A DNA stretch of 64,000 nt from Candidatus Aenigmatarchaeota archaeon (GTDB lineage Archaea > Aenigmatarchaeota > Aenigmatarchaeia > GW2011-AR5). This document shows positions 1-64,000 of this stretch, one piece after another. Below the pieces are notes generated by a model. The model had not been told where the DNA came from, made no database searches, and saw only the letters and a list, made by a program, of their open reading frames with translations. Numbering within the stretch: the stretch's first letter is position 1; each line of letters opens with the position of its first letter. The stretch spans positions 59,171-123,170 of the forward strand of contig JACPRW010000001.1 in the NCBI GenBank assembly GCA_016193585.1. The letters are read 5' to 3'. Position numbers and translations under genes: made by a program.

Positions 1-580
1 CCAGTTCCCTGTCAAGTGCGTTCCTTCCGGAAGAATCGACGATGAGCACGTCAGCCCTGACCTGCCTGAGCGCGTTGCGGACAATGGTTGCCGCATCCTT
101 TTCGTTCTTCTCCCCGTAAAACGGTACGTCTATTTTTTGCGCTAATTGCTGCAGCTGCTCATATGCGGCAGGGCGCGCGGTGTCACAGCCAATAAGCGCA
201 GGCTTCATGCCCTTCTTCTGGTAGAAGCGCGCAAGCTTGGCGGCGGTGCTCGTCTTCCCTGACCCGAACAGGCCGGCGAGCAGCACTTTCTTGTTGCTGA
301 GTTCGATGTGGGGCTTGTGCTTGCCCAGTACGTTCACCAGTTCTTCGTAGACGACGCGAATGACGTGCTCCTTGCGCGTGAGGCCTTCGGGCAGCTTCTC
401 GAACGCGCGCTGCTTTATGCGCTCGCTCAGCTGGAACACCAGTTTCACGTCTACGTCGGCAGCGATGAGCGCGCGCTGGATGTCCTTCACCAGGCCGTCG
501 ACGACGTCCTTGTCCACGGTGCCGAGCCTGGCTACCTTGTCTATCGCCTCGCGCAGCGTGTCGGAGAGCGCCTTGAGCAT
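1..580 (-). CDS. srp54: Signal recognition particle protein SRP54 (N-terminal NG domain; 3' end runs off the window start)
   Basis: Reverse-strand translation from the ATG at 580 reads MLKALSDTLREAIDKVARLG...LLAGLFGSGKTSTAAKLARFYQKKG...DSSGRNALDREL. This has the SRP54 N-domain and the GTPase G1 (GSGKT) and G2 motifs. The frame is still open at position 1. Confidence 0.85.
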   Translation of the reverse strand, partial: MLKALSDTLREAIDKVARLGTVDKDVVDGLVKDIQRALIAADVDVKLVFQLSERIKQRAFEKLPEGLTRKEHVIRVVYEELVNVLGKHKPHIELSNKKVLLAGLFGSGKTSTAAKLARFYQKKGMKPALIGCDTARPAAYEQLQQLAQKIDVPFYGEKNEKDAATIVRNALRQVRADVLIVDSSGRNALDREL

Positions 581-587
581 AGTATCA

Positions 588-812
588 CTATCCGAATTCT
601 TCTCTTGATTTTCCTGTTTGCCGTATGATGTATTTAATCACAAAGACGGTGACATCCTTATGATGGGGAACCCATGTAGTCAATACCCCTTCAGAAGTAG
701 CTTTCTTAAATGTTATATGTCTAGCAGACCTGACTTTTGTAAACCCATTGCTTAGGAGGATTTCAATAATTTTACTTTGCGGGAGAGGACGAAGTTTTCC
801 TATGTAAAACAC
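588..812 (-). CDS. hicA: HicA-like mRNA interferase toxin
   Basis: 74 aa with LPxxSKIIEILLSNGF...VPHHKDV..IKYIIRQTG, the HicA (YcfA) pattern. It sits in an AT-rich patch and overlaps the HicB partner. Confidence 0.7.
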   Translation of the reverse strand: MFYIGKLRPLPQSKIIEILLSNGFTKVRSARHITFKKATSEGVLTTWVPHHKDVTVFVIKYIIRQTGKSREEFG

Positions 813-1044
813 CTTCTGGTATATCTACAGGGATATTAGTCAATGAAACCGACATTATCGTCTTTATTTCAGGCTTCGTTGTGTCTGGATCATGGTAAAA
901 TTCGTTTATTAAATCCCTGATATTTTCCTTTACTTCTGCTTCTGTTCTTCCCTGCGTAGCAATATCAAGAACAGGGCACGAAGCCACATACCATTCATCT
1001 TCTTTCGCTATGAATACAGGCAATGGAATTGATATTTCTGCCAT
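772..1044 (-). CDS. hicB: HicB-like antitoxin (UPF0150 fold)
   Basis: 90 aa with EWYVASCPVLDIATQGRTEAEVKENIRDLI, which is typical of HicB/UPF0150. It lies immediately upstream of hicA with a 41-nt overlap. Confidence 0.65.
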   Translation of the reverse strand: MAEISIPLPVFIAKEDEWYVASCPVLDIATQGRTEAEVKENIRDLINEFYHDPDTTKPEIKTIMSVSLTNIPVDIPEGVLHRKTSSSPAK

Positions 1045-1094
1045 ACACCCTACTAGTGAAGCAAATGTCTTAAGCTTTGCGGCAAAGTATTCGC

Positions 1095-1481
1095 ATGGAC
1101 GTCTGCATCATTGCCGCGTCGAAATCAGACGAGGAAATTGTAGGCAACATAACGAAAATCCTTGAAGAGTACAAAATTAGCTACGAGTTGCAGTTCGCTT
1201 CGGCTCACCGGGAGCCTGAAAAGGTACAAAGCATTGTAGCACATTCCCATGCAAAGGTCTTCATCGCCGTCGCAGGGCTTGCAGCCGCGCTGCCCGGCTT
1301 TGTCGCCAGCATCACGAAGAAGCCGGTCATCGGCGTTCCCGTGTCCTCGAAACTGGGCGGCCTCGACGCGCTCCTCTCCATAGTCCAGATGCCCAGAGGC
1401 GTGCCGGTAGCGGCAGTGGGCATCGACAACGGCGAGAATGCCGCGCACCTGGCGAAGCGGATACTTGACGCTGCGCAATAG
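1095..1481 (+). CDS. purE: N5-carboxyaminoimidazole ribonucleotide mutase / AIR carboxylase catalytic subunit
   Basis: MDVCIIAASKSDEE...ASAHREPEKV...PVIGVPV..GGLDALLSIVQMPRGVPVA, the PurE signature including the SAHR motif. The ORF track starts at TTG 1077; the ATG at 1095 is preferred. Confidence 0.85.
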   Translation: MDVCIIAASKSDEEIVGNITKILEEYKISYELQFASAHREPEKVQSIVAHSHAKVFIAVAGLAAALPGFVASITKKPVIGVPVSSKLGGLDALLSIVQMPRGVPVAAVGIDNGENAAHLAKRILDAAQ

Positions 1482-1482
1482 G

Positions 1483-1579
1483 TTATAGCAATACAAGGAA
1501 ATAAACACGATATTACATTCTTGTTTGCTCTATGTGAAGCAAATGTATAATATCGGTATTATTTATTTGCTTCACTATA
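1483..1579. repeat. TATAG-terminated palindromic hairpin elements (F6-type TATAGCAATACAAGGAA... plus F1-type GTGAAGCAAAT-loop-ATTTGCTTCAC)
   Basis: It is the reverse complement of 62520-62580 (ttatagcaatacaaggaaataaaca.gata...cttgtttgct.ta). The inner hairpin is gtgaagcaaat/atttgcttcac. Confidence 0.7.
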
Positions 1580-1894
1580 TGCAGCGTGTCTTCAGAAAGA
1601 ATTAAGGGGAAATCATGATGCATGACTGCGATGACGCCACTAGCGCACGTGGAAGTGCTGATGCAGCTTCTATCCTGCAGACGGGTGAAGGAGAATCCGT
1701 GTATTTCATTTCACACGAAAACCGCATGTCGTCTGCATTACCTATGATGGCTTGCAAATAGCTATCCGCACACAATCCTCTTGAAACTGATTTCGGCATT
1801 GAGAAACTGTACAAGGGCGATAACGGCTGTATGCGTGGGCTTGTAAATAGAAATCTTTAAATACTACTATTTATAAGTAATAACAGGTGGTGGC

Positions 1895-2311
1895 ATGAGT
1901 CTTGCAAAAAAAGGAGGTCTGAATAATCTGCCAGAAGAATTTGTCAGACGCCAGCGTGAGCGTTCTGTAGCTGTAGCTTATAGTGATGTAGATTTACTCT
2001 TGAAAATTGCCTATAGACAAGTGCCAGATTCGGTTATTCAAGGAGTCAGTGAAAGCACCAGAAGAGAAGTTGCTCGTGGTCTTTACGCTACAACTGTTAG
2101 CTGTGTAAGGGCAACAGGCGAGACCCTTTCCAGAAGTTTGACGGTGCTTGGGGTGGAGGTAGGAAAAAATTTTGCTGACGAATTTGTGGAAAGGTATGCA
2201 CGTAGCCTTACGGACCTGAAGGGAAGATTATGCAGGCGCTATGGCATAGATGATATTTCCCGAAGCCTGTTAATTATTCAGTATATGCAGTTCACTACTC
2301 CTTCATCATGA
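1895..2311 (+). CDS. hypothetical protein (AT-rich, likely foreign)
   Basis: 138-aa ORF with a GGTGG SD-like motif before the ATG. GC is low relative to neighbours and I recognise no family. Confidence 0.45.
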   Translation: MSLAKKGGLNNLPEEFVRRQRERSVAVAYSDVDLLLKIAYRQVPDSVIQGVSESTRREVARGLYATTVSCVRATGETLSRSLTVLGVEVGKNFADEFVERYARSLTDLKGRLCRRYGIDDISRSLLIIQYMQFTTPSS

Positions 2312-2355
2312 TGCACTGGCTGTTCACGCATTGTGCCGTGTAGCCGCTCGTCGTG

Positions 2356-3363
2356 ATGCCGCCAGCATGCGCTTTTCAACTTTACGCTGATAATAGTTTC
2401 ATGGTTGCTGATGAAGTGCTGAGGAACCAGATCAGCAACAGCCTTCGTGAGACCAATTTCCGCTTCGGCAGCCGCTACAGGGGCAAGGTGCGCGATAATT
2501 ACACCGTCGGCGGCGAGCGCGTCATCGTTGCCACCGACAGGATTTCAGCTTTTGACGTTGTCCTCACGACGCTGCCGTTCAAAGGGCAGGTACTCAACCA
2601 GCTTGCCGCGTTCTGGTTCGACAAGACACGGCACTTGTTTCCCAACCACGTCATCGACGTCATCGACCCCAACGTCACCGTCGCGAAGGAATGCGTCCCT
2701 ATTGCTGTCGAAATGGTCGTGCGCGGCTATCTCACCGGCGTGACGCCAACGTCTGCATGGTACCACTACCAGAAGGGCGTCCGCAACTTCTGCGGCAACC
2801 TGCTGCCCGACGGCATGCGCAAAGACCAGCGATTTGATGAGCCAATTCTCACGCCGTCAACGAAAGCGCATCTCGGGCATGATGTTTCCCTGGCAAAGGA
2901 AGAGCTGCTGCGCACGGGCGTCGTGGACAGGGACACATTCGACATCATGGAGGAAGCGTCCTACAGGCTTTTTGATTTCGGTTCGCGTTTTGCGGAAAAA
3001 AACGGCCTTGTCCTTGTCGACACGAAATACGAATTCGGCGTGCACGATGGCGAAGTCGTGCTCATCGACGAAATCCACACGCCCGATTCCTCCCGTTACT
3101 GGTTCAGCAGCAGCTACGAGGAGAATTTCGAGAAGGGCATCGACCAGAAGTCGTTCGACAAGGAATACCTGCGGAAGTGGCTCAGCACGCAGGGCTTCGA
3201 TGGACGCGGCCCTGTGCCTCAGATTCCCGATGAGGTAAAAGTAGAGACGGTGAAGCGGTATGTCGAGGCATTTGCAGCGATTACCGGCGAGGAATTTAAG
3301 CCCGCACCAGGCAATGTATTAGAACGAATACAGCACGTGCTCGCGGAAAAGGGGTATCTATGA
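2356..3363 (+). CDS. purC: Phosphoribosylaminoimidazole-succinocarboxamide synthase (long form)
   Basis: GKVRDNYTVGGERVIVATDRISAFDVVL... matches the SAICAR synthetase family. The start is uncertain: GTG 2353, ATG 2356, or the internal Met at about 2401. Confidence 0.85.
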   Translation: MPPACAFQLYADNSFMVADEVLRNQISNSLRETNFRFGSRYRGKVRDNYTVGGERVIVATDRISAFDVVLTTLPFKGQVLNQLAAFWFDKTRHLFPNHVIDVIDPNVTVAKECVPIAVEMVVRGYLTGVTPTSAWYHYQKGVRNFCGNLLPDGMRKDQRFDEPILTPSTKAHLGHDVSLAKEELLRTGVVDRDTFDIMEEASYRLFDFGSRFAEKNGLVLVDTKYEFGVHDGEVVLIDEIHTPDSSRYWFSSSYEENFEKGIDQKSFDKEYLRKWLSTQGFDGRGPVPQIPDEVKVETVKRYVEAFAAITGEEFKPAPGNVLERIQHVLAEKGYL

Positions 3364-3412
3364 AAAATAAAACGGGATACGACTACTTTGCAGAAAGCAA
3401 GGGAGGGGTATT

Positions 3413-4780
3413 ATGACATTCAGTGGCATTTCGCCGTTCGATTACCGCTACCTGCGGGACAAGAAACTTGCAGAGAAGGTTGCTCCGTTCCTGTCCGAGG
3501 AAGCGCGCATCGGGTACCAGCTCAAGGTGGAATGCGCAGTTGCCAAGGGGCTGGCACGCGTCGGCGCATGCACGAGAGGCGTTGCTGATGAAATCATCGC
3601 GGCAGCAGCGGAAGTCACGGCCAAAGAGGTGTACGAGGAGGAGGACAGGATACAGCACGACATTCGCGCGCTGGTGAACTGCATCAGGAAGCGGCTCGGC
3701 GGCGAAGCAAAGCCGTTCGTGCATCTCGGCGTGACGTCGAGCGACATCATCAACACCGCTGACGCCATGCGCTACAGGGAATTCACCGGCTCGTCGCTCC
3801 TGCCGTCGCTCCTTGAACTTGAGCGGACGCTCATCAGGATTGCACGCACCGAGAAAGCGACGCTGCAGATAGGCAGGACGCACGGCCAGCATGCGGAACC
3901 CATCACGTTCGGCTTTGCGCTGACGGAATACGTGAGCAGGCTCGGCGGAAGGATACTGGCATTAGCCGAGAGCGCCGGGAACCTGCGGGGCAAGATGTCG
4001 GGAGCCGTCGGCGCGTACAATGCCCTTGCGCTTATTACCGATAATGCCGAAACGTTCGAGGCATACGTGCTCGACGAGCTCGGCCTCAAGCCGGCAACGC
4101 ATGCGACGCAGATTGTCGAGCCGGAATATCTTCTTGACTATGTTCACTGTGTTGTTGCTGCATTCGGCGTCATTGCGAACCTTGCCGACGATATGCGACA
4201 CCTGCAGCGGACAGAACTGGCAGAAATAGGCGAGTCGTTTGGCGATGAGCAGGTCGGCTCGTCGACGATGCCGCACAAGCGCAACCCTGTCAATTTCGAG
4301 AACGTGAAAAGCATGTGGAAGGCGATGATGCCGCGCATGATCACGCTGTATGCTGACCAGATATCCGAGCACCAGCGCGACCTCACCAACAGCGCTTCAG
4401 GAAGGTTCGTTCCTGAACTGCTCGCAGGCCTGCTGGTTGCCGCTGAGCGGATGCAACGAACCATGCAAAAGCTTGCGGTGGACAGGGAGCAGATGCGGCG
4501 CAATGTCGAGCGCAGCAAAAGCCGCATCATCACCGAGCCGCTGTACGTCCTGCTCGCCGTGTACGGCTGCCCTGATGCGCACGAGGCAGTGCGGCGTTTG
4601 ACGCTGCTGGAGAAGCCAATTCTGGAGGCGCTGGAACAGGATGCTGCGCTGGTGCCATACTACGCCAAGTTCACGCCGCAGCAGAAAGAAATCCTGGAGC
4701 ATCCTGAAACGTACACTGGCAGGGCAGCTGAAAAAACAGAAGCGGTGTGCAGCTACTGGGAAACAATGCTCAGCCAGTAA
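3413..4780 (+). CDS. purB: Adenylosuccinate lyase
   Basis: 455 aa with the fumarate-lyase signature GSSTMPHKRNP and an SRLGG-like region. A GGAGGGGG SD lies before the ATG. Confidence 0.9.
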   Translation: MTFSGISPFDYRYLRDKKLAEKVAPFLSEEARIGYQLKVECAVAKGLARVGACTRGVADEIIAAAAEVTAKEVYEEEDRIQHDIRALVNCIRKRLGGEAKPFVHLGVTSSDIINTADAMRYREFTGSSLLPSLLELERTLIRIARTEKATLQIGRTHGQHAEPITFGFALTEYVSRLGGRILALAESAGNLRGKMSGAVGAYNALALITDNAETFEAYVLDELGLKPATHATQIVEPEYLLDYVHCVVAAFGVIANLADDMRHLQRTELAEIGESFGDEQVGSSTMPHKRNPVNFENVKSMWKAMMPRMITLYADQISEHQRDLTNSASGRFVPELLAGLLVAAERMQRTMQKLAVDREQMRRNVERSKSRIITEPLYVLLAVYGCPDAHEAVRRLTLLEKPILEALEQDAALVPYYAKFTPQQKEILEHPETYTGRAAEKTEAVCSYWETMLSQ

Positions 4781-4806
4781 AAGCCGCTGAAAGTAAAGGA
4801 AGGCAC

Positions 4807-6051
4807 ATGAAGCTAACAAATATGCTCAGGAACCTGTTCAAGACAGAAGAAAGCAGGTTCCAGGAAGAAAAGATACTGTCGTTTGAAGAAGCCCTGCTGC
4901 TTTTCAACAGCGGGTGCGAAAGTCTGTCTGCAGAAAAGCTTAACCAGGCACTAGGGCTTTCGGAAAAGATATTTTCTGAATTTCGCATCATGGAAGAAAC
5001 ATTGTCTGCGCTTAAGCTGCAGAAGCTCGATGAAAAATACAGGAGTTCGGAAGCGATAAAAAACCAGTTCTGCGAGAAGTTTATAGCCAGAACCCAGAAG
5101 CTTGAGATGCCGGAAAAGGATAATCATGATATCAGGAGTTTTGCAGATTCCGCAGGAATGCTAGCAGCGGACACCGGAATAACGCCAAAACAGGCAATGC
5201 ACCTGAAATTCTTTTTTGAAAGCGAAATGAAGGGAATAAGCGAGAAAATAAGGCGCATTGATGCGCTGCTGGCTGAAATGAAAGGCGTTCTGAATTCAGA
5301 GATATTTCTGGCCAAAGAAAGCATAGGCAGGTCGCTTGACAAAATCATGTCATCCACACAGTATGCAGAAATCAGCAGGAAAAAGCTAAAGAATCTGGAA
5401 AGCGATATTACCGGACTCGAGAAGCTGAAAATGAAAAATCAGGAAACACTTCGCAGATTTGATGGCAGCGAGCTGCAGCTTCATCTGGCAAATATAAATG
5501 CGCTTGAAGAAGAAAAGTCCAGACATCAACAGCGGATAATTTCTGAAATCGGCTCTGTTTCAAGGCTTCTGAAAAAATACATGCACCAGAAGAACCTACA
5601 GGACAAGCTTCTGAATACATACATTTCCGACCCGGCTGGCGCAATCCATGAAGACAAGCATCTTCAGATAAAGCAGCATCTAAGCAGTGCGGTACAGATT
5701 GCAGATGAACTGGGCGTAGAGCGAAGGCACGTGGAGCGGGCACAGGCGCTGCTGAAAAATTTTGATTCGCTCGCAGAAAGCAGGGACGCCATAGCTTCCA
5801 TTGGAAGACAGATAGCTCAAAAGGAAGACTATATTTCTAAAGCCGTAACGCCCAGAATCAGGCAAAAAGAAGCTGCCGAAGACGAGCTGGTAGCGCTGGG
5901 AAAGAAACTGGAGTCAGCCATGGCCGAGAAATATGACACCGAAAAGCAGCTGGTGCATACGCAATCTGAGGTGCAGAAATTGCAGGCTTATGTAATAGAG
6001 AGAATTTCAAGCGCATTAAGCATGAAGATAAAGCTCACTTCAGAATCCTGA
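4807..6051 (+). CDS. coiled-coil protein of unknown function
   Basis: About 415 aa, rich in K/E/L with heptad-like composition. An AGGAAGG SD lies before the ATG at 4807. No enzymatic motif is recognised. Confidence 0.55.
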   Translation: MKLTNMLRNLFKTEESRFQEEKILSFEEALLLFNSGCESLSAEKLNQALGLSEKIFSEFRIMEETLSALKLQKLDEKYRSSEAIKNQFCEKFIARTQKLEMPEKDNHDIRSFADSAGMLAADTGITPKQAMHLKFFFESEMKGISEKIRRIDALLAEMKGVLNSEIFLAKESIGRSLDKIMSSTQYAEISRKKLKNLESDITGLEKLKMKNQETLRRFDGSELQLHLANINALEEEKSRHQQRIISEIGSVSRLLKKYMHQKNLQDKLLNTYISDPAGAIHEDKHLQIKQHLSSAVQIADELGVERRHVERAQALLKNFDSLAESRDAIASIGRQIAQKEDYISKAVTPRIRQKEAAEDELVALGKKLESAMAEKYDTEKQLVHTQSEVQKLQAYVIERISSALSMKIKLTSES

Positions 6052-6651
6052 CTCTTCTCCCTTCAGTGGTAATCTTGCCTTCGGCAAACAGCCTTATAGA
6101 CTTCAGGATGATTTCCTGCTCTGCCTGCTGCACCTTGGCCTTCAGCGTGTCCACTGTTTCATTTTCTTCGATGGCAACTGCCTTCTGGAGGATGACGGGT
6201 CCTGCATCAACATCTTCAGTAACAAAGTGGAGCGTGCAGCCTGTTACCTTGCTGCCGTAGCCAAGCACGTCCTTGTGCACGTCCCTGTCCATTCCGCCTC
6301 CAAACGCCGGCAGCAGCGACGGGTGGATGTTCATAATGCGGTTCCTGTACCTGTCGACAAATGGCTTTGCTATGATTTTCATGTAGCCGATGAGCAGCAC
6401 AAGCTCGACGTTTCTCTTTTCGAGCTCCCTCATGATTTCCTCATCGTACTGTTCTCTGGTCCTGCCCTTGGGATCGATGAATAGGGCATCTATGCCATGC
6501 TTTCTGGCCCTTTCCAGCGCATACGCATCGCTTTTGTTGCTGATGACGCACGCGATGCGCGCATCCAGCGTACCTGACTGTATCGCATCGATGACCGCCT
6601 GCATGTCCGTGCCGCGCGTCGAGGCGAGGACTGCTAGTGTGACGGTCATGC
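6035..6651 (-). CDS. purN: Phosphoribosylglycinamide formyltransferase
   Basis: MTVTLAVLASTRGTDMQAVIDAIQSG...NIHPSLLPAFGG...LHFVTEDVDAGPVILQ, the PurN formyl-transferase signature. The ORF's upstream extension shows no similarity. Confidence 0.85.
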
Positions 6652-6722
6652 AGCACCAACCATGTATCACCATACAAGCAAAAAGATTATAAACCCCTCT
6701 GCCCAAAAGTATAGAAGATTGT

Positions 6723-7109
6723 ATGAACCTGAAGCTGGCAGCTCTCAAGGGAGCGATGTTATGGGCGCTCGTTTTCTTCGAAGTGAGCATACTCATGTTC
6801 GGGTTCGGCGTGCAGGTGCCGTCAACGCTCTATTACATTGTCCACCTGCCGCTCCTCGCCGCGTTCACGGCATTCGCCGCGCATCTCTATTTCAGGAAAG
6901 AAAAGCGTGCAGGAGCAAAGAACGGCTTTATGCTGGGGCTGTTGTTCCTGCTGGTAGGGATAGTCCTTGACGCGCTCATTACCGTGCCGCTGTTCGTGAG
7001 AGACTATGCATTCTTCATGCGGGCAGACATCATGGTCGGCTTTGCGGTGGTGCTGGCAGCTGCAACAGCGGTCGGCATGCGTGCGCGCAGAGGGAAAAAG
7101 AAGCGATGA
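6723..7109 (+). CDS. small integral membrane protein (4 predicted TM segments)
   Basis: 128 aa, hydrophobic, with a KKKR tail. Confidence 0.5.
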   Translation: MNLKLAALKGAMLWALVFFEVSILMFGFGVQVPSTLYYIVHLPLLAAFTAFAAHLYFRKEKRAGAKNGFMLGLLFLLVGIVLDALITVPLFVRDYAFFMRADIMVGFAVVLAAATAVGMRARRGKKKR

Positions 7110-7338
7110 GATGCTGTGTCAAGTGCCTCGCTGCATGAGCAACCATAAGCTTTCTTGCAATTGAAATAGCCAGTTGCAATGTTGCCCTCTTTCATTGCAC
7201 AGCCGGTGAATACCGAGGTGTGCCATCCTGTCTAGTGCTGTGTATGAATGAAATCCCCTTGGTGACGCGCCTAAAGGCAGCAGTTTTCAAGGCATTCAAG
7301 ATAATGATGCAATGTATCGACGTAAGTCGACAAAAAGT

Positions 7339-8721
7339 CTAATTTTCAGCACTCCTCAGCCGCTTCATGTTCCCGATGCTTCCCTGTATATGTTCGTCGG
7401 ACGCGGCATCCATCCTGTTCCAGAGGTTGCCGTGTATCGCGTGCACGCCTTCCATGGAAATGCGCCGTGCCTCATGAATGGAATCGCCGATGCCGACGGC
7501 GCACACGGTGCGCGAGTTCAGCGCATACGTTTTGCCGTCCCGCAGCTCCATGGAGCACGGGTAGATGCGCAGCTGGTCGTGATAGTGGCTCGCAAGCTTT
7601 TCAGCATCATTGAGGTCCACTTCCCGTGTGCCCTCGAATGCCGGAGCCTTGCCGCCGTAGGTGGGAGGCACCTTGTAGATGGCGACCGATGCTTTGTTTC
7701 TGGTCCGTATGCCGTGCAAATTCCCGCTAATAATACTGAAGCACGTCTCGACGAAATCGTCCTGCAGCGTCGGCATGAGGCATTGCGCTTCCGGCATGCC
7801 AAATCGGGTGTTTATCTCGAAGACCTTGAGCCCTTGCGGCGCGCAGACGAACGCGAAGTACCAGACGCCGCGCAGACCAGTGTTGCTGCCAGTGCCCTTC
7901 AGCTTGGCGAACACCTTCTGGCCGATGGCGAGCGCGTCGTCCCAGTCCTGCCGTGACATGAATGGCAATATATTCCCTGCGTCTTTGTACGAGCCCATGC
8001 CGCCGGTGTTCGGCCCTTTGTCGCCATCGAACGCCCGCTTGTAGTCGCGCACCGCCGGCGTCGGCACGAGCCGCGTGCCGTCGCTCACGAACTGGAGGCT
8101 GAATTCTTCGCCTTCTATTTTTTCCTCGATGATGACCGGGCTGTGGCCGAATATGGTCAGGAAATGCTGCCATAAATCCTCGCGTGTCGCGAAGTGGTCG
8201 CCCCACACGCCGACGCCCTTGCCGAAGCCGGGCTTGTCCGGCTTGACAGCAGCCTGATTGCCGAGCTCGTCGAGCCACGAGAACACGTCTTTTCGCGCAT
8301 CATCGATGCTTGCGTAGTCTTTCCGGTCAAAAACCCTGAATCGCGGATTCACGTCAGGCGCGGCTTCATGCAGCAGCTGCCGCTGCAGCACCTTGCTCCC
8401 TTCGACGGCAAATTCCTTGGTCGGGCATAGCATCGGTATGCCCATGGGTTCGAGCACGTCGCGGATGCCGTCGATGATGGGGTTTTCAGGCCCGACAATG
8501 CCGAAATCGATGCTGCCCTTATGCTTTTTGGCGAACGCGGCAATATCCTGCACGTCCAGATTAGGAATTATTGCGTGCTCCTTCGCGCGCTTCGCGTTGA
8601 ACGGGTTCCGCTGCTTGTCGGCGATGTAGAATTCTGTGTGGTAGTCGCTCCGCGAGAGCGCGTCGATGATGGAACACGCCCGCGCGCCGTAGCTGACGAC
8701 AAGAATGCCAACGCGCTCCAT
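7339..8721 (-). CDS. purD: Phosphoribosylamine--glycine ligase
   Basis: 460 aa starting MERVGILVVSYGARA... with the GARS N domain and an ATP-grasp (A and C domains). Confidence 0.88.
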   Translation of the reverse strand: MERVGILVVSYGARACSIIDALSRSDYHTEFYIADKQRNPFNAKRAKEHAIIPNLDVQDIAAFAKKHKGSIDFGIVGPENPIIDGIRDVLEPMGIPMLCPTKEFAVEGSKVLQRQLLHEAAPDVNPRFRVFDRKDYASIDDARKDVFSWLDELGNQAAVKPDKPGFGKGVGVWGDHFATREDLWQHFLTIFGHSPVIIEEKIEGEEFSLQFVSDGTRLVPTPAVRDYKRAFDGDKGPNTGGMGSYKDAGNILPFMSRQDWDDALAIGQKVFAKLKGTGSNTGLRGVWYFAFVCAPQGLKVFEINTRFGMPEAQCLMPTLQDDFVETCFSIISGNLHGIRTRNKASVAIYKVPPTYGGKAPAFEGTREVDLNDAEKLASHYHDQLRIYPCSMELRDGKTYALNSRTVCAVGIGDSIHEARRISMEGVHAIHGNLWNRMDAASDEHIQGSIGNMKRLRSAEN

Positions 8722-8771
8722 ATCGGGTCTTTGATGAGAAACAATTTAAGATTATACGGCATCCTACTGGT

Positions 8772-9437
8772 ATGCCCATTGTCTCTCGGTTGGTATTAAC
8801 GCCAGTGGATACGCATGAGCTTCATGCACACGGCATGTATATCAGAGGAGAAGAGATACGCCTCCGGAGGGACGAGAAGGCAGAGCTGTTTGGCAGGAAT
8901 GTCAGGCAGGGTGATGTCATATCGATTGAGTACAAGCTCAACGGCACCGCTGCTGCTGTTGCATATCACATCTCATCTGCAGAACCGCCATATGGACATG
9001 TCGGCAGAAAGACGACGGTTGTTATCGAGGGTGAACGGCATGAAGGTAGAGCAGAGGCCATGCGTGCGTATGAAACGCCTTCTTCGCTCCTTGCGTTTGC
9101 CATTGACGCGGAGGTAAGGGGACTGAAAAATGACCCACATGCCGATGTGCCATTTGAACCAGAATCAGCAAGAGGAGGTCACCAAAACCCGTACCGGCAG
9201 AGAGAACCCTTAATCGACGTGATGGAAGAGAACAACGGCGTGCGGATAGTTGTCGAGGCGCCCCCAAGAAGCGTGCGAAGATTAACGTATGCATTCAAGC
9301 GTGATGCGCTTGTGCTGGTTATAGGCGGGGTACCGTACACTGTTGACATGCCTCCGCTGGAAAATCCTGTCATCACCGAGGAAAGCCGCAACCCCGCTTC
9401 TGGAATTGTAAGCCTGCGCCTTGAGAATCGCCAATGA
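8772..9437 (+). CDS. hypothetical protein (C-terminal region weakly Hsp20/alpha-crystallin-like)
   Basis: 221 aa. The C-terminal IDVMEENNGVRIVVEAPP...LVLVIGGVPYTV resembles an ACD beta-sandwich. Confidence 0.4.
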   Translation: MPIVSRLVLTPVDTHELHAHGMYIRGEEIRLRRDEKAELFGRNVRQGDVISIEYKLNGTAAAVAYHISSAEPPYGHVGRKTTVVIEGERHEGRAEAMRAYETPSSLLAFAIDAEVRGLKNDPHADVPFEPESARGGHQNPYRQREPLIDVMEENNGVRIVVEAPPRSVRRLTYAFKRDALVLVIGGVPYTVDMPPLENPVITEESRNPASGIVSLRLENRQ

Positions 9438-9837
9438 TGCATGTGCTGCGTCACTGCTTCAAAAGTTCTTCGACTTCATCGGTGTACGCCTTGAATGGGT
9501 CGGGCGTTTGCAGCGGTGGTTTATTAAGACCTCTCGCCGGCAGTGTTGTCCACGGCTGTTCAGTCGACGGCACACGCATACCTCTCTCTGCAAGCGTCCT
9601 GATGTATAGCGACCTGCCTTGCGCGCGGGTTGCCGGCGGGTTGTCCACTGCGTAGGCTATTTCCTCATCTGCCACGAGCCGCTTGACCTGTTCCCTGTTC
9701 TGCAGGGCATAGAATAAGCTGCCCTCTCCCACCTGATGTTACCTCTAAAGTCAAGAACCCTATCTTTTATTTTCATAAAGACGGTTTCAATTCCGTAATT
9801 ATGGATTCTGCTTGTTTGGTAATTCTGTATTCTATGC

Positions 9838-11241
9838 TCAATCTGTATGCTGGTAGTGCCTTCCTTCATCTGAAAGCCTGCCGTCCTCTGCAAGCCTGTT
9901 GAGCACAGCGCCGTAGGGCGTCGGGTATTCTTTCGTCAGGCAGGCAGTGCATAAATCAGGAAGCCCGATCGCTTCCTTAAGGTCATCGATAGTCTGATAC
10001 GTCAGTGAATCAGCATTGATCATTTCCCTGATTGCTTCAACACTCTTTCCATGAGCAGCCAGCTCTTTGTAGGTGGCAAAATCTATGCCATAATAACATG
10101 GCGATATAATCGGCGGGCACGTGATTGCAAGGTGCACCTCCTCGGCGCCGTGATTCCTGAGAAGCTCAATAATCTTTTTTGATGTCGTGCCGCGGACGAT
10201 GCTGTCGTCGACGATGAGCACCTTCCTGCCCTTGAGGAAATAATCGTTGACCAGATATTTCCGGGACGCATACACCTCCCGGGTCTTCTGGTCTTTCATG
10301 ATAAATGTCCTGTCAACATGCCAGTTCCTGATAAGGATGTCCCTGAAGGGCAGGCCGAGCATCTCTGCCATTTTCTGCGCTGCAGGCCGTGATGTTTCAG
10401 GAACACAGGCAACCATGTCGGCTTTGATGCCTTTCCTCATTATCTGCTTCGCAAGCTTTTCACCCAGGCGTATACGGACATCGTACACATTTCTTCCGTC
10501 AACTGTTGACGTTGGGTGCGAGAAATAGACGTACTCGAACATGCAATGATAATTCTTTTCAGTGCGGAGTTTTTTGGAAACCATGCCATCCTTGCCGATG
10601 ATGATGAGTTCTCCGGGCTCCACGTCCCTGATGTATTCAGGGTTCTCAAGCTGGAAGCAGACAGTTTCTGAGGCAGTCATCACGTGCGTGTTTGTTTTTG
10701 CAAGAAAGAGCGGCCTGATGCCTTTGGGATCGCGGAAAACGACAAGCTTGTCATTAAAAATGCAGGTGATAGAATAAGAGCCGTCAAGCATGAGCATCAT
10801 CTGGCTGACGCTTTCTGCCATATCCCCCTTGTTCTTGCTGAGAAGGTCTGCAAGAAGGTGCGCAATGAGCTCTGTGTCGTTGCCGAACTCCTGCATCCCC
10901 AGCCGCTCGGCAATCTGCATCATATTGGCTATATTGCCGTTATGGGTGAGGCAGAGCATGCCATAGGGTGTTTGGGCCGTGTACGGCTGGGAGAATTTTT
11001 CTATGTGCAGCACCGACGCGCCAGCAGTCGGGTAGCGCGTGGCGCCGATGCATACATCAGTTGTTTCATGCTCATCGATCTTGAGATTGTCCACATAGCC
11101 AAAGCATTTCTGTGTTTTAATCCCGTCAGAACTTGCCCATGCAAGGCCGGTGGCATCCTGGCCGCGGTGCGTCAGGAGTTGTAGCGGGGTTACAATATCT
11201 TTAAGGGAAATTCGTCCAAATATGCCGATAACACCGCACAC
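9838..11241 (-). CDS. purF: Amidophosphoribosyltransferase
   Basis: MCGVIGIFG... Ntn glutaminase start plus a PRTase domain (VLIVDDSIVRGTTS). Confidence 0.9.
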   Translation of the reverse strand: MCGVIGIFGRISLKDIVTPLQLLTHRGQDATGLAWASSDGIKTQKCFGYVDNLKIDEHETTDVCIGATRYPTAGASVLHIEKFSQPYTAQTPYGMLCLTHNGNIANMMQIAERLGMQEFGNDTELIAHLLADLLSKNKGDMAESVSQMMLMLDGSYSITCIFNDKLVVFRDPKGIRPLFLAKTNTHVMTASETVCFQLENPEYIRDVEPGELIIIGKDGMVSKKLRTEKNYHCMFEYVYFSHPTSTVDGRNVYDVRIRLGEKLAKQIMRKGIKADMVACVPETSRPAAQKMAEMLGLPFRDILIRNWHVDRTFIMKDQKTREVYASRKYLVNDYFLKGRKVLIVDDSIVRGTTSKKIIELLRNHGAEEVHLAITCPPIISPCYYGIDFATYKELAAHGKSVEAIREMINADSLTYQTIDDLKEAIGLPDLCTACLTKEYPTPYGAVLNRLAEDGRLSDEGRHYQHTD

Positions 11242-11327
11242 TGCGTTCCACCAGACTATTTGAGTGTACTATACCCACTACATTTTTAAAGGCCACAGAA
11301 CGCGAACGACGGACAACACCTCAATGC

Positions 11328-11424
11328 TATAGTTCTACAAGGAAAGATTTTAGATATTATTTCCTTGTGAACTATAGGTGAACCCAGTCATAACATATCC
11401 TGATTATTTACTGGGTTCCCTATA
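11328..11424. repeat. two adjacent palindromic hairpin elements (F6-variant TATAGTTCTACAAGGAAA...TTTCCTTGTGAACTATA, and F1-variant GGTGAACCCAGT-loop-ACTGGGTTCCC)
   Basis: These are inverted repeats with 20-24 nt loops. The loop is the reverse complement of the F1 loop at 14200-14225. Confidence 0.7.
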
Positions 11425-11784
11425 ACGCTTATGGTGAAACCGCTGCCGATAACCATCCCACCATGCTATCTGAGGTCCCGCAGGAAGCTGCTCACGCTGA
11501 GGCGGCGCGTGCCCCTGCACTTCAGCAAGCGCCTCGCGCATGAGGGGCACGGTATGCTTCATGTACGCATCTGCATCCATTTCAGTGCCGCCGCTCCCCC
11601 AGCCATGCGGCGCAAGCCATAACGGCGGTATACGCCCGCCTGCTATAATCTCGTTATAATGCGGGCCAAGTATAGCCTCCTTTTGGTATCTTACCGAGTC
11701 GTACTGCACGCCGTCGCTCGTCCATAATGGAAGCTGAGGCAACCCAGAACGGTAATCGCTCATAGTGATTGTATTCATGAACAT
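11404..11784 (-). CDS. hypothetical protein (3' end and stop lie inside a hairpin element)
   Basis: 126-aa ORF with no recognisable motif. It may be spurious. Confidence 0.3.
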   Translation of the reverse strand: MFMNTITMSDYRSGLPQLPLWTSDGVQYDSVRYQKEAILGPHYNEIIAGGRIPPLWLAPHGWGSGGTEMDADAYMKHTVPLMREALAEVQGHAPPQREQLPAGPQIAWWDGYRQRFHHKRYREPSK

Positions 11785-11959
11785 GAAATCTTAAATTGTT
11801 TACAACAACAGTGCATTTGGAATCTATTTATTCGATGCATCATAATTAAGCGCCTTGACCGCCTTTGGCACCGAAGGCCGTGTACATGAAGACAAAGTTC
11901 TCGGAACCTCACCGTTTCATGCATGCTACCTTTAAAAATCTTTCCGCGTATATCGCGGC

Positions 11960-12663
11960 ATGCCCTACCGTAATAACAATTACCGGGACAACAGGCTCGT
12001 TGACAGGATTGATGCTGCAGTGCTGCGCCTTCATGAAAACATTGCCCGGTACTGGCAGAATACAACCTACCGGAGCAAGGACGTTCTCGCAAAGGGCCTG
12101 AATGCGACGTCTCTCGCATGCTGCACGGTCAATATCGGCTCCATACCGCTCACGAAGAATTACGAGGATCTCATTTTTTCAATACCGCTGGGAGCAGCCC
12201 AGGCGCGCAGGCTTGTCAGCCGCGGTCGGCAGAAAACGACGTTAGAGGCTGATGCCGAAAGAATCAGAAGAGACGTATATGATGAGCTGTACGATACAAA
12301 AATACCAAGGCTTGTCGTATTGACAGGCGGGCTTTACGCATTGGGGGGGGGGGGGGGGGGGGAATTTCATATGTCGTCGACGGTATGATCAACGGCAAGC
12401 CGGATGCCATTGCAATCGGGGCAGGGGATTTCATACCCCTTGGCATCGGGATTCTCTCTGCGATGTCTGCAGGGTATATAGATCGCGTGGATATCGGCGA
12501 TCCGCCAAAACGTCCGGAAAGAAAAAGCATCAGGGAGTGGCTACAAGAGTATGCTAGGAATGCGCTTCCTTCTCTTCCCTGTTTACCAAATCCCTTTCCC
12601 AAGCCGTCTTTCGGGACGAACGCGTCTTTGCTGACCGAGGAACTGTATCGAATGTATAGATAA
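11960..12663 (+). pseudogene. hypothetical gene split by a G20 homopolymer (ORFs 11960-12388 and 12385-12663 join with +1 G)
   Basis: Both halves look protein-like (…RLVVLTGGLYALGGGGGG / …VDGMINGKPDAIAIGAGDFIPLGIG…). The frame change coincides exactly with the poly-G run. Confidence 0.4.
12343..12362. repeat. G20 homopolymer tract
   Basis: 20 consecutive G read directly from the sequence. Confidence 0.95.
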
Positions 12664-12826
12664 CTGCGTAGTTTATGTGACGTATTATTAGCAGTTATCT
12701 ATATGCAAACTGCGTTGTATGGTGAATTGCACTGGTTATGTCCTGATATTATTTGCAATTCACCTATAGAAAATTGCGCGTTAATACGACATAACAGAAA
12801 TTTTTATTTACTGGTTTCACTATAAA
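12655..12826. repeat. cluster of four TATAG-terminated hairpin elements (F2, F3-fragment, F5, F4-partial, F1-half)
   Basis: tatagataactgcgtagtttatgtgacgtattattagcagttatctata, then tgcaaactgcgttgta, then ggtgaattgca...tgcaattcacc, then aaaattgcgcgttaatacgacataa. The element supplies the stop codon (TAA 12661-12663) of the upstream ORF. Confidence 0.8.
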
Positions 12827-12849
12827 AGCTTTGCAGTTCTATCCTAACC

Positions 12850-14121
12850 ATGAAGGCGGTAGCTGTCGTCGGCATGCAGTTCGGTGACGAGGCGAAGGGC
12901 AAGATTGTCGACGTGCTCTCGAACAGTAGGGACGTTGTTGCAGGCATTCGTTTCGCCGGCGGCAACAACGCAGGACACACGGTCGTGTTCGGCGGCAAGG
13001 AATACAAGCTGCATCACATTCCTTCTTCCATCTTCCACGGCAAGCTTTCAGTCATCGGGCATGGCACCGTGGTCAATCCTGGCGTACTGCTCGATGAAAT
13101 CAGGCAGCTCGGTGCGCTTGCTGAAAACCTGCGCATCAGCCCCAATGTCCATGTCATCATGCCGTACCATATACATGAGGATGTGCTGCTCGAAGCAAAA
13201 AAAAGCAGCAAGGTCGGTACGACCGGTAGGGGCATCGGCCCGTGCTATGCCGACAAGGCGAACAGAATCGGCATCAGGATAAGGGAGCTGTTCGACGGGG
13301 AAAGCCTGAACAGGAAGCTTGAATTCCTGATTCCGCTCAAAAACAGCACGCTGCAGCACGCATACGGCTGGGACGGTGCGCTGGACAAGGACGCAATTGC
13401 GATGGAGTATGCAGCATACGGAAAATTCCTGAAAACGTATGCTTTTGATGGCACAGTACCCGAAGGAACCGTCCTGCTTGAAGGGGCACAGGGCGCACTG
13501 CTGGACATTGACATGGGAACGTACCCGTTCGTGACGTCGTCGCACCCGACTATCGGCGGAGCGCTCGCCGGTTCAGGCATGCCGAAAGCAGACGCGGTCG
13601 TGGGCGTCATGAAAGCATACACAACAAGGGTGGGCGAGGGGCCGTTCCCGACCGAGCTGACAAACGAGGTTGGCGCGAAGCTGCGGCAGGAAGGCAGGGA
13701 ATTCGGCACGACTACCGGCAGGCCGCGGCGAGTAGGATGGCTTGACATACCCATGCTGAAGTACGCGGCCCGCGTCAACGGCGTTACAGCACTTGCACTC
13801 ACCAAGCTCGATGTTCTGGCAGGCATGCCTGAAATCAAAATCGCCGTTGTCTACGATCGTGCCGGCATACAAATTAATGCACTATCCCATGCGACTGACG
13901 TGGCAGATGCAACGCCGGTTTATGAAATAGTGAAGGGATGGAAAGCGCTGTCTCAGGAACAGTGGAATGCACTTGCCCAGGAAGGCTTTGCAGCGCTCCC
14001 TGAAGAAGCGCAGGAATATGTCAGGCTTATCGAGCGCAGCCTTGCCGTGCCTGTTGCGATTGTTTCAGTTGGTGCAGACAGGAATGCAACGATATTACGG
14101 AAGCCTCTTCACGAATTATAG
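12850..14121 (+). CDS. purA: Adenylosuccinate synthetase
   Basis: MKAVAVVGMQFGDEAKGKIVD...GTTGRGIGP...GTTTGRPRR. The stop TAG (14119-14121) lies inside the TATAG terminus of the downstream element. Confidence 0.9.
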   Translation: MKAVAVVGMQFGDEAKGKIVDVLSNSRDVVAGIRFAGGNNAGHTVVFGGKEYKLHHIPSSIFHGKLSVIGHGTVVNPGVLLDEIRQLGALAENLRISPNVHVIMPYHIHEDVLLEAKKSSKVGTTGRGIGPCYADKANRIGIRIRELFDGESLNRKLEFLIPLKNSTLQHAYGWDGALDKDAIAMEYAAYGKFLKTYAFDGTVPEGTVLLEGAQGALLDIDMGTYPFVTSSHPTIGGALAGSGMPKADAVVGVMKAYTTRVGEGPFPTELTNEVGAKLRQEGREFGTTTGRPRRVGWLDIPMLKYAARVNGVTALALTKLDVLAGMPEIKIAVVYDRAGIQINALSHATDVADATPVYEIVKGWKALSQEQWNALAQEGFAALPEEAQEYVRLIERSLAVPVAIVSVGADRNATILRKPLHEL

Positions 14122-14360
14122 ATAATTGCGCAGCTTATGTCGTATTAACGCGCAATTTTCTATAGGTGAATTGCAAATAATATCAGGACATATAGTGAAC
14201 CAAGTAAATAATCAGGTATTATATCTTGGTTCACTTACACCCAAAAAGCAAAGCTTTTTGGTGCACCGGAAAACTTTGTTTTCCGCGTGTAGCGGACAAC
14301 AAAAGTATTATGTCGGTATTCTTTTGTTGGTCCACTATAACCAGTGCAATTCACCATATA
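14117..14360. repeat. hairpin-element cluster: F4, then F5 split by a nested 150-bp element
   Basis: F5 appears intact at 41585-41632 and 55822-55870. Here it is interrupted after ...caggaca by an insert with TIRs TATAGTGAACCAAG / CTTGGTCCACTATA. Confidence 0.8.
14191..14340. mobile_element. about 150-bp MITE-like element nested in an F5 hairpin (TIR TATAGTGRACCAA, TA/ATA target duplication, three internal hairpins)
   Basis: A second copy lies at 57646-57793 in opposite orientation (roughly 95% identity by eye). The F5 halves on either side reconstitute the intact element. Confidence 0.7.
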
Positions 14361-14397
14361 ATCGTACCTTTAAAAACCTGACCCATCTATAACGTAT

Positions 14398-15405
14398 ATG
14401 GCAGCAAAGGATTACAAAATCGCCACACTGGGAAGCCACACGGCGCTGCAGATTCTCAAGGGCGCCAGGGACGAGGGCTTCGAAACGATCGCCGTATGCA
14501 CCCCCCAAATGGCACCGGTATACAAAAATTTCCGCGCTGCGGACAAATTTATCGAGATTTCCTCGGTGAAGGACTTCTTCTCCGTCGAGGAGCAGCTCAT
14601 CAGGGAGAACGCCATCCTTATTCCACATGCCTCGCTCATCACGTACCTTAATCTTGACGCCATAGAACGCATGCGCGTCATGTACTACGGGAACAAAAAA
14701 ATATTGCGGTGGGAGTCGGACCGGCTGCTCGAGCGGAAGCTGCTGCAGAACGCGGGGCTGAAGCTGCCGCGCATCTTCGACTCGCCTGCCGGCATCGACC
14801 GGCCGGTCATCGTCAAGTTCTACGGCGCCAAGGGCGGCAAAGGCTATTTCGTCGTGAAGAATGAAAAGGAATTCGAGGAGAAAATGAAGCAGGAAACAAC
14901 CGGCGAGCAGTATATCATACAGGAGTACATCGTCGGCGTGCCGCTCTATGCCCATTACTTCTACTCGCGGATGAGCAGCGAACTGGAAATCATGGGCTTC
15001 GACAAGCGCTACGAATCGAACGTCGACTCCATCGGCAGGATAGCAGCGAAGGACCAGATGAACCTTAACCTTGAAACGTCGTACAACATCGTGGGCAACA
15101 TTCCGGTGGTGGTCAGGGAGTCGCTGCTGCCGCAGATTTTCTCCATGGGAACTGAGACCGTGAAAGCAGCGGAGGACGCCGGCGGCCTGTTCGGCCCTTT
15201 CTGCCTCGAGATGATCATCACGCCGCAGCTCGATTTCTACGTGTTCGAGCTTTCTGCGCGCATCGTCGCCGGCACCAATCCCTATATCGCCCATTCTCCG
15301 TACACCTACGTGCGCTACAACGAGCCGATGAGCACCGGCAGGCGCATCGCACGGGAAATCAGGGAAGCGATAGCAGCAGACAGGCTGGACGAGATTCTTG
15401 GGTAG
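14398..15405 (+). CDS. purP: 5-formaminoimidazole-4-carboxamide ribonucleotide synthetase (PurP family, ATP-grasp)
   Basis: MAAKDYKIATLGSHTALQILKGARDEGFETIAVC... is the archaeal PurP signature. Confidence 0.8.
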   Translation: MAAKDYKIATLGSHTALQILKGARDEGFETIAVCTPQMAPVYKNFRAADKFIEISSVKDFFSVEEQLIRENAILIPHASLITYLNLDAIERMRVMYYGNKKILRWESDRLLERKLLQNAGLKLPRIFDSPAGIDRPVIVKFYGAKGGKGYFVVKNEKEFEEKMKQETTGEQYIIQEYIVGVPLYAHYFYSRMSSELEIMGFDKRYESNVDSIGRIAAKDQMNLNLETSYNIVGNIPVVVRESLLPQIFSMGTETVKAAEDAGGLFGPFCLEMIITPQLDFYVFELSARIVAGTNPYIAHSPYTYVRYNEPMSTGRRIAREIREAIAADRLDEILG

Positions 15406-15409
15406 TGCT

Positions 15410-16510
15410 ATGATGAACAAAGCCGCTGGGGACGCCATCGTCAGCAAGTACAGCAGGAAGGCAATAACCATTGCAACGATCGGTTCCCACTCGGCGCTCG
15501 ACGTGTGCCGCGGCGCAAAAGATGAAGGGTTGCAGACCGTTGTCGTCTGCCAGAAAGGCAGGGAACAAACATACACGAAGCACTATAAGGTCGTAGTCGA
15601 CCACCCGCTGCTTGTCGACAAGTTCAGCGATGTCGCCAGCCCAACTGTGGTGGCGCAGCTGCAAAAGCTGAACGCGGTTTTTATCCCGAACCGCTCATTC
15701 GAAGTGTACGTGGGCGACTACAGCAGGATCGAAGCGATGGAAATCCCCTTCTTCGGCTCGCGCAGGCTCCTGCGTTTCGAGGAGCGGAACGAAAGCCCGA
15801 ACCAGTACACGCTCATGGAAAAGGCGGGCATCAGATTCCCGAAGCGTTTCGCATCGTCTGATGTTATAGATCGCCTCGTTATCGTCAAAGCAGCAGAGAG
15901 CGAGCGGAATTTCCAGCGCGAGTTCTTCTTTGCTTCATCGCCTGTAGATTTTGAGCGGAAAGCAAGGCAACTTATCGATAGGGGACTTGTTCATGGCAAG
16001 CAGCTCGACAGCGCTGTTATTGAAGAATTTGTTATCGGCGCACACATCAATTTTAATTTCTTCTACTCACCGCTCAGGAGGCGGCTGGAACTCATGGGCA
16101 CTGATTTCAGGCGGCAGACCAACCTTGATGGCTTGCTCAGGATTCCGGCGAAAGAACAGTCAGAATTTACCGTCAATCCAAGCCTCAAAGAAGCAGGCCA
16201 TGTCGCCGCGACCGTGCTCGAGAGCATGCTCGAGAAGGCATTCGGGCTGGGCGAAGCGTTTGTCGATGCGTGCCAACCCTATGGCGGCATCGTCGGCCCG
16301 TTTGCACTGCAGTCAATCATTACGCCCGGCCCGCCGAAAGAAGACATCGTCGTCTATGACGTCAGCCTGCGTATCCCCGGCTCGCCGGGCACGATGTTCA
16401 CACCCTATTCCTACTATCTACACGGCAAGCCGCTGAGCGTCGGCCGACGCATCGCCATGGAAGTGCGGGAAGCCGCGGAAACCGGGCAGCTGGAGAAGGT
16501 GGTGACGTAG
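15410..16510 (+). CDS. purP: PurP-family ATP-grasp paralogue
   Basis: KAITIATIGSHSALDVCRGAKDEGLQTVVVC... is the same family. The start is ATG 15410, or the track's GTG at 15398. Confidence 0.75.
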   Translation: MMNKAAGDAIVSKYSRKAITIATIGSHSALDVCRGAKDEGLQTVVVCQKGREQTYTKHYKVVVDHPLLVDKFSDVASPTVVAQLQKLNAVFIPNRSFEVYVGDYSRIEAMEIPFFGSRRLLRFEERNESPNQYTLMEKAGIRFPKRFASSDVIDRLVIVKAAESERNFQREFFFASSPVDFERKARQLIDRGLVHGKQLDSAVIEEFVIGAHINFNFFYSPLRRRLELMGTDFRRQTNLDGLLRIPAKEQSEFTVNPSLKEAGHVAATVLESMLEKAFGLGEAFVDACQPYGGIVGPFALQSIITPGPPKEDIVVYDVSLRIPGSPGTMFTPYSYYLHGKPLSVGRRIAMEVREAAETGQLEKVVT

Positions 16511-16618
16511 GGATTCTTTGATACATCCCTAGTAGACATAACATCTCGCAGCAGCACACAAGACGAACAAAAGTAGGCATAAGCGCTAGTTAGGCGAAAT
16601 TTATGGAGGAAGTAGAAA

Positions 16619-17353
16619 ATGGATATAAATCCTGAGAAATTCCATAGATCTATAAGTAAAGAGTTGAAGGTAATTCAGGATCGAGTTAGGAATCTTATGG
16701 GTAGTGCACATTGGGGAGAAGAAGGGAGGTATAAGGAAGCCGTATTAAGGAGCATTATAAGAAGATTCTTGCCCAAAAATGTAAGTATAGGCACAGGATT
16801 TATTTTAAAAAAAGAGGGCGACGAGATTAAAATATCAAATCAAATAGATATTATCATCTATGACAATACGTATCCAGTGCTGTTTGCAGAAGGCGATTTT
16901 TTAATAACTACACCAGCAAATGTAAAAGGAATAATAGAGGTCAAGACCAAGTTAAATTCTTCAGATGTAATGGATGTGGTTTCTAAAGCTACAAATAATG
17001 GGAAAGTAGTTGATAATGAGATATTTAGTGGAGTATTTGTTTATAACGAAGGAAATATAGTTAACAACAGCAACATAAGTGATAACCTTAAAAGTGCTTT
17101 AAAAGAGAGTAAAGGCGTTGTGAATCATATTTGTTTAGGGGAAGACATTTTCATTAAATTTTGGCCAAGGAATCCACAAAGTAACTTCCCGAATAAATAC
17201 AGTATCTACAGAATAAAAGACCTCTCCTTTTCTTATTTTATTTCTAACCTTGCTGAACAAACATCTGAGAGTAAGCTAAAAGAAAGATGGTGGTTTTTAT
17301 ATCCCATCGAAAAAGGCAAGGAGGAATATAAAATTGAGGATATTGATGTTTAA
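16619..17353 (+). CDS. PD-(D/E)xK nuclease-fold protein, possible defense/abortive-infection component
   Basis: 244 aa with SNQIDIIIYD ... GIIEVKTKL (D...ExK). The N-terminal region is helical. The gene is AT-rich with a GGAGG SD. Confidence 0.5.
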   Translation: MDINPEKFHRSISKELKVIQDRVRNLMGSAHWGEEGRYKEAVLRSIIRRFLPKNVSIGTGFILKKEGDEIKISNQIDIIIYDNTYPVLFAEGDFLITTPANVKGIIEVKTKLNSSDVMDVVSKATNNGKVVDNEIFSGVFVYNEGNIVNNSNISDNLKSALKESKGVVNHICLGEDIFIKFWPRNPQSNFPNKYSIYRIKDLSFSYFISNLAEQTSESKLKERWWFLYPIEKGKEEYKIEDIDV

Positions 17354-17559
17354 ACTTCGCCTAACATAGCATAAAAGGTTCGTGCCTCACAGCGCTCACC
17401 CAAATTTTTGCTTCGCAAAAACTTCTTTTATGCTGGAAACGTTCAACGAAATTCCGAACATTATTTCAGGCCGCCGACACGATAGCTCTTCGCTTCCAAG
17501 CCTCTGGAACGACAAGGCGAATTTATAAGGATTATCGGAAGAATTATTTATGTGATGTT

Positions 17560-18333
17560 GTGACAAGGAAGAAGGTATCCAAGAAAGATGTACATAAATT
17601 AAAAAAAGAGCCAAAATTTTCTCAAGAGATAAAAACTTCAGTAGTAATGCCTTTCAAATGTAAATTTTGTGGCAATCTTTTTGATATTGAGCACAGACTT
17701 CCAGAAAACCATACTTGTGAAGGTCTTTCTCAATGGAAAGAAAAACATTTGAAAGAATTTCATGAAGGTAAAAGTTCTATCGCATATGAAAACACGCTGG
17801 AACCAAAACATGAAGATTCAGGCTATAAAGATTCTATGAGAAACGCCCTTCGATGTGACTCAAAACAATTTTTCAAAGGAATACCAGAAAAATTCAATAA
17901 ACAGGCAATAAGATTGAATATTCATCGACTAATTCAAAAAAATATGAATGATATCGGCATATGGCTCATAGGCTTATTTATTATCTTTACAGCTTTCAAT
18001 CAGATACTAAAATACTCTATACTTGAAAGTATTTCATGGATTTTTGTTTACGTTGCAGAAATTATTTTTATATATAAGTTGATTAAGCGTGTTGACAAAA
18101 TAGAAGTAAATTCAGATTTGAGTATTTGGGGTTTAAAAATATTATCATTCATCTTTATCCTTATTGGAGTGTATATATTCTTATTCGGGTCTTTGGCATT
18201 AGCCACCGTCTATAGCCTTTATGTTCTCGGGCTTCTTGGTATAATAGCGCTAGGATTCTTTTCAATTGGCGCTTTTCTGATTTTCAAATTCAAACGAAGA
18301 AGTGGGAGCATTGTATGGGTCGGAAGAGCGTAG
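17560..18333 (+). CDS. Zn-finger (AN1-like CxxC...HxxxxxHxC) protein with two C-terminal TM helices
   Basis: [20 protein letters not shown] motif and a K-rich N-terminus, followed by two long hydrophobic helices. The start is uncertain (alternative Met at 17647). Confidence 0.45.
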
Positions 18334-18426
18334 AAGAAATTATTGTAATGAGAAAGTCGTTATAAAACTTATTTTGGCTAGCCTTAAATACTTATATAAA
18401 ATCATATATACATAAACTTATATAGA

Positions 18427-18699
18427 GTGGTAACCATGCAAAAAAGAGAAATTATACACTATCCTAACCTTAGCACAATGCTTGAAGTAGAGAAGGTCCT
18501 GAAAGAAGCAGACGGACCTATATCCAAGGAAGAACTGAAAAGGAGGCTTCCGACAAAGATTATGCACCAGACACTTAACCTTATTTTGGCATACATGGAA
18601 AACAGGGGGCTGATTTTATCAGGCCCGAAAGGCATACTCTGGACATACAATCCCAGCCCGAAACTGCAGAAAGCCATAGAAAAAGGCATTGAGATATGA
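18427..18699 (+). CDS. small winged-helix-like protein (putative antitoxin/regulator)
   Basis: 90 aa. Its stop overlaps the next gene's start (ATGA). Confidence 0.4.
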   Translation: MVTMQKREIIHYPNLSTMLEVEKVLKEADGPISKEELKRRLPTKIMHQTLNLILAYMENRGLILSGPKGILWTYNPSPKLQKAIEKGIEI

Positions 18700-19067
18700 G
18701 TAGAAATATCAACGTCATACTTAGCGAAGAAGCTACCAAGCAATATGAAGAACTGAACAGGATTGTTGGTGATGAAATAAAGAAAGGCATAACGAATTCT
18801 ATTCATCAGCAACTACTCAAATCCATAAAACAGAAATCTGAGCTTCTGAAAATCAATCCTCAGGCTGGAATACACATATCGAAAAAGCTTATACCGAAAA
18901 TCTATATAGACAAATACGATGTCGATAATCTGTGGAAAATAGATTTGTCTGGTTACTGGAGAATGACGTATACGTTGCGGACGACAGAAATAGAAATAAC
19001 GAACTTCGTTCTAGATATAGTAGATCACGTAACGTACGACAAAATACTTGGATACAAGAAAAAATAA
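18696..19067 (+). CDS. RelE/ParE-like toxin
   Basis: N-terminal ...SEEATKQYEEL...IKKGI...LKINP and C-terminal GYWRMTYTL...ITNFVLDIVDHVTY, matching the RelE/ParE fold pattern. Confidence 0.5.
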   Translation: MSRNINVILSEEATKQYEELNRIVGDEIKKGITNSIHQQLLKSIKQKSELLKINPQAGIHISKKLIPKIYIDKYDVDNLWKIDLSGYWRMTYTLRTTEIEITNFVLDIVDHVTYDKILGYKKK

Positions 19068-19466
19068 ACATCGCCTTGTAGCCAAAACCATTCTGAACCT
19101 GAAGAGCCACTTTCAGGCCGTCGGCGGTCCTGTTTTCAGTATTGTGCTGAATGCCTTGCATTCGCACATCTTCGGAGAAATATAATTTCTCCGAGATTCA
19201 GAAAATCTTCGATTTTCGAGAAATTTGCACGAACCTATGGTTCGGTGCAGTATTGTCGGAACTCTTCGCTTTCCTGCGGAAAGCTCGCTTTTCTTTCAGA
19301 AAAGTCGCTGAACAGCGATTAGAAGATCCGCTTCTGCGAAGCTCCATCCAAATGGCGATTATATAAAAAGAAATAATCGCCACTTCTTCTAATCGCATAC
19401 GTTATGCTCAATTCGTGGGCTCGCCGGTTAAAAAGTTTATTAAGCCAACTTAACTATTGATTAATT

Positions 19467-22159
19467 ATGGTAGACATTTTATATATTTTTTCAGGTTCAC
19501 CGTTGCTCTACATTCTCATATTAACATTAATTGCATTAGGTACATTCCTAATCTGGAAGTCATTCAAAACAAAATATAAATTCATTTTTTTAGGGGTTTT
19601 AGGCTTGGGAATAATCACTGTTCTCCTATTTTCTTTTATTAATACTCAACAAGGATCACCTGAACCGGATGCATCTGGAAAATCAGGCTACACATTGACT
19701 CTAAAAGAAGTGTGGGGTTCGAAGAGATGGATAAAGACCTTCGAAAGGCCCGGTAGTGATTATCCATTTGCAGTTCTGCAAACCTCTGACGGCGGGTATG
19801 TGGTTAGCGGGAGAACAAATAACGGCACGAAAGATTGCTATGGCGGGACCCCTATGATTTTAACATTCCTTTTCAAGACAGACGCGGATGGAAACAAAGT
19901 CTGGGAAAAGTTTCATTACGCTGGCAGAATAGTTTCAATCCAGCAGACTTCTGACGGAGGGCTGGTGGCTACAGGATCAATAGCTGCCACTGACACAGGA
20001 ATTGATGTTTACCTTGTAAAAACAGACGCGAAAGGCAGTATTACTTGGGAGAAGAGCTATGGTGAGAGTGATCCCGAGGGAGGATTTTCCGTCCAGCAGA
20101 CTTCTGACGGAGGGTATATCATTGCGGGGGGGGGACAGGTAGACGCTTGGGAAATCAAGGGATTTACTTGCTTAAAGTTGACAGCAACGGAAACAAATTG
20201 TGGAGCAGGATATTCGCCAAAGATTTAAAGACGGATGAGGAACCGCAACTGGTCCAGCAGGCTGCTGATGGAGGCTATATAGTTGTTGGGTGGAGGAAAT
20301 CGCAAGGAATGCCCAGCATAAAAGAAGACCCTAATGACCCATACATTGATGACGACGTCTATTTGCTAAGGACTGATTCATTAGGGAATAAGATTTGGGA
20401 GAAGACGATTGACGCATTTGGGAAGCGTGCAGACGAGAGGCTTGTGCATGATGCCTTGCAAACACCTGACGGAGGTTATGTAATTGTTGGAGGCTCAGCA
20501 CCCATTGTAAGATCAAATGGCGCACTACAAAGTTCGAGCCCCTATGTCTATTTGCTCAAGATTGATTCTGACGGGAACAAAACATGGACGAAGGATTATG
20601 GTATGGGAATTGGTCATTTAGTTCAGCTAACGTCCGACGGCGGTTACATAATCACTGGAGAGGTAATAGACAACGTGGGTCCAAATTACCTTGTGAAGAT
20701 AGGAACGGACAGTGACGGGAATAAGTTGTGGGAGAAACCCATTGAAATACTTAATACATATCAGGGCAAGGATTACCCAAATGTGGTTAAGCCAACCTTT
20801 GACAGCGGCTACATAGTCCTTGGAACCAGAGAATATGGCGACCTTATGGGATATGCCGGCATGCTGGAATCTGATACCCTGCTCATGAAGATAGAAGAAA
20901 CAGACACACTAAGATTGCCGGATTATGAGCGGGTACCGCCGCGTGAAACGAAGTTGCCCACCCAAGTTGAGCTACTGACTCCGACGGGAAAAGGATGGAT
21001 GAAGACAGTTGGAGGGAGTTTAGGCTCAAAGGCGCGAGCCGTGCAGAAGACATCTGACGGAGGCTATATAGTTGCAGGTTGGACTCATCGTAGTGTGACA
21101 GTACCTTATGGATTGAACGACACGACAGTCCTGACACAAAGGGAAGCATATATTGTTAAGACAGATGGAAATGGAAATAAAGTTTGGGAGAAGAGCTTTG
21201 GAGGAGATGGGTTTGAAGACGGGTTTTCAGTACAGCAAACCCCTGACAGCGGGTATATGGTTCTTGGAATCAAGGAGGCATATGCCTATCTGATAAAAAC
21301 AGATGCTTATGGAAACACGCAGTGGAATAAGACACTTGGTGAAAATTATGGTGATGTGGGTTTTTCACTCCTGCAGGCTTCTGACAGTGGATACATAATT
21401 GTTGGGATTACACAAGGCCATGGTGCGACCCCGTGTAACGCAAAAGAACCTGAGCGAGGCGCATCAGCTGATGTCTATATCATAAAGACTGATGCTGACG
21501 GAAACAAATTGTGGGAAAAAGTAATTGGCGGAACGCATATGGATATAGGATATTTTGTGCAGAAGACTTCTGACGGCAATTATATAATAACTGGAATGAC
21601 AGCTTCATTTAGTGAAAAAGGAGTCGAGGATGTTTACCTGCTTAAAATAGACAGCCATGGCAACAAATTGTGGGAAAAGGCAATTGGGGGGGACAAAAGC
21701 GAGATGGGCTATTCAGTACAACAAACTACTGACGGCGGTTATGTAATTGTTGGGCAAACAGTTTGGTCAATCAAAGGAGCAGATATGGGTGAAGGGGGTT
21801 ATGCTAGCCAGTCAGATATCTATTTAATAAAAACAGATACATACGGGAACAAAATCTGGGAAAAGACGTTTGGGGGGAGTTCGATGGATAGGGGATTTTC
21901 AGTGCAGCAGACTTCCGACGGCGGGTACATCATTACCGGAGACACAGACGGGCATCTTTACCTCTTCAAAACAGATGCAGACGGGAATAAAGTCTGGGAA
22001 AAGGCATTCAAAAGAGACGAGACCAAGCCATTCACGGGACGGTCTGTCAAGCAGACTACTGACGGCGGGTACATGGTTGTTGCAAATACGTTTTACACGT
22101 CAACACCTGCCTATCAGCCTATAATACTCATAAAGACAGACGCAAACGGGGATGTGTGA
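19467..22159 (+). pseudogene. secreted multi-repeat beta-propeller-like surface protein, frameshifted at a G9 tract
   Basis: It has an N-terminal TM/signal segment and 15 or more roughly 55-aa repeats (QQTSDGGYII.G....D.YL.KTD..GNK.WEK..GG). ORF 19467-20228 (frame 0) and ORF 20147-22159 (frame 2) share the same repeat and join if the G9 run at 20126-20134 gains one G. Confidence 0.6.
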
Positions 22160-23087
22160 AATTGTGAGAAAAACAATTTTTATAATCCCTTTGCTGATTT
22201 TGATTGTTTTTGTCAGTGGCTGCGTCGGGCAGGGACCTGGCATGAATCCGACTGTAATAACCGGCAAGACAACCATTGAGAAAAGCGGTTTGTACGTCTT
22301 GAACAGCGACATCTCCTGCACCGCCGAAGGTGAAATGGACGTATGCATCGATATACAGAGGCATGACGCTGTGCTTGATTGCCAGGGTCACAGCATAACT
22401 CTGGCGAATCAACAGGCCCGCCGCGGCCCTGCCAGTACCGGGATATACATAGCTGGCAGCGGCGTGGAGGACGTGACTGCCAGGAATACCGTCAGGAATT
22501 GCAGGATTGAGAACTTTGCATTCGGCATATTCCTCAAGGCCAGTTCCAACAACTTCATCAACAACACCATCAGCAACAATGGCATCGGAATCTACTACGA
22601 CGACTTTTCCTCGTACAACATTTTCATAAACAACACGGTGAGTAATAACAACAATAGAGGCATCTACCTGTTCATGCGCTCGTCCAACAACAATTTTACA
22701 GGCAACATTGTAAGAAACAATAGCATATACGGCATCATTATCACCTGCGCGGCACACCACAACACCTTTTCCAACAACGTGGTTGAAGGCAACGGATACG
22801 GCAGCACGAGTGACGAGAACGGCGGAATCTACATCCTCAACTCATACGCCAACGTCTTTTCAGGCAACGGGATATGCAACAACTCGAAAACCATTAAATG
22901 CAAGTTCGATGCCACAATGGAAGGCATAAGTGATATCTGCAGGCCGCAAGTCCTTCCAGACACCATTCCAATTGACAGGGATGCACAGGAAGCCGGAAAC
23001 CTCATTGACGGCGGGGGAAACACCTGTGGTCCGAGCTCCATGAGCTGCGACGGCACCACCATAAGCTGCATCAGGGGTTGCCCATGA
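22152..23087 (+). CDS. right-handed parallel beta-helix (NosD/pectin-lyase-like) lipoprotein
   Basis: Lipobox FVSGC, then N/G-rich approximately 22-aa repeats (NNTISNNGIGIYY, NNTVSNNNNRGIYL, ...). Confidence 0.65.
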   Translation: MCEIVRKTIFIIPLLILIVFVSGCVGQGPGMNPTVITGKTTIEKSGLYVLNSDISCTAEGEMDVCIDIQRHDAVLDCQGHSITLANQQARRGPASTGIYIAGSGVEDVTARNTVRNCRIENFAFGIFLKASSNNFINNTISNNGIGIYYDDFSSYNIFINNTVSNNNNRGIYLFMRSSNNNFTGNIVRNNSIYGIIITCAAHHNTFSNNVVEGNGYGSTSDENGGIYILNSYANVFSGNGICNNSKTIKCKFDATMEGISDICRPQVLPDTIPIDRDAQEAGNLIDGGGNTCGPSSMSCDGTTISCIRGCP

Positions 23088-24604
23088 AAAATCTGGCTAT
23101 TTTCTTTTTATTGTTTATTTCAATAGCACTTATCAGCGGCTGTGTCCAACAACCGTCTAAACTAAAGGATTCAGAAACACCGGGCTATGCATCATCAGGC
23201 ACAACCGGCAAATATCCGGAACAAAATCCAGATTGTGCAAACTCAGGTGTGAAAACCTGGGCAAAAGTGTTTGGCGGGCCTGGATTTGATTATGCAACTT
23301 CACTCCAGCAAACTCCTGATGGAGGGTATGTGGTTACTGGACTCCTTAATTCCGGACCGACGGACTCGACCGGCGAAAAGCAGTATGATGTCCTTTTGTT
23401 CAAGGTTGATATGGACGGGAACAAAGTATGGGAGAAGTCGTACGGGGGGAATGAGAACGATTTCGCATTCTCACTGCAACAGACTGCTGACGGTGGATAC
23501 ATTATCGGAGGAGAAACGCGTTCCTTTGAAGATAAAGGTGCCAATGCCTATCTTATAAAAACCGATGCCGATGGCAATCTGCAATGGAACAGGACATTCG
23601 ATATGTGCGGAGGAAACGAGTCTGACAGGGTACTCTCAGTGAGGCAGACTTCTGATGGTGGGTACATAAGTGCAGGCGTTACATTTTCCTGCAGCCAAAA
23701 GCTCTGGGGGGAACAGCTCCCATGGGACGACTCCTTCCTTCTTAAAACAGATGCAAACGGTAATATGTTGTGGGAGCGCATTTTTGGATGGAAGGAGAAC
23801 ATAGACCAGGCGCTTTCGGTCCAGCAGACCTCTGACGGAGGATTCGTGGCCATCGGATACATACACTATTATGACCCAAACGGACCTATCTATATCTATG
23901 GACGAGACATTTACTTGGTAAAAACTGATAAAGATGGAAACATACTGTGGAACAAAACATTCGGAATCGGTAACAAGACATCTCTTGGAAACGGATTGAA
24001 TAATGCGGAAGTGTTACAGCAGACTTCCGATGGAGGATATGTGGTTGCCGGACAAGGAGCCGACAGACGACTATATCTGCTGAAAGCTGATGCGAACGGC
24101 AATAAAGTCTGGGAAAAATCAATTGGAGATCTGAATTTGCATAGCAGGGGATACTCTGTAAAGGAAACAACTGACGGCGGCTACTTCATTATAGGGGCAC
24201 GATGCATTCCAGACTATGAACCGAGAACCATAATTGTCGACAGTAATGTTATTCTTGAGCATCCATGTGAGTTCTACTTCCTGAAAACTGATGCGAACGG
24301 AAACATAGTATCGGAGATGTCCGGCGGGCGCACTTTCAATGGCGTGCTATGGCCAGGCCAGCAGACTCCTGACGGGGGATACATAATTGTTGAAACTGTA
24401 TTCCCAAGAGTGAGCGCGACCCAGTATGCAAAGACGACTGACATCCTCATGATGAAGCTGAATGAGAATGGAGTTGTATGTAACCTTACTTATGGCCAAC
24501 CCTGCACACTGGTGCCTGAGCCAGAGTGGATAAACAACCCCGCATGCAAAAATCTTATTTATGATGAAGAGTACATTCACAATCCCTATCTCCCAGAGCG
24601 ATAA
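23078..24604 (+). CDS. beta-propeller repeat lipoprotein (same repeat family as 19467-22159)
   Basis: Lipobox LISGC, then repeated QQTSDGGY...YLLK.DANGNKVWEK units. Confidence 0.65.
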   Translation: MPMKNLAIFFLLFISIALISGCVQQPSKLKDSETPGYASSGTTGKYPEQNPDCANSGVKTWAKVFGGPGFDYATSLQQTPDGGYVVTGLLNSGPTDSTGEKQYDVLLFKVDMDGNKVWEKSYGGNENDFAFSLQQTADGGYIIGGETRSFEDKGANAYLIKTDADGNLQWNRTFDMCGGNESDRVLSVRQTSDGGYISAGVTFSCSQKLWGEQLPWDDSFLLKTDANGNMLWERIFGWKENIDQALSVQQTSDGGFVAIGYIHYYDPNGPIYIYGRDIYLVKTDKDGNILWNKTFGIGNKTSLGNGLNNAEVLQQTSDGGYVVAGQGADRRLYLLKADANGNKVWEKSIGDLNLHSRGYSVKETTDGGYFIIGARCIPDYEPRTIIVDSNVILEHPCEFYFLKTDANGNIVSEMSGGRTFNGVLWPGQQTPDGGYIIVETVFPRVSATQYAKTTDILMMKLNENGVVCNLTYGQPCTLVPEPEWINNPACKNLIYDEEYIHNPYLPER

Positions 24605-24668
24605 GACTCCGGGTAAATTCCATAATGGTCGATTAAAATGAGAAACGCGAAGGAAATGAGTAAAGGTA

Positions 24669-25235
24669 TTGTTAGCTTTGATTGTCTTTGTCAGCGGCTG
24701 CGTCCAAGAGGAAAAACAGGTTGAAAAGCAAGAAGAAAAACCAAAAATAGAGGAACGCTATTTTCCTGGCTGGGCACCAGCTCCGCTTGGATTGGCAATT
24801 ACCCCAGATGGAAAAACAGCCTACATTCCCTTCGGACTTGACGATGCGTTACTGGTAGTGAACTTATCAACATTTGCTGTCATCGATTCGATAGATGTAT
24901 CTGAAGCCGGCAACATGCTTCTTTTAACTGCTACAGTCTTGGGTCCAGACGGGAAAAAGCTTTACGTTTCCAACTATGGAACCAAGAACGTGATGGTGGT
25001 AGATACAGAAAACAAACGTGTTGAGAAGGTGCTTCCGTTAAATCCACTCCATGCAGCCGCCATCGCAATATCACGAGATGGAAGCAAAGCCTACGCGCCC
25101 TCAAAAGATGGGGGACTGTACGTAATAAATACTTTAGACAATTCGTATAACCGCATTTTTATACCCGGAGTTATTTTTGGCCCGGTAGTGCCTTCTTCCA
25201 GCAATCCAGAGTTAGTGTATTGGCCGACTTCATGA
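24669..25235 (+). CDS. YVTN-family beta-propeller lipoprotein
   Basis: TTG start with lipobox IVFVSGC, then ITPDGKTAYIP.../GPDGKKLYVSNYGTKNVMVVD.../SRDGSKAYAP YVTN-type blades. Confidence 0.55.
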   Translation: MLALIVFVSGCVQEEKQVEKQEEKPKIEERYFPGWAPAPLGLAITPDGKTAYIPFGLDDALLVVNLSTFAVIDSIDVSEAGNMLLLTATVLGPDGKKLYVSNYGTKNVMVVDTENKRVEKVLPLNPLHAAAIAISRDGSKAYAPSKDGGLYVINTLDNSYNRIFIPGVIFGPVVPSSSNPELVYWPTS

Positions 25236-25259
25236 AGTCCCGATACGTTGTATGCATTG

Positions 25260-26048
25260 TCACGCTACCTTCTCCCGCACATACCCCACCGCATTCCTGA
25301 AAATCTGCATGCCTCCGGCTTCCTTCGCCTCGCCGCGTGTCCAGCGCGGGTGGTTGGTAACGTCGTTAAAAGCTTCAGGGTGCGGCATCATGCCGAAGAC
25401 ACGGCCGGTTTCGTCGCAGATGCCGGCGATGCCATCAGTTGCTCCATTGGGATTCCAGGGATAGCCGGCTTCGGTTCCGTCAGGGCTGATGTACTGCAGC
25501 GCCACATGGCCGTTGTCATGCAGCCGCCGGCGCGTTGCGTTGTCAAGGGGAATCAGATTCCCCTCGCCGTGCCTGACCACCTGATACAGGCGGTCGATGC
25601 CTTTCGTGAACACGCACGGCGATTTCTTATTTGCTTTCAGGTGCACCCAGCGGTTTTCAAAGCGGCCAGACGCATTGGCCGCCAGCGTCACCGTCTGCGT
25701 GAAATAATCTTTGCCGAATGCCGGCAGCAGCCCAAGCTTTGCGATAATCTGAAACCCGTTGCATGCGCCGAATATGAGCTTGCCGTCCGCAATGAACTGC
25801 TCCAGATCAGGGCGCATTGTGTGCTTGAGTTTGATGGCAAATACCTTGCCGCCGGCGATGTCGTCCCCGAACGCAAAGCCGCCGGGTATGGCGAGAATAT
25901 GGAACGAATCGAGACTGATGTTCTTTTTCAGCAGGTCGCTGAAGTGCGCTATAGTGCTCTCCGCTCCTGCGTTCCTGAAGGAATGCGCCATTTCGTACTC
26001 GGCATTGAGGCCGTAGCCGGTGACGACAAGTACTTTGACGTTTTTCAT
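25260..26048 (-). CDS. purQ: FGAM synthase glutamine amidotransferase subunit
   Basis: MKNVKVLVVTGYGLNAEYEMA... class-I GATase. The ATG lies 2 nt after the purL stop (taactATG). Confidence 0.85.
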   Translation of the reverse strand: MKNVKVLVVTGYGLNAEYEMAHSFRNAGAESTIAHFSDLLKKNISLDSFHILAIPGGFAFGDDIAGGKVFAIKLKHTMRPDLEQFIADGKLIFGACNGFQIIAKLGLLPAFGKDYFTQTVTLAANASGRFENRWVHLKANKKSPCVFTKGIDRLYQVVRHGEGNLIPLDNATRRRLHDNGHVALQYISPDGTEAGYPWNPNGATDGIAGICDETGRVFGMMPHPEAFNDVTNHPRWTRGEAKEAGGMQIFRNAVGYVREKVA

Positions 26049-26050
26049 AG

Positions 26051-28957
26051 TTACCATCTCAGCGTTTGCTGCCACGACTCCTTCAGCTCGTTGACAGATG
26101 CACTGATAACTTCGTTTCCGTCAAGACCGCATACGGAAAACAAGCCATCAGGAGTCACGGTACCGATGCACGCCACAACACTGCCAGCTATGGTATGCTC
26201 GAATGCAACCCTGCTTTCAGGTAGGATGGTGACTATGAATCTCGATTGCGTCTCCGAGAAGAGCACGTAGTCATTGCGCTGTTCGCCGTTGTAGGGAACT
26301 TTTCTGAGGTCTATGCTCATCCCTAAATCACCTGCAAACGCCGTTTCAGCGAGCGCCACGCCAAGGCCGCCGTCAGAGCAGTCGTGACACGAAGCGACAA
26401 GCCCTGCTGTCATGGCTTTGTGCAAGCCTTTGTAGAGATTTTTTGCCGCAGGTGCGCTTACCCGTGGTACCTTATTGCCAACAAGGCTATGGTGCGCGAA
26501 ATATTCCGAGCCTCCGAGCTCGTCCTTTGTCTCGCCCAGAATGTACACAAGGTCGCCTGGATGCTTCGCGTCCATGGTGACCGCCGTGCGCACGTCAGCA
26601 ATCTTGCCGACGACGCTGAACAGCAGCGTGGGTGGTATGGAAATCCTTGTTTCGCCCCTGAAGTCGTTCTTCATGCTGTCCTTGCCTGAAATGCACGGAA
26701 CGCCGAAAGCAGTGGTGTAGTCGTACAGCGCCTTGTTCGCCCTCACGAGCTGCCCAAGCTTGTGCGCATCCTGTGTCGGGTCGGGCCAGCAGAAGTTGTC
26801 CAGCGCAGCAAGACAGTCAGGGTCAGCACCGACAGCAACTGCATTGCGTATCGCTTCGTCAAGCGCGCATGCGGCCATGTGGTACGCGTCGATGTCCCCA
26901 TACTTCGGGCAGATGCCGTGGCTGATGGCAATGCCTTCGTTCGATTCGAGCAGCGGCCGGACGACTGCTGCATCGCTTGGCCCGTCGTTGTGCGCGCCGG
27001 TGAGCGGCTTCACGACGCTGCCTCCCTGAACCTCGTGGTCGTACTGGCGTATGACGTATTCCTTCGAGCAGATGTTGAGACGGGAAAGTAATGCCATTAA
27101 TGCGTCCTTCAGGTCAGGCTCGGCAAAGCTGGCATCTGGCCATTGTTTCTCTTCCCACCGGGCGCTGAGCTTCATTCGCGGTGCCCCGTCGTGGAGGAAT
27201 TCCATGTCGAGGTACGCGACCGTTGCGCCGTTGTGCAGTGCATGGAATTTTCCTGTGCCGGTGAATGTGCCGATGGCCGTCGCCTCGACGCTGCGCAGCT
27301 TCGCCAGTTCCATGAATTCCTTTTCCTTGTCCCTGCTCACTGCAAGCACCATGCGCTCCTGCGATTCCGAGAGCAGTATCTCCCATGGCGCGAGTCCCGG
27401 GTACTTGAGCGGGCATTTGTCCAGGTGAATTTCGCAGCCGCCGCTCACGCGCGCGGTCTCGCCGACTGCTGATGACAAGCCGCCGCCACCGACGTCGGTG
27501 ATGAACCGGTACAGGCCCTTGTCCCGCGCCTCGAGCAGAAAATCGTACATGATTTTCTGGGTTATGGGATCGCCGAGCTGCACGGCGCTCACCGGCGAGC
27601 TTTCGCTTATTTCTGCGGACGAAAAGGTGGCGCCGTGGATGCCATCCTTTCCTGTCCTACCGCCTGCGACAACAATGAGGTCGCCGGGAACGACCGTCTT
27701 CGCATGAGACGGTTTCCCGTTGATGGCGTGCGGCATGATGCCGCAGGTGCCGCAGTACACCAGCGGCCTGCCGAGGAAACGGTCGTCGAAAACGATGCTG
27801 CCGTTCACCGTCGGAATGCCGAGCTTGTTGCCGCCGTGCTCGACGCCGCGCCGCACGCCCTCGAAAATGCGCTTCGGGTGCAGGACTCCTTTGGGCAGCG
27901 GCTTGTCGTAGTAGGGGCTTGCGAAGCAAAAAACATCGGTGTTGCACACAAGCCGTGCGCCAAGCCCGGCGCCGATGACGTCGCGGTTGACGCCGACGAT
28001 GCCGGTGAGCGCCCCGCCGTACGGCTCGAGCGCGGAGGGCGCGTTGTGCGTTTCCACCTTCATCGCAATGTTCCAGTTATCATTAAAGCGTATGATGCCG
28101 GCATTGTCCGAAAAGACCGAGACGAGCCACGGCTTCGCAATTTCCTTTGTCGATTTTTTGACGTAGGTGTCGAACAGGGAATCTATCCGCTCTTCGTTTC
28201 CGTCTTCCCTGTAGGTGATTGCTGCGTTGAAAATCTTGTGCTTGCAGTGCTCGCTCCACGTCTGCGCGAGCGCCTCGAGCTCGACGTCGGTAGGGTCCGC
28301 AAGTCCCAGAGCTTCACGCTGTGCACGCACGTCAGGGTTCGAAAAGTGGCGCCTGATGGCCTGCATTTCCCCAAGGGTGAGTGACAGGAGCTTCGATGAA
28401 CTGAGCTGCACCAGCTCATTGTCCGGCAGGTCGACGCTGACCGGTTCTGCATGCGGCGTGCGGTAGAGCTCGACTTTTGGCATCATTGTTGTAGTCGCGT
28501 CGCTTGGGCTCCTGACTTCCCAGCGCTCGATGAGCTCGTTTGCGAGCAGCTTGGTCGCGATGCGTTCCGCGTCGCCTCTGCTCAACGTCCCGCTGACAGC
28601 ATACTGGCGTGATGTATACACATCAGCAGCAATGCCGAGCATGTCGGTTATCGCTTCTTTTGATGTCTTCCCGACGTTGTCGGTGACGCCAGGCTTGAAG
28701 CCGACTTCAATGAGCCAGTTATAGCCACCAAGAACTGGCGCATCGATGGCGAACGTCTGGGTGACAGCATCGGCAAAGAGCTGCGCCGCAAGCGTGGTGA
28801 GCTGCTCATAGCGGAGGTTCGCATCAACAGTATAGACATCAGCAGTTCGCACCGAACCGACATGAAGACTGAGGTCGGCTTCTATTCGCTTGGCGACGGC
28901 ATTGCCGAGCGCGTCCGGGATTGCCGGCTTGCATGCCACTTCGATGCGGTGCGCCAT
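26051..28957 (-). CDS. purL: FGAM synthase PurL with two N-terminal PurS-like domains (PurS-PurL fusion)
   Basis: 968 aa. The N-terminal roughly 170 aa contains two PurS-like units (KPAIPDALGNAVAKRIE... and KPGVTDNVGKTSKEAITDMLG...LANELIERWEV), followed by the AIRS/AIRS_C duplicated FGAM synthetase body. Confidence 0.85.
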   Translation of the reverse strand: MAHRIEVACKPAIPDALGNAVAKRIEADLSLHVGSVRTADVYTVDANLRYEQLTTLAAQLFADAVTQTFAIDAPVLGGYNWLIEVGFKPGVTDNVGKTSKEAITDMLGIAADVYTSRQYAVSGTLSRGDAERIATKLLANELIERWEVRSPSDATTTMMPKVELYRTPHAEPVSVDLPDNELVQLSSSKLLSLTLGEMQAIRRHFSNPDVRAQREALGLADPTDVELEALAQTWSEHCKHKIFNAAITYREDGNEERIDSLFDTYVKKSTKEIAKPWLVSVFSDNAGIIRFNDNWNIAMKVETHNAPSALEPYGGALTGIVGVNRDVIGAGLGARLVCNTDVFCFASPYYDKPLPKGVLHPKRIFEGVRRGVEHGGNKLGIPTVNGSIVFDDRFLGRPLVYCGTCGIMPHAINGKPSHAKTVVPGDLIVVAGGRTGKDGIHGATFSSAEISESSPVSAVQLGDPITQKIMYDFLLEARDKGLYRFITDVGGGGLSSAVGETARVSGGCEIHLDKCPLKYPGLAPWEILLSESQERMVLAVSRDKEKEFMELAKLRSVEATAIGTFTGTGKFHALHNGATVAYLDMEFLHDGAPRMKLSARWEEKQWPDASFAEPDLKDALMALLSRLNICSKEYVIRQYDHEVQGGSVVKPLTGAHNDGPSDAAVVRPLLESNEGIAISHGICPKYGDIDAYHMAACALDEAIRNAVAVGADPDCLAALDNFCWPDPTQDAHKLGQLVRANKALYDYTTAFGVPCISGKDSMKNDFRGETRISIPPTLLFSVVGKIADVRTAVTMDAKHPGDLVYILGETKDELGGSEYFAHHSLVGNKVPRVSAPAAKNLYKGLHKAMTAGLVASCHDCSDGGLGVALAETAFAGDLGMSIDLRKVPYNGEQRNDYVLFSETQSRFIVTILPESRVAFEHTIAGSVVACIGTVTPDGLFSVCGLDGNEVISASVNELKESWQQTLRW

Positions 28958-28960
28958 CGT

Positions 28961-29989
28961 TTACACCAGGACCATATCCTTCTTTTCATGACTGATGATA
29001 ATATGCTGTTTTCCGGTAACCGATCCTATGATTTCGGCGTGCTTGAGCAGGCCGAGAGCAGTGTCGCTGTCTTCTTGCCTGACGATTACCGCAAATCCCC
29101 ATCCCATGTTGAACGTCGAGAACATTTCCTTTGCCGTGATGTTGCCGGCTTCCTGAATAACATGGAATATTGATTGCGGATGGAAATTAGAAAATGCGAA
29201 GCCTTTGCCCGGAGCCTGCATCAGTTTCCCAAATTTGAGGTAGGCATCACCGGTGATGTTGACTGCGGCAAGGACAGTAACTTCTTTCATGAGCTTCATG
29301 AAATCCTGGACATAAATGGCCGTCGGCTCAAGCGCCTCGAAGACGAGCTCCCTGTCCATGCCATCGACGGTGCTATGCGCCTCGTACGCGCCTCCCCATT
29401 CCCTGAACAGCACTTTTCTCGCGAGCGACATGCCGTTTGCGTGAAGGCCGGAACTTCGCAAACCGATGACAGCGTCCCCCTGCTGCAGCGCAGTCCCGTA
29501 AATTATCGACTCTTTTTGCACTTCTCCCACGCAGTCGCAGCCGATGTCATAGGCTGCCGCGAGCAGCTCAGGAACGTCGGCAATCTCCCCGCCTACCATC
29601 GGGCACCGTGCGGCAGCGGCGCCGTCTGCAAGTCCCTTCTGCAGCTTCCCGATAAGCCCTGCGTCAGATTTTCTGACGCTCAGCGTATTAGTTAATGCAA
29701 TCGGCTCGGCGCCGCTGCGGATGCAGTCGTTGACGACCATAGCAACCGCGTCGATGCCAATGGTGTCGTGCTTGCCGGCGAGCTGAGCAAGCATCGCTTT
29801 CGTGCCGACGGTGTCAGCTGTTTTTACCTGATATGCCGTGGCGGTGGGATAGAGCGTGTTGAACGGTGTGGAAACAAGCGGCCCGTATTTGCTGTAGGAA
29901 TGCGTGCCGTCGAACGCAAGGAGCTTTTTCGCTGCCGCGCGCGCCTCGCGGTCGACCCCTGCGTCCTTGTACGTTGGCATAATAACCAT
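28961..29989 (-). CDS. purM: Phosphoribosylformylglycinamidine cyclo-ligase (AIR synthetase)
   Basis: (MVI)MPTYKDAGVD...AIRS family. The start is ATG 29989 or 29980. Confidence 0.88.
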   Translation of the reverse strand: MVIMPTYKDAGVDREARAAAKKLLAFDGTHSYSKYGPLVSTPFNTLYPTATAYQVKTADTVGTKAMLAQLAGKHDTIGIDAVAMVVNDCIRSGAEPIALTNTLSVRKSDAGLIGKLQKGLADGAAAARCPMVGGEIADVPELLAAAYDIGCDCVGEVQKESIIYGTALQQGDAVIGLRSSGLHANGMSLARKVLFREWGGAYEAHSTVDGMDRELVFEALEPTAIYVQDFMKLMKEVTVLAAVNITGDAYLKFGKLMQAPGKGFAFSNFHPQSIFHVIQEAGNITAKEMFSTFNMGWGFAVIVRQEDSDTALGLLKHAEIIGSVTGKQHIIISHEKKDMVLV

Positions 29990-30037
29990 TCTGATGAATC
30001 CTTTAATCTTTTTATTGGGAAGCTGCCATGTGGTAGC

Positions 30038-30886
30038 ATGCAGGAAGCTCTGAAACCGTTTCTCAGGGACTTCAAGCGATGCCTGCACGAATCAAGATTC
30101 AGGAACGACATCGTTTCAGTAGTGCTCCTCGGCTCAGGTGCGCGCGGGGACTGGATAAGGGGCGAAAGCGATATCGACTTCATCGTCGTCGTGAAAGACA
30201 GGAGGATGAAGCGTCCTGTTGCCGCATTTCTGTGGAAACTTGTCAAGAAGCTTGACAGGAAGCACAAGCTCCGGCTGAACCTCAGTGATAAGACCTATAA
30301 CAGCATTCTTTTAAATGCAATCATGAAAGTCGAGGCGTTCTTCCTGCAGCGGGTGCCGCTGTACGTGCTCGCTGAAGAGGAGTTCGACCTGGTGAACAGG
30401 AAAATTCGCGAGCCGCGCATATGGTTCATCGCCACAGTTATAGGCTCGCTGCCGCAGTTCCTTCTCAACCTGAAGCATACCGGGAAGACGATGTACGGGA
30501 AGGATTTGCTGAAGGATATCAGGGTTTCGTTCGGGTTGCTTGATGAGCTGAAAATCATCCTAATTCCCTACTATTATCTCGGACTTGCAGCCTTGCTGCT
30601 GCCCTTTTCGCCAAAGCAGGCAGCGCAGCACGCGATTAAGGCATGCCTTCTCGAGACAGACGATGAACTGCTTCTGCTCCACAGGAAGCTGGGAAGCTAC
30701 CGGAGAGACGAGCAGCTGTACGAACGCCTCTTCCGCGGAAGCCCGACAATACAGCATATCCGGAAGTGCCTGCGCTATCGCAGGATGCTCAGCCGCAAAA
30801 TTATCGGCTACGAGGAAGCGACGGAGTTCGTGCTCGATTCCGCCAGGTTTGTCGCACGAAGCCGTATCATGGTCTGCAGGCCATAG
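30038..30886 (+). CDS. minimal nucleotidyltransferase (MNT) domain protein with a C-terminal HEPN-like Rx6H motif
   Basis: LLGSGARGDWIRGESDIDFIVVV is the pol-beta NTase motif. The C-terminal RGSPTIQH fits the HEPN Rx4-6H motif. Confidence 0.6.
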   Translation: MQEALKPFLRDFKRCLHESRFRNDIVSVVLLGSGARGDWIRGESDIDFIVVVKDRRMKRPVAAFLWKLVKKLDRKHKLRLNLSDKTYNSILLNAIMKVEAFFLQRVPLYVLAEEEFDLVNRKIREPRIWFIATVIGSLPQFLLNLKHTGKTMYGKDLLKDIRVSFGLLDELKIILIPYYYLGLAALLLPFSPKQAAQHAIKACLLETDDELLLLHRKLGSYRRDEQLYERLFRGSPTIQHIRKCLRYRRMLSRKIIGYEEATEFVLDSARFVARSRIMVCRP

Positions 30887-31202
30887 CCAGCGTACATCTC
30901 TCCGCAACGGTGGTACTGGTGATGATTACCTGCTTGCCTGCAGGCATGCCGATGGAGCTTCTGCGCGGGCTTTTTCCAATCGTCCTGTAAGGTCGGTGCA
31001 GGAATCGCGCATAAAGCGGAAAAAATCACCGGCTTCTATTTCTACCCTGTCTATTTCCCAGGACCCCGTGAATATGCATAGAAATCCAGAACAAGAGGAT
31101 CCTCGTATCCTTGCGCCAGCAGTCCATTGAGCAATTCCCTGCAACGCATTTGCGGGTTTCCATGTGCCTATTCGTGTCTCATTCCCTGTGCTCTACGATG
31201 TG

Positions 31203-31784
31203 CTATGCAACCATCTCTCCTTTTGCCTGCGCTGCGCGCTCTTCCTTGGTCATCAGATAGTCCCTTCCCTGCAGCACAGCCGCAGAGGCGATGAGCACGA
31301 TGAGCAGGACGACGCCGGCCTGGTAGACGCCCGGCGACAGGACGACGTTGCCCGTCATCATGCTCTGCAGGTCTTCCCGTGATCCTTCAAGCGCAGCCTT
31401 CTGCCCGGTAAGGTTTGACAACGTAGCTTCGTAATAGTGCTTCTGCGTCACGAGCGTTTCCAGCGCAAGCTCGCGCTCCATCTTCAGCTGCTGCATGCCA
31501 GTGCTGAGGTTGTGCAGCTGCAGAATTTCCCTATCGATGCGAGAGCTTTCCAGGCCTGCTGCATCAATGGAGTTGCTGAGTTCAGCTATCGCCGAAAGAT
31601 TCTCGACGACATAGATCCTCGACCGCGCGTTGCTCACATCATCCGCCCCCAGGAACAGTACCCTGTAGGTCGCATTGCCGTCAGTGACCGTGCCGTTGCT
31701 GACATGCGATTCGTCAAGCGTAAGGCTCCTGGCATCTGCTGCTGCGACGACAGCCAGCACAGCAAGGAATATCTGCATCTTCAT
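31203..31784 (-). CDS. secreted/anchored glycoprotein (signal peptide, coiled coil, C-terminal TM)
   Basis: MKMQIFLAVLAVVAAADA signal, many NxT/S sequons and a C-terminal hydrophobic anchor. Confidence 0.5.
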   Translation of the reverse strand: MKMQIFLAVLAVVAAADARSLTLDESHVSNGTVTDGNATYRVLFLGADDVSNARSRIYVVENLSAIAELSNSIDAAGLESSRIDREILQLHNLSTGMQQLKMERELALETLVTQKHYYEATLSNLTGQKAALEGSREDLQSMMTGNVVLSPGVYQAGVVLLIVLIASAAVLQGRDYLMTKEERAAQAKGEMVA

Positions 31785-32758
31785 GTTTTTTTCACCTTTC
31801 GCACAAACAGGAGCGCGTCGGCGAGGAGAACCGCGGCGATGAATCCCGTCATAAGTGCAATCGAGACGTTCGAAGGCGCAAGAAGCACGTTGGCGGTTAC
31901 GCTGTTCCTGTATGCGGTCACGTTGGCATCCAGCAAAATGTTCGCCTCGCGGGCATCGCTGATGCGCGCTTCAAGAGAGCTGCGGTCAAAGCGAAGCGCA
32001 TCAATCCTGTCGCTCAGGTTCCTGACATCAGCCTGCAGGATGGCGAGCGGGGCTTCGATGCGGGCCGCTTCCCGGTGCTTCCCAAGCGTTGCCGACCTCG
32101 ATGACGACAGGCTGTTTTTCAGCGTTTCAATATGTTCGGTATCTTCGATGAAATGGGTGTCGAGGCTTTCCCAGAATATATAGACCTTTTCCGGCATCTG
32201 GTCGGAACTTATCAGTAACAGACGCTGCGTGTCATCATACGTCCATGCAAGAGTTGCATTGCCGGTAACGAGCACCGGCCCGCTCTTCCTGCCGGTATAG
32301 ATAGAGAGTTCCCTGAGACCAGGCCTGCCAAATGTCACGATAAGCTCGTTTCCTTCGAGATAAAATGACGTTTTCTCAGGTATGATGCCGATATTGGTTC
32401 TGGGAACAATAAGCATGCCGTTGAGCTGAGCGTAGGTGTACGTCCCTGGCTGGATGGTCATGTTGAAATAAACGGCCTTGTCCTCGCTGTGAAGCACCAG
32501 CGTCAGGTTCTTCTCATCGTCGCTGGCAATCGTGTACATTCTGAGTGCAAGACCGTTCTGCGTTATGCGCGCTTCATCGTTCCTCATGACAGGACCCGCA
32601 GGCGTTGTTTCGTTATAGGGTGCAGCCGCCAGCTGGCTGCTTGCTACGTGCGTGACAGGCACCTCAGATGCAGCAGCCTGCTGGAACGATGCGGCAGTAG
32701 CTACGGCCATCGCTCCACATATGACAAGAATCATGACATAGTACAATTTCGTGTCCAT
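31781..32758 (-). CDS. surface glycoprotein (N-terminal TM/signal, many N-glycosylation sequons, C-terminal TM anchor)
   Basis: Start MDTKLYYVMILVICGAMAVATA. It has the same architecture as the downstream gene and the two overlap by 4 nt. Confidence 0.5.
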   Translation of the reverse strand: MDTKLYYVMILVICGAMAVATAASFQQAAASEVPVTHVASSQLAAAPYNETTPAGPVMRNDEARITQNGLALRMYTIASDDEKNLTLVLHSEDKAVYFNMTIQPGTYTYAQLNGMLIVPRTNIGIIPEKTSFYLEGNELIVTFGRPGLRELSIYTGRKSGPVLVTGNATLAWTYDDTQRLLLISSDQMPEKVYIFWESLDTHFIEDTEHIETLKNSLSSSRSATLGKHREAARIEAPLAILQADVRNLSDRIDALRFDRSSLEARISDAREANILLDANVTAYRNSVTANVLLAPSNVSIALMTGFIAAVLLADALLFVRKVKKT

Positions 32759-32786
32759 TGAGAGAACACCACTGATTTCTAGGAGC

Positions 32787-33023
32787 TCATTTCCTTTTTT
32801 TCCTGAACCTGAATTCCTTCTCCCTGATGACGCGGTGCGCGACATAAGCTACGATTATTGCTGCGAGCAGAACAGCAAATGCGACGCGCGTATCGTTCGT
32901 CGTCGCCGTTATCAGCCCGATGTTGTGGTCGGCAGCTGCTCCGGTATGGGCAAACAGCACAAGCAACAGGAGGGCCACAATTCCCATAACACTAATCTTC
33001 CAGCCAAAATTTATAAACCTCAC
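32787..33023 (-). CDS. small membrane protein
   Basis: 78 aa with two hydrophobic helices and a KKRK tail. Confidence 0.35.
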   Translation of the reverse strand: MRFINFGWKISVMGIVALLLLVLFAHTGAAADHNIGLITATTNDTRVAFAVLLAAIIVAYVAHRVIREKEFRFRKKRK

Positions 33024-33059
33024 GCGCCATGGAAGGAAAGTGCAATGGCAGCGTGATTG

Positions 33060-34328
33060 CTATGTAATGAGGTTGCTTGCAATCTCCCCGGCAACAAACT
33101 CCTTGAGCTCGCCATACTCCTGACCTGTCCCGAGAAAGAGCACCGGTTTCCTGAGCGTATACGCAGCCGAGAGCGCGGCGCCGCCTTTTTCGTACACGTC
33201 GACCTTGGTGAGGATGACTGCATCGACGCCGACAGCAGCGTCGAAGAGCTTTGACTGGCTGTAGATGTCGTTGCCCGTCAGGGAATCGAGCACGAGTATC
33301 TTCAGGTCGGGTTTGTTGACCTTGCAGACCTTCTTGAGCTCGTCCATGAGGTTCGTGTTCGCATGGCTCCTGCCGGCGGTGTCCGCAAGGACGAGCCTGC
33401 TGCCCGATGCCGACGCATGCCTGACCGCATCGAAGATTACCGCTGCCGAATCTGCGCCGTACGTATGCTTGATGACGCGCGCGCCAAGCCTCCTTCCATG
33501 CTCCTCGAGCTGCTCGATGCTTGCAGCCCTGAACGTGTCGCCCGCAGCGAGCACCGGTCTGTGCTGCCTGAAGCGGTGCGCAAACTTTGCGATTGTTGTC
33601 GTCTTTCCCACCCCGTTGAACCCGAAGAATACCGCGACGAGCGGCTTGTCGCGGCTCGCGATGAGCGCGTCAATATCGATGGTTTCCTGCTGCATGACGT
33701 GCAGCAGCGCTTCCCTGAGCGCTGTTTTTATGGTTGCTTCGACGTTGCCGCGGCCGACGCGCGTGCCGATGAGACGGTTGCGCACGTCGCTGCAGATTGC
33801 TTCGGCTACCTCGAGGGCGACATCATTCTCGAGAAGGGCGAGCTTGAGCTCGTCGAGCAGTTTGTCAACCGCAGGTGCATCGAGCGTCGTTTCGGTGATG
33901 CGCTGCAGGACGCCGGCAAGAATGCCCTTCCTCTCGGCGGGTTTCCTGATGCGCGCCTCAGTTGGCTCGGCGTGCACAGCTCCAGCAGGCTCCTGAATGC
34001 GCGGCGCCGGCTTCACTGCTCTTTTCTTTTCTTTCGGCAGCACAGGTTCCTTGGTCGGCTCTTCGGCGGGCCCGAGCACCGGCGCTGGAGATCCGGCAGC
34101 TGTGCTTATCGGTGGTTCCGGTATTGGAACAGGAGGCTCTCTGGCAGGCTTGGATTCCCCCCGGCGCACAGGAACATCCTCTTCATGCCTCGGCACAGAA
34201 ACCTGGGAATCAGGCATGGTGACGTCAGGCGCCTGCATGGACTTTTCAGGCCGTGCCTCCTCCTTCGAGATGATGCCGGTTACCTTTTCAACAGCCTGCT
34301 TTAGTCGTTTCTTTAACGAATCGAACAT
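33060..34328 (-). CDS. ftsY: Signal recognition particle receptor FtsY
   Basis: GFNGVGKTTTIAKFA...ADTAGRSHANTNLMDELKKV...TKVD SRP-GTPase motifs with a charged/Pro-rich N-terminal region. Confidence 0.9.
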   Translation of the reverse strand: MFDSLKKRLKQAVEKVTGIISKEEARPEKSMQAPDVTMPDSQVSVPRHEEDVPVRRGESKPAREPPVPIPEPPISTAAGSPAPVLGPAEEPTKEPVLPKEKKRAVKPAPRIQEPAGAVHAEPTEARIRKPAERKGILAGVLQRITETTLDAPAVDKLLDELKLALLENDVALEVAEAICSDVRNRLIGTRVGRGNVEATIKTALREALLHVMQQETIDIDALIASRDKPLVAVFFGFNGVGKTTTIAKFAHRFRQHRPVLAAGDTFRAASIEQLEEHGRRLGARVIKHTYGADSAAVIFDAVRHASASGSRLVLADTAGRSHANTNLMDELKKVCKVNKPDLKILVLDSLTGNDIYSQSKLFDAAVGVDAVILTKVDVYEKGGAALSAAYTLRKPVLFLGTGQEYGELKEFVAGEIASNLIT

Positions 34329-34346
34329 AGGGTCACGTACGTAGTG

Positions 34347-34445
34347 TATAGATAACTGCGTAGTTTATGTGACGTATTATTAGCAGTTATCTATATGCAA
34401 ACTGCGTTGTAGTATGTAACCTAAGTAACGCAGTTTACTATATAG
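34347..34445. repeat. hairpin elements F2 + F3 (tatagataactgcg...gcagttatctata; tgcaaactgcgttgta...taacgcagtttacta)
   Basis: F2 is identical to the element at 12657-12705. It lies at the junction of the conserved ftsY-pfdA block. Confidence 0.8.
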
Positions 34446-34486
34446 CAGATGCAGCTTAAAAAAACAGGATTGCATTTCGGGCAGTA

Positions 34487-34897
34487 TCATTTTTCCTGCT
34501 CGACGAGGCGCTCGACCTCAGGTTCCAGCTTGCTTATCTGCTGGGCGAGCTTGCTCATCTCAGCGAGGAGTTCCTTGTCGAGGTCGATGAGCTCCTTGAG
34601 GCGCCCTTGCAGCATGGTGATGGATTCTTCCCGGGGCTTTCTGACCACAACACCTGCGCCGACGCTCATCAGGATACTCGCCGTGTCCTTGACGTCGCTC
34701 CGGACAAAAGCACCCGAACCGACTGAAGACCACATCTCGTCGCCAGTGCTGATTGTTTCCATCTTTTCCAGGGCGCTGATGGTCGTCGCCACTTCGCTGG
34801 TTTTCTCGTCGAGCATGCTTTTTTGCTCGACAAAACTGGTGAACTGCTGCTTCATTATCTGCAGCTGGATGTATTTTTTCTGGGCTTCCCGTTCCAT
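34487..34897 (-). CDS. pfdA: Prefoldin alpha subunit
   Basis: Coiled coil, then GSGAFVRSDVKDTASILMSVGAGVVV (beta hairpin), then coiled coil. The ORF could start at 34939. Confidence 0.75.
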   Translation of the reverse strand: MEREAQKKYIQLQIMKQQFTSFVEQKSMLDEKTSEVATTISALEKMETISTGDEMWSSVGSGAFVRSDVKDTASILMSVGAGVVVRKPREESITMLQGRLKELIDLDKELLAEMSKLAQQISKLEPEVERLVEQEK

Positions 34898-35147
34898 GCG
34901 TAAGGTATGCACCGATACGCTTAAATTGCCGAACAGCAAAAACGTTTCGTTTTTGCTGCGGGCAGGCGCCGCGCCACCTTTCCGTCTCCTATGGATACGC
35001 TTTTAAAGATTACTACTGTATAGTGACTGCACTCTGCATGCACTTCAGGCGCATGCTGACGCAATAAAATGGGATACACGCAGTTGCAATGCCTCTGCTG
35101 ATCCAAAAAGCGCGTGCCCTCTGTGCACGACACCAAAGGTGGGGTAT

Positions 35148-35294
35148 ATGGGAATGCTCACGGTTCAGGTTCGTCTGACTGAAAAGCAGATAAAAGGTCT
35201 TGACATATTCGTGAAGAAGGGCGTCTATCCTAATCGCAGCGAGGCGGTCAGGGACGCGGTACGCAAGCTCATTATCAACGGCAGCGCGCAGTGA
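35148..35294 (+). CDS. ribbon-helix-helix (CopG/Arc family) DNA-binding protein
   Basis: The 48-aa MGMLTVQVRLTEKQIKGLDIFVKKGVYPNRSEAVRDAVRKLIINGSAQ is a classic RHH. A GGTGGGG SD precedes it. It is too short for the ORF track. Confidence 0.6.
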   Translation: MGMLTVQVRLTEKQIKGLDIFVKKGVYPNRSEAVRDAVRKLIINGSAQ

Positions 35295-35696
35295 CCGTCA
35301 TTGGTGATGCGCCACGCATGGATTTAAAAACTTTGCGCACAGTTTGCTCATCACGAAGCATATTCCCATGCGCTGCATGGTTACACTATCAGAGGCATCT
35401 CAATGGCTTTATTCTATGTATTCATTGACCGTGCACGGGTGCAGGAACTGGGCGTAGATATCCGGCGGTTCCAAGGCCCTCATGACGTATTGAACGAACT
35501 GCCATGAGATGCATATGTCATGATTACTTATCATAGCGCTCGGCGTAGCATCCGATACCAAGAACTCAACAATGAGTCACAGGGCGAGAACCCCAGATAT
35601 GTGAAAATAACCGTTTCTGGCAATTAAACAAAGCCCAGTGTTTCGCTGATTCTTCCCAGCTCGGGTCTAGTTGAAGCATAATTATAGAGGGGAAAA

Positions 35697-36884
35697 ATGC
35701 CACTACAAGAGCTTCAGCAACTCAACAGGCGGTACGGCAAGCACATACGGGCGAGGCCGCTCGAGTTTGCTGATGATGCGGAGGACAGAATGGCAGCGGC
35801 AAAAAAATGGGTCAACTCCCTTCCCCGGGCTTCGCGCCGTTACAAGAGAGACGCCGCAGCCGTGGGAAGGCAACAGGAGATTGCAGACATTATCAGGGAA
35901 GCTGAACAAGAGGATACACCACTCACGTACATGGACCTGTACGGTGTTCTCGCGCTGCGGCACGGCCTCGATGAGCTTGGCCAATACGGGAGCGCATTAA
36001 ATGCGATGACACAACGGGGAATCGTCAGAAGTGAGGGCTGCGGCAGTGTACGGAATGCGCTAACAAGAGGCATCGTAAAGCATATACATGGGTACGTGCA
36101 GTCGCATAGCGGCACATTCACCATTCACGATATTGAAAGTGAACTGGAACTTCCTCGTAATGAGTACTATAGAAAGTTGTCTAATGTGAGCTTAAACCTC
36201 CTTGATATGGTCCATGAAGTTGTGAAATTGCCGGTAAGGTCTGACAGGGATGGTACCCCATGTGCGTGGATAGGTCCAGACAATAGGCATTCAGAACAAA
36301 CTATTCCCTACTGGAACGCAAAATATGCAGTCCTGCTGGCGCTGCGTGAAACCGTCCGGGCAGCAAAGAGCGATTTAGCTGCCAACAAACGGATTGCAGA
36401 ACTGGTTTTTATAAGGGAAGCCCCCGGCGGCCGGTACACGTGCGCAAGCATAGACGCTGCGTTAGATGACTTAATCCATACCGGCCTTGTTGCACCCGGA
36501 ACGGAGTGGAGAAGAAGAACGGTACGCATATATGCAATTACCCCGGAAGGAAAAAGAGCAGTCGATGCAACAGAAGAACAGCGGTATTTGGACGAGGACC
36601 TGAGAAGATGGCTGCTCGGAGAACGATATACCGGCCTAACGCCCTCAGAAATGTTCACCCTGGAAAAAGTAAGGAGAGTAGGACGCATCTACGATTCGTG
36701 GATGAAGGGCGGGAACTATATAGCAAGGATAAGCGAAAGCACATCGTATGCCAATGAGATAACCACGGGGAAAAGGGACCCACTGCACGATATGAACGCC
36801 ACAACGCTCATGGGAAAATATTTCCCGCATCTTGATGCCCGGGAACAGCAGGGGGTTCTATTCTATGTGCACAGGCGGACCTAA
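35697..36884 (+). CDS. hypothetical protein, probably multi winged-helix (inserted between aIF6 and pfdA)
   Basis: 395 aa with several wH-like segments (e.g. RIYAITPEGKRAVD). I recognise no family. Confidence 0.5.
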   Translation: MPLQELQQLNRRYGKHIRARPLEFADDAEDRMAAAKKWVNSLPRASRRYKRDAAAVGRQQEIADIIREAEQEDTPLTYMDLYGVLALRHGLDELGQYGSALNAMTQRGIVRSEGCGSVRNALTRGIVKHIHGYVQSHSGTFTIHDIESELELPRNEYYRKLSNVSLNLLDMVHEVVKLPVRSDRDGTPCAWIGPDNRHSEQTIPYWNAKYAVLLALRETVRAAKSDLAANKRIAELVFIREAPGGRYTCASIDAALDDLIHTGLVAPGTEWRRRTVRIYAITPEGKRAVDATEEQRYLDEDLRRWLLGERYTGLTPSEMFTLEKVRRVGRIYDSWMKGGNYIARISESTSYANEITTGKRDPLHDMNATTLMGKYFPHLDAREQQGVLFYVHRRT

Positions 36885-36911
36885 TTACCGAATCGGCTAT
36901 CAGTACACGCA

Positions 36912-37580
36912 TCACCCAGGGGGCGTGGATGCAAACTCCCCCAGTACATCATTAATCCTTCCCAGCTCTGGCCCTGAGCAGCGATTGGAAACAATGACGC
37001 CGTGCGAATTGGCGATGATGCCCGACCTGACGTACGGCGAGCCGAAGCTCACCGTGCCGATGTCCACGTCAACGGCCAGCGTTTCCTTGATGGCATTTTT
37101 TTCATCAGGCTTCAGCTTCGGGTGCGCAAGGCATCCCCTGTTTGTGGTGACGGCTGCGGAGCCGATGATGGAAAGACCTGCAATCGTCGTCACCGCTGCC
37201 GGGATGCCGAAGAAATCAGCGAGCTCTTTCCTGTTCCGCCGCAGGAGCGGCGAAACGAGCACGCCCCTGTCATTCATGAGTAACAGATTGCCGAGCGCTG
37301 TATACCGGGTGTCCAGAACGAGAACGTGATTGAAAAGCTTGCGGAGCGCATGCAACTCGTATTCCTCCGCTATTTTTGGCACGACGATGCCGTGGCTGTT
37401 GCCGGTTGCGAACAGGGAAACGAGGCTTGTGTAGAGCAGCGACGATACGACCGGTTTCACGTGCAGCTTTTCGCCTATCGCATGCTCGCTTTTGACTTTC
37501 ATGCCGAGCAGGCAGTACGCGTCAGAAGCGAAGCCGTGCAGCCCTATGTTGTAGTCTCCCTGGAAATTCGTCCTGTACAT
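36912..37580 (-). CDS. eif6: Translation initiation factor 6 (aIF6)
   Basis: 222 aa with the internally repetitive pentein-like pattern ...GNLLLMNDRGVLVSP...NSHGVIVS.., in the conserved position next to rpl31e. Confidence 0.75.
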   Translation of the reverse strand: MYRTNFQGDYNIGLHGFASDAYCLLGMKVKSEHAIGEKLHVKPVVSSLLYTSLVSLFATGNSHGIVVPKIAEEYELHALRKLFNHVLVLDTRYTALGNLLLMNDRGVLVSPLLRRNRKELADFFGIPAAVTTIAGLSIIGSAAVTTNRGCLAHPKLKPDEKNAIKETLAVDVDIGTVSFGSPYVRSGIIANSHGVIVSNRCSGPELGRINDVLGEFASTPPG

Positions 37581-37589
37581 AGCGCATCC

Positions 37590-38057
37590 TTAGCTCTTCA
37601 TGACCTGTGCTTCGCGGCCGTACAGGCGCTTGAGCAGCCCGGCGCCCGGGATTTTGAACTTCTGGCCGGTTTTTTTCAGCGAATCGAACGTGACAACCAC
37701 GTCGTCGCCGTCCTGCATGGAAAGCGTGTCCTTGAGGCTTTCATGGTAGACGATTTCGAGTATGTCGTTGCCGTAGACGCCCCGCGCCTGCCGCATCGCC
37801 CAGCAACTGATATCCTTGTCCTTGAACGTCAGCGTCACTGGCGCCAGATAGGCGTCGATGTTGTGCGTGCCGTCGGTAAGGATGTGTTCAACCTTTTTTG
37901 TCGCATGCAGCCGTATGTCGATAGGCCGCTCGAGCTTGACGTTGAGCGTGCCTTTGTACGGATGGAAGCCGAGCATGCCGACGAGCCGCGGATGGATTAT
38001 CTCGATGAAAATCGAGCCCCGCAGCACGCCGGAAACAACGGTGCCTCTGACCTTCAT
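37590..38057 (-). CDS. ribK: CTP-dependent riboflavin kinase (archaeal RibK, DUF120)
   Basis: MKVRGTVVSGVLRGSIFIEI...LGFHPYKGTLNVKLERPIDI matches the MJ0056-type RibK N-terminus (GEVVSGLGEG..F....GFEPYEGTLNLKLD). Confidence 0.7.
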   Translation of the reverse strand: MKVRGTVVSGVLRGSIFIEIIHPRLVGMLGFHPYKGTLNVKLERPIDIRLHATKKVEHILTDGTHNIDAYLAPVTLTFKDKDISCWAMRQARGVYGNDILEIVYHESLKDTLSMQDGDDVVVTFDSLKKTGQKFKIPGAGLLKRLYGREAQVMKS

Positions 38058-38148
38058 GGTATCACGTATACCCTATTGCCAAACGGATTAAAAAGGCATG
38101 CCGTGCGCACCGCCGAAGATATTTAAGCTCTCGTGCGATAGGAATCCC

Positions 38149-38523
38149 ATGGAAGTCAAGGATCCTCGGGCAACTGCCCAAAGACTTCTTTTCCGTGCGT
38201 ATGCATCCCTGCGGGATGGCAACGTTGCTGCTGCGGAGCGCGCGTACCGTCATGCACTGTGGCTCGACCCTGGGCTCGGGCTTATCGGTGAAATGCCGCC
38301 ATATCGTGTCCGTGCCGGTTCAGGAACGACTGCCGATACGCGCCGTTCCATGCAGAACGCCCCACGACAAGCAAATGAACCTGACCAGCGCTATTACTGG
38401 ACAAAGGCATGGCAGGCGGACGAGGCAGAAGCAGATAGGGAACTTGCTGAAGGCCGTGTGATTTCGTTCCCGACTCTCGGAGAGGCACTGCGGTACCTCA
38501 CCAGCAACGCGAGTCAATCCTAA
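38149..38523 (+). CDS. hypothetical protein
   Basis: The start is uncertain (ORF from 38098) and I recognise no family. Confidence 0.3.
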   Translation: MEVKDPRATAQRLLFRAYASLRDGNVAAAERAYRHALWLDPGLGLIGEMPPYRVRAGSGTTADTRRSMQNAPRQANEPDQRYYWTKAWQADEAEADRELAEGRVISFPTLGEALRYLTSNASQS

Positions 38524-38597
38524 CGTAGAAACGCTGCTCCGTCCATGCTTTCTTCTGGGGTTCCTTCCCGCCTCTTCGGATTTTACGCTGACGATGG

Positions 38598-39143
38598 TTA
38601 CTCCAGCACGTAATCCCATCCGGGCTGCCACGCTTTCTTTTTTCTCCAGTCCCCGGCGAACGCCTGCTGCCACGTCTTCTTTCGCAGCAGCACATCAAGG
38701 GCGAGCTGCGGCGCTTTGTGGGCGACGAGAGCGACGCGCTTGCCGTCGTAGTTTTTCTTCAGGGAATCGAGAAAACCGGCGACTCTCTTTTTGACGTCCT
38801 CGTAGCTTTCTCCCTCGGGAAATTTCCTGTCTATGCAGCGTTCCTGCAGCGGCTCGACGATTGCAGATGGCTTGCCGTTGTATGCCCCGTAGTTGCACTC
38901 CCGCAGGCGCGCGTCCTTGACGACCGGCACCGTTCCGTCGAATATCAGCTGTGCGGAATCAGCAGCCCTCTGCAAGTCAGAACAAAAAACCGCATCAAAC
39001 TTCTTTCCCGCGATGCGCTTTTTCAGTTCAATTGACTGCCTGATGCCCAGTTCGGAAAGCCCGGCATCATGCCAGCCAGATGACAGAGAACGTTCGTTGT
39101 CTGTCGTAGTCCCGTGGACAAAATAGGTGATGGCAACAACCAT
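38598..39143 (-). CDS. histidine phosphatase superfamily (phosphoglycerate-mutase-like) protein
   Basis: N-terminal VHGTT (RHG-type) motif and an H in ...LVAHKAP. Confidence 0.65.
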   Translation of the reverse strand: MVVAITYFVHGTTTDNERSLSSGWHDAGLSELGIRQSIELKKRIAGKKFDAVFCSDLQRAADSAQLIFDGTVPVVKDARLRECNYGAYNGKPSAIVEPLQERCIDRKFPEGESYEDVKKRVAGFLDSLKKNYDGKRVALVAHKAPQLALDVLLRKKTWQQAFAGDWRKKKAWQPGWDYVLE

Positions 39144-39195
39144 ATATAGCTCTACAAGGAAACAAACTTAAGTGTTATGAAGGGCAAACAATGCG

Positions 39196-39666
39196 TTATT
39201 CAGACTCGACCTTCTGCTGCTCGATTTTCGGCGCTTCCTCGGGCTTCTTGGTGCCTTCGGCAGCCTTTTCTTCCTCCTGCTTCTTCACCGCCTTCGGCCC
39301 CAGCCGCTCCATGAGCTTTTCTTTCATGCCCTTCTTCTCGGTCTTTGGTGTTGCCTTGAATTCCTCGTAGGAGAAGCCGAGCAGCTCGGCCCTGACTGTT
39401 TCGCCGTCCCTGACTGCCCTTACCCTGACCTTGCGCGGCGGGCGCTTGATGCCCCGTGTCCATACCGCTTCGTTGAGGTTCCTGCCGAGCCTCACGTCGC
39501 CTGACTTCATGTGGCGTGCCAGGTAGCTCCTGATGAGCTGCATCGCGTACGGCGTCCGCTTGAAGTACATCTTGCGGAACGCCTTCCTGAGCGGTATCGT
39601 GTACACGCGCTCATGCTGCGCCTGCGCAGGAGCTTCGCGCTTCGGTTCTGTTTTTTCGTCCGCCAC
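39196..39666 (-). CDS. rpl31e: 50S ribosomal protein L31e (with long K/E-rich C-terminal extension)
   Basis: ERVYTIPLRKA...YLARHMK...VRLGRNLNEAVWTRGIKRPPRKVRVRAVR is the L31e core. About 60 extra C-terminal residues are KE-rich. Confidence 0.85.
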   Translation of the reverse strand: MADEKTEPKREAPAQAQHERVYTIPLRKAFRKMYFKRTPYAMQLIRSYLARHMKSGDVRLGRNLNEAVWTRGIKRPPRKVRVRAVRDGETVRAELLGFSYEEFKATPKTEKKGMKEKLMERLGPKAVKKQEEEKAAEGTKKPEEAPKIEQQKVESE

Positions 39667-39678
39667 GTTTCATCGACC

Positions 39679-39778
39679 TATATACTAAACTGCGAAACTT
39701 ATATGACGCAGATTCGCAGTTTGTATACAGATAACTGCTCATAATATGTCATGCAAATTATGCAGTTATCTATATCTT
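39679..39778. repeat. hairpin elements F3-variant + F2-variant (tatactaaactgcgaa...ttcgcagtttgtata ; cagataactgctcataatatgtcatgcaaattatgcagttatctata)
   Basis: It is identical to 62388-62478. It overlaps the 3' end and stop of rpl39e. Confidence 0.8.
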
Positions 39779-39934
39779 GTTCCGTCCCCTTCTCCAGTGC
39801 TTCGCGGTGACGCGCACGCGCCTTGTCCGCGCCCGCTTGAGCGAGTGCTTCTTGATGTCCGCCCAGCGCGGAGCGCTTCGCCTGCGAGCGGCGATGAGCT
39901 TGAGCTTCTTGCCGTATGCTTTCCGTGATGCCAT
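39770..39934 (-). CDS. rpl39e: 50S ribosomal protein L39e
   Basis: The 54-aa MASRKAYGKKLKLIAARRRSAPRWADIKKHSLKRARTRRVRVTAKHWRRGRNKI matches L39e. The last codons and the stop lie inside the hairpin element. Confidence 0.8.
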   Translation of the reverse strand: MASRKAYGKKLKLIAARRRSAPRWADIKKHSLKRARTRRVRVTAKHWRRGRNKI

Positions 39935-40115
39935 ATCAGAACCCATCATGTTACGCTTTAATTATCGGTTCCGATACCTCCGGTATTATCAGAACCCATC
40001 CATTTTATTCATAAACACTTTGTGTTTATCAGCTTCTCCAAAGCTGGAATGTAGCCGGTTCCCGAACCTCCGCTACTCAGATTTCCCGCTTGGTGCCGTA
40101 TTACTTTTTGCTAAG

Positions 40116-40424
40116 CTATTTCCTCCGTATCCGGATGTCGCGCTTGCTACTCAGCTTCTTAAGGATGGCTATGAGCTGCTCCTCGCTGATTCTGCCCCTC
40201 AGCTGCCCTGCATGGTGCAGCTGCGCAAGGTACGCCTCGAGTTGCATCGCCATGTCAGGCTTCACCACCTTGAGGTTCGCCAGTCGCTCGCGCGCTCTCG
40301 GCTCGAGTATCTGCATCGAAATCGTCTTGAGCGTCGCTTCGATCTGCTGTTGCTGCATCTGTTGCTGCATCTGTTGCTGCAGGAGCCTCTTCTTGATTTC
40401 TTCTTCCTCCATATAGGAACCCAT
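40116..40424 (-). CDS. PDCD5/TFAR19-like dsDNA-binding protein (archaeal DNA-binding protein family)
   Basis: It has a QQQM low-complexity stretch, then EATLKTISMQILEPRARERLANLKVVKPDMAMQLEAYL, and sits in the conserved slot between rps19e and rpl39e. Confidence 0.7.
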   Translation of the reverse strand: MGSYMEEEEIKKRLLQQQMQQQMQQQQIEATLKTISMQILEPRARERLANLKVVKPDMAMQLEAYLAQLHHAGQLRGRISEEQLIAILKKLSSKRDIRIRRK

Positions 40425-40430
40425 CCATTT

Positions 40431-40527
40431 TATAGTAAACTGCGTTACTTAGGTTACATACTACAACGCAGTTTGCATATAAATAACTGCTAATAATACG
40501 TCACATAAACTACGCAGTTATTCATAT
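40431..40527. repeat. hairpin elements F3 + F2 (reverse orientation)
   Basis: tatagtaaactgcgttacttaggttacatactacaacgcagtttgcatata + aataactgctaataatacgtcacataaactacgcagttattcata. Confidence 0.8.
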
Positions 40528-40711
40528 TTTCACATCTTTCAGATGTGCCAGCCTCTCCGAGACTGCACTATAGTCAGTTCCTATTACCTCCGACAGGAAC
40601 CACACGCTTCACTATGCTGGACACACCGACGGTGCGTCAGCTCGTTTTCAGTCCTGAGACCCCCTGTTACAGGAAGGCGGCGAAACCTTGTAATCAATCC
40701 CAGGAATGATT

Positions 40712-41125
40712 TCACGCGACGCTTTTGGCGACAGCATTGAGGAACCGCTTGCCATCGGCAGTGAGTATCCTGCCCTTCTTCGGCTTGTCAACTTTCTGGA
40801 CAAATCCCGCTTTCTCAAGGTCCTGGAGGATGACGCGGACAATCTTGCCGCCGCCCCTGGCGAAATGCGCCGGCTTGTGGCCGCGCCTGTGGAGACCGCC
40901 GTAATAGGTTCGCAGCCGCTCGACGCCAACAGGGCCGTTCAGGTGGATGCGGCGCATGATGCTTGCTGCACGGACGTACCACCAGTCGGGATTTTCAGGG
41001 ACCCGGTCCCGCGAGACGCCTGTCTTCACGTAGAGGGACCACGACGGCGCGCTCATTTTTTTCTTGAGTTCATCCGAAGCCTTCGCTACAAGGAGCTGCG
41101 GATTTTTGTCGTAGATTGAGACCAT
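40712..41125 (-). CDS. rps19e: 30S ribosomal protein S19e
   Basis: 137 aa with ...WYVRAASIMRRIHLNGPVGVERLRTYYGG...KPAHFARGGGKIVR. Confidence 0.9.
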   Translation of the reverse strand: MVSIYDKNPQLLVAKASDELKKKMSAPSWSLYVKTGVSRDRVPENPDWWYVRAASIMRRIHLNGPVGVERLRTYYGGLHRRGHKPAHFARGGGKIVRVILQDLEKAGFVQKVDKPKKGRILTADGKRFLNAVAKSVA

Positions 41126-41196
41126 GTTGCGTCACATCATCCGGTATGGAAAATGCACCAGAGCACGCTGCACCACGGCTGCAGGCACATGGTGCG

Positions 41197-41511
41197 CTAC
41201 AGCTGTTTTTTTGGCTTGTACGGTATTCTCATTATCTTACCGCACGAAAAGCATTTAATAGTTATGACACCATCCCTGAGCCTGCGCTGCGCATTCTCTG
41301 CCGTGAAATATGCATGGCAGTGTTTGCAGAAGGCGCGCTTCAGCTTGCCGAGCCTCACATTATACCGCATGCCGATTCGCTTTGCCAGCGAGGTGTACCG
41401 CTTTGCCAGTACAGGCTCCCTGGCCGACGCCTTTTTCGCCTCGTCGAGAAGAATCCGTATCCGTTCCTTGGCTATCCTGACCTGGTATTCAGGCTTCCCG
41501 CGCGAGCGCAT
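41197..41511 (-). CDS. rnp4: RNase P protein component 4 (Rpp21/Rnp4)
   Basis: RIRILLDEAKK...AKRYTSLAKRI..RYNVRL...CKHCHAY...IKCFSCGKIMR, a Zn-ribbon Rpp21 pattern. Confidence 0.8.
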   Translation of the reverse strand: MRSRGKPEYQVRIAKERIRILLDEAKKASAREPVLAKRYTSLAKRIGMRYNVRLGKLKRAFCKHCHAYFTAENAQRRLRDGVITIKCFSCGKIMRIPYKPKKQL

Positions 41512-41537
41512 GGGAATACCATGCAGGAACGAGGATT

Positions 41538-41634
41538 TATAGATAATTGCGCAGCTTATGTCGTATTAACGCGCAATTTTCTATAGGTGAATTGCAAATA
41601 ATATCAGGACATAACCAGTGCAATTCACCATATA
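41538..41634. repeat. hairpin elements F4 + F5 (intact F5)
   Basis: tatagataattgcgcagcttatgtcgtattaacgcgcaattttctata + ggtgaattgcaaataatatcaggacataaccagtgcaattcaccata. Confidence 0.8.
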
Positions 41635-41705
41635 ACCATCAAAAGAAATAACCGGCATGCAGGGCGCAGCGTTGTGTCTCCCGAAAGAGACACCGGACAT
41701 GCTTT

Positions 41706-41960
41706 CTACAGCGTATCGTATATCCGGGGTCTTTTATCAATTTTTGTAACAAGAACGATTTTTTGTTTCTCCGTAACCTTGTACAAAGCTCTGTAATCTC
41801 CAATGCGGCATCGGAAGACCGATTCGCCGTCTTTATCCCTCGTTATAAACTTTGCGTCAGAAGGAATTGGCACCTCTGCCAGCTTTTTGAGCCGCTTCTC
41901 AATTCGCTCGCGAAGATGCATGTCTAACTTGTCTAAGAATTCTGTAGCCCGCTGGGACAA
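41706..41960 (-). CDS. relE: RelE/ParE family toxin
   Basis: 84 aa with ...FRCRIGDYRALYKVTEKQKIVLVTKIDKRPRIY. Confidence 0.7.
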   Translation of the reverse strand: MSQRATEFLDKLDMHLRERIEKRLKKLAEVPIPSDAKFITRDKDGESVFRCRIGDYRALYKVTEKQKIVLVTKIDKRPRIYDTL

Positions 41961-41975
41961 TTCAACTGCATAAAT

Positions 41976-42164
41976 TTAAACCAGCCTCTTGGTTCTTCCT
42001 TCCTTGAGGTCCTTTTCAGCGTTCCGTATTGATTCCACATCGTCATCGGTAAGCATAATATCCACGTCCTTTATGCGGACTTTTATGAAATCCAAGTCCG
42101 CCCTAATCTCCTTTAGCTCCTTCAGAATCTGTTCTGTTTCAGTAACCATAGTATTGCTACGCAT
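41976..42164 (-). CDS. putative antitoxin partner of RelE
   Basis: A small charged protein directly upstream of relE in the same orientation. Confidence 0.4.
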   Translation of the reverse strand: MRSNTMVTETEQILKELKEIRADLDFIKVRIKDVDIMLTDDDVESIRNAEKDLKEGRTKRLV

Positions 42165-42262
42165 TTGTACTTTATAAATCTACCCTGTGCCACTGGACAC
42201 TTGTCCTTGGGAACACTTTTTTGCTGGATGTGAAGGTAAATCAGGCAACAGGTGCTGCAGGC

Positions 42263-43714
42263 CTAAATTGCCCTCTTCCGCCACCGGGGCCCATAGGGCG
42301 TGTCCTCGACGTGTACGCCGCGGAGCTGCAGCTCCTTCCGCAGCGCATCAGCTTTCTTGTAGTCTTTCTTCATGCGGAAGGATTCCCGCTCCCTGATGAG
42401 TCGTGCCTCTTCGGCGTCGAGCGGCTCGTCAGGCTGCATGATGTCGAGGATGCCGTCGACCATCATAAGGAAGCCAAGGACGTTGCGGAGCGACGCGGCA
42501 TCGGCGCGGCGCTCGTCTATCTCCCTGTTTACCACGGTAAACATCCGGTACAGGGCGGCGAGCGCCTCAGGAACGTTCAGGTCGTCGTTCATGTGGTCCT
42601 CGAAGAGTATCTTCGCATCATAGAGCGCCAGCTCTATCGTTTCGTTCAGCTTGCGCACGGTAGACTGCGCAGCCGTGTCCTCGAGCTTCCTGACGAACGC
42701 GTTGAAATTGTCGACGGTACGCTGGGCAGCCTCGAGCTCGCTGAACGTGAAGTTGAGCTGGCTGCGGTAGTGCGTCGCGAGCAGCAGGTAGCGCAAAGCA
42801 ACAGGGGAATGGCCTTTCGCAAGAATGTCCCGCAGCGTGAAAAAATTGCCCAGGCTCTTCGACATCTTCTTGCCGTCGACGATGAGATGGTCGCAGTGCA
42901 CCCAGCATTTCGCGAACTGCGCGCCGGTCGCGCCTTCGCTTTGCGCTATTTCGTTCTCGTGATGAGGAAAGATGAGGTCGACGCCGCCGCCATGAATGTC
43001 GACAGCACCGAGGTGCTTGAGCGACATCGCGCTGCATTCGATATGCCAGCCGGGCCTGCCCTTGATCTGTTCGCCGCCGATGATAACATTCCAGAAAACG
43101 CCGCCGTCTTCCGGAGCGTACGCTTTCCACAGGGCGAAATCCTGCATCTGGTCTTTTGTGTATTCGTCGTGGCGTATCCGCGCGCCTGCTTTCAGCTCCT
43201 GCAGCTTCAGCTTTGAAAGCTTGCCGTAGCCGCCGAAACGGGATATGTCGAAATAGATGGACCCGTCGTCGCCCTTGTACGCACAGCCGTTCTTCAGCAG
43301 GCTGTTGATGAGGCCGACCATTTCCCCGATGTGTTCTGTCGCGCGGGGGTACACCGAAGCCGGCTTGATGCGCAGCGCGCTGATGTCCTCGAAGAAAGCC
43401 TTCTCATACCGCATCGTAAAGTCCTTGAGCGATATCCCCTGCTTCTGGGAATTCGTGATGGTCTTGTCGTCGACATCCGTAACGTTCATGGCCATCTTGA
43501 CGGCAAAGCCGAGGTATTCGAGATAGCGGCGAAGGAGGTCGGCAAAGGTGTACGCGCGCAAGTTGCCGATATGGACATAGTCGTAGACGGTCGGCCCGCA
43601 GAAATAGAAGGTGACGATTTTTCCGCTGGCTGCGAACGCATCTTTGCCCCTCGTCAGGGTGTTGAAAAGCCTGAATGACGTTGGCTTGAGCGCCTCATGT
43701 GATGAAGGCTGCAT
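42263..43714 (-). CDS. cysS: Cysteine--tRNA ligase
   Basis: HIGN-type (HIGNLRAYTFADLL) and KMSKS (KMSKSLGN) class-I signatures, 483 aa. Confidence 0.9.
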   Translation of the reverse strand: MQPSSHEALKPTSFRLFNTLTRGKDAFAASGKIVTFYFCGPTVYDYVHIGNLRAYTFADLLRRYLEYLGFAVKMAMNVTDVDDKTITNSQKQGISLKDFTMRYEKAFFEDISALRIKPASVYPRATEHIGEMVGLINSLLKNGCAYKGDDGSIYFDISRFGGYGKLSKLKLQELKAGARIRHDEYTKDQMQDFALWKAYAPEDGGVFWNVIIGGEQIKGRPGWHIECSAMSLKHLGAVDIHGGGVDLIFPHHENEIAQSEGATGAQFAKCWVHCDHLIVDGKKMSKSLGNFFTLRDILAKGHSPVALRYLLLATHYRSQLNFTFSELEAAQRTVDNFNAFVRKLEDTAAQSTVRKLNETIELALYDAKILFEDHMNDDLNVPEALAALYRMFTVVNREIDERRADAASLRNVLGFLMMVDGILDIMQPDEPLDAEEARLIRERESFRMKKDYKKADALRKELQLRGVHVEDTPYGPRWRKRAI

Positions 43715-43930
43715 AGGTCTTCTTTCATCCTGATGTTATTAAAATGTTTCACTTGCATTTTTTGCAACTGGCGATGATGTCCTGATAGGGAGAAAGGAGT
43801 ACAGGATGGCGGGTATTCAATAAGGCAAAACCACGATTCTTCCGTTTCGTAAGACGGCAGCATCCCCTGCCCGTATGCCCCTGTATTCCTGCACGATTGG
43901 AGTTCCTATGGCGGTCACGTACGGTCTCTT

Positions 43931-44728
43931 TCACAGCTTCTTGAGCATATCCCTGATTTCCTCGGCCTTGCGCAGCGCGATGTCGATGACCTCTTCTATT
44001 TCCTTCTGCGAGAAGCCGCCCGGACCCCCCTTCTGCATCGAGCAGAGATGAACCTGGTTGTCGCGGTCGACACTGCCAATGGTCAGGCGCGCATGGGCGG
44101 CCATTTCCTCGGCAAAGCTCGGGTCGACGAGCATCCTGTTGCTGACCTTCGCAACCGTTGCGGAGAGCGGAATGCCGTTGAGTTGCAGTTTGTGGTAGCC
44201 TTTTTCCGTGTACACCGGCTTGTCGTTTTCCAGCTCGGGAATCCGCGCGTCAAGCAACGCAGCGGCAGCTGCAATTCCCGCAGCGTCAATGAGGTTTCCG
44301 TCATTGTCGAGGACATCGATGTCGATGTAAATCATCCAGACCTTTTCTCCCGGCGTCAGGCACAGCTTTTTCATGTCAAGTGCTTTCGACTCGCGGATGG
44401 CGCGGTCCACGACACGCGAAACCTCGATGGCTTCTTCTCTAGGCGGTCCTGCCTCGAAATCAGGCGATGCAAGCGGCACGAATTCTGTCGCGACCATGAG
44501 CACGCCTTCGTCAGGCGTGTCGGGAAACGGCTCGCCCACGTCCATTTTAACGCCTGCGACGACCTCGGTTCCGCCGAGGCGGACGCGCGCAGAGCCTTCT
44601 GCGCTTGATACAAAGCCCTGCTCAACCTGAACATTTCGGTATTCCTCGAAGTTCCTGCGGTCGAGCCGCTCGCCTTTGTCGGTCATTTCACATATCAGGT
44701 TCGTGTCAATTTCTATGATAGTAATCAC
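43931..44728 (-). CDS. rrp42: Exosome complex component Rrp42
   Basis: The RNase PH-like ...KGERLDRRNFEEYRNVQVEQGFVSSAEGSARVRLGGTEVVAG aligns with Rrp42. The start is probably GTG 44728, 7 nt after the rrp41 stop. Alternatively ATG 44686. Confidence 0.75.
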   Translation of the reverse strand: MITIIEIDTNLICEMTDKGERLDRRNFEEYRNVQVEQGFVSSAEGSARVRLGGTEVVAGVKMDVGEPFPDTPDEGVLMVATEFVPLASPDFEAGPPREEAIEVSRVVDRAIRESKALDMKKLCLTPGEKVWMIYIDIDVLDNDGNLIDAAGIAAAAALLDARIPELENDKPVYTEKGYHKLQLNGIPLSATVAKVSNRMLVDPSFAEEMAAHARLTIGSVDRDNQVHLCSMQKGGPGGFSQKEIEEVIDIALRKAEEIRDMLKKL

Positions 44729-44735
44729 CTCGTCA

Positions 44736-45464
44736 TCATATCGCTTCGGCCAGTTCGTACTTTTTCCTGAGCGCCTCCTTCTGCTTTGCGTAGATGGCTT
44801 CGCACCCCTTGAGCCCCAGGTGTAGTATCTTCTTGACCTCTTCCTTGCTTGCAAGCCCGTCCATCTGCAGCAGCGTTATCTGTTTGCTCTTCGGGTAGAG
44901 CGCAACCGGCATGTCAAGGTCCCCTTCGGTGTCCTCCTTTCCGCTCACGTCGAGCAGGATGTGGCCTTCGACCTTCCCTGCGCTGCACGAAGCCACGAGG
45001 TCCTTCATCGGCACGCCGGCATCGGCGAGCGCAAGCGCTGCTGCGTTGATGCCAACGCACCGCGTCGATGCATCTGCCTGAAGAACCTCGATGTGCACGT
45101 CGATAGCTGTCTTCGGGAATTCGTCGAGGAATATGACCGGGAGCAGTGCCTGGCGCGTGACAAGGGAGATTTCAACGCTGCGTCGCGACGGTCCCGGCCT
45201 GCTGCGTTCCGTCGTTGCGAACGCGGCCATGCTGTAGCGCGTGCGGAGTATCGCCCGCTCTGCATCCTCGTCGTGGCGCGGGTGGACGGTGCGCGGGCCG
45301 TAGACGCCCGCAATGGCAATGGTATTGCCGAGCCTGAAGAATGCGGAACCGTCGGCATTCTTGAGCACGCCGACGCGCGCCTCCATCGGCCGAATCTCGT
45401 CGAGCGCCCTGCCGTCCAGCCTCTTGCCATTCTGTATAAGTTTTGCTTTTTCTTTCATGTACAT
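44736..45464 (-). CDS. rrp41: Exosome complex exonuclease Rrp41
   Basis: GKRLDGRALDEIRPMEARVGVLKNADGSAFFRLGNT... RNase PH domain, 242 aa. Confidence 0.88.
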   Translation of the reverse strand: MYMKEKAKLIQNGKRLDGRALDEIRPMEARVGVLKNADGSAFFRLGNTIAIAGVYGPRTVHPRHDEDAERAILRTRYSMAAFATTERSRPGPSRRSVEISLVTRQALLPVIFLDEFPKTAIDVHIEVLQADASTRCVGINAAALALADAGVPMKDLVASCSAGKVEGHILLDVSGKEDTEGDLDMPVALYPKSKQITLLQMDGLASKEEVKKILHLGLKGCEAIYAKQKEALRKKYELAEAI

Positions 45465-45470
45465 CGCCTC

Positions 45471-45797
45471 TTACGCTATTCTTCGTTCCTCCTGTTGAAA
45501 GTAGGATTCGCATGCCTGCTGCACGTTCCATAGCTGCTGCAATAACGCACTATTGGATGCTACAGTGTGCATTCTCGATGGACGGAGCGTATCAGCGCCC
45601 CATTCCGTATCAAGCGTGTATTCGACAACGATGCCGCCTTCTGTATCGCGCAGCTCGACCAGCCGCACCGTGCAAGACGTTTCCTTGCCGAACGCCATGC
45701 AGGTTGGCGTCTGGTGCACGCCGTCATTTGCAGCATATCCTGCCTCGTGAAACATGGCATCTATCATTGCTCCGTATCGTTTAAGCATTCTCATCAA
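45471..45797 (-). CDS. hypothetical small protein between rrp4 and rrp41
   Basis: 108-aa ORF filling an approximately 316-nt gap in an otherwise tight operon. I recognise no family and it could be spurious. Confidence 0.3.
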   Translation of the reverse strand: MMRMLKRYGAMIDAMFHEAGYAANDGVHQTPTCMAFGKETSCTVRLVELRDTEGGIVVEYTLDTEWGADTLRPSRMHTVASNSALLQQLWNVQQACESYFQQEERRIA

Positions 45798-46494
45798 CAG
45801 CAGCCTCAGCTCTTGGTGATGTTCCCATTGCAGTGGTGAGCATATCCTTGATGCGGTCGGTCAGGCCGCTCACGTGCGACATTTCCTCGATGGTGTGAAT
45901 CGCCTCGACGGCAATGTGCTCGTTGTCTCCCTTCACCCAGACAATGCCGTTCTGTCCCACGACAATCTGGGTACCGGTCAGCTCCTTGATCATCTCGACC
46001 ATCGAACCTGATTTGCCGATGATGCGCGGCACTTTTGCTGGCGTCACCTTGATGAGCCTGCCGCCGCGCAGCTTCCGGCATTTCCTGTTTTTCATCGAGA
46101 GCTGCACGTTCTTCGTCTTCGAGACGTTCGATATCTCGGCGAATATTACCTCGCCGTAGTCGAAATACTTGGTGAGGTCGGTCCTCGTCATGTCGATGAA
46201 TTCGTCGGTCGCCTCGCTCAGCGGCAGCACCGCCTCGTACGGGGAGTTGATGTCAACCAGCCACTTCGAGAAAATGACGTCTGCTATCTTGCCGATGACG
46301 CCGTCCCCGCGCTTGGGGTTGTAGATGCCGGTGAGCGGTATGACGACATGCATGTCGCCCTTCTGCTCGGCAAGCCCGATGTATTTCGCATGCACCCTGC
46401 CGTGCTCTTCATACGCGCCGTGCCCCGCCTTGCCGTCGCCAAGCACTTCGCCGACAATGACCAGTTTCCGTTTCGCCTGTCCATTTTCTTCCAT
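45781..46494 (-). CDS. rrp4: Exosome complex RNA-binding protein Rrp4
   Basis: The start is MEENGQAKRKLVIVGEVLG. It has N-terminal, S1 and KH domains (KVPRIIGKSGSMVEMIKELTGTQIVVGQNG). Confidence 0.85.
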   Translation of the reverse strand: MEENGQAKRKLVIVGEVLGDGKAGHGAYEEHGRVHAKYIGLAEQKGDMHVVIPLTGIYNPKRGDGVIGKIADVIFSKWLVDINSPYEAVLPLSEATDEFIDMTRTDLTKYFDYGEVIFAEISNVSKTKNVQLSMKNRKCRKLRGGRLIKVTPAKVPRIIGKSGSMVEMIKELTGTQIVVGQNGIVWVKGDNEHIAVEAIHTIEEMSHVSGLTDRIKDMLTTAMGTSPRAEAAVDENA

Positions 46495-46505
46495 ATGATC
46501 ACCGT

Positions 46506-47243
46506 TTATTTTTTCGCTTCTTCGCTTATCCTCGCGTTGCCGTCCGTGACTGCATTGAGCTTGCGGTACACGGACTCGCGAAGGCCAGCTGGAAACACCA
46601 GCTTGATGATGAGTGCCCCGCTGCCGAGCCACTGCTGGTCCTTGAGCTCGCCGAGGTCTTTTACGATACCGTATGCTCTCCCGGCGTACTGCGCGGGAAT
46701 TTCCGCTGTCACCGTGAGCTGCTCCACGCTGATAGGCAGTATCGGCTTGAGCGCCTTGATGATGTCCTCCGCCTGCTGCTCGGCAGGCTTGAACGGGTCG
46801 ATGTTGACGCGCGCCTGGCCCATGGCATTCAGGATGCGGTCGGGCGGGTGGGGCAGCTTGGTCTGGGGGTTGATAGCATATTTACTGATGATGCCTGCAA
46901 TCTGCTTCCTTCGCTCCTCGGTCTTCTTGCGCCGGAAGTCGGTCGTGAGCTGCACGTCGCCCTTTTTGACAATCTCCTCGGCTATCTGCTCGGGGTCGTG
47001 GCTGCCGAACGCTTTTGCAACGTCCGCAGGCGACGCCTTGACCGCCTTCCGCGCGTCAGTGAACACCATGTTCGTTGCCAGCATGCGCGACAGAGAAACG
47101 GTTTTGCCTTCCTTCAGGTCGTAGGCGATATCAGGATCCACGAGAACTTCGAAGTGCTTCCCTTCCTTTGCACAGCGTGCTATGACCGCTTGGTCGACGG
47201 TAACCATAATATCACGTAAGGTGAGCCCCTGCGGCGTACTCAA
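46506..47243 (-). CDS. sdo1: Ribosome maturation protein SDO1/SBDS homologue
   Basis: 245 aa with ...KHFEVLVDPDIAYDLKEGK... FYSH-domain start. It occupies the conserved position upstream of rrp4. Confidence 0.8.
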   Translation of the reverse strand: MSTPQGLTLRDIMVTVDQAVIARCAKEGKHFEVLVDPDIAYDLKEGKTVSLSRMLATNMVFTDARKAVKASPADVAKAFGSHDPEQIAEEIVKKGDVQLTTDFRRKKTEERRKQIAGIISKYAINPQTKLPHPPDRILNAMGQARVNIDPFKPAEQQAEDIIKALKPILPISVEQLTVTAEIPAQYAGRAYGIVKDLGELKDQQWLGSGALIIKLVFPAGLRESVYRKLNAVTDGNARISEEAKK

Positions 47244-47313
47244 AATATAGGTAACTCAGGGCTCATTATGTAACGGAATTATGTATAAAGCAAAGCTTAA
47301 AAAGGGACCGGCA

Positions 47314-48333
47314 CTAGCCAAAGAAATCTTCCGGGAGCACTGTTCTTTCGAAGGGATATGCAATCATCTGCGCTGCTGCATTGACCGCAGCATCTTTTTC
47401 CTTATATGAAGGGTGCCGGCCCCAGAGATAGCCGTGAACCGAAGGGCCTTGCGGCGACCTCCCGATAAGAAAACCGTCGAATAAGCATGCAGTTGGTGTC
47501 CCCATGTCGTCTGCAAGCGCCTTGAATGCAACGCAGTTCATCTGCGTTTCAGGATTCGTGTAAATATCGCGTATTCTCCTCATGAGCGCCGGGATGCCAC
47601 CGTCAGGCACTTCTGCAGGGAGGCTGTGTGCACTTCCTGCTGTCAGCACGCCATGCAACATATGGAAACTTTCGGGCGGCAATTCAAACAGTTTCAGCGC
47701 ATGCTCTCCTGTTTCTCCCCGGAGCTGTTTCATTGCAAAGACATTCAGTACCGAAACAGCTTCTGCGAGCAGCAATTTCTCGTTCCACGGATATGCCTGT
47801 GCCCGGGCGCCGCCTGTATAGTAAACGCTTCCGTATGGCCGCTTCTCCTGACCAATGAGCGCAATGTAGCGGTCGCTGAGCACCAGCCGCCTTTCGATGT
47901 CATCAGTGAAATACGGTGAAGGCAGGACTGGCTTTTCTATCGTCGTGCGCTCACCCTCCTGTGCCAATTCCCTCATGCGCTTTTCTACATACTCATGTTC
48001 CGCTTCGAGCATAGCGCCTTCCGGCAGTATCTGAACTGAAACGCGGAGCGGAACATTCCAGTAGGCTTCCGTGCGTTTTTGCGCAGAAGCTACAATGCGC
48101 TCCATATCATTTTTTCTCAGACGTCCTTGCTTCAGAAGCCCTTGTTCCAGCATCGTATTGTATCGCGTGCCGACCGCATGAGCATAGTGAGGAAGCGATT
48201 CAGGTGCAAGGTAGCGCCGCAGCCAGTAAAACTTGTTCGCCTCCACAATTCGGCGCTCGCCATCGAGCATTTCATGAAGCGTCGGTACTCTTCCGCGAAG
48301 AAAGATGTATTCCCGTATTCCACTGGTGGCCAT
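47314..48333 (-). CDS. hypothetical protein
   Basis: 339 aa with no recognised motif. Confidence 0.45.
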   Translation of the reverse strand: MATSGIREYIFLRGRVPTLHEMLDGERRIVEANKFYWLRRYLAPESLPHYAHAVGTRYNTMLEQGLLKQGRLRKNDMERIVASAQKRTEAYWNVPLRVSVQILPEGAMLEAEHEYVEKRMRELAQEGERTTIEKPVLPSPYFTDDIERRLVLSDRYIALIGQEKRPYGSVYYTGGARAQAYPWNEKLLLAEAVSVLNVFAMKQLRGETGEHALKLFELPPESFHMLHGVLTAGSAHSLPAEVPDGGIPALMRRIRDIYTNPETQMNCVAFKALADDMGTPTACLFDGFLIGRSPQGPSVHGYLWGRHPSYKEKDAAVNAAAQMIAYPFERTVLPEDFFG

Positions 48334-48400
48334 GCTGTAACCATTCGGTGAAATTATATAAAATGGAAAAGATGTTCAACAGGTTCTTAAGCAGATTGTA

Positions 48401-49009
48401 TCAGAGCTCATCCAGCCATTCTTCTGCTCCGATTGCCGTTGCCTCGCCGTGCCCCGGGTACACCGTTGTCTTCTTTGGCAGCGCCGCAAGCCGCTGCAGG
48501 CTCGCGCGCATCTGCCGGTCGTCGCCGCCGGGGAAATCAGTCCTGCCGTATGTCCCTGAGAAGAGCACGTCGCCGGTGAAAACGACATGTTCGTTGTTCT
48601 CGTAAAGGCAGATGCTTCCCGGCGTGTGGCCGGGCGTGTGCAGCACGGCGAAAGAAAGCCCGCCGACCGTTATGGTATTGCCGCTTTCAAGATACACGTC
48701 AGCTCGCGATGGCGCAACGGGAATCGGCGGCTTCATCAGGGCTGAAGGATTTCGCAGCCTGTCTTCATCAAGCTTGTGGCATGCAATCCGTGCGTTCGTT
48801 TTCTCCCTGAGTAGCGCGTTTTCAGTGATATGGTCCCAGTGCCCATGCGTATTCACCATATACAGAAGCTTCGCATCGGCCTTGACGAGTTCGTGCACCA
48901 CCTTTTCGCTGCAGCCGTGCGGCACGTCAACAACCATTGCTTCGCTGCCGCTGACGACGAGATAACAATTGGTGTGCACCGGTCCGAGAGGAAACACGCT
49001 AAGGTCCAT
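48401..49009 (-). CDS. MBL-fold metallo-hydrolase (glyoxalase II-like)
   Basis: NTHGHWDHI motif plus downstream H/D ligands. The start ATG overlaps the upstream gene's stop (TGATG). Confidence 0.75.
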   Translation of the reverse strand: MDLSVFPLGPVHTNCYLVVSGSEAMVVDVPHGCSEKVVHELVKADAKLLYMVNTHGHWDHITENALLREKTNARIACHKLDEDRLRNPSALMKPPIPVAPSRADVYLESGNTITVGGLSFAVLHTPGHTPGSICLYENNEHVVFTGDVLFSGTYGRTDFPGGDDRQMRASLQRLAALPKKTTVYPGHGEATAIGAEEWLDEL

Positions 49010-49704
49010 CAAAAACCCCTGCCGAGCAGCATGAGCGATGCAATGGAGAGCACGCCGAAAAGGAACACCCATGAATTCCCGTTCCTGCTTTTCGGGAGCT
49101 CGTCGCGGACGACAAAATACAGCAGGATGCCGGCGAGGAATGACATGACCAGATAAAATGGCTCACCCTGCAAATTGACCGACGACGCAAGGAAGGCGCC
49201 TGCAACGTAGGACCCTGAGAGCATAAGCCTGCTCATCGCGTCTATCCTGAACGAATCGTGGATGTGCTTGATTGCCACGGACGAGCTGGACGCGCCGAGC
49301 AGCAGCGGAACGAAGATAATGAAAATCACGGGGATTGCCGAAACCGAGGCGATAAGCAGCAGGATGCTGCCGATGACGATGCCATCGAGGAAAAATCCGG
49401 CAAGATGAAGCTTCGCCAGCTCTGCTGACATCTGCGCTTTCCGGTGGTGCCGGTACACGTGCCGCTCGAGGAAATGGTAGAGGGAAAATCCGGCGAGCAT
49501 CGCGAACGGGATGTCGGTGGCATACGGCGAAGCGAAGAGAAGTGGCATAATTTCCAGCAGCAGGAGTGCCACCAGCATGCCCGAAGCAAGGCTGAGGAAT
49601 CCCTGGTGGTACTTTTCCGCACGCGAGAAACGCTCAGCGAACAGGTGGGCAGCCGAGAGCAGCAGCGCGAGTGCAAGCGGCAGCCATGGGAGCACCATGG
49701 TCAT
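49009..49704 (-). CDS. ZIP-family metal cation transporter-like membrane protein
   Basis: Polytopic, with HLAGFFLDGIVIG resembling the ZIP HNF/EGLAIG signature. The start is MTMVLPWLPLA. Confidence 0.55.
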   Translation of the reverse strand: MTMVLPWLPLALALLLSAAHLFAERFSRAEKYHQGFLSLASGMLVALLLLEIMPLLFASPYATDIPFAMLAGFSLYHFLERHVYRHHRKAQMSAELAKLHLAGFFLDGIVIGSILLLIASVSAIPVIFIIFVPLLLGASSSSVAIKHIHDSFRIDAMSRLMLSGSYVAGAFLASSVNLQGEPFYLVMSFLAGILLYFVVRDELPKSRNGNSWVFLFGVLSIASLMLLGRGF

Positions 49705-49807
49705 ACATGTACGCTGCCGCAGAAAAAGGCGGCGGTAGCATCCCATTGAACAAAATTACAGAAATCGTCATTCAAAACTGGTACTAGGTGCTTCCATGGT
49801 CGGTGGC

Positions 49808-50053
49808 TTACCCTTCCGGAAAATACGCCTTGTCAAAGCAGCCATCGCACATGCCATCATGCCAATCCTTGTTGTGCGCAGATATTTTCGCGTTGCATGC
49901 TTTGCAGCTGAAATGCAAGTCCTCGTCGTGCTTTGTATGGAACGTCTTCATTTTCTCTTTCATTTCTCTTGAATCCATAGTTTGCGTGAAAGACCCGCCT
50001 GACCAAAAACTGCCATTGTCCTTTTTCCTGCCTTCTTTTTCGTCGTCTTCCAT
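49808..50053 (-). CDS. small zinc-ribbon protein
   Basis: 81 aa with CKACN...CDGC (C4). Confidence 0.4.
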   Translation of the reverse strand: MEDDEKEGRKKDNGSFWSGGSFTQTMDSREMKEKMKTFHTKHDEDLHFSCKACNAKISAHNKDWHDGMCDGCFDKAYFPEG

Positions 50054-50070
50054 CTCTTGCCCCCCACTGC

Positions 50071-50436
50071 CTATTTTACAAACTCCACATTCTTCATGCC
50101 TGCAAAAGCATCGTCACCGGTAAGGAATTTTAAGTTATTTCCCAATGCGAACGCATACCCTATGCAGTCTGCATACGAGAGGCTTTTCTTCTTGTTTTTG
50201 AGGCGAAATGCTGCTGCGGTAAGCAGAATTTCATCAGAAACGTCGACCTCTGCATCCCTGAATCTCTGGAAAGCTCCTTTTGCAGATGCTCCGTCCAACT
50301 CGGAGAGAATTATATAAACGAGCTCCACGAGATTAAATTTTGTAGTGGCGATATCCTCCCCGATAAATTTGAGATAGTTCGGGTTGTTTTTCGTGATTTC
50401 GATAAGCGCATACGTATCAAAGAAGTAGTTTACCAT
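50071..50436 (-). CDS. vapC: PIN-domain toxin VapC
   Basis: MVNYFFDTYALIEI... and conserved acidic positions (D..E..D). Confidence 0.7.
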   Translation of the reverse strand: MVNYFFDTYALIEITKNNPNYLKFIGEDIATTKFNLVELVYIILSELDGASAKGAFQRFRDAEVDVSDEILLTAAAFRLKNKKKSLSYADCIGYAFALGNNLKFLTGDDAFAGMKNVEFVK

Positions 50437-50642
50437 CCTTTACGCGCCTCATCCTTGAGCTTTTGTGCCGGGGTTTTCCATTGTGGAAACATGCCGAAAA
50501 CGTCCTTCACTTTGACCTGTTTTTTAATGTGCACGCGTATATTCTGGTCCGGTCGTATCCCTTCTTCCTTTACCACCTCACGCGGAAGTATAATGCCTAT
50601 TGACCCGCCGATCTTTCTCGTTTTGCACACTACTTCTGCCAT
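50430..50642 (-). CDS. vapB: AbrB/MazE/SpoVT-fold antitoxin VapB
   Basis: KIGGSIGIILPREVVKEEGI swapped-hairpin motif. It overlaps vapC by 7 nt. Confidence 0.65.
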   Translation of the reverse strand: MAEVVCKTRKIGGSIGIILPREVVKEEGIRPDQNIRVHIKKQVKVKDVFGMFPQWKTPAQKLKDEARKGW

Positions 50643-50690
50643 ATGAATCTGTTACATATTGTTTAATTAAGTATAAAAAGATTTAATTCA

Positions 50691-50785
50691 AGCCACCGAA
50701 GGGAATTGAACCCTTAACCTGCAGTTCAATCGGAAGGTTTCTCCTCTTACAAAACTGCTGCTCTGCCAGGTTGAGCTACGGTGGC
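50691..50785 (-). tRNA. tRNA-Thr(UGU) with 21-nt intron in the anticodon loop
   Basis: Hand-folded as GCCACCG-TA-GCTC-AACCTGGCA-GAGC-A-GCAGT-TTTGTAA-[agaggagaaaccttccgattg]-ACTGC-AGGTT-AAGGG-TTCAATT-CCCTT-CGGTGGC-T. Every stem pairs and the anticodon is TGT. Confidence 0.8.
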
Positions 50786-50828
50786 GTCATCCAAATTGTA
50801 TTCCTGGGTGAAAATTTAAATTAAAGTT

Positions 50829-51173
50829 CTATTCTAGACCAAGACTAACAATTATGGCTTCGTCAACTTCTCGCATCTTTCTATACGACAATTTTCCATA
50901 TTTTTTTATTATTCTTGATTTGTCTATTGTCCTTATCTGGTTAAGCAGTATTGTAGACTTTTCCTTAAGCGGCGAATCTATAGTCTCGGTTTCAACATTT
51001 ATTGGAAACTGTTTGGAATATGTTTTCGTCGTTATAGGCGCTATGATGGTAGTTGGACTGTATTCGTTTCCTATGTCATTCTGAATAATTAATGCAGGTC
51101 TTGTTTTTCCTTGCTCAGAACCAGTTACAGGATCTAAATTGACAAGAACTATATCTCCACGCTTAATTTGCAT
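50829..51173 (-). CDS. mazF: MazF/PemK family endoribonuclease toxin
   Basis: MQIKRGDIVLVNLDPVTGSEQGKTRPALIIQND is the PemK/MazF N-terminal signature. Confidence 0.75.
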   Translation of the reverse strand: MQIKRGDIVLVNLDPVTGSEQGKTRPALIIQNDIGNEYSPTTIIAPITTKTYSKQFPINVETETIDSPLKEKSTILLNQIRTIDKSRIIKKYGKLSYRKMREVDEAIIVSLGLE

Positions 51174-51176
51174 AGA

Positions 51177-51413
51177 CTATTCCTCATAGTCGGCTGATTC
51201 CCATTCCCTGTTTATTTTCTTTGTATCTTTGTACATTTCTATATAGCCTTCCTTCATGAGTCTCGCCTTCTCTTTGTTTTTTTTCTTCTCTATGTAAAGA
51301 ATCAGCTCGTCCTTCAGCGTTATTTTCTCTTTTTCAAGCACGTCTTTAGGTATTATAACGCCTATCGAATTCCCCCATTTTTTTGGCTTTGCAATAACCT
51401 CCACAGGTATCAC
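51177..51413 (-). CDS. mazE: MazE/AbrB-type antitoxin
   Basis: KKWGNSIGVIIPKDVLEKEKI. It lies 3 nt upstream of mazF. Confidence 0.65.
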   Translation of the reverse strand: MIPVEVIAKPKKWGNSIGVIIPKDVLEKEKITLKDELILYIEKKKNKEKARLMKEGYIEMYKDTKKINREWESADYEE

Positions 51414-51690
51414 CGTATAACTATAGTATAACTATTATTTAAAACTACCGCGCGCACGTGGCTTCATTCCAACAGAACGGCGAAAAAGAGCGGCCATGTC
51501 ACGATGTTGCGCAATGGCAGAGCTTGACGTGTCTACCCGCGCAGCGCCGCCATCTCATCTTCCACTCGAAATAGTGGAGGTGCGCTCCGGCAGCAACATG
51601 CTTCCGCAGGCGGCGCTGTTCCATCGCGTCGAAATCAAGGTAGCCGACCATGCTGATAAAACTAATGAAAGAGGAAAAACAGAGAAAAAA

Positions 51691-51978
51691 CTAGCGCCTT
51701 CTTCGTGGCCTTGCTTTTGCCTTCGCTGCGCCCGGCCTGCCGCCGTATAATTTCCAAACGAGCGGATTCGATGCCTTCGCTACCGCGGCGAGCACCAGCA
51801 GCGCGAATGCCGCAGCCCTGAGATCGATGCTCGGCGTCTTGATGAAGTAGAGCAGCGCCCACAGGAATGCATAGCTGAACAGCAAGGTCAATGCCCAGCC
51901 CATGAGTTCGTCTGAACGCATAGTTATCACTATATATCGGTCGGGCGTGCTTATAAGCGTTTCTTGATGCGGGGACAA
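51691..51978 (-). CDS. small membrane protein (2 TM)
   Basis: 95-aa ORF with two hydrophobic helices. Low confidence. Confidence 0.3.
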   Translation of the reverse strand: MSPHQETLISTPDRYIVITMRSDELMGWALTLLFSYAFLWALLYFIKTPSIDLRAAAFALLVLAAVAKASNPLVWKLYGGRPGAAKAKARPRRRR

Positions 51979-52014
51979 CGGTGATGCGCCTGCTTTTTAT
52001 CTCTACACGGAGAA

Positions 52015-53217
52015 GTGATGCCAATGGGAGTCGATCCGTTCTCATTGCTGGTGCTGTTTGCCGTCACCGTCTTCGCCGGTTATATTAGCTCCTTTATCTT
52101 CGTGAAAACCGGCGTGTCAGACGTCATCTGGCTTCTCGGCTTCGGCAGCAGCATTGCCCTATTCGGCCTCGCTAACCCGGCACTCTTCATCATCCTGTCG
52201 CCGTTCCTGCTAGCCCTCGCCCTGCTCATCATCCTGTTCGATGCGGGCCTCAACCTGGACTTCTACCAGCTCCGCCGCGCGCCGCGGAGCCTGCTGTTCG
52301 CCGGGGCAGAGTTCGTGTTCTCCGTGCTCAGCGTCGCAGCCATCGGCATCCTGTTCCTTCACCTGCCTCCGCTGCTTGCGCTCCTGCTCGGCACCATGGT
52401 GAGCAGCGCCAGCTCGCCAGCTGCCGTCATGATTGTCGCGCAGCTGCACCTTAAGCCAGCCACCATGGCACTCCTCAATCTCGGCTCGGCCATAGCCAAC
52501 CCGCTTGCCATTGTCGCCGCGGTCGCCCTTGTCAACCTTGCAGTGCCGGCGACTACAGGCTACAGCACAGCAGCTGATGTCGTCGTTGCCTTCACCATTG
52601 GCGCAGTTGTCGGTCTCGTGGCCGGCATCTTCTGGCTCTTCGCCCTCGACCGGCTCAAAGGGAAGCCGTTCGACTACCTGCTGACGCTTGCCGTCCTTTT
52701 CGCCCTGTATGCGTTCGTCGTCACCGTGGAGGGCTCGGGCGCTGTAGCCGCGCTCTTGTTCGGTCTGGTGCTGGGCAACGGCGCAACGTTCTCCGGCATG
52801 CTCCGGCTGAAGCGGCGGCTTGCAGTGAACTACCTGCTCAAGACCTTCCAGAAGGAGTCATCGTTCTTTATCCGCTCATTCTTCTTCATCTACATCGGCG
52901 TGGTGGCAGCGGTAACCCCTGCATATGCGCTCTACGGACTGGCCATAGCAGCGGTGCTGGCTGGGCTTCGCTATCTTGCAGTGCTCATGGCAACCGTCAG
53001 GATGGAAATCACGGCATTCGAGACCAGAATAATGAGCAGCCTTGCGTCAAGGGGCCTGGCAGCTGCGGTGCTTGCGCAGCTCCCGGCTGTCTACGGCGTT
53101 GCGAACGCGGACCTCTACGTCAACATCGTCTTCGTCGTCATCGTCGCGACCGTCCTGTATACGACGGTCGCGGTGAAACTGCTGGCAGCTCCCGAAAGCC
53201 AAAAACACGAAAAATAG
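52015..53217 (+). CDS. cation:proton (Na+/H+) antiporter
   Basis: 400 aa, polytopic, with LFDAGLNLD and a CPA-family helix pattern. Confidence 0.65.
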   Translation: MMPMGVDPFSLLVLFAVTVFAGYISSFIFVKTGVSDVIWLLGFGSSIALFGLANPALFIILSPFLLALALLIILFDAGLNLDFYQLRRAPRSLLFAGAEFVFSVLSVAAIGILFLHLPPLLALLLGTMVSSASSPAAVMIVAQLHLKPATMALLNLGSAIANPLAIVAAVALVNLAVPATTGYSTAADVVVAFTIGAVVGLVAGIFWLFALDRLKGKPFDYLLTLAVLFALYAFVVTVEGSGAVAALLFGLVLGNGATFSGMLRLKRRLAVNYLLKTFQKESSFFIRSFFFIYIGVVAAVTPAYALYGLAIAAVLAGLRYLAVLMATVRMEITAFETRIMSSLASRGLAAAVLAQLPAVYGVANADLYVNIVFVVIVATVLYTTVAVKLLAAPESQKHEK

Positions 53218-53331
53218 CTTGTTCTAGCGCGGAAAAGCGTACTTCTACATCGAAACAGTGTGAAGTGTAAGAATAAAATAATATAGAAAGAAAAAAAGCA
53301 AAACTACATTGCAAACAGGGTTTTAGAGACC

Positions 53332-53703
53332 TTATTTACTCGAAGCCAGTGCCCATATCGCCTTCAAGGCGACGATGACAGCACCAGGAACCACGAAGAC
53401 AGCGACGTTATCCACGACCCTGTCCAAGAGAGCCCCGATGTTGGCAATGTTTATGACACTGAAGTTTGCTGTACCCGAAACCACGAGGGCTACGGCAGCA
53501 ATAAGGAACGGTGTGGTCTCTCGTTCAGTGATGTTCAGCATACCCACCGCGATTCCCAGCGCAACCAGGAGCAGGGTTGCTGTTCCTGCTGTGTTTGCGT
53601 CAAGCGCTCCCATCTGTGATGCGATTCCCGCAAACACGGCGATGAGGACACCTGCCAGGAATGCGTACTCTCCCATTTTCTGCATTTCCATGTTTGTTTT
53701 CAC
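53332..53703 (-). CDS. small membrane protein
   Basis: 123 aa with 3-4 hydrophobic helices. Confidence 0.4.
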   Translation of the reverse strand: MKTNMEMQKMGEYAFLAGVLIAVFAGIASQMGALDANTAGTATLLLVALGIAVGMLNITERETTPFLIAAVALVVSGTANFSVINIANIGALLDRVVDNVAVFVVPGAVIVALKAIWALASSK

Positions 53704-53730
53704 CGTTACCTCTGTTATAAATAGACATAT

Positions 53731-54441
53731 TTAAAGGTTGCGCCTTGAGGCAAGGTTTAAATATGGTACTGCCGCCGAACCAGCGCCGTTGCCGGCATGT
53801 GCAGGGCAATGCAAGCTTTCGTAGGCGCACGTGACGCTGCTTCCCCGGTCATGGGACAGCTTTTTTGCCGCGTACATAGCGGTGTCAGCCCGTCCAAGGA
53901 GTTCATGAGGGGTTGCCGGCTGTTTTCTGCGCGGGTTGTACGTTGCAGTGCCCGCTGCCAGCGTGATGCGGTGGGCACCGTCGAACGGGTAGCTGTCGAT
54001 GGAAGTTCCCAACCGGTTTGCCGCTGCTATGGCGCCGCGCCTGCCGGTTTCAGGCATGATGACGACAAATTCGTCGCCGCCATAGCGGATGACACTGTCA
54101 GAGTTCCGCATCCCGGTGACAAAGATAGCCGCGGCAGTGCGCAACAGCTCATCCCCAGCCTGATGGCCATAGGTGTCGTTGAACGGCTTGAGTCCGTTGA
54201 TGTCGAGCATGACGACAGACAATGACCGCTGGTAACGGGAGGCCCGTGCTGTTTCATCAAAGAGTATGCCATCCAGTTCCTCGCGACTGTACACGCCGGT
54301 AAGCGTGTCGTAGCGGGGCATTCGTACCTTGGTCCACCACCTGAGATTGACGAGCAGCCGCTCTGCCACCACCTGTCTGAGGAACGCGGCTACCGCTGGG
54401 TCATGCTCTGCCAACCCAATGATAGATTGTTGTATATCCAT
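53731..54441 (-). CDS. GGDEF-domain diguanylate cyclase (no obvious sensor domain)
   Basis: ...LDINGLKPFNDTYGHQAGDELL...RYGGDEFVVIM...ADTAMYAAKK are canonical GGDEF motifs. Confidence 0.75.
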   Translation of the reverse strand: MDIQQSIIGLAEHDPAVAAFLRQVVAERLLVNLRWWTKVRMPRYDTLTGVYSREELDGILFDETARASRYQRSLSVVMLDINGLKPFNDTYGHQAGDELLRTAAAIFVTGMRNSDSVIRYGGDEFVVIMPETGRRGAIAAANRLGTSIDSYPFDGAHRITLAAGTATYNPRRKQPATPHELLGRADTAMYAAKKLSHDRGSSVTCAYESLHCPAHAGNGAGSAAVPYLNLASRRNL

Positions 54442-54553
54442 GACAACCGCCTATACCATAACACTGTAGTATAAAAAAGTTCCGGTATGTGGAACTGTAG
54501 TGCTCTTTCGTTTTCCCCAAGCTTTTAGTACGCGCACGACAAAACCTTAGGAA

Positions 54554-54830
54554 GGGGTCATGGTATAACCAGGTAGTACGGCAGGCTCCAGACGGCTCCT
54601 TTTCTTCGAAAGAAAAGTAGCCGGCAGTCAAAAGAACGAACTGGAGCTTTGAGCTGCGTAGGTAGCAATGATAAGATTCCGCAGGAGGGAATCAGGAAGA
54701 ACTTGATCTTCAAAGAGCAGAGCTCTTTGAGAGCTCAAAGAAGCGAAGCTTCTTTGCAGCAACTGAAGGGAATCTGGGTTCCCTGCGGTTAAGAAACCTG
54801 CTAGTCGGGGTTCAAATCCTCGTGGCCCCA
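54554..54830 (+). tRNA. tRNA-Trp(CCA) with an approximately 204-nt intron (54592-54795) carrying C/D-box-like motifs
   Basis: Hand-folded: acceptor GGGGTCA/TGGCCCC, D-stem GTAT/GTAC, anticodon stem GCAGG ...(intron)... CCTGC, loop CTCCAG|A, T-arm CGGGG-TTCAAAT-CCTCG, discriminator A. The intron contains ATGATAA (C-box-like), CTGA (D box) and TGGAGC complementary to the anticodon region. Confidence 0.65.
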
Positions 54831-54920
54831 TGTGCTCCTTCTTTCAGTCTTCTCACCGCCTACGCGGTGCCGAGCTAGGCTGCCGAAATAGATAAATGCA
54901 CCAAGAACCAAAAGTAGCGT

Positions 54921-55214
54921 ATGGAGCTTGACCGGTTCCCTGTCTATTTCCTCATGGCGCTGCTCATCTACATTTTTGTGCTCCTTGCCGACCTCGGCAG
55001 CTTCATCTTCGCGTTCGCCAGCACCGGGCTGCTGTCGCCTGAATTTTATTTCATCAGCCTGTTCATGTTCCTGCCCCTGCTCGTTCTTGCAGCCCGCTGG
55101 AAGACGGACTTCGGCAGGAACCACGGGTCGCTGCTCGGGGTCGCGTTTGTCGCGGCCGTCCTGCTCGACATCATGGTCAACCTGGCAATCTTTCTGCCGC
55201 TGCTGCTGACTTAA
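54921..55214 (+). CDS. small membrane protein
   Basis: 97 aa with 3 hydrophobic helices. Confidence 0.4.
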   Translation: MELDRFPVYFLMALLIYIFVLLADLGSFIFAFASTGLLSPEFYFISLFMFLPLLVLAARWKTDFGRNHGSLLGVAFVAAVLLDIMVNLAIFLPLLLT

Positions 55215-55240
55215 GAACTTGACGGCATAATGGTGATACC

Positions 55241-55678
55241 ATGGAGGACTGCATCTTCTGCAAAATCGTGCGGAACGAGATACCGTCGAAGAAAGTGTAC
55301 GAGGATCCGGACGCCGTCGCGTTTCTCGACATCAACCCCGCCAACCCCGGCCATTGCTTAGTCGTCTCGAAACGGCATTACGAAAGCATTACGGACGTCG
55401 ACGACGCCGACCTCAAGAAAATGATTGCGATAGTGAAGGTCATGGCAAAGCGCATCAAGACGAGTCTGAATGCCGACGGCATCAACGTGCTGCAGAACAA
55501 TGGCAGGCACGCGGGCCAGATAGTGAACCACATCCACTTCCACGTCATTCCCCGCTTCCCGAACGACAACGTCATCATCACCTACCAGAAGGTGAACGTG
55601 CCGAACCTTGACGAGATTCAGAAGAAACTCTCTTCCACAGGAGCCAGCAGCGGCTACGAGTGGGGAACGCGCATTTAG
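55241..55678 (+). CDS. HIT (histidine triad) family hydrolase
   Basis: IFCKIV...DINPANPGHCLVVSKRH...NHIHFHVIP has the HxHxHxx motif. Confidence 0.85.
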   Translation: MEDCIFCKIVRNEIPSKKVYEDPDAVAFLDINPANPGHCLVVSKRHYESITDVDDADLKKMIAIVKVMAKRIKTSLNADGINVLQNNGRHAGQIVNHIHFHVIPRFPNDNVIITYQKVNVPNLDEIQKKLSSTGASSGYEWGTRI

Positions 55679-55743
55679 GATTAAAAGTATTTGTGACCAT
55701 CAGTATATCTGACACAGTTCTTGTGATTTTTATGGCAGAACAT

Positions 55744-55910
55744 TATAGTAAACTGCGTTACTTAGGTTACATGATATAGATAATTGCGCAGCTTATGTCG
55801 TATTAACGCGCAATTTTCTATAGGTGAATTGCAAATAATATCAGGACATAACCAGTGCAATTCACCATACAACGCAGTTTGCAGTCACATAAACTACGCA
55901 GTTATCTATA
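55744..55910. repeat. hairpin-element cluster F3(half)-F4-F5-F3(half)-F2(half)
   Basis: tatagtaaactgcgttacttaggttacatgata | tagataattgcgcagcttatgtcgtattaacgcgcaattttctata | ggtgaattgca...tgcaattcacca | acaacgcagtttgcag | cacataaactacgcagttatctata. Confidence 0.8.
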
Positions 55911-55954
55911 TGTAGTGAACATTCTGTAGGAGACAGTGCCACACCCTGAGCAAT

Positions 55955-56300
55955 GGGCACGTGAACATAGCTTTCATAGCAGGTTCACGTAATAACCAAA
56001 CTTTTCACCTGAACCTGCTATACGGTATGTTCTGCATAAAATGTTCACTAACCAACAGAACATACTATCAGTATGCACATGAACAGCTCGGAGTTTGCGC
56101 CATGAGGCATGAACAGTGCCCGCCGATAATAAGCGCCGGGTTCGTGTATCAGGTACCTGTACGTGACAGAAAAGACGTACCTCTTCTCGAACTGTGGATA
56201 TATGATAGTAAAGAACATTGATTTTGGAACATTTTATGATGTTCTTTCCCTATAGCAGATTGCAGCTAAAAGTTCCATTATTATTACAATCTGCTATAAG
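55955..56300. repeat. second family of palindromic elements (GTGAACA/TGTTCAC-type and TATAGCAGATTG...CAATCTGCTATA)
   Basis: cgtgaacatagctttcatagcaggttcacg; gtatgttctgcataaaatgttcactaaccaacagaacatac; aagaacattgattttggaacattttatgatgttctt; tatagcagattgcagctaaaagttccattattattacaatctgctata. The last two recur at 62578-62670. Confidence 0.7.
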
Positions 56301-56492
56301 ACCGACCCAGAGCAGGTGCAGCAGGCATTGCGCGGACTTGCTGAACAATACGGTAATGAAATGCCCCATGACTGCAGGGCGAAGAGCGGGAGTTAGCTGG
56401 AAGTTTATGGGAAGCTGTTGTGAACGCTTTTTGTTGTGCGCGCCGGGCTGCAGCGTCAGAGCAGGAAGCTCGCAGAAGTCTACGAGCCGGCG

Positions 56493-57599
56493 TCAGCCGG
56501 TTTTGTACTTCACGCTGCTGATATCGACCGCAGCGTTGAATACCGTCCGGTGCCTGAAGAACTGCTGGGCGAGGTAGTGCTTCCGGTAGGTATTGCCGAG
56601 ATGCTTGTGTATCAGGCTGTCGTACATCTTCAGGGTATTTTCAGAGAAATCGTTTTTCTTGAACGCCTCGTCGATTGCCTGCGCCGCAAGCTTGCCGCTC
56701 AGCATTGCCTCGCCGATGCCTTCGCCGGTGAGCGGGTCGACAAGCGCTGCCGCATCGCCGACGAGCAGCACGTTCTCGTAATAGCACTTCCGCCGCTTCG
56801 AGGCGAGCGGCAGGTTCCAGCCTTTTATCGGGGAGACGAGGCGGGCGTTCGCGAACCGCTTTGCGAAGAGCGGGTTGTCCCTGATGGTGGCGAGCATCAG
56901 GTCCTGAAGGCGCACCTTGTTCTTGATGGCGTACTTCGTGACCATGCCGATGCCGACATTGGCTTTCGTCGTGCTTAGGGGAAATATCCAGAAATAACCG
57001 GGCATCGCCTCGCTGAGGAAGTGAAGCTCGATGTCGTCGGTCAGTCCCCTGACGTTTTCGTAGTAAGCCCTGAGGGCGACGGCGTGGTGCGCTTCGTCGA
57101 CTCGGGACGTATCAAGTTTCCGCGCGATGACCGATGTCGCGCCGTCTGCGGCAACGAGCACGTGGCACGTGAGGCGGCGCGTCTGTCCGCTCGCAAGGTC
57201 CTTTCCGGTGACTGCAGGCGGATTGAAATCGGCACCCGTGACGAGGAACCGCTCTTTGGTGTCCACGAATTTTCTCGCATGCGAGAAGAGCATGTTGTCG
57301 AACGCCTCCCGGGGGCACGTGTAGCCGGTCAGCGTCTCGGCTAACGGTATGCGGACGGTTGTTCCTTTCGGCGATGAGATGAGGAATCCACGGATGCGCT
57401 TGTAGCTCCGCAATTGCTCCATGAGCCCGAGTTCCCTGAAAATCTCGACCGCATACAGCCCGATGCCGTCGCCGCACGCCTTGTCGCGGGGAAACGAATC
57501 CTTGTCCAGGAGGAGCACACGATATCCCATTTTTCCCAGGTAGGCAGCGCACGTTGACCCCGAAGGCCCGGCACCGGCAACAATCACGTCAGCGTCCAT
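56493..57599 (-). CDS. geranylgeranyl reductase family FAD-dependent oxidoreductase
   Basis: MDADVIVAGAGPSGSTCAAYL...DKACGDGIG is the GGR/FixC family Rossmann start. Confidence 0.8.
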   Translation of the reverse strand: MDADVIVAGAGPSGSTCAAYLGKMGYRVLLLDKDSFPRDKACGDGIGLYAVEIFRELGLMEQLRSYKRIRGFLISSPKGTTVRIPLAETLTGYTCPREAFDNMLFSHARKFVDTKERFLVTGADFNPPAVTGKDLASGQTRRLTCHVLVAADGATSVIARKLDTSRVDEAHHAVALRAYYENVRGLTDDIELHFLSEAMPGYFWIFPLSTTKANVGIGMVTKYAIKNKVRLQDLMLATIRDNPLFAKRFANARLVSPIKGWNLPLASKRRKCYYENVLLVGDAAALVDPLTGEGIGEAMLSGKLAAQAIDEAFKKNDFSENTLKMYDSLIHKHLGNTYRKHYLAQQFFRHRTVFNAAVDISSVKYKTG

Positions 57600-57645
57600 T
57601 AGTAGAATAATGCGTTCAAAGGCTTTATAATATAATATAGCGGAC

Positions 57646-57793
57646 CAACAAAAGAATACCGGCATATTACTTTTGTTGTCCGCTACACGCGGAAAACAAA
57701 GTTTTCCGGTGCACCAAAAAGCTTTGCTTTTTGGGTGTGTATCATATCTTGGTTCACGTACGATTATTTACTTGGTTCACTATAAATGCCAAC
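57646..57793. mobile_element. second copy of the ~150-bp MITE-like element (reverse orientation relative to 14191-14340)
   Basis: tatagcggaccaacaaaag...ccggaaaacaaagttttccgg...caccaaaaagctttgctttttgggtg...cttggttcac...ttggttcactata. It has three internal perfect hairpins and TATAG termini. Confidence 0.7.
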
Positions 57794-57934
57794 CTCTCCC
57801 GGAAGCTCGACATAACAGTTGGCGGTGCAGTTTTGATACGTGATCAGTAATTTATAGCTCTACAAGGAAACAAACAGGATATATTCCCCTGTGAGCATGT
57901 CCCTCATGGCAGCGGCATTCATGCGGTGTAAAGA

Positions 57935-58029
57935 TATAGTTAACCAAGTAAAGAATCCGGATATTATAACTTGGTTCACTATATGTGACCAACTTGTGTA
58001 ATACCTGAATATTAAGTTGGTCAGCTATA
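57935..58029. repeat. two adjacent small hairpin elements (tatagttaaccaag...cttggttcactata ; tatatgtgaccaactt...aagttggtcagctata)
   Basis: Perfect 9-10 bp inverted repeats with 20-nt loops and TATA termini. Confidence 0.75.
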
Positions 58030-58181
58030 ATCAATAAGTTCTCTGTCGTAGCCCGGTTGCTCGTCGTGTGTAAACTGGATGGAAGGTCATGTTACACCAA
58101 ACAGAGTAATGGGAGACCTTCGGCTTCGATGCTGTATGCCGAGTAGCCGTGCTCATAGCATCCGACTGAGAACAAATCGTG

Positions 58182-58934
58182 TTACCCTTCCTCGACGCGC
58201 GGCGCAAGAATGAAGGAGAGGCGCACTTTCTCAGGGACTTCGAACTGTATCTTGAGCGGATAGTCTGTCGAGAGCGCCAGCTGCGCGTGGTCGCTGATTT
58301 TGCGCGCCTTGAATATCTTTTTCAGGTAGTCGATAGAATAGCGCGCCCTGACTGGCTCGTTCATGTCAACAACCTTGAAGCTGTCTCCCTGTGGTATCTC
58401 CAGCTGCACCGACGATGCATCGCCTTCGGATTTCAGCATGAGCTGTTCCTTGCGGACGGTGAACACAACGGAGTCGGCGATGAGTTCGGCGTCGTCGATG
58501 CCTGCGGTTATGATGCCGGCGTCCGCGCTCGCAAACGAGGTGAAACCCGCCTCGAGCTTGCCGAGGTCTGGAGTCTCCTCCTTTGAGACGTCAATAAGCG
58601 GGAGGACGAACTTCCGTGTCGAGTTGCTCGCAAGGATGACGTGGAGTTTCTTGTCCTCGAGCCGCAGGGTGAGCGCATCTCCCGGCACCGCCCTTCTGAG
58701 CACCTGCATGAAGTTCAGCAGGTTGAGGCCAATCGTGGCGTCGCTTTCGTACTTGTAATCGCTGAACGCATTCCGGTGCATGAAAAAGTCGATGACCGCG
58801 ACGACTGCCTTGTCAGCAGCAACCATCTCGATGCCGCTTTCCTTGATGCGCAGCTCGGTCTCATCGATGAGTTCAGCAACAGCTCCGAGGCTGTCGCGCA
58901 GAAGTGCAATGTCGTTGAGCGTCGCTTCAAACAT
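58182..58934 (-). CDS. pcn: DNA polymerase sliding clamp PCNA
   Basis: The start is MFEATLNDIALLRDSLGAVAELIDE... About 250 aa with two-domain PCNA topology. Confidence 0.85.
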   Translation of the reverse strand: MFEATLNDIALLRDSLGAVAELIDETELRIKESGIEMVAADKAVVAVIDFFMHRNAFSDYKYESDATIGLNLLNFMQVLRRAVPGDALTLRLEDKKLHVILASNSTRKFVLPLIDVSKEETPDLGKLEAGFTSFASADAGIITAGIDDAELIADSVVFTVRKEQLMLKSEGDASSVQLEIPQGDSFKVVDMNEPVRARYSIDYLKKIFKARKISDHAQLALSTDYPLKIQFEVPEKVRLSFILAPRVEEG

Positions 58935-58938
58935 GCCG

Positions 58939-59250
58939 TCACCGTGCCACGTGCGTTGCCCGTACTTTCTGGTGCAGTTCGATGTCAAGCGCATGCATTG
59001 GCTGGACAAGCTCCGCCCGCAGTTCGTAGCCGTTTTCAAGCGGCAGGACGCGCGCAAAAACGCGCACCAGTTCGTTGTGGCGCACGTCGGTGTCAGCAAC
59101 GATTTCAGCTTTCCCGGTGCCGTCATCCAGCACCAGCACGCCGTCTGTTCTGTCAAGAACCCTGCCGAGAATGCGCACGCGGACATCGCCCTCGCGTATG
59201 TCAGCGATATTTTTGGGAACTGCTGGCAGGCGGCGGTATTCAAACGGCAT
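58939..59250 (-). CDS. OB-fold nucleic-acid-binding domain protein
   Basis: GDVRVRILGRVLDRTDGVLVLDDGTGKAEIV resembles the OB fold (tRNA_anti-codon type). It lies 4 nt upstream of pcn. Confidence 0.45.
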   Translation of the reverse strand: MPFEYRRLPAVPKNIADIREGDVRVRILGRVLDRTDGVLVLDDGTGKAEIVADTDVRHNELVRVFARVLPLENGYELRAELVQPMHALDIELHQKVRATHVAR

Positions 59251-59274
59251 AGAGATTGTTACCGCCCAAACTAT

Positions 59275-59583
59275 TTAAAATCCGGTATCCCACACCGGCT
59301 TCCCACGCTCGTCAGACAGCCGGTCGTCTGCCGGCATGTTCAGGTGTTTCTGAAGTTCCTGAAGGCTGAGAAGTCTTCCGTCTGTTTTAAACAGCGGGAA
59401 CACCTCAACGCCGCGCGTCTTGAGCGCGTCGACGACGTCGGCATGCGACCTCATCGCTTCCTTGTTGCGCATGTCAATGGAACGGATGACCGCACGGGGG
59501 AACGCGCTGCGGATGCGCATGACCGTGGCATCGAACGCAGCGGTACGGCCAATGCCCGGCATCTCGAAAATTTCGATGCGCAT
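59275..59583 (-). CDS. hypothetical protein
   Basis: 102 aa with no recognised family. Confidence 0.35.
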   Translation of the reverse strand: MRIEIFEMPGIGRTAAFDATVMRIRSAFPRAVIRSIDMRNKEAMRSHADVVDALKTRGVEVFPLFKTDGRLLSLQELQKHLNMPADDRLSDERGKPVWDTGF

Positions 59584-59647
59584 GGATTCACCGCAGTGCA
59601 GCAGGCAGGGAAAAAAAGAGAGAACAAGAGCAGAAGAATGGCGTCAT

Positions 59648-59758
59648 TTACTCCTCTTCGTCGCCGTATCCTTCTTCATCTTCATCATCCCAGTCTTCAT
59701 CATCCACGTCGTCGCCGCCTTCGTCCTGATATTTGAACTTCATTGTCTTGACCTCCAT
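59648..59758 (-). CDS. tiny highly acidic protein (D/E-rich tail)
   Basis: MEVKTMKFKYQDEGGDDVDDEDWDDEDEEGYGDEEE. It lies between pyrG and the downstream operon genes. Low confidence. Confidence 0.25.
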   Translation of the reverse strand: MEVKTMKFKYQDEGGDDVDDEDWDDEDEEGYGDEEE

Positions 59759-59848
59759 TGTTTCAAGTTCGGAAAGGTTTTGATGGTGGGACGCTGCAAA
59801 TTGATTTGCATGCTGTCCGCAAAAGTTATGTAGTAAGTGAGGCAATAA

Positions 59849-61579
59849 TTATTTAAAGCCTCTGATGCCTGAACGGGCGCACGCCTCGACGAAGCCGTAG
59901 TACAGCGGCGCAGGGTCGCTGAGCCTCGACTTAAATTCGGGATGCGCCTGTGTCCCGACAAAAAAGCGGTGGTCCGGCAGCTCGATGAACTCCATGAGCC
60001 TGGTCCCGTCGTCGCGCACGTGGAAACCGGGGAACGTCATGCCGTTCTTGACGAGCGTGCCGACAAAATCCGGATTCACTTCGTACCGGTGGCGATGACG
60101 CTCAAGGACGACAGCAGCCACCCGGTCGATGGTGCCGAGGCGGAACAGCTGGTCGGGCATGCCCCTGATGCGCTCGATGCGCGTGCTGTCCTTCTCGAGC
60201 CTGCCGGTGCGCTTGTACAAATCAAGGACACGCGACGCCCCAAGGATGGCGCTGTAGGCGCCCAGTCTCATGCTTGCGCCAATGACATGCTTCGACAGTA
60301 TTTCGCGCTGCAGGGTGAGTATGTCAATGACCGGGAAACGCGTTTCCGCGTTCACCTCGGTAGTGTGCGCACCGTCCATGCCGCACACGTTGCGCGCATA
60401 CTCGACGACAGCGAGCTGCATGCCGTAGCAGAGACCCAGAAACGGGACGTTATGCTCGCGGGCGTATTGGATGGCGGCTATCTTGCCCTCGACGCCCGAT
60501 GCGCCGAAGCCGCCGGGAACGATGATGCCGTCGTAGCCCTCCAGCCTGCTCAGGTTTGCCTTTGTTTCGAGCAGCTTCGCGTCAATCCAGTCGATGGAAA
60601 CGCCGATGTCCAGCACCGCGGTTGCGTGCTCGAGCGCCTGGTTGAGCGAGATGTACGAGTCGACGAGCGAATAGTCGCCGCTGTCGACGTACTTGCCGAC
60701 CATGGCGACCTTTACGGTGCGGGAGGGGGTTTCTATCCTGCTGACGAGAGCTTCGTATTTCTCCCATCCCGGCGATTTCCGCGGCTTCAGGTTGACTTTT
60801 GCAAGTATTTTCCTGCCGAGCTGCCCGGCTTCGAAATTGAGCGGAACGCGGTAGATGGTTTTCACGTCAGGAGCGGAGATGATGTGCTCGGAATCGATGT
60901 TGGCGTATATCTCTATTTTCTTCTTCCGTACCGTGTCGAGCGGCTTGGCTGCCCTGCACAGGACGAAGTCGGGGAATATGCCCATCTCGTTGAGCATGCG
61001 TATCGCCTGCTGCGTCGGCTTCGTTTTCATCTCGCCGATGTTCGACGGAACCGGCAGGTAGGTCACGAGTATGTGCACGACATTCTCCTTGCCCAGTTCG
61101 ACCTCGAGGCTCTTCATGGCGAACAGGAACGGAATGTTCTCGTAGTCGCCGATGGTGCCGCCGATTTCGATGAGGACGAAATCGAAGTTCTTGCCCGCCT
61201 CCCTGATGCGCCGTTTTATCTCGTCAGGGATGTGGGGGATGAACTGCACGGTCTGGCCGAGAAATTCGCCGCGGCGCTCGCGGTCGATGACTTCCTTGTA
61301 GACCTGCCCGGTGGTAATGTTGTTGCGTTTCGGTATGTCAATATCGAGAAACCGCTCGTAGTTGCCGAGGTCCTGGTCTATCTCGCCGCCGTCATCGGTA
61401 ACCCATACCTCGCCGTGTTCGGTCGGCCGCAGCGTGCCTGCGTCGTAGTTGATGTACGGGTCTATTTTGATGGCGGTGACCGAGAAGCCGTACTCCTGCA
61501 ATATTCTGCCGATGGCTGCGACGCTGGTTCCCTTGCCGACGCCGCTCATCACGCCGCCGGAAACAACAATGAGCTTCAC
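59849..61579 (-). CDS. pyrG: CTP synthase
   Basis: VKLIVVSGGVMSGVGKGTSVAAIG... plus a C-terminal GATase (GICLGMQ-like LGLCYGMQ). A GTG start at 61579 with GAGGGG 6 nt upstream is preferred; alternative ATGs lie at 61600 and 61624. Confidence 0.88.
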   Translation of the reverse strand: MKLIVVSGGVMSGVGKGTSVAAIGRILQEYGFSVTAIKIDPYINYDAGTLRPTEHGEVWVTDDGGEIDQDLGNYERFLDIDIPKRNNITTGQVYKEVIDRERRGEFLGQTVQFIPHIPDEIKRRIREAGKNFDFVLIEIGGTIGDYENIPFLFAMKSLEVELGKENVVHILVTYLPVPSNIGEMKTKPTQQAIRMLNEMGIFPDFVLCRAAKPLDTVRKKKIEIYANIDSEHIISAPDVKTIYRVPLNFEAGQLGRKILAKVNLKPRKSPGWEKYEALVSRIETPSRTVKVAMVGKYVDSGDYSLVDSYISLNQALEHATAVLDIGVSIDWIDAKLLETKANLSRLEGYDGIIVPGGFGASGVEGKIAAIQYAREHNVPFLGLCYGMQLAVVEYARNVCGMDGAHTTEVNAETRFPVIDILTLQREILSKHVIGASMRLGAYSAILGASRVLDLYKRTGRLEKDSTRIERIRGMPDQLFRLGTIDRVAAVVLERHRHRYEVNPDFVGTLVKNGMTFPGFHVRDDGTRLMEFIELPDHRFFVGTQAHPEFKSRLSDPAPLYYGFVEACARSGIRGFK

Positions 61580-61775
61580 GTAATACCCCTCGCAACGCAT
61601 CCGCTTATGCGAGTGCGTGCTCAAAGAACCTTTTGTTCTTTGGCAGCTCAGAGAGCTCTGCTCTCTGCAGCTATCCCCTATTACATCTAGTGTAACACGT
61701 CGGGAAAACTATAAAAGTGAGGAATGGGAACAAGCTTATAAATCTGCTGGACGTAGTACTATTCCGTACCCACTG

Positions 61776-62297
61776 TCAGCACACCTCCCTTGTTCTCGTC
61801 TTGTTTTCTGTTATGTTCCTGATAACCGTCATGCGCTTCTTGATGATGTTGTAACGGGTGACAGGGTCTGACTGGGCATAGATAACCCTGCCGGTAACTT
61901 CCTCGCCGGTGTCGTGGGCAAGGATGAACGTGTCAACGCTGCCGGCCTCTATGTAGTGCCGCGCGTTTTTTATTACGCTGCCGCGCTCTGCGGTGAACTC
62001 GACGATAACGGTAAACCATCCTGCTTCAGCGTCAGCGTTCCTTAGCTGCACCAAAGCCTGGGCGTACGAACCGCCGCCGGGATGCGTACCTTTTGAAAAC
62101 GTCGTGTTGACCAGTTCGTTTTTCAGGTAAACGGTATACGGCTGCTTCTCCTCATAGGTCACGTCTTCCGGATACAGGATATAGTCTTCGTACGTTTCAT
62201 TGACCTGCGAGCACTGTGGAAAAAGTCTCCCTCCTGACAGACAACCGCTCAGGACGACAATGCTTACCAGAAGGCAGGAAATCTTCATGTTCCGCAT
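61776..62297 (-). CDS. lipoprotein of unknown function
   Basis: MRNMKISCLLVSIVVLSGC lipobox. The upstream ORF extension overlaps repeat elements. Confidence 0.5.
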   Translation of the reverse strand: MRNMKISCLLVSIVVLSGCLSGGRLFPQCSQVNETYEDYILYPEDVTYEEKQPYTVYLKNELVNTTFSKGTHPGGGSYAQALVQLRNADAEAGWFTVIVEFTAERGSVIKNARHYIEAGSVDTFILAHDTGEEVTGRVIYAQSDPVTRYNIIKKRMTVIRNITENKTRTREVC

Positions 62298-62336
62298 AGA
62301 ATCTCTCTGGTCGGGCACAACACGTAGTTTTTGCCG

Positions 62337-62670
62337 TATATAGTGAAACAAGAAAAGATTCCGGATATTATTTTCTGGTTTCACATATACTAAACTGCGA
62401 AACTTATATGACGCAGATTCGCAGTTTGTATACAGATAACTGCTCATAATATGTCATGCAAATTATGCAGTTATCTATACATGGTAAAGCAAAGCATTAC
62501 CTGTACAGATGAAACGTTGTTTCACCATGTATAGCAAACAAGGAAGTTATCCTGTTTATTTCCTTGTATTGCTATAATAGTAAAGGACATTGATTCTGGA
62601 ACATTTTACAATGTTCTTTCCCTATAGCAGATTGCAGCTAAAAGTTCCATTATTATTACAATCTGCTATA
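62337..62670. repeat. large composite cluster of about 7 different hairpin elements (F1, F3v, F2v, TATACATGGT-type, F6, AAGGACAT-type, TATAGCAGATTG-type)
   Basis: 62388-62478 is identical to 39688-39778. 62520-62580 is the reverse complement of 1483-1530. 62578-62670 is near-identical to 56205-56297. Confidence 0.8.
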
Positions 62671-62701
62671 AGACTTATAAAAGCACAATACTAGTTATTT
62701 C

Positions 62702-63445
62702 ATGTTTCTCCGTACAGGACTTCCGCTGCGGCTGGAAAACAGCAGGCTCGTGTTCAGGGGCATGCCGTCCGTGGCGCCGGCGTTCAGGACGGCGAAAGAA
62801 CTGAAGGACGTCGCTACGGTAACGATGCCCGACAACGAGATTCTGTACGCGATGTACCGCAACATCCAGCGGCCGGAGCACCGGGAACTGTTCAGGCAGC
62901 GCAAAGTTCGCTACGACATCACTGTGATGCTGCCGCGCATGCTGGGCGCCGAGTATCCGAAAACAGTCGGCCACTATCACTCGCTTTCCCTCAAGGTTTC
63001 GTTCCCTGAAGTGTACGAAGTGCTCTACGGCAGGGCCCACTTCCTGCTGCAGCAAGGCAAGGGCAGGATTATCGAGGACGCGGCCGTTGTTGCGGCGCAG
63101 GCAGGCGACGTCGTCATCGTGCCGCCCGACTACGGGCACATCACCATCAACCCCTCAAGGGAGGTGCTCGTCCTGGGAAACCTTATCGCAGTCAATGCAC
63201 AGTCGGACTACAAGCTGATGCTCAAGTACCGCGGCGGGGCGTACTTCGAGACGCCGAAAGGGTTCGTTCCCAACAGGAAGCTCAAATCGCCGCCGCTCCG
63301 CCTGCTGAATGCACGGCGGCTGGGAAGGATGGGGACCAAAAGCCCGCTCTATTCGGCATTTGCAAAGAATCCCGAGACGTTCGATTTCCTCACCAATCCT
63401 GAAAAACACCTGAAGGATTTGAAGCGTGTTCTACCGAAAAAATGA
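62702..63445 (+). CDS. pgiA: cupin-type glucose-6-phosphate isomerase (archaeal cPGI)
   Basis: ...KTVGHYHSL...EVYEVLYGRAHFLLQQGKG...AGDVVIVPPDYGHITIN aligns with Pyrococcus cPGI (TKGHFH...AEVYVALKGKGG...VVYVPPYWAHRTVN). The true start may be an internal Met, which would make the protein shorter. Confidence 0.75.
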   Translation: MFLRTGLPLRLENSRLVFRGMPSVAPAFRTAKELKDVATVTMPDNEILYAMYRNIQRPEHRELFRQRKVRYDITVMLPRMLGAEYPKTVGHYHSLSLKVSFPEVYEVLYGRAHFLLQQGKGRIIEDAAVVAAQAGDVVIVPPDYGHITINPSREVLVLGNLIAVNAQSDYKLMLKYRGGAYFETPKGFVPNRKLKSPPLRLLNARRLGRMGTKSPLYSAFAKNPETFDFLTNPEKHLKDLKRVLPKK

Positions 63446-63680
63446 AATCCCCTTTGTGACCACTGCCTAAAGGCAGTGGCTTCTTGAGGATTTCTTTCGA
63501 CTTCGTGCAAAGGACTTCTTAAGAAGTCCTTTGGCGACTTAGAAAATCTCTGCTTTTCCCAAGTCTTCCCCTTCATATGGTGGAATCTCAGAGATTCCAC
63601 CTATGCAGGTGGTGTTTTACTCCACCAAGCATCCCACACCTAAAGGTGTGGGTTTTCGAAGAGGTCAAAATAAAATAAGC
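63446..63680 (+). terminator. array of five consecutive short-loop hairpins downstream of pgiA (possible terminator/structured RNA)
   Basis: ccactgcc-taaa-ggcagtgg; caaaggacttct-taa-gaagtcctttg; ggtggaatctc-aga-gattccacc; ggtgg..ccacc; cccacacc-taaa-ggtgtggg. The first, together with the preceding gaaatcccc, recurs at 7247-7280. Confidence 0.4.
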
Positions 63681-64000
63681 TTACAGGAACGGCTGCGCGA
63701 GCATGAGCAGTGCATAGGTCGTCGCTATATTCACCACGACAAAAAGTGCGTAGCCCGGTCCGAGCTGCTTGAGCGCGTAAGTGATGAGCAGCACGGAGAG
63801 CACATGGTATGCAGCGACAACGATCGCAGCGGCGGTGAAGAAGGGAAGCGTGTTAAGCGCGCCCGCAGCAACCCCCGCCATGCCGTTGAGCGGCATGACC
63901 ACGAGGGCATGCTCCCACCGGCGCGAGAAGAAGAAAAAGAGCACGGCAATTGCTGCGCCGTACGCGAGGCCCTTCAGCGGCCCCGCGAGGTAGCCGGTCA
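63681..64000 (-). CDS. integral membrane protein (5' part beyond window end)
   Basis: Hydrophobic helices. The frame is open to position 64000. Confidence 0.4.
   Translation of the reverse strand, partial: TGYLAGPLKGLAYGAAIAVLFFFFSRRWEHALVVMPLNGMAGVAAGALNTLPFFTAAAIVVAAYHVLSVLLITYALKQLGPGYALFVVVNIATTYALLMLAQPFL

Follow-up and report, generated by a model that had tools for sequence, protein, structure and literature searches.

A probable two-cassette integron-type array carrying a NucC-fold nuclease within a housekeeping operon of a DPANN-labelled archaeon

Within the 64-kb stretch of DNA analysed here, which we call the window and which derives from the metagenome-assembled genome (MAG) of a DPANN-labelled archaeon (Ca. 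Aenigmarchaeota), four genes on the plus strand, g1 to g4, lie as an island in a purine-gene cluster, between purP and a beta-propeller gene (Table 1). A sequence-only reading had described an AT-rich stretch with four plus-strand open reading frames (ORFs); each ORF was recovered where that reading had placed it, and GC content does drop, from ~0.56 to 0.29–0.42, between 16589 and about 19460. In 400-nt intervals across 16600–19600 the GC content was 0.29–0.39, against 0.55–0.58 in the upstream purP pair and ~0.45 downstream, and by gene it was 0.33 for both g1 and g2, 0.42 for g3 and 0.35 for g4. The flanking genes are of archaeal type and include the tandem purP pair, exosome RNase PH subunits and geranylgeranyl reductase. 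The earlier suggestion of a horizontally acquired accessory island is supported. An exact look-up of the PurP2 protein returned no empty insertion site because all nine contigs with that protein carry the island, and no CRISPR-like array was found in the 64-kb window. A possible synteny between g2 and the propeller gene was rejected, as the propellers of the window and of locus L004 have no BLASTP similarity.

Table 1. Coordinates of genes, attC-like sites and cassettes in the island (↓, recombination point)
Feature	Position	Strand	Description
Left cassette junction, G↓TTAGGC	16589..16595	+	Agrees with R' (GTTRRRY), the integron core site; first base of cassette 1 is 16590
15-nt inverted repeat, left arm, GTTAGGCGAAATTTA	16589..16603	+	Kept in L006 and L008
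Cassette 1, 852 bp	16590..17441	+	g1 and attC1; bounds from G↓TT in two R' boxes
g1	16619..17353	+	244-aa DUF6602 PD-(D/E)xK nuclease, NucC fold (profile and predicted-structure matches)
attC1, 89 nt	17359..17447	+	Covariance model 73.9 bits, E 5e-17 window-wide
attC1 parts			R'' GCCTAAC; L'' GCATAAAA; terminal hairpin TTTTTGC/GCAAAAA; L' TTTTATGC; R' G↓TTCAAC
Cassette 2, 1960 bp	17442..19401	+	Holds g2, attC2 and, inserted, the g3-g4 unit; last base is the G of R' GTTATGC
g2	17560..18333	+	Degenerate AN1 finger and four TM helices; GTG at 17560 gives 257 aa, ATG at 17647 gives 228 aa
g3-g4 unit, self-contained	18384..19132	+	Own upstream region (two ACTTATATA repeats) and 65-nt 3' tail
g3	18436..18699	+	87-aa putative antitoxin; first-stage GTG start (18427) is 3 codons upstream
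g4	18696..19067	+	123-aa RelE/ParE-fold toxin of a DPANN-restricted family (predicted structure)
attC2, 101 nt	19307..19407	+	R'' GCTGAAC; 12-bp L stem; terminal hairpin; R' G↓TTATGC

The first gene had been read as a PD-(D/E)xK nuclease related to defence effectors, and this was supported by matches of g1 to Pfam DUF6602 (E 2e-20) and to the PADLOC models PD_DExK (E 2e-24) and NucC (E 4e-14). The D...ExK core on which that reading relied is real, with D77, E107 and K109 invariant in 56 homologues, and the motif is IDx29EVK, as compared with IDx30EAK in NucC (D73, E104 and K106). A structure search, which had been proposed as a check, gave NucC for all 14 of the best Foldseek matches of the g1 AlphaFold model (pLDDT 88.5) in the PDB, over 218–244 columns and at TM 0.57–0.68; the next match had an E of 7e-3. 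In the profile alignment (hhalign), NucC residues ~128–146 face gaps in the g1 family, meaning that the gate loop is absent, and T226 falls outside the reliably aligned region; NucC R53 and Y81 are aligned with g1 N54 and Y85. The g1 family comprises more than 1,200 such NucC-fold nucleases without a gate loop; we found no homologues of g1 in phages.

The product of g2 couples a degenerate AN1 zinc finger to four transmembrane (TM) helices. Gene callers and homologues favour M30, at 17647, as its start. The AN1-like finger of the sequence-only reading held in that the zf-AN1 match scores above the Pfam cut-off (36.6 bits against a gathering score of 27.9), but one of the two zinc sites is gone: the only ligands are C34, C37, H45, H51 and C53, full-length relatives have an additional CxxC and Cys, and g2, having lost the first CxxC as well as the fifth Cys, retains one zinc site. 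With AN1 proteins (PF01428) g2 thus shares the CxxC...HxxxxxHxC half, whereas it differs from them in having one site instead of eight ligands in two sites and in the fusion of the finger to a conserved 4-TM domain that belongs to no assigned family. The two TM helices reported earlier became four when hydrophobic TM segments were counted. This architecture is common to ~20 cluster representatives, and the family is rare.

Downstream, g3 and g4 share the ATGA overlap (4 nt) that had been noted before. The AlphaFold model of g4 (pLDDT 83) matched RelE/ParE/YoeB toxins, in agreement with the fold proposed earlier; its 50 best PDB matches were ParE, YoeB, RelE, YafQ, HigB and related RelE/ParE-fold toxins together with the Cami1 effector, with probability up to 1.00, and a sequence search of the PDB gave HigB at an E of just 0.3. 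Residues R89, Y92, H111 and Y114 are invariant in g4, a pattern that suggests a toxin of the RNase type. The winged-helix antitoxin assigned to g3 stood as regards its position as the partner gene, but its fold is weakly indicated: a winged-helix Pfam match has an E of 0.0018, below the cut-off, and PDB sequence and profile searches gave no significant match. Taken as a pair, the two genes support the earlier proposal of a RelE/ParE-type toxin-antitoxin (TA) unit within the island. With known type II systems of this kind they have in common the toxin fold, a small upstream partner with a 4-nt overlap, and conserved pairing, which is kept in L010, L012, L013, L071 and L073. They differ in the length of g4 (123 aa, with a longer helical N-terminal part, against 83–118 aa in solved toxins), in that neither g3 nor g4 has an above-threshold match in Pfam, NCBIfam or PADLOC, and in being a DPANN-only family. 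High nucleotide identity to L071 is confined to ~18384–19132, leaving g2 and attC2 outside, and the upstream 15-mer of the unit is also kept in L010 and L011.

The island is divided by two attC-like hairpins. These had been missed in the first reading. We took as attC an imperfect hairpin of 57–141 nt that folds as single-stranded DNA, with R'' RYYYAAC, R' GTTRRRY, a G↓TT point, an L''/L' stem and a terminal structure that varies. As a cluster of attC sites lacking an integron integrase (CALIN) we took two or more like-oriented attC sites that are downstream of ORFs and separated by less than 4 kb. With a family covariance model built within this analysis, attC1 and attC2 were the sole matches in 64 kb; both are on the plus strand, follow ORFs and lie 1.86 kb apart. 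On the bottom strand both sites fold into three stems (R, L and terminal) with unpaired spacers, and in attC1 the R stem reaches 15 bp. The R' box of attC1 retains GTT, and the final 4 nt of its GTTCAAC are part of cassette 2. This cassette starts TTCAAC, complementary at 5/6 nt to its own R'' GCTGAAC. The attC2 site scored 24.3 bits (E 2.5e-4 over 12.5 kb, or 1.3e-3 for the whole window with filters off) and deviates once in each box from the strict RYYYAAC/GTTRRRY consensus; it has the family motifs CCAAAT and ACTTC, its DNA fold has a z of −4.95 with none of 200 shuffles equally stable, and it was also picked up independently by a structure-only scan. No further copies of attC2 were found elsewhere. 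That scan, made with a generic attC scanner which combines R boxes with L-stem complementarity, was unspecific (16 matches in the window and 1–13 in shuffles) and was used solely as an independent notice of attC2. The rule that the first 6 nt of a cassette complement its own R'' is perfect in g1 cassettes and is weak evidence because only 4–5/6 match elsewhere. We also considered whether the directly repeated TTTCAGGCCGNCG, at 17464 and 19111, could supply att sites for the g2-g4 segment, and rejected this; by our own estimate its 12/13 match is at chance level, and the second copy (19111) is part of the TA unit, where L071 keeps it too.

The left junction coincides with the start of the AT-rich stretch, and attC2 lies ~60 nt from its end. 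DNA homology to a Methanocellales MAG (L006) and a metagenome contig (L008) starts exactly at the left junction, whose GTTAGGC is the perfect complement of the R'' GCCTAAC at 17359–17365; L006 has this GTTAGGC too, as the R' end of a same-family attC lying upstream. The three cassettes are 88.7–90.5% identical in nucleotides from the left core site through R'' plus ~6 nt, where similarity breaks. A divergence at ~6 nt past R'' is not predicted by a simple cassette model, so attC decay or replacement must be assumed. A WOR-3 homologue of 56% identity (L020) has a different yet complementary repeat pair at the same position. Downstream of the left repeat arm, a Shine-Dalgarno-like GGAGG lies 8 nt before the ATG of g1. 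A metagenome scan for close g1 relatives returned just three loci, and attC1 is common to L015 and L017, where it lies downstream of g1.

Related attC sites recur in loci of several other lineages. Thirteen family copies of 76–101 nt follow the attC grammar R''-L''-terminal hairpin-L'-R' with a bottom-strand fold, and all 13 are downstream of ORFs and co-oriented with the genes, with an array spacing of 0.65–2.1 kb. Across these copies 83% of cells are paired, against 25–45% in slid controls, and 18 of 23 pairs change on both sides, which 0 of 500 shuffles reach; this count is biased towards structure because the alignment was fitted to the model. The L020 locus, between uvrB and fumarase genes, reads DUF6602, attC, a methyltransferase (MTase) with an MjaI restriction endonuclease (REase), attC, an orf, and attC; L040, from Aminicenantes, has an AAA_15 ATPase, attC, an orf with DUF6602, and attC; and in L008 a SIR2_2 gene is followed by attC. 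The R boxes GCCTAAC/GTTAGGC also occur, letter for letter, in an archaeal attC among the sites tested by Ghaly et al. 2022 (PMC9668308). The statement that the island has no integrase was upheld among Pfam-annotated genes within ±10 kb and the 20 largest ORFs of the window, and neither an integron integrase nor attI was detected there or in the related loci, L020 and L040 included.

Together, these observations make it probable that the island is a two-cassette CALIN with a NucC-fold nuclease, g2, and a separately mobile TA pair. In such an array the bottom strand of the attC-like site that ends each cassette would fold up as a hairpin, a substrate that an integron integrase acting in trans could recombine at G↓TT in the R' box, and the cassettes would be independent, exchangeable units because each ends in a recombinable site of this kind. 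Cassette 1 would then deliver a stand-alone NucC-fold DNA endonuclease with a restriction-enzyme-type Mg2+ site (D77/E107/K109) and without the cA3 gate loop, and cassette 2 a membrane protein made of half an AN1 finger and four TM helices. A type II TA unit, with g3 as the candidate antitoxin and g4 as the putative toxin (most likely an mRNA interferase), would have been inserted later into cassette 2, where it may stabilise the array in the manner of TA cassettes in bacterial integrons. Archaeal CALINs (PMC9668308) likewise consist of co-oriented ORFs, every one of them with an attC-type hairpin behind it that bears RYYYAAC/GTTRRRY boxes; their sites are separated by less than 4 kb, and the attCs within an array are of one family. 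The island differs from them in having only two sites, a 15-bp R stem in attC1, and a TA unit inserted in cassette 2; and the g3-g4 unit, although located in a cassette array as integron TA cassettes are, is not itself bounded by attC.

The same hairpins might instead be other repeats (terminators, REP- or MITE-like elements, or the terminal inverted repeats of an insertion cassette), the island having come by another route. None of the loci examined showed an IntI or attI, a 15-nt inverted repeat flanks g1 at points where homology largely breaks, resembling a cassette bounded by terminal inverted repeats, and the downstream attC of the window is not common to L006 and L008. However, the repeat ends in exact GTT.../...AAC core sites, the 15-nt repeat is accounted for by R'/R'' together with another 8 complementary bases from the same stem, and we found no target-site duplication around it. 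The covarying three-helix structure is kept across bacteria and archaea, always after ORFs, in one orientation and in the spaced arrays described above, and no Rfam family matches within the island. We therefore regard other repeats as an unlikely source, while counting against the integron-type array that attC2 reaches just 24 bits and that no attC site was found near g2 homologues or near the other copies of g3-g4. That the joint between archaeal genes and cassettes is an assembly or binning artefact could be suspected because the source is a MAG and the relatives of the cassettes come from other phyla, but the order purP-g1-g2-g3-g4-propeller is present on 9–10 contigs, of which the listed examples come from at least four separate sequencing runs; this, the archaeal-type flanks and the DPANN specificity of the g3-g4 family leave an artefact with a negligible likelihood.

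The four genes had been proposed to form one defence or abortive-infection module, a single coordinated system in which a nuclease effector acts with a zinc-finger membrane sensor or effector and a regulatory TA pair. They are indeed co-oriented and closely spaced in one AT-rich island, and every contig of this organism has the four in the same arrangement, but the attC-like site between g1 and g2 splits the supposed module, and the TA homology block leaves out both g2 and attC2. Co-occurrence, suggested earlier as a check, went against the module as well: no conserved neighbour of g1 emerged, with no family in more than 2 of 44 g1-homologue loci, and no relative of g2, g3 or g4 in the g1 contexts inspected; the closest homologue of g2 sits in a locus without g1; and g3-g4 stands alone in six other loci. 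Such a joint system is, in our judgement, highly improbable. The sequence-only reading had itself named, as evidence that would speak against it, a g1 of a housekeeping nuclease family with no linkage to g2 elsewhere; the first part did not apply, g1 not being a housekeeping nuclease, and the second did, linkage of g1 and g2 being absent elsewhere. A further possibility concerns g1 by itself. NucC (Lau et al., bioRxiv 10.1101/694703) is an endonuclease that cA3 activates in type III CBASS and in some of the type III CRISPR systems, and g1 could be a genuine NucC that answers to cA3 from a CBASS cyclase or a type III CRISPR Cas10 elsewhere in the genome. The full-length fold, long N-terminal helix included, the shared ID...E(A/V)K Mg2+ site, the matches to the NucC and CRISPR-associated PD_DExK models of PADLOC, and a counterpart (Y85) of the adenine-stacking Tyr81 all fit this. 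Yet identity to NucC is 16–20%, a 17-residue gate loop with the latch residues H136 and Y141 is deleted across the g1 family, the phosphate-binding R53 is Asn in g1, and mutating any one of H136, Y141 or R53 abolishes activation of NucC by cA3 (10.1101/694703). Moreover, a true nucC is found inside its own CBASS operon, whereas no cyclase was found near 44 g1 homologues or in the Pfam-scanned part of the window. A cA3-dependent g1 is accordingly very unlikely.

A closer counterpart of cassette 1 is Damona, from the chromosomal integron of Vibrio cholerae (Darracq et al. 2024, bioRxiv 10.1101/2024.07.02.601686), an anti-phage cassette with a single gene that contains DUF6602, is reported to match PD_DExK and CBASS endonuclease HMMs, and has measured anti-phage activity (10.1101/2024.07.02.601686). 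Like Damona, g1 has DUF6602 and both of the secondary HMM matches, a likeness by domain signature, and is the single gene of its cassette; the host of g1 differs in being an archaeon. Most likely g1 needs no cyclic oligonucleotide as a signal for cutting DNA and serves in defence against viruses or plasmids, like the Damona cassette.

The elements of the island belong to kinds that are already known, and the functions of its genes are predicted ones; Aenigmatarchaeota, too, were already among the archaea known to bear integrons (Ghaly et al. 2022, PMC9668308). What the locus offers is a well-delimited example of a probable integron-type array lodged in the housekeeping operon of an archaeon labelled DPANN, with pieces that can be tested directly, namely the short sites attC1 and attC2 and the 244-aa g1 protein. 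Its defence-type nuclease has a nearly identical cassette in a MAG of a methanogen lineage, and its attC family occurs in bacterial arrays with restriction-modification, SIR2 and ATPase genes. One can speculate, though we think it rather doubtful, that a single attC family moves antiviral cassettes between bacteria (WOR-3, Aminicenantes and Deltaproteobacteria) and archaea (Methanocellales and DPANN), that these include NucC-fold nucleases which lack the gate loop and so would be controlled without a cyclic-nucleotide signal, and that g2 is a new membrane-acting defence protein. Apart from this speculation, the locus links two recent findings, that integrons are present in Archaea and that anti-phage genes are stored in integron cassettes.

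The first gene of the island, the nuclease gene g1, is bracketed by a 15-nt inverted repeat, GTTAGGCGAAATTTA at 16589-16603 and TAAACTTCGCCTAAC at 17351-17365. Among the loci fetched for comparison, close copies of g1 occur in unrelated contexts in a Methanocellales MAG (L006) and in L008, with 88.7% and 90.5% nucleotide identity, and in both the similarity begins exactly at the left arm and ends ~6 nt past the right arm. In a WOR-3 homologue (L020; 56% identical) the repeat differs yet is complementary and holds the same position. Integron core sites have the forms GTTRRRY and RYYYAAC, and the outer heptamers around g1, GTTAGGC and GCCTAAC, fit them. The ends of one archaeal attC among tested sites are identical to these heptamers (Ghaly et al. 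2022, PMC9668308). Elements related to the site that follows g1 (attC1) lie 3' of g1 copies in L015 and L017 and of the WOR-3 homologue, and they precede homologues in L064 (Deltaproteobacteria) and L006, where their R' is the GTTGTGC or GTTAGGC that opens the g1 cassette. Downstream of g1 in L006 and L008, the attC differs from the shared attC1: past R'' and ~6 nt, these stretches (L006 3209-3330, L008 1105-1230) are unlike attC1 and unlike each other, which suggests attC decay or replacement, something that a simple cassette model does not predict. What looks like a degenerate copy of the g1 cassette in L015 (1-853) has its start region swapped for the first 24 nt of attC-like sequence and its g1 has no stop codon, the reading frame continuing into R''.

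A covariance model built from five attC copies and searched over 629 kb of fetched loci found 13 sites, all co-oriented with genes. Pairing held in 83% of cells, versus 25-45% with the partners slid, and both sides varied in 18 of 23 pairs, a count matched by 0 of 500 shuffles in an alignment that was fitted to the model and so is biased toward structure. Over the whole window with filters off, the model found exactly two sites, both on the + strand. The second, attC2, shares the CCAAAT and ACTTC motifs of the family, has a fold z of -4.95 and was flagged independently by a structure-only scan. Given these two sites, the island divides into two cassettes, 16590-17441 and 17442-19401, and the edges of the array coincide with the AT-rich stretch. 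The two-cassette island qualifies as a CALIN, an integron cassette array without integrase, by the criterion that Ghaly et al. 2022 (PMC9668308) quote, and Aenigmatarchaeota are among the integron-bearing phyla listed there. In line with the sequence-only reading, which had reported no integrase, neither an integrase nor attI was found in the examined window genes or in the arrays of L020 and L040. Between the g3-g4 pair and attC2 lie ~170 nt of non-coding sequence (19133-19306) with several short hairpins (e.g. 19174-19192, 19268-19284), and neither the fetched loci nor Rfam gave a match to it.

Features of the AT-rich island and its left junction
Feature	Position	Strand	GC	Description
purP-3'UTR/cassette 1 junction				GCGCTAG, then TTATGCTCAATTCG
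g1	16619-17353	+	0.33	ORF
attC1	17359-17447	+		R''-L''-terminal hairpin-L'-R' (G|TTCAAC); bottom strand folds accordingly; E 5e-17
g2	17560-18333	+	0.33	ORF
g3	18427-18699	+	0.42	ORF
g4	18696-19067	+	0.35	ORF; ATGA overlap with g3
attC2	19307-19407	+		24.3 bits, E 1.3e-3

The sharp drop in GC after purP that had been noticed earlier was confirmed, with 0.29-0.39 across 16600-19600 (400-nt windows) against 0.55-0.58 in both purP genes and ~0.45 downstream of the island; likewise, the ORF coordinates agree with the overlap proposed for g3 and g4. Gene content of the window is archaeal housekeeping (purC, purB, purN, purD, purF, purA, tandem purP and purQ/L/M, with an SRP receptor, CysRS, exosome RNase PH subunits and a geranylgeranyl reductase), and the exact g1 protein is assigned by a source to a Candidatus Aenigmarchaeota MAG. 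We found the order purP-g1-g2-g3-g4-propeller on 9-10 contigs, with listed examples that span at least four separate runs, so that an assembly accident does not account for the island junctions. The whole stretch from the second purP to purQ (16589-25240), which comprises the cassettes along with propeller proteins, a NosD/beta-helix protein and ORFs without assignment, has a GC of 0.43-0.49, below the surrounding pur genes (0.55-0.58), and the array thus lies on the margin of a bigger variable insert in the purine cluster. The tandem purP paralogues (DUF1246/DUF1297; 14398-16510) share an 8-nt overlap. The beta-propeller gene (19467-22159), uninterrupted and 897 aa long in contig L001, has by comparison lost 1 nt near 20134 and so falls into two overlapping ORFs of 253 and 670 aa; it is likewise split in another run (L067). 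Elsewhere in the window, a tRNA-Tyr gene (50691-50785, - strand) spans 95 nt against a 71-position tRNA model match and probably carries an intron.

The PD-(D/E)xK nuclease core read from g1 was upheld by its assignment to DUF6602 (Pfam E 2e-20), by PADLOC matches to PD_DExK (2e-24) and NucC (4e-14), both via the N-terminal half, and by its active site: D77, E107 and K109, invariant in the g1 family, are the counterparts of the NucC catalytic residues D73, E104 and K106. Solved NucC chains were also matched at the sequence level. The best 14 PDB matches of an AlphaFold model (pLDDT 88.5, built from 56 homologues) were all NucC, with 218-244 aligned columns and TM 0.57-0.68, followed by a restriction enzyme at E 7e-3. 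In a profile comparison of the g1 family with a plasmid nucC taken from a CBASS operon, NucC residues ~128-146, the gate loop with latch residues H136 and Y141, fall opposite gaps, and R53 aligns with N54 of g1. Mutation of R53, H136 or Y141 abolishes NucC activation (bioRxiv 10.1101/694703). These alignments indicate that the cyclic tri-AMP apparatus of NucC is not kept in g1. In all, g1 departs from NucC in three features: gate loop, R53 and cyclase partner.

Whether the island genes form one module, as the sequence-only reading proposed, can be judged from their relatives. The g1 family has >1,200 full-length matches across many bacterial and archaeal phyla, and no neighbour gene family is shared by more than two of 44 homologue loci. 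The inspected contexts resemble defence islands, each one different, with MmeI-type R-M, SIR2, AbiEii, an Abi protein with IS110, and helicase/ATPase genes as neighbours. With contexts this varied, g1 is a stand-alone unit, and the single-module proposal is not supported for it. Defence cargo also accompanies the attC family elsewhere: L020 runs uvrB ... DUF6602, attC, N6/N4 methylase and MjaI endonuclease, attC, orf, attC ... fumarase; L040 (Aminicenantes) has AAA_15 ATPase, attC, orf and DUF6602, attC; and L008 has a SIR2_2 gene, then attC. The WOR-3 array (L020 5957-9585) comprises three cassettes, each followed by an attC of this family, the third encoding a 174-aa protein. In g2, the AN1-like finger stood, exceeding the Pfam cut-off with one zinc site left after loss of the first CxxC and the fifth Cys of full-length relatives, while hydropathy gave four TM segments rather than two. 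Searched exhaustively, 1.8 billion cluster representatives yielded 204 matches, mostly the finger alone; ~20 combine finger and 4-TM, with a conserved C-terminal end, and no g1, toxin-antitoxin pair or attC lies near the closest relative (~50% identity).

For g4, the RelE/ParE-like fold was recovered: the best 50 PDB matches of its model (pLDDT 83) were ParE, YoeB, RelE, YafQ, HigB and related RelE/ParE-fold toxins, plus the Cami1 effector. Its family numbers ~170 proteins, from DPANN archaea in every case where the source names one, with an invariant GYWRMxYT...DHxxY motif. The winged helix read in g3 is a tentative call from sub-threshold Pfam matches, PDB sequence and profile searches having given no significant hit. 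In L010, L012, L013, L071 and L073 a g3 homologue precedes a g4 homologue, the two overlapping by 1 or 4 nt, in differing, mostly housekeeping contexts. High nucleotide identity to L071 is confined to ~18384-19132 (the pair, its upstream region and a 65 nt tail), leaving out g2 and attC2. Because of this limit and the recurrence in varied contexts, g3-g4 is its own mobile unit, now inside cassette 2, and its membership of one module with g1 and g2 is not supported. Two ACTTATATA repeats 25 nt apart (18384-18430), just 5' of g3 and kept in other pair copies (L010 5713-5727, L071), are likely a promoter/operator for g3-g4 autoregulation.

The island is best read as an integrase-less cassette array with independently working parts. 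In this reading, g1 would be a restriction-type nuclease in action and a NucC in looks, probably a signal-independent NucC-fold DNase serving defence. It has a GGAGG motif 8 nt before its ATG and no obvious archaeal promoter 5' of it, and may be expressed by read-through from purP or be silent. The g2 membrane protein beside it may act on its own, and g3-g4 would be a RelE/ParE-type module for addiction or stress, with stabilisation of the array as a further effect. The only DUF6602 mention that we found in the literature is Damona, an anti-phage cassette of one gene from the chromosomal integron of Vibrio cholerae, which is reported to match PD_DExK and CBASS-endonuclease models (bioRxiv 10.1101/2024.07.02.601686); compared by description rather than by sequence, g1 fits it, with the same two matches. 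Earlier publications already cover archaeal integrons, cassette-borne defence genes, DUF6602 defence and RelE/ParE pairs, and nothing here is categorically new. What is new is this instance of an archaeal cassette array, the spread across domains of a single attC family that carries defence genes, the view of the stand-alone DUF6602 family as NucC minus the gate loop, and an orphan AN1/4-TM protein carried in a cassette.

Follow-up and report, generated by a model that had tools for sequence, protein, structure and literature searches.

Within the window, by which we mean the whole stretch of 64,000 nucleotides analyzed here, from a groundwater MAG of Candidatus Aenigmarchaeota (DPANN), four co-directional genes in the ORF list (g1, g2, g3 and g4) span positions 19467-25235 of the plus strand. 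We think it probable that g1, g2, g3 and a decayed g4 make up one operon for lipid- or transmembrane-anchored extracellular proteins that would act as candidate binding modules. Gene order and overlaps, domains, folds, conservation of the lipobox, the large extracellular family to which the propellers are related and a propeller/beta-helix partnership that recurs in relatives were observed directly. The features are as follows.

16619..19067 (+): upstream part of the same low-GC island, context only, with a NucC-like PD-(D/E)xK nuclease (DUF6602), a zf-AN1 membrane protein and two small overlapping ORFs
19467..22159 (+): g1, putatively membrane-anchored double seven-bladed beta-propeller protein (ORFs, repeat units, profile matches)
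19467..19640 (+): predicted N-terminal membrane anchor of g1, two hydrophobic segments (Kyte-Doolittle scan, translation)
19713..20929 (+): g1 propeller 1, blades 1-7, aa 83-488 of the intact protein (repeat units, profile)
20126..20134 (+): poly-G tract G9, which shifts the g1 frame and codes for the A-G-G-G-T turn of blade 3 (sequence, Logan contigs)
20984..22153 (+): g1 propeller 2, blades 8-14, aa 507-896 of the intact protein (repeat units, profile)
22152..23087 (+): g2, short right-handed parallel beta-helix, predicted to be lipobox-anchored, with a Cys-rich C-terminal region (Pfam, AF2, Foldseek, orthologues)
23084..24604 (+): g3, single seven-bladed beta-propeller of 506 aa, predicted to be lipobox-anchored (ORF, AF2, Foldseek)
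~23255 to 24478 (+): propeller region of g3
24638..24668 (+): out-of-frame ATG 24638 and MRNAKEMSKG (read from the sequence)
24669..25235 (+): g4, YVTN-type propeller fragment of ~three blades, 188 aa (TIGR02276, 1L0Q, orthologues)

The original prediction had placed four same-strand ORFs here; their common direction stands, and g1 is split into two ORFs in the window. The overlap between g1 and g2 is 8 nt (or a 4 nt spacing if g2 starts at GTG 22164), the g2 stop and g3 start share an ATGA overlap, and g3 and g4 are separated by 64 nt.

The g3 protein is counted from ATG 23084, the start chosen by both the NCBI and the Logan gene calls (506 aa), and contains the lipobox MKNLAIFFLLFISIALISGC, with its cysteine C20 encoded at 23141-23143. 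The AF2 model (pLDDT 78) shows a signal helix, a low-confidence disordered tether (aa 22-50) and seven four-stranded blades. No Pfam threshold is reached by g3, and its top Foldseek match is CylK (E=7e-20, TMq 0.61). The ~55-aa repeat QQTSDGGY...YL.KTD..GNK.WEK on which the original prediction centered is present in 21 units of 55 aa (median), of which g1 has 14 and g3 has 7, far above chance, and is visible in the DNA as 17-18-copy families of 60-80% identity. Its description as unusual did not hold up, as the repeat has at least 7,987 homologues and is a divergent representative of the DUF5122/delta-60-type propellers, a very large class; CylK is a relative of solved structure. Among 56 aligned g3 homologues (32-85% identity), 37 matched DUF5122 (PF17164) at E<=0.001, 24 carried a T9SS sorting tail and others had PKD or FlgD-Ig domains, and many g3 homologues are named 'delta-60 repeat protein' by JGI. 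The bacterial DUF5122 (PF17164)/delta-60 (TIGR02608) propellers, whose setting is extracellular, have in common with g1/g3 a repeat length of ~52-55 aa and a two-part motif in which a (Q)xDGxxxxxG strand precedes a xxKxDxxGxxxW/F strand. However, their curated thresholds are missed (17.8 bits vs 27 for g3 with DUF5122; 14.5 vs 76.5 for g1a with TIGR02608), and where the bacterial proteins have a C-terminal T9SS tail, g1/g3 are anchored at the N-terminus by an archaeal lipobox or TM. A related repeat is also found in the LipL53 family (NF047494), an SBBP-repeat propeller lipoprotein of Leptospira (E=1e-17 and 1e-16), with scores of 64 and 61 bits that are far below its cut-off of 400 bits; LipL53 is bacterial with Lgt-type lipidation, whereas the g1-g4 proteins are archaeal.

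The sole solved structure found by sequence was the propeller of CylK (PDB 7RON, 7FH6), a cyanobacterial Friedel-Crafts alkylating enzyme whose C-terminal seven-bladed propeller resembles those of g1/g3. The profile match (E=4e-32) covers six to seven blades and is confined to the propeller (chain residues 248-652), and the motif D.[YW]L.K.D..GN..W...G is common to both. The CylK propeller has Ca2+ sites at every blade junction, and its active site, at the domain interface, needs an N-terminal Ca2+-binding beta-roll domain that is the source of Arg105 (PMC8916777). This domain is absent from g1/g3, which have export and anchor signals in its place; in the AF2 model of g3, a signal peptide and a ~35-aa disordered tether are all that lies upstream of blade 1. 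As the catalytic N-terminal domain is missing, a CylK-like enzyme was rejected as an identity for g3.

The intact g1 protein (897 aa) begins with two hydrophobic segments in the Kyte-Doolittle scan (~aa 4-30 and 37-58, with the loop KSFKTKYK between them) and has no lipobox Cys, in line with the TM/signal segment that had been proposed for its N-terminus instead of a lipobox. By the positive-inside rule, the g1 propellers would lie on the outer side of the membrane. A profile built from g3 homologues matched aa 83-488 of g1 and then aa 507-896 as two overlapping matches. In addition, the 670-aa part of g1 passed the gathering threshold of PQQ_2 (PF13360; 36.4 bits vs cut-off 27.6, E=5.9e-9), a match that indicates fold-class membership only; g3 had no PQQ_2 match in Pfam.

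An archaeal lipobox is defined as [L/V/I][A/S/T/V/I][G/A/S]C ending a signal peptide with an n-region and an h-region, and lipoproteins are reported to be prevalent in DPANN (PMC12462473). In the present locus, [VI]SGC occurs in g2 (C24), g3 (C20) and g4 (C11), as the original prediction had noticed, with g2 and g3 conforming to the archaeal definition and g4 having a defective signal. A strict signal-plus-lipobox filter applied to all ORFs of >=80 aa in the 64-kb window was passed by g2 and g3 only. The count of four lipoproteins is reduced to at most three, one of which, g4, has a defective signal, and the claim that two of the lipobox genes have TTG starts is doubtful, with g3 starting at ATG 23084 and g2 more likely at GTG 22164. 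On other Aenigmatarchaeota contigs, the motif SGC[VI][GQ]Q recurs in orthologues and neighboring genes, including a Peptidase_S8. The conserved lipobox, the g3 tether, the g2 cysteines and the bacterial homologues with T9SS tails, PKD or Ig domains all support the cell-surface locus first proposed, and these sequence features and homologues suggest that g1-g3 are exported.

The g2 protein (311 aa counted from ATG 22152) more likely starts at GTG 22164 (MRK), judging from its orthologues, and carries the lipobox ...LILIVFVSGC, with Cys C24 at 22221-22223. The SGC is conserved among g2 orthologues, and at least eight cysteines are conserved in the alignment of the g2 family. Pfam matches to Beta_helix (1.5e-18) and NosD (3.3e-16) both exceed the curated cut-offs, and the AF2 model is a right-handed beta-helix (pLDDT 81), in agreement with the NosD/pectin-lyase-like protein that had been described; a sequence search of g2 against the PDB gave nothing useful. 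The likeness to NosD, the periplasmic beta-helix of the NosDFY ABC complex, extends to the Foldseek matches 7O0Y and 7OSF, but g2 is much shorter and has a lipobox. Identity with NosD was rejected on score (TIGR04247, 38.7 bits vs cut-off 300) and on gene context, as the neighbors of g2 are propeller and purine genes and none is nosZ, nosF or nosY.

The fold of g2 bears on an alternative that we consider rather unlikely, in which the locus processes extracellular polysaccharide, g2 being a lyase, epimerase or hydrolase and the propellers its catalytic or substrate-binding partners, and serves nutrient capture or envelope remodeling, not adhesion. The best Foldseek matches of g2 are indeed phage tailspike depolymerases, AlgE4/AlgE6/AlgG epimerases, and PL6 and pectate lyases, those of the g3 propeller besides CylK include rhamnose-glucuronate lyase, sialidase and lectins, and at locus L090 the neighbor of a g3 homologue fuses TatD/amidohydrolase domains to a beta-helix. 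However, the g2 matches are weak (E ~1e-5, TM 0.4-0.48, 13-15% identity) and reflect the fold in general; g2 is a short protein in which no catalytic motif was identified, and the locus is without glycoside hydrolase or transporter genes. Surface display of binding modules is the reading that we retain.

The g4 protein carries the YVTN repeat signature (TIGR02276, 39.3 bits, cut-off 27.85) and aligns with the Methanosarcina mazei surface-layer propeller 1L0Q (E=1e-23), confirming the small YVTN protein of the original prediction, with only ~120 residues (~three blades) aligned, short of a complete ~seven-blade propeller (~300 aa). That g4 is truncated had been overlooked: orthologues of 73-75% identity run at least 100 aa past its stop. 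At the other end, in-frame starts leave only 7-10 residues before the lipobox Cys C11 (VSGC), and the charged n-region is missing. The residues MRNAKEMSKG, read from the out-of-frame ATG 24638, could possibly be the former n-region of the g4 signal peptide, split off by a 1-nt frame change. As g4 has ~three blades, a truncated C-terminus and a defective signal peptide, it is probably a gene remnant.

Methanosarcina surface-layer-type proteins are said to have been described by Jing et al. in 2002 as built of YVTN propeller, PKD and beta-helix domains (PDB 1L0Q). The same domain classes, propeller and parallel beta-helix, appear in g1-g4 and would likewise belong to an archaeal surface, but here they reside on separate small proteins and not on one large multidomain chain, and PKD is absent. 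Both the propeller and the beta-helix are functionally promiscuous folds.

In the window, the G9 run at 20126-20134 shifts the frame and divides g1 into ORFs 19467-20228 (253 aa) and 20147-22159 (670 aa), a frameshift overlooked by the original prediction, which had read a continuous ORF of ~900 aa. Logan contigs from SRR12113432 and SRR12113418, near-identical to the window, have G10 and an intact 897-aa g1, and a contig from SRR12113425 starts at the tract, also with G10; all Logan contigs in which the tract could be read, from three runs, thus have G10, and in other respects they are identical to the window. The deposited MAG carries G9, and its accession numbering implies two CDSs for g1. 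This G9/G10 difference, which toggles the g1 frame, was established by comparing contigs. The same deposited assembly also has a G20 tract, at 12343-12362, splitting another gene, which suggests poly-G artifacts; the Logan contigs are too short to span that tract. The frameshift most likely stems from an error in the assembly or consensus, or from a minor variant, and g1 is intact in the population.

These data also bear on whether the locus is a horizontally acquired, decaying accessory island that is functionless now, in which case g1 would be a true pseudogene and g4 only a fragment. Decay may affect part of the locus, as g4 is degenerate, with its truncation and crippled signal, and g1 is broken into two implied CDSs in the deposited assembly. 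In addition, GC3 is atypical, at 0.39-0.47 in g1, g3 and g4 compared with 0.60-0.78 in the purine-biosynthesis genes on both sides of this low-GC3 island, a contrast that supports the 'accessory' reading originally given to the locus with the exception of g2 (0.65). No paralogues of g1-g4 were found elsewhere in the 64-kb window. Loci anchored on purQ in GTDB species genomes were uninformative on insertion of the island, because the best matches (Methanosarcinales, Methanoperedens) are only 57-59% identical and differ in gene order. Loss of function across the island is nonetheless improbable given the intact G10 form of g1 in all three runs and the intact g2 and g3, whose orthologues are conserved at 63-87% identity.

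A further possibility is phase variation, in which slipped-strand mispairing between G9 and G10 switches g1 OFF and ON, or in which slippage during transcription, or a -1 frameshift on G GGG GGA, rescues the G9 allele; we give either form only a slim chance. The tract length does differ between the MAG and other assemblies, one Logan contig breaks exactly at the tract, the tract sits inside a surface-protein gene, and the run, as read from the sequence, conforms to the X XXY YYZ slippery pattern. Against this, G9 is seen in one assembly only, the one whose G20 tract splits another gene; the exact 253-aa product of the G9 allele has no record in other public assemblies; ~0.5 runs of >=9 G or C are expected by chance per 64 kb by our own estimate; and a distant g1 orthologue has no such tract. 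A search of JGI metagenome contigs with the DNA flanking the poly-G gave no match and hence no further alleles. Assembly error is the more likely explanation, and a genuine slipped-strand switch or transcriptional/-1 ribosomal slippage site toggling a double-propeller surface protein is very improbable. If true, a candidate host-attachment protein would be undergoing phase variation in an episymbiotic DPANN archaeon, something for which we know of no documented case.

The pairing of propellers with a beta-helix was also seen in relatives. One has an adjacent pair of 504-aa and 896-aa propeller proteins (63% and 36% identity), both with a lipobox. Beta-helix genes adjoin propeller genes at L090 and L091, the protein P0164 is a beta-helix-propeller fusion, and at L099 a propeller region and a beta-helix region are 70 nt apart. 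This partnership is not general, as a single-protein scan with g2, which returned only distant beta-helix proteins, found an adjacent propeller at 1 of 43 such loci. A literature search for papers on DPANN surface propellers found nothing directly relevant.

In the surface operon that we favor, g1-g3 would be exposed on the outside of the cytoplasmic membrane in this groundwater archaeon. The g2 and g3 proteins would be exported through Sec-type signal peptides and then lipidated and tethered via the lipobox Cys by the archaeal lipoprotein pathway (AliA/AliB type in Haloferax), and a transmembrane hairpin or signal anchor at its N-terminus would hold g1 in place. On display would be three seven-bladed propellers of the DUF5122/delta-60/CylK class, probably holding blade-bridging Ca2+ sites, together with a short parallel beta-helix whose tail is disulfide-rich. 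Their most likely role would be to bind, at the cell surface, an external ligand, which could be a glycan or a protein and conceivably that of a host cell, possibly in adhesion, with g2 as a glycan-binding or glycan-processing partner of the propellers.

The locus is real but ordinary, and it reveals no new kind of system. For annotation, g1 should be entered as a single gene, with the homopolymer discrepancy noted, and g4 should be marked as a remnant. For Aenigmarchaeota, the locus supplies a specific and conserved case of surface proteins anchored through a lipobox, at a time when characterization of the lipoprotein pathway has only just begun, in a haloarchaeon, and it suggests that archaea use a lipobox or TM segment to re-anchor a class of propellers that bacteria export by T9SS. 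Contacts with hosts at the cell surface are believed to be essential to DPANN archaea, and such proteins, now labeled 'hypothetical', may be candidates for host interaction.

Four ORF groups, all co-directional on the + strand, were read at 19467-25235 (deposited locus tags HYY37_00380 to HYY37_00420, by exact-sequence match), and the block described in the original prediction is real, with the repeat in g1 and g3, a beta-helix in g2 and YVTN repeats in g4.

19467-22159, + strand: g1, two-propeller protein, interrupted, with ORF 19467-20228 (253 aa) and ORF 20147-22159 (670 aa) in different frames
22152-23087, + strand: g2, NosD-like beta-helix protein, 311 aa; orthologues opening with MRK indicate that its true start is probably GTG 22164
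23084-24604, + strand: g3, single propeller, 506 aa, with an ATGA overlap between its start and the g2 stop
24669-25235, + strand: g4, small YVTN protein, 188 aa

Motif parsing and alignment gave 14 repeat units in intact g1 and seven in g3, with a median length of 55 aa and the consensus vqQTsDGGYii.G.t...d.YL.KTDa.GNk.WeK..G. At the DNA level the units form 17-18-copy families of 60-80% identity, and are therefore old and diverged. As a profile of g3 homologues matches g1 over aa 83-488 and then aa 507-896, g1 comprises an N-terminal membrane anchor followed by two propellers of seven blades each. The AlphaFold2 model of g3, built with 56 homologues (mean pLDDT 78, pTM 0.78), shows seven four-stranded blades preceded by a signal helix and a disordered tether (aa 22-50), in line with the propeller expected for this protein.

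The repeat had been described as unusual, and this part of the prediction did not hold. At least 7,987 proteins among 8,000 candidates scored are g3 homologues at E <=0.001, many labelled by their sources as "delta-60 repeat protein", "PQQ-binding-like beta-propeller", "PKD domain-containing" or "T9SS type A sorting domain-containing". Pfam DUF5122 is matched by 37 of the 56 aligned homologues (best E=6.7e-22), and a T9SS C-terminal sorting domain is present in 24. In the Pfam search that had been proposed, g3 reached no model above threshold and g1 only PQQ_2 (36.4 bits versus 27.6); the LipL53-type SBBP lipoprotein model of NCBIfam gave E=1e-17 with a score well under its cut-off. Judged by sequence, g1 and g3 are divergent members of a large known propeller class.

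For the repeat, sequence searching found a single solved structure, the CylK C-terminal propeller (profile E=4e-32), which is also the best Foldseek match (E=7e-20) and in the alignment shares the half-repeat D.[YW]L.K.D..GN..W...G. CylK carries one Ca2+ ion at each blade junction (PMC8916777), and by analogy Ca2+ is plausible at the junctions here. CylK catalysis depends on Arg105, supplied by an N-terminal beta-roll domain that is absent from both g1 and g3, so these are not CylK-type enzymes.

For g2, both Beta_helix (1.5e-18) and NosD (3.3e-16) lie above the Pfam threshold, the NosD-family model TIGR04247 scores well under its cut-off, and the AlphaFold2 model (pLDDT 81) is a beta-helix, as anticipated, of the right-handed parallel kind and short. 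The close family is small, with seven other proteins at 50-73% identity, and the two that carry a source name are both from Aenigmatarchaeota MAGs. Across the orthologue alignment the SGC lipobox is retained, as are many cysteines, among them those of a Cys-rich C-terminal tail, which fits an extracellular, disulfide-bonded protein. Foldseek matches are weak and generic (E ~1e-5), spanning phage tailspike depolymerases, mannuronan epimerases, PL6 and pectate lyases, and NosD. A polysaccharide-processing locus, a rival reading, could be read from enzymes of this kind, the generic character of the matches speaking against it.

Lipoboxes had been predicted for g2, g3 and g4. The first two are canonical after n- and h-regions (VSGC, C24, and ISGC, C20) and no other ORF of the 64-kb window passed a strict signal-plus-lipobox filter; the in-frame starts of g4 lie just 7-10 residues upstream of its Cys, with no charged n-region. 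ATG 24638 (MRNAKEMSKG) would provide a plausible n-region, but in a different frame. On other Aenigmatarchaeota contigs, the SGC[VI][GQ]Q motif is again present both in orthologues and in neighbouring genes, a subtilase among the latter. Lipoproteins are predicted to be prevalent in DPANN, and recent work in Haloferax identified AliA and AliB as the first lipidation enzymes of archaea (PMC12462473). The predicted N-terminal membrane segment of g1 was seen as two hydrophobic segments flanking KSFKTKYK, and the positive-inside rule would place the propellers outside; a relative's g1 counterpart (36% identity) has a lipobox in place of these segments.

In one relative, the gene immediately after a g3 orthologue (63% identity) encodes a double propeller of 896 aa that is 36% identical to g1; the two proteins both have lipoboxes, and they lie among genes unrelated to those of the window. 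A g3 homologue at 54% has two beta-helix genes directly after it, another Aenigmatarchaeota MAG has two lipobox-bearing propeller proteins, of another type, in the gene run between two g2 orthologues, one metagenome locus has 70 nt between the propeller and beta-helix regions, and in the homologue P0164 a beta-helix is fused to the same repeat. As a propeller lies near only 1 of 43 distant beta-helix loci, the link is recurrent, not general. An eight-gene cluster with products predicted to be exported or membrane-anchored occupies positions 2454-13400 of a related locus (L091, Aenigmatarchaeota MAG GCA_043799675.1), where two g2-like beta-helices are accompanied by four proteins that are propellers or unknown, one of 258 aa and one Peptidase_S8. 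Four of the eight share an identical SGCVGQ/SGCIGQ lipobox, which suggests that the signal is typical of the lineage and that the phylum has larger surface-protein islands.

Among solved structures, the best relative of g4, which bears the YVTN signature, is 1L0Q, a surface-layer propeller of Methanosarcina mazei (E=1e-23), although g4 spans only about three blades. Its orthologues (73-75% identity) extend at least 100 residues past its stop, which lies 24 nt from the purQ end, and we read g4 as a probable gene remnant. The 16.6-25.2 kb block has a GC3 of 0.28-0.47 (g2 excepted, 0.65), against 0.60-0.78 in the flanking purine genes (purF, purA and two purP upstream; purQ, purL and purM downstream). 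In its upstream part lie two small ORFs and the genes for a zf-AN1 membrane protein and a NucC-like PD-(D/E)xK nuclease:

16619-17353, + strand: stand-alone DUF6602 protein (PADLOC PD_DExK 1.8e-24; NucC nuclease models ~1e-13 to 1e-14)

This gene lies in a GC3 0.30 block, adjoining the zf-AN1 gene and the overlapping ORFs 18427-18699 and 18696-19067, and with these neighbours may form a defence or toxin-antitoxin module in the same island. The island splits the purine-biosynthesis neighbourhood (9838-16510 and 25260-30088), with the purQ, purL, purM side on the opposite strand. Several distant archaea and bacteria have purL-purQ-purP-purP as co-directional neighbours, and the convergent order here suggests that DNA was rearranged at the island. 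A perfect 58-nt inverted repeat (12737-12794/14135-14192, 1340 nt apart) flanks purA (12850-14121), with two more of 25-26 nt (12715-12739/14337-14361 and 11399-11424/14191-14216); Logan contigs, assembled from sequencing runs, end at these repeats, which could mark a segment able to invert, or else a duplication of regulatory DNA of the purine cluster. A decaying island is a further rival reading, to which the g4 remnant lends itself and an uninterrupted g1 does not.

The g1 frame switch sits at a nine-G run (20126-20134). The SRR12113432 Logan contig is 99.993% identical to window 14331-28264, the sole difference being one extra G in this tract, and there g1 is called as a single 897-aa protein; the ~900-aa protein of the prediction thus exists in that contig, and in the window as two ORFs. 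The SRR12113418 contig likewise has ten G, the SRR12113425 contig has its start right at the tract, which there counts ten G, and an exact look-up of the 253-aa product of the nine-G allele returned no record in any assembly. A second, shorter run (G7, 21686-21692, coding for IGGD) is the same in all contigs read. On the same MAG contig, a run of 20 G (12343-12362) lies inside an apparent single gene, split into ORFs 11960-12388 (ending ...VVLTGGLYALGGGGGGEFHMSSTV and a stop) and 12385-12663; the run probably reflects a poly-G artefact, of assembly or of sequencing with two-colour Illumina chemistry, or else a real frameshift, and it lowers trust in homopolymer lengths across this contig. The MAG probably stems, as we infer, from a Northern California groundwater study sequenced on HiSeq 4000 or NovaSeq 6000 (PMC7906910). 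Since every other assembly read has ten G, the nine-G product is found nowhere else and the G20 run breaks another gene, an error in the assembly or its consensus, or else a rare variant, is our preferred explanation; a rival, less likely, is phase variation through the poly-G tract or rescue by slippage.

Each domain type of the locus has well-known relatives, and its oddities are explained by the g1 homopolymer discrepancy and g4 gene decay. The predicted surface locus broadly stands, supported by the lipoboxes and the homologues' sorting domains, but its repeat is not the unusual one described. The evidence best supports reading the locus as an operon whose products are extracellular binding modules tethered to the membrane, in which g2 may bind or process glycans; a putative adhesion role in an episymbiont would be attractive.

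Follow-up and report, generated by a model that had tools for sequence, protein, structure and literature searches.

The window, a 64,000-nt stretch of an Aenigmatarchaeota genome, contains four genes whose stop codons were placed inside hairpin repeats by the initial annotation, raising the question of whether the repeats supply these stops and whether native C-terminal residues are replaced in the process, as that annotation had also proposed. The stop positions of rpl39e, purA, ORF 12385-12663 and ORF 11404-11784 were verified, all four were within hairpin repeats, and the nucleotides serving today as stops are part of the repeat elements. On the minus strand rpl39e ends ...AAC AAG ATA TAG followed by ATAACTGC, the first three bases of the hairpin being this TAG, and purA ends ...CAC GAA TTA TAG followed by ATAATTGCGC. 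ORF 12385-12663 ends ...CGA ATG TAT AGA TAA within TATAGATAACTGC, while ORF 11404-11784 enters the loop of the hairpin at 11375-11422 and reads TAT AGG GAA CCC AGT AAA TAA. The elements thus physically supply the stop codons. The hairpins themselves are probably non-autonomous foldback MITEs that target TA dinucleotides, the supply of stops being a by-product and not a replacement of C-termini.

Approximately 35 hairpins in 14 intergenic clusters were identified in the window by a hairpin scan and direct reading, a density of about one hairpin per 2 kb in this genome, and all 14 clusters were outside confirmed coding sequence. The hairpins belong to a dozen sub-families with common TATAG...CTATA ends, and the motif TATAGATAACTGC was matched 23 times with up to 2 mismatches compared to 0.90 expected. 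Folding energies of twelve hairpins ranged from -12.5 to -20.3 kcal/mol, and their z-scores from -2.4 to -6.6. Single-hairpin units are approximately 45 nt, two-hairpin units approximately 90 nt and three-hairpin units approximately 145 nt (45-145 nt overall), and the true element ends are TAG...CTA, within terminal inverted repeats of the form TAG(W)WAAYTGCG...CGCARTTW(W)CTA. These repeats read TATAGATAACTGCG / TATAGTAAACTGCG in the A+E elements and TATAGATAATTGCGC / TATGGTGAATTGCAC in the B+C elements. Copies 5-23 kb apart within the window were 97-100% identical, including the F+A' copies at 39681-39774 and 62386-62479 (94/94), the A+E copies at 34347-34442 and 40431-40526 (93/96), the intact B+C copies at 41538-41633 and 55775-55870 (95/96) and the two copies of G (52/52). 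Elements occur in both orientations, and truncated and half copies are common. The features of the window are given in the table below.

Features of the window that carry the analysis; elements are labelled MITE according to the preferred reading and relic stops are those predicted by reconstruction.
Feature	Position	Strand	Remarks
Single-hairpin MITE (D-like)	11375-11422	-	TA duplications 11423-11424, 11373-11374
Relic native stop TAG of 124-aa ORF	11372-11374		Beside the D-like MITE
Degraded cluster	12655-12828	+	Hairpin A (12655-12703), half E, C, truncated reversed B, half another hairpin
purA	12850-14121	+	Stop TAG 14119-14121 is the first 3 bases of the B+C MITE
B+C two-hairpin MITE, split by nested element	14119-14356	+	TA duplications 14117-14118, 14357-14358
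145-nt three-hairpin MITE in hairpin C loop	14193-14337	+	Flanked by TA 14191-14192 and TA 14338-14339
Relic native purA stop TAA	14359-14361	+	Reconstruction CAC GAA TTA TAA TCG
A+E two-hairpin MITE	34347-34442	+	Between ftsY start and prefoldin stop
Relic native rpl39e stop TAG	39678-39680	-	11 nt upstream of rpl31e GTG start (39666)
TA target-site duplication, rpl31e side	39681-39682
Two-hairpin MITE (sub-families F + A')	39683-39772	-	Between rpl39e and rpl31e; 39772-39770 is the rpl39e stop TAG
TA target-site duplication, rpl39e side	39773-39774		Last two bases of final Ile codon ATA
rpl39e	39770-39934	-	54 aa, native-length C-terminus ...HWRRGRNKI
A+E MITE	40431-40526	-	End forms TTTACTATAAAATGG upstream of dsDNA-binding protein gene
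B+C MITE	41538-41633	+	End forms TCTATAAATCC; RNase P (Rpr2) gene starts 26 nt downstream
Hairpin E with B+C MITE in loop at TA, then truncated A	55744-55912	+
150-nt three-hairpin MITE	57636-57785	+	Reverse-orientation relative of 14193-14337; inverted repeat TATAGCGGACCAACAAAAG
Cluster of at least 6 hairpin elements	62340-62672		Divergent intergenic region; second F+A' copy, G copy
Isolated hairpin, same type	1530-1579
Further hairpin pairs	55974-56068, 56205-56300, 57933-58030

Pre-insertion sites were reconstructed by removing an element together with one TA. For rpl39e this gives AAC AAG ATA TAG GTCGATGAAAC GTG, the GTG being the rpl31e start, and the predicted empty sites for the rpl39e-rpl31e junction are AACAAGATATAGGTCGATGAAACGTG and AACAAGATATAGGTCGATGAAACGTGGCGG. 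An element-free orthologous locus (L143/L144) from a relative with L39e 76% identical reads AGG ATT TAG GTGAATTTTT GTG GCC GAA, and its layout of stop, 10-nt spacer and rpl31e start is that of the reconstructed site in the window, where the spacer is 11 nt. The empty site is that of a relative, no presence/absence polymorphism having been seen within one species, which counts against the MITE reading. The L39e end ...RRGRNKI had been regarded as unusual in the initial annotation; ten other cluster representatives were found to end in exactly WRRGRNKI. Nearly all Aenigmatarchaeota L39e proteins are 54 aa long and end WRRG[RK]xK[IV], solved eL39 structures likewise end at WRR+5, and, as judged from these sequences, WRRGRNKI is the clade-standard L39e end. 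In addition, the orthologues at L139 (stop TGA) and L141 (stop TAA) share the NKI end with no element after the stop, and an identical C-terminus without an element is the very finding that the initial annotation had named as speaking against its claim of C-terminus replacement.

The replacement reading holds that elements insert within the 3' ends of coding sequences, cut off native residues and the terminator, and substitute residues and stops encoded by the element. It is refuted for rpl39e by the orthologues above, the L39e end being of clade-standard length, and in both rpl39e and purA the codon that now ends the gene is again a native stop once the element and one TA are excised. Replacement of C-terminal residues thus did not occur in rpl39e and most probably not in purA either. 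The Pfam profile is covered over its full length by PurA, whose alignment to solved structures reaches residue 420 of 423 and so comes to within 3 residues of their ends. The closest PurA homologue does have a tail 3 residues longer (...RELFSV compared to ...HEL in the window), as replacement would have it, and tail lengths vary among PurA homologues. As the nearest distinct homologue is only 52% identical, the native TAA of purA rests on the reconstruction, for which the predicted empty sites are CACGAATTATAATCGTACC and CTTCACGAATTATAATCGTACCTTT.

The element downstream of purA also contains a nested insertion, and it is from the nested insertions that the target-site duplication can be read. 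The 145-nt nested element has inverted repeats TAGTGAACCAA / TTGGTCCACTA (also given as TAGTGAACCAA / TAGTGGACCAA), and intact C copies have a single TA at the point of insertion (GGACATAACCAG). The loop of intact hairpin C reads GGACA-TA-ACCAG in 3 copies, compared to GGACA-TA-[TAGTGAACC...GGTCCACTA]-TA-ACCAG downstream of purA. At 55744-55912 a B+C element lies in an E loop at ...ATGA-TA-[...]-TA-CAACGC, compared to ACATAC-TA-CAACGC in the intact E hairpin. Nested insertions with a duplicated TA indicate MITE-type elements that make a TA target-site duplication. The 1.4-kb Logan contigs carrying purA (L001/L002) break at repeats 22 nt past the purA stop and, on the other side, 91 nt before the purA start. 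The downstream break lies inside the repeat and so elements fragment assemblies at gene boundaries.

Element-encoded C-terminal residues, suggested by the initial annotation, were present in the two hypothetical ORFs. The 124-aa ORF now continues into the element for 6 codons (YREPSK), its stop being at 11404-11406; its reconstruction reads AAG CGT TAG, and the target of the insertion would have been the TA of the native stop. This ORF has a single distant homologue. The TAT AGA TAA of hairpin A closes a 233-aa hypothetical gene (11960-12663), to which the element adds 2 residues (YR), and ORF 12385-12663 is the C-terminal part of this gene, frameshifted in this assembly. These two cases, with 6 and 2 element-encoded residues, can be counted in favour of replacement, but the residues are read as extensions added after the native end and not as substitutions. 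ORFs 11960-12388 and 12385-12663 form a single intact 233-aa gene in a Logan assembly (P0123), while the copy in the window has a frameshift within a run of Gly codons (GGGGGG), which is either an assembly error or the mark of a pseudogene. A homologue search with the 233-aa protein gave no homologues outside its own organism.

The same families, including the A+E and B+C arrangements, were found in other assemblies: on 13 contigs of other DPANN assemblies assigned to Aenigmatarchaeota, Woesearchaeota, Nanoarchaeia and unclassified archaea, and in at least 120 metagenome stretches. The A-type hairpin pattern was also present in three IMG/VR contigs classed as viral (L136-L138), of which L136 is apparently the same 11,343-bp sequence as the metagenome locus L069. 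Stop positions of ORFs of at least 80 codons were counted at 95 unique TATAGATAAYTGC termini taken from genomes other than this one and from metagenomes. An ORF ended on the terminal TAG in 5 cases and on the TAA in 8, 5 ORFs stopped deeper inside the element in the third frame, and approximately 31 stops were spread over the 150 nt upstream. The element-at-stop pattern is general beyond the window.

It could be argued that AT-rich intergenic DNA is full of stops and that the overlaps are meaningless coincidence. The element terminus does contain stops in two frames, as described in the initial annotation, and since two of the three frames entering TATAGATAA meet a stop, any ORF that reaches an element in these frames ends there. 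Thirteen stops on two positions compared to approximately 0.2 per position upstream, together with the recovery of native stops described below and the motif excess given above, leave coincidence with hardly any probability, and the positional statistics reject it. That elements at gene 3' ends are commoner than chance predicts was borne out.

Reconstruction was extended to loci in other genomes. All five cases in which the present stop is the TAG of the element (rpl39e, purA, L015 with TAG, L062 with TAG and L066 with TGA) recovered a native stop on excision, in frame and with the codon position unchanged. Where the present stop is the TAA of TAT AGA TAA, a TAA or TAG was restored in 4 of 8, a stop occurred two codons later in 2, and no nearby stop was present in the remaining 2 (metagenome loci L014 and L042). 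The base after the right-hand TA, used to ask whether the TA of the native stop had been the target, was A or G in only 4 of the 8 TAT AGA TAA cases, which is the chance level. This result and the two loci with no nearby stop count against the MITE reading. The 5 third-frame ORFs in other genomes, which run 22-64 nt into an element, would fit replacement of the C-terminus, as would the reconstructions at L040, where the last residue changes from K to R, and L094, where one residue is lost. Set against these, the same-codon stop regained in all five element-TAG cases makes replacement improbable as a general explanation.

Under the MITE reading, insertion would occur at a TA dinucleotide with duplication of the TA in the fashion of IS630 or Tc1/mariner elements. 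The genome is compact with approximately 53% G+C, TA occurs 3.2 times per 100 nt in coding DNA compared to 7.0 in non-coding DNA, and rough gene calls gave TAA or TAG as the stop of 41 genes out of 69. Because TA is rare in coding DNA, harmless TA sites are concentrated at stops and promoter boxes. The tolerated sites would mainly be the stop codon itself (TAA/TAG), the junction of last codon and stop (NTA-TAR), and, for the gene that follows, its A/T-rich promoter box. Each element starts with TAG, often TAGATAA, so that with TA as the target a landing beside a stop would be neutral. Insertion at NTA-TAR would, as at rpl39e and purA, end the frame at the same codon on the TAG of the element. 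If instead the TA of a native stop were hit, the result would be TAT AGA TAA and the addition of Tyr-Arg, or YREPSK in the GGGAA sub-family, and truncating insertions would presumably be purged by selection. On the outward side, CTA followed by TA and flanking A's may remake a TATA-like box. The supply of stops by the elements would accordingly be a by-product of TA targeting and purifying selection against truncating insertions. We infer the transposition chemistry from the TA duplication alone, and the transposase type, the timing of insertion and any effect on transcription are likewise inferred.

A Pfam search of 30 ORFs in the window gave no transposase domain, including Y1_Tnp, clustering of 1184 ORFs from 135 loci gave no recurrent neighbouring protein, and no inverted-repeat pair 0.5-3.5 kb apart enclosed a transposase; these results describe this sample rather than the genomes. 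The lack of a conserved neighbour at the loci, and of a transposase in the window, fits a non-autonomous element; that the searches gave no autonomous element or transposase with matching inverted repeats also counts against the MITE reading. The lack bears also on a different origin, namely REP/BIME-like or IS200/IS605-derived hairpins whose single-stranded DNA is mobilised by a Y1 (HUH) transposase (RAYT or TnpA). REP/BIME sequences with RAYT are, like the elements of the window, short extragenic palindromes in clusters of alternating orientation just past genes, and the very small size, the mixed-orientation clusters at gene ends and the short conserved motif (TATAG) at the hairpin foot would all suit such an origin. 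Neither the scanned ORFs nor the genes neighbouring the 135 loci included a Y1 transposase, and true terminal inverted repeats span the two-hairpin units. REPs depend on a Y1 transposase, whose transposition leaves no target duplication, whereas the elements of the window have both a TA duplication and true inverted repeats. REP/RAYT membership as such is excluded by this duplication, and we consider an origin of this kind highly unlikely.

The ends facing downstream genes were also examined. Nine cluster edges precede a start codon by 14-39 nt and form CTATAAAA-like junctions, several of which read CTATAAAAG, CTATAAAAT, CTATAAATC or CTATATAC, and element-free genes have boxes such as CTTTAAAAA or TTTTAAT at -22 to -50. 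This suggests, at the level of sequence, that an insertion into a promoter box may likewise be repaired by the element end. In the metagenome set, the distances from A-type ends to start codons had no peak, and for this reason the supply of promoters is kept only as a minor rival.

It is nevertheless conceivable that the hairpins are functional gene-punctuation modules under selection, providing hairpins to mRNA 3' ends, as terminator, stabiliser or processing site, together with a TATA box for the next gene, the overlap with stops then reflecting genome compaction. Stable hairpins do lie directly after stops, and the nine edges mentioned above precede housekeeping-gene starts with CTATAAAA-, CTATAAAT- and CTATATAC-type junctions. 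In other genomes the edges of fully palindromic A-type hairpins were within 40 nt of 12 stops and 7 starts, and A-type hairpins were within 150 nt of approximately 50 stops and 21 starts. Stem sequences are conserved in Aenigmatarchaeota, Woesearchaeota and Nanoarchaeia assemblies, and this conservation across DPANN phyla, greater than expected of a purely selfish element, counts against the MITE reading. A role under selection is at odds, however, with elements that are nested, truncated, degraded and found in both orientations, with the expression of the same operon without elements in close relatives, and with the start-codon distances in the wider set, which have no peak. It also had no counterpart in Rfam 15, where a search of the whole window gave only a tRNA at gathering score and a search of 39600-41700 gave no match at E<=1. 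On balance a punctuation function appears rather unlikely.

A related and similarly doubtful proposal is that the elements act as portable gene punctuation in reduced DPANN genomes, with a stop on the inward side (TA-TAG, TAGATAA) and a TATA box on the outward side (CTA-TA+AAA), in which case the intervening hairpin would end or protect the upstream transcript. If so, insertions could, without cost, divide operons such as rpl39e-rpl31e into units under separate control, and the conservation of stems across phyla would reflect a shared candidate TA-specific transposase or host binding protein.

Comparison with known systems is consistent with small MITEs. IS630/Tc1-mariner MITEs (MITEEc1, Stowaway-like) likewise have terminal inverted repeats, a TA duplication and no coding capacity, and occur as many near-identical intergenic copies with nested insertions. 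The elements of the window are by comparison much smaller (45-145 nt), are hosted by DPANN archaea, and have one to three complete hairpins each, since every inverted repeat has an internal copy with which it pairs as well.

The Correia elements of Neisseria (CREE / NEMIS) share a target duplication and inverted repeats that begin TATAG, and their ends can create promoter boxes in Neisseria (PMC2649163). They measure 100-155 bp, contain an IHF site alongside a 26-bp repeat TATAG[CT]GGATTAACAAAAATCAGGAC, and occur in Neisseria only, in contrast to the shorter elements with many sub-families in an archaeal host described here. The inverted repeat TATAG[CT]GGACCAACAAAAG of the 145-150-nt MITEs (57636-57654, 14321-14339) agrees with the Correia repeat TATAG[CT]GGATTAACAAAAA at 16 of its first 19 bases, and Correia-like repeats were matched twice in the window compared to 0.03 expected. 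The likeness is limited to these 16 of 19 bases and to one sub-family, the other sub-families being unrelated in sequence, and the elements were not assigned to the Correia family. The similarity could reflect related transposase specificity or convergence, any homology being putative.

Among bacterial MITEs, QMITE1 and QMITE2 of Coxiella burnetii extend 1-50 bp into the C-terminal ends of functional genes, and in one case the element supplies the C-terminal residues, after which the stop follows (PMC5896051). They differ from the elements described here in sequence family and host, and in the window the native stop position was, by reconstruction, kept exactly for the two annotated genes. Stop takeover is new for these archaea and already known for bacterial MITEs. 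A census has reported high MITE density in some DPANN genomes and did not describe this family (PMC11602168), which appears to be a family of unusually small hairpin MITEs that is undescribed in the literature searched. Other classes were considered for the hairpins and rejected. Readings as C/D-box sRNAs, CRISPR, attC or origin boxes lacked the defining motifs, the adjacent hairpins being without spacers. An integron attC site requires R''/R' core sites (RYYYAAC...GTTRRRY) and an integrase, whereas the ends here are TATAG/CTATA and the flanking genes are housekeeping genes (rpl39e, purA, ftsY).

Stop codons of essential genes inside repeats can be explained by the simple rule of a TA target and an element that starts with TAG. 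The family stands out for its extreme smallness, its density, its spread across DPANN phyla and its apparently neutral insertion at stops and promoter boxes. Such repeats break short-read assemblies at gene ends, inflate intergenic regions and can mislead gene callers on C-termini, and, having ends with dual stop and TATA potential, they are candidate agents in the rewiring of transcription units where genomes are minimal.

Hairpins of interest outside the window included a single A-type hairpin in an Aenigmatarchaeota MAG (L003, JAGVVY010000010.1, 5400-5500), located 8 nt past what is apparently the 3' terminus of a tRNA gene (...GGTTCAAATCCGCTCGGGCCCA). Two unrelated DPANN contigs (L008, 1466-1576; L015, 2052-2212) share, near their MITE clusters, another type of conserved hairpin repeat, whose core is CACGACTAAAGTCGTG.

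Within the window, the region 16600-25300 is a low-G+C island of 34-48% compared to approximately 55% elsewhere, contains no hairpin elements and encodes DUF6602, AN1 zinc-finger, PQQ/beta-propeller-like and NosD/beta-helix proteins. This region is probably foreign DNA. A tRNA-Tyr(GTA) gene on the minus strand (50691-50785) is 95 nt long compared to a model of 71 positions, and its excess length makes an intron probable. The motif GGTGAT or GTGAT occurs 5-10 nt before many starts (among them 38057, 46494, 47207 and 52024) in a Shine-Dalgarno-like position, and if it functions as a Shine-Dalgarno sequence, most mRNAs here would be leadered rather than leaderless. The product of the minus-strand gene at 53731-54414 is 227 aa long and gave a strong match to the GGDEF diguanylate-cyclase domain (E = 3.5e-36), which to our knowledge is unusual in an archaeon.
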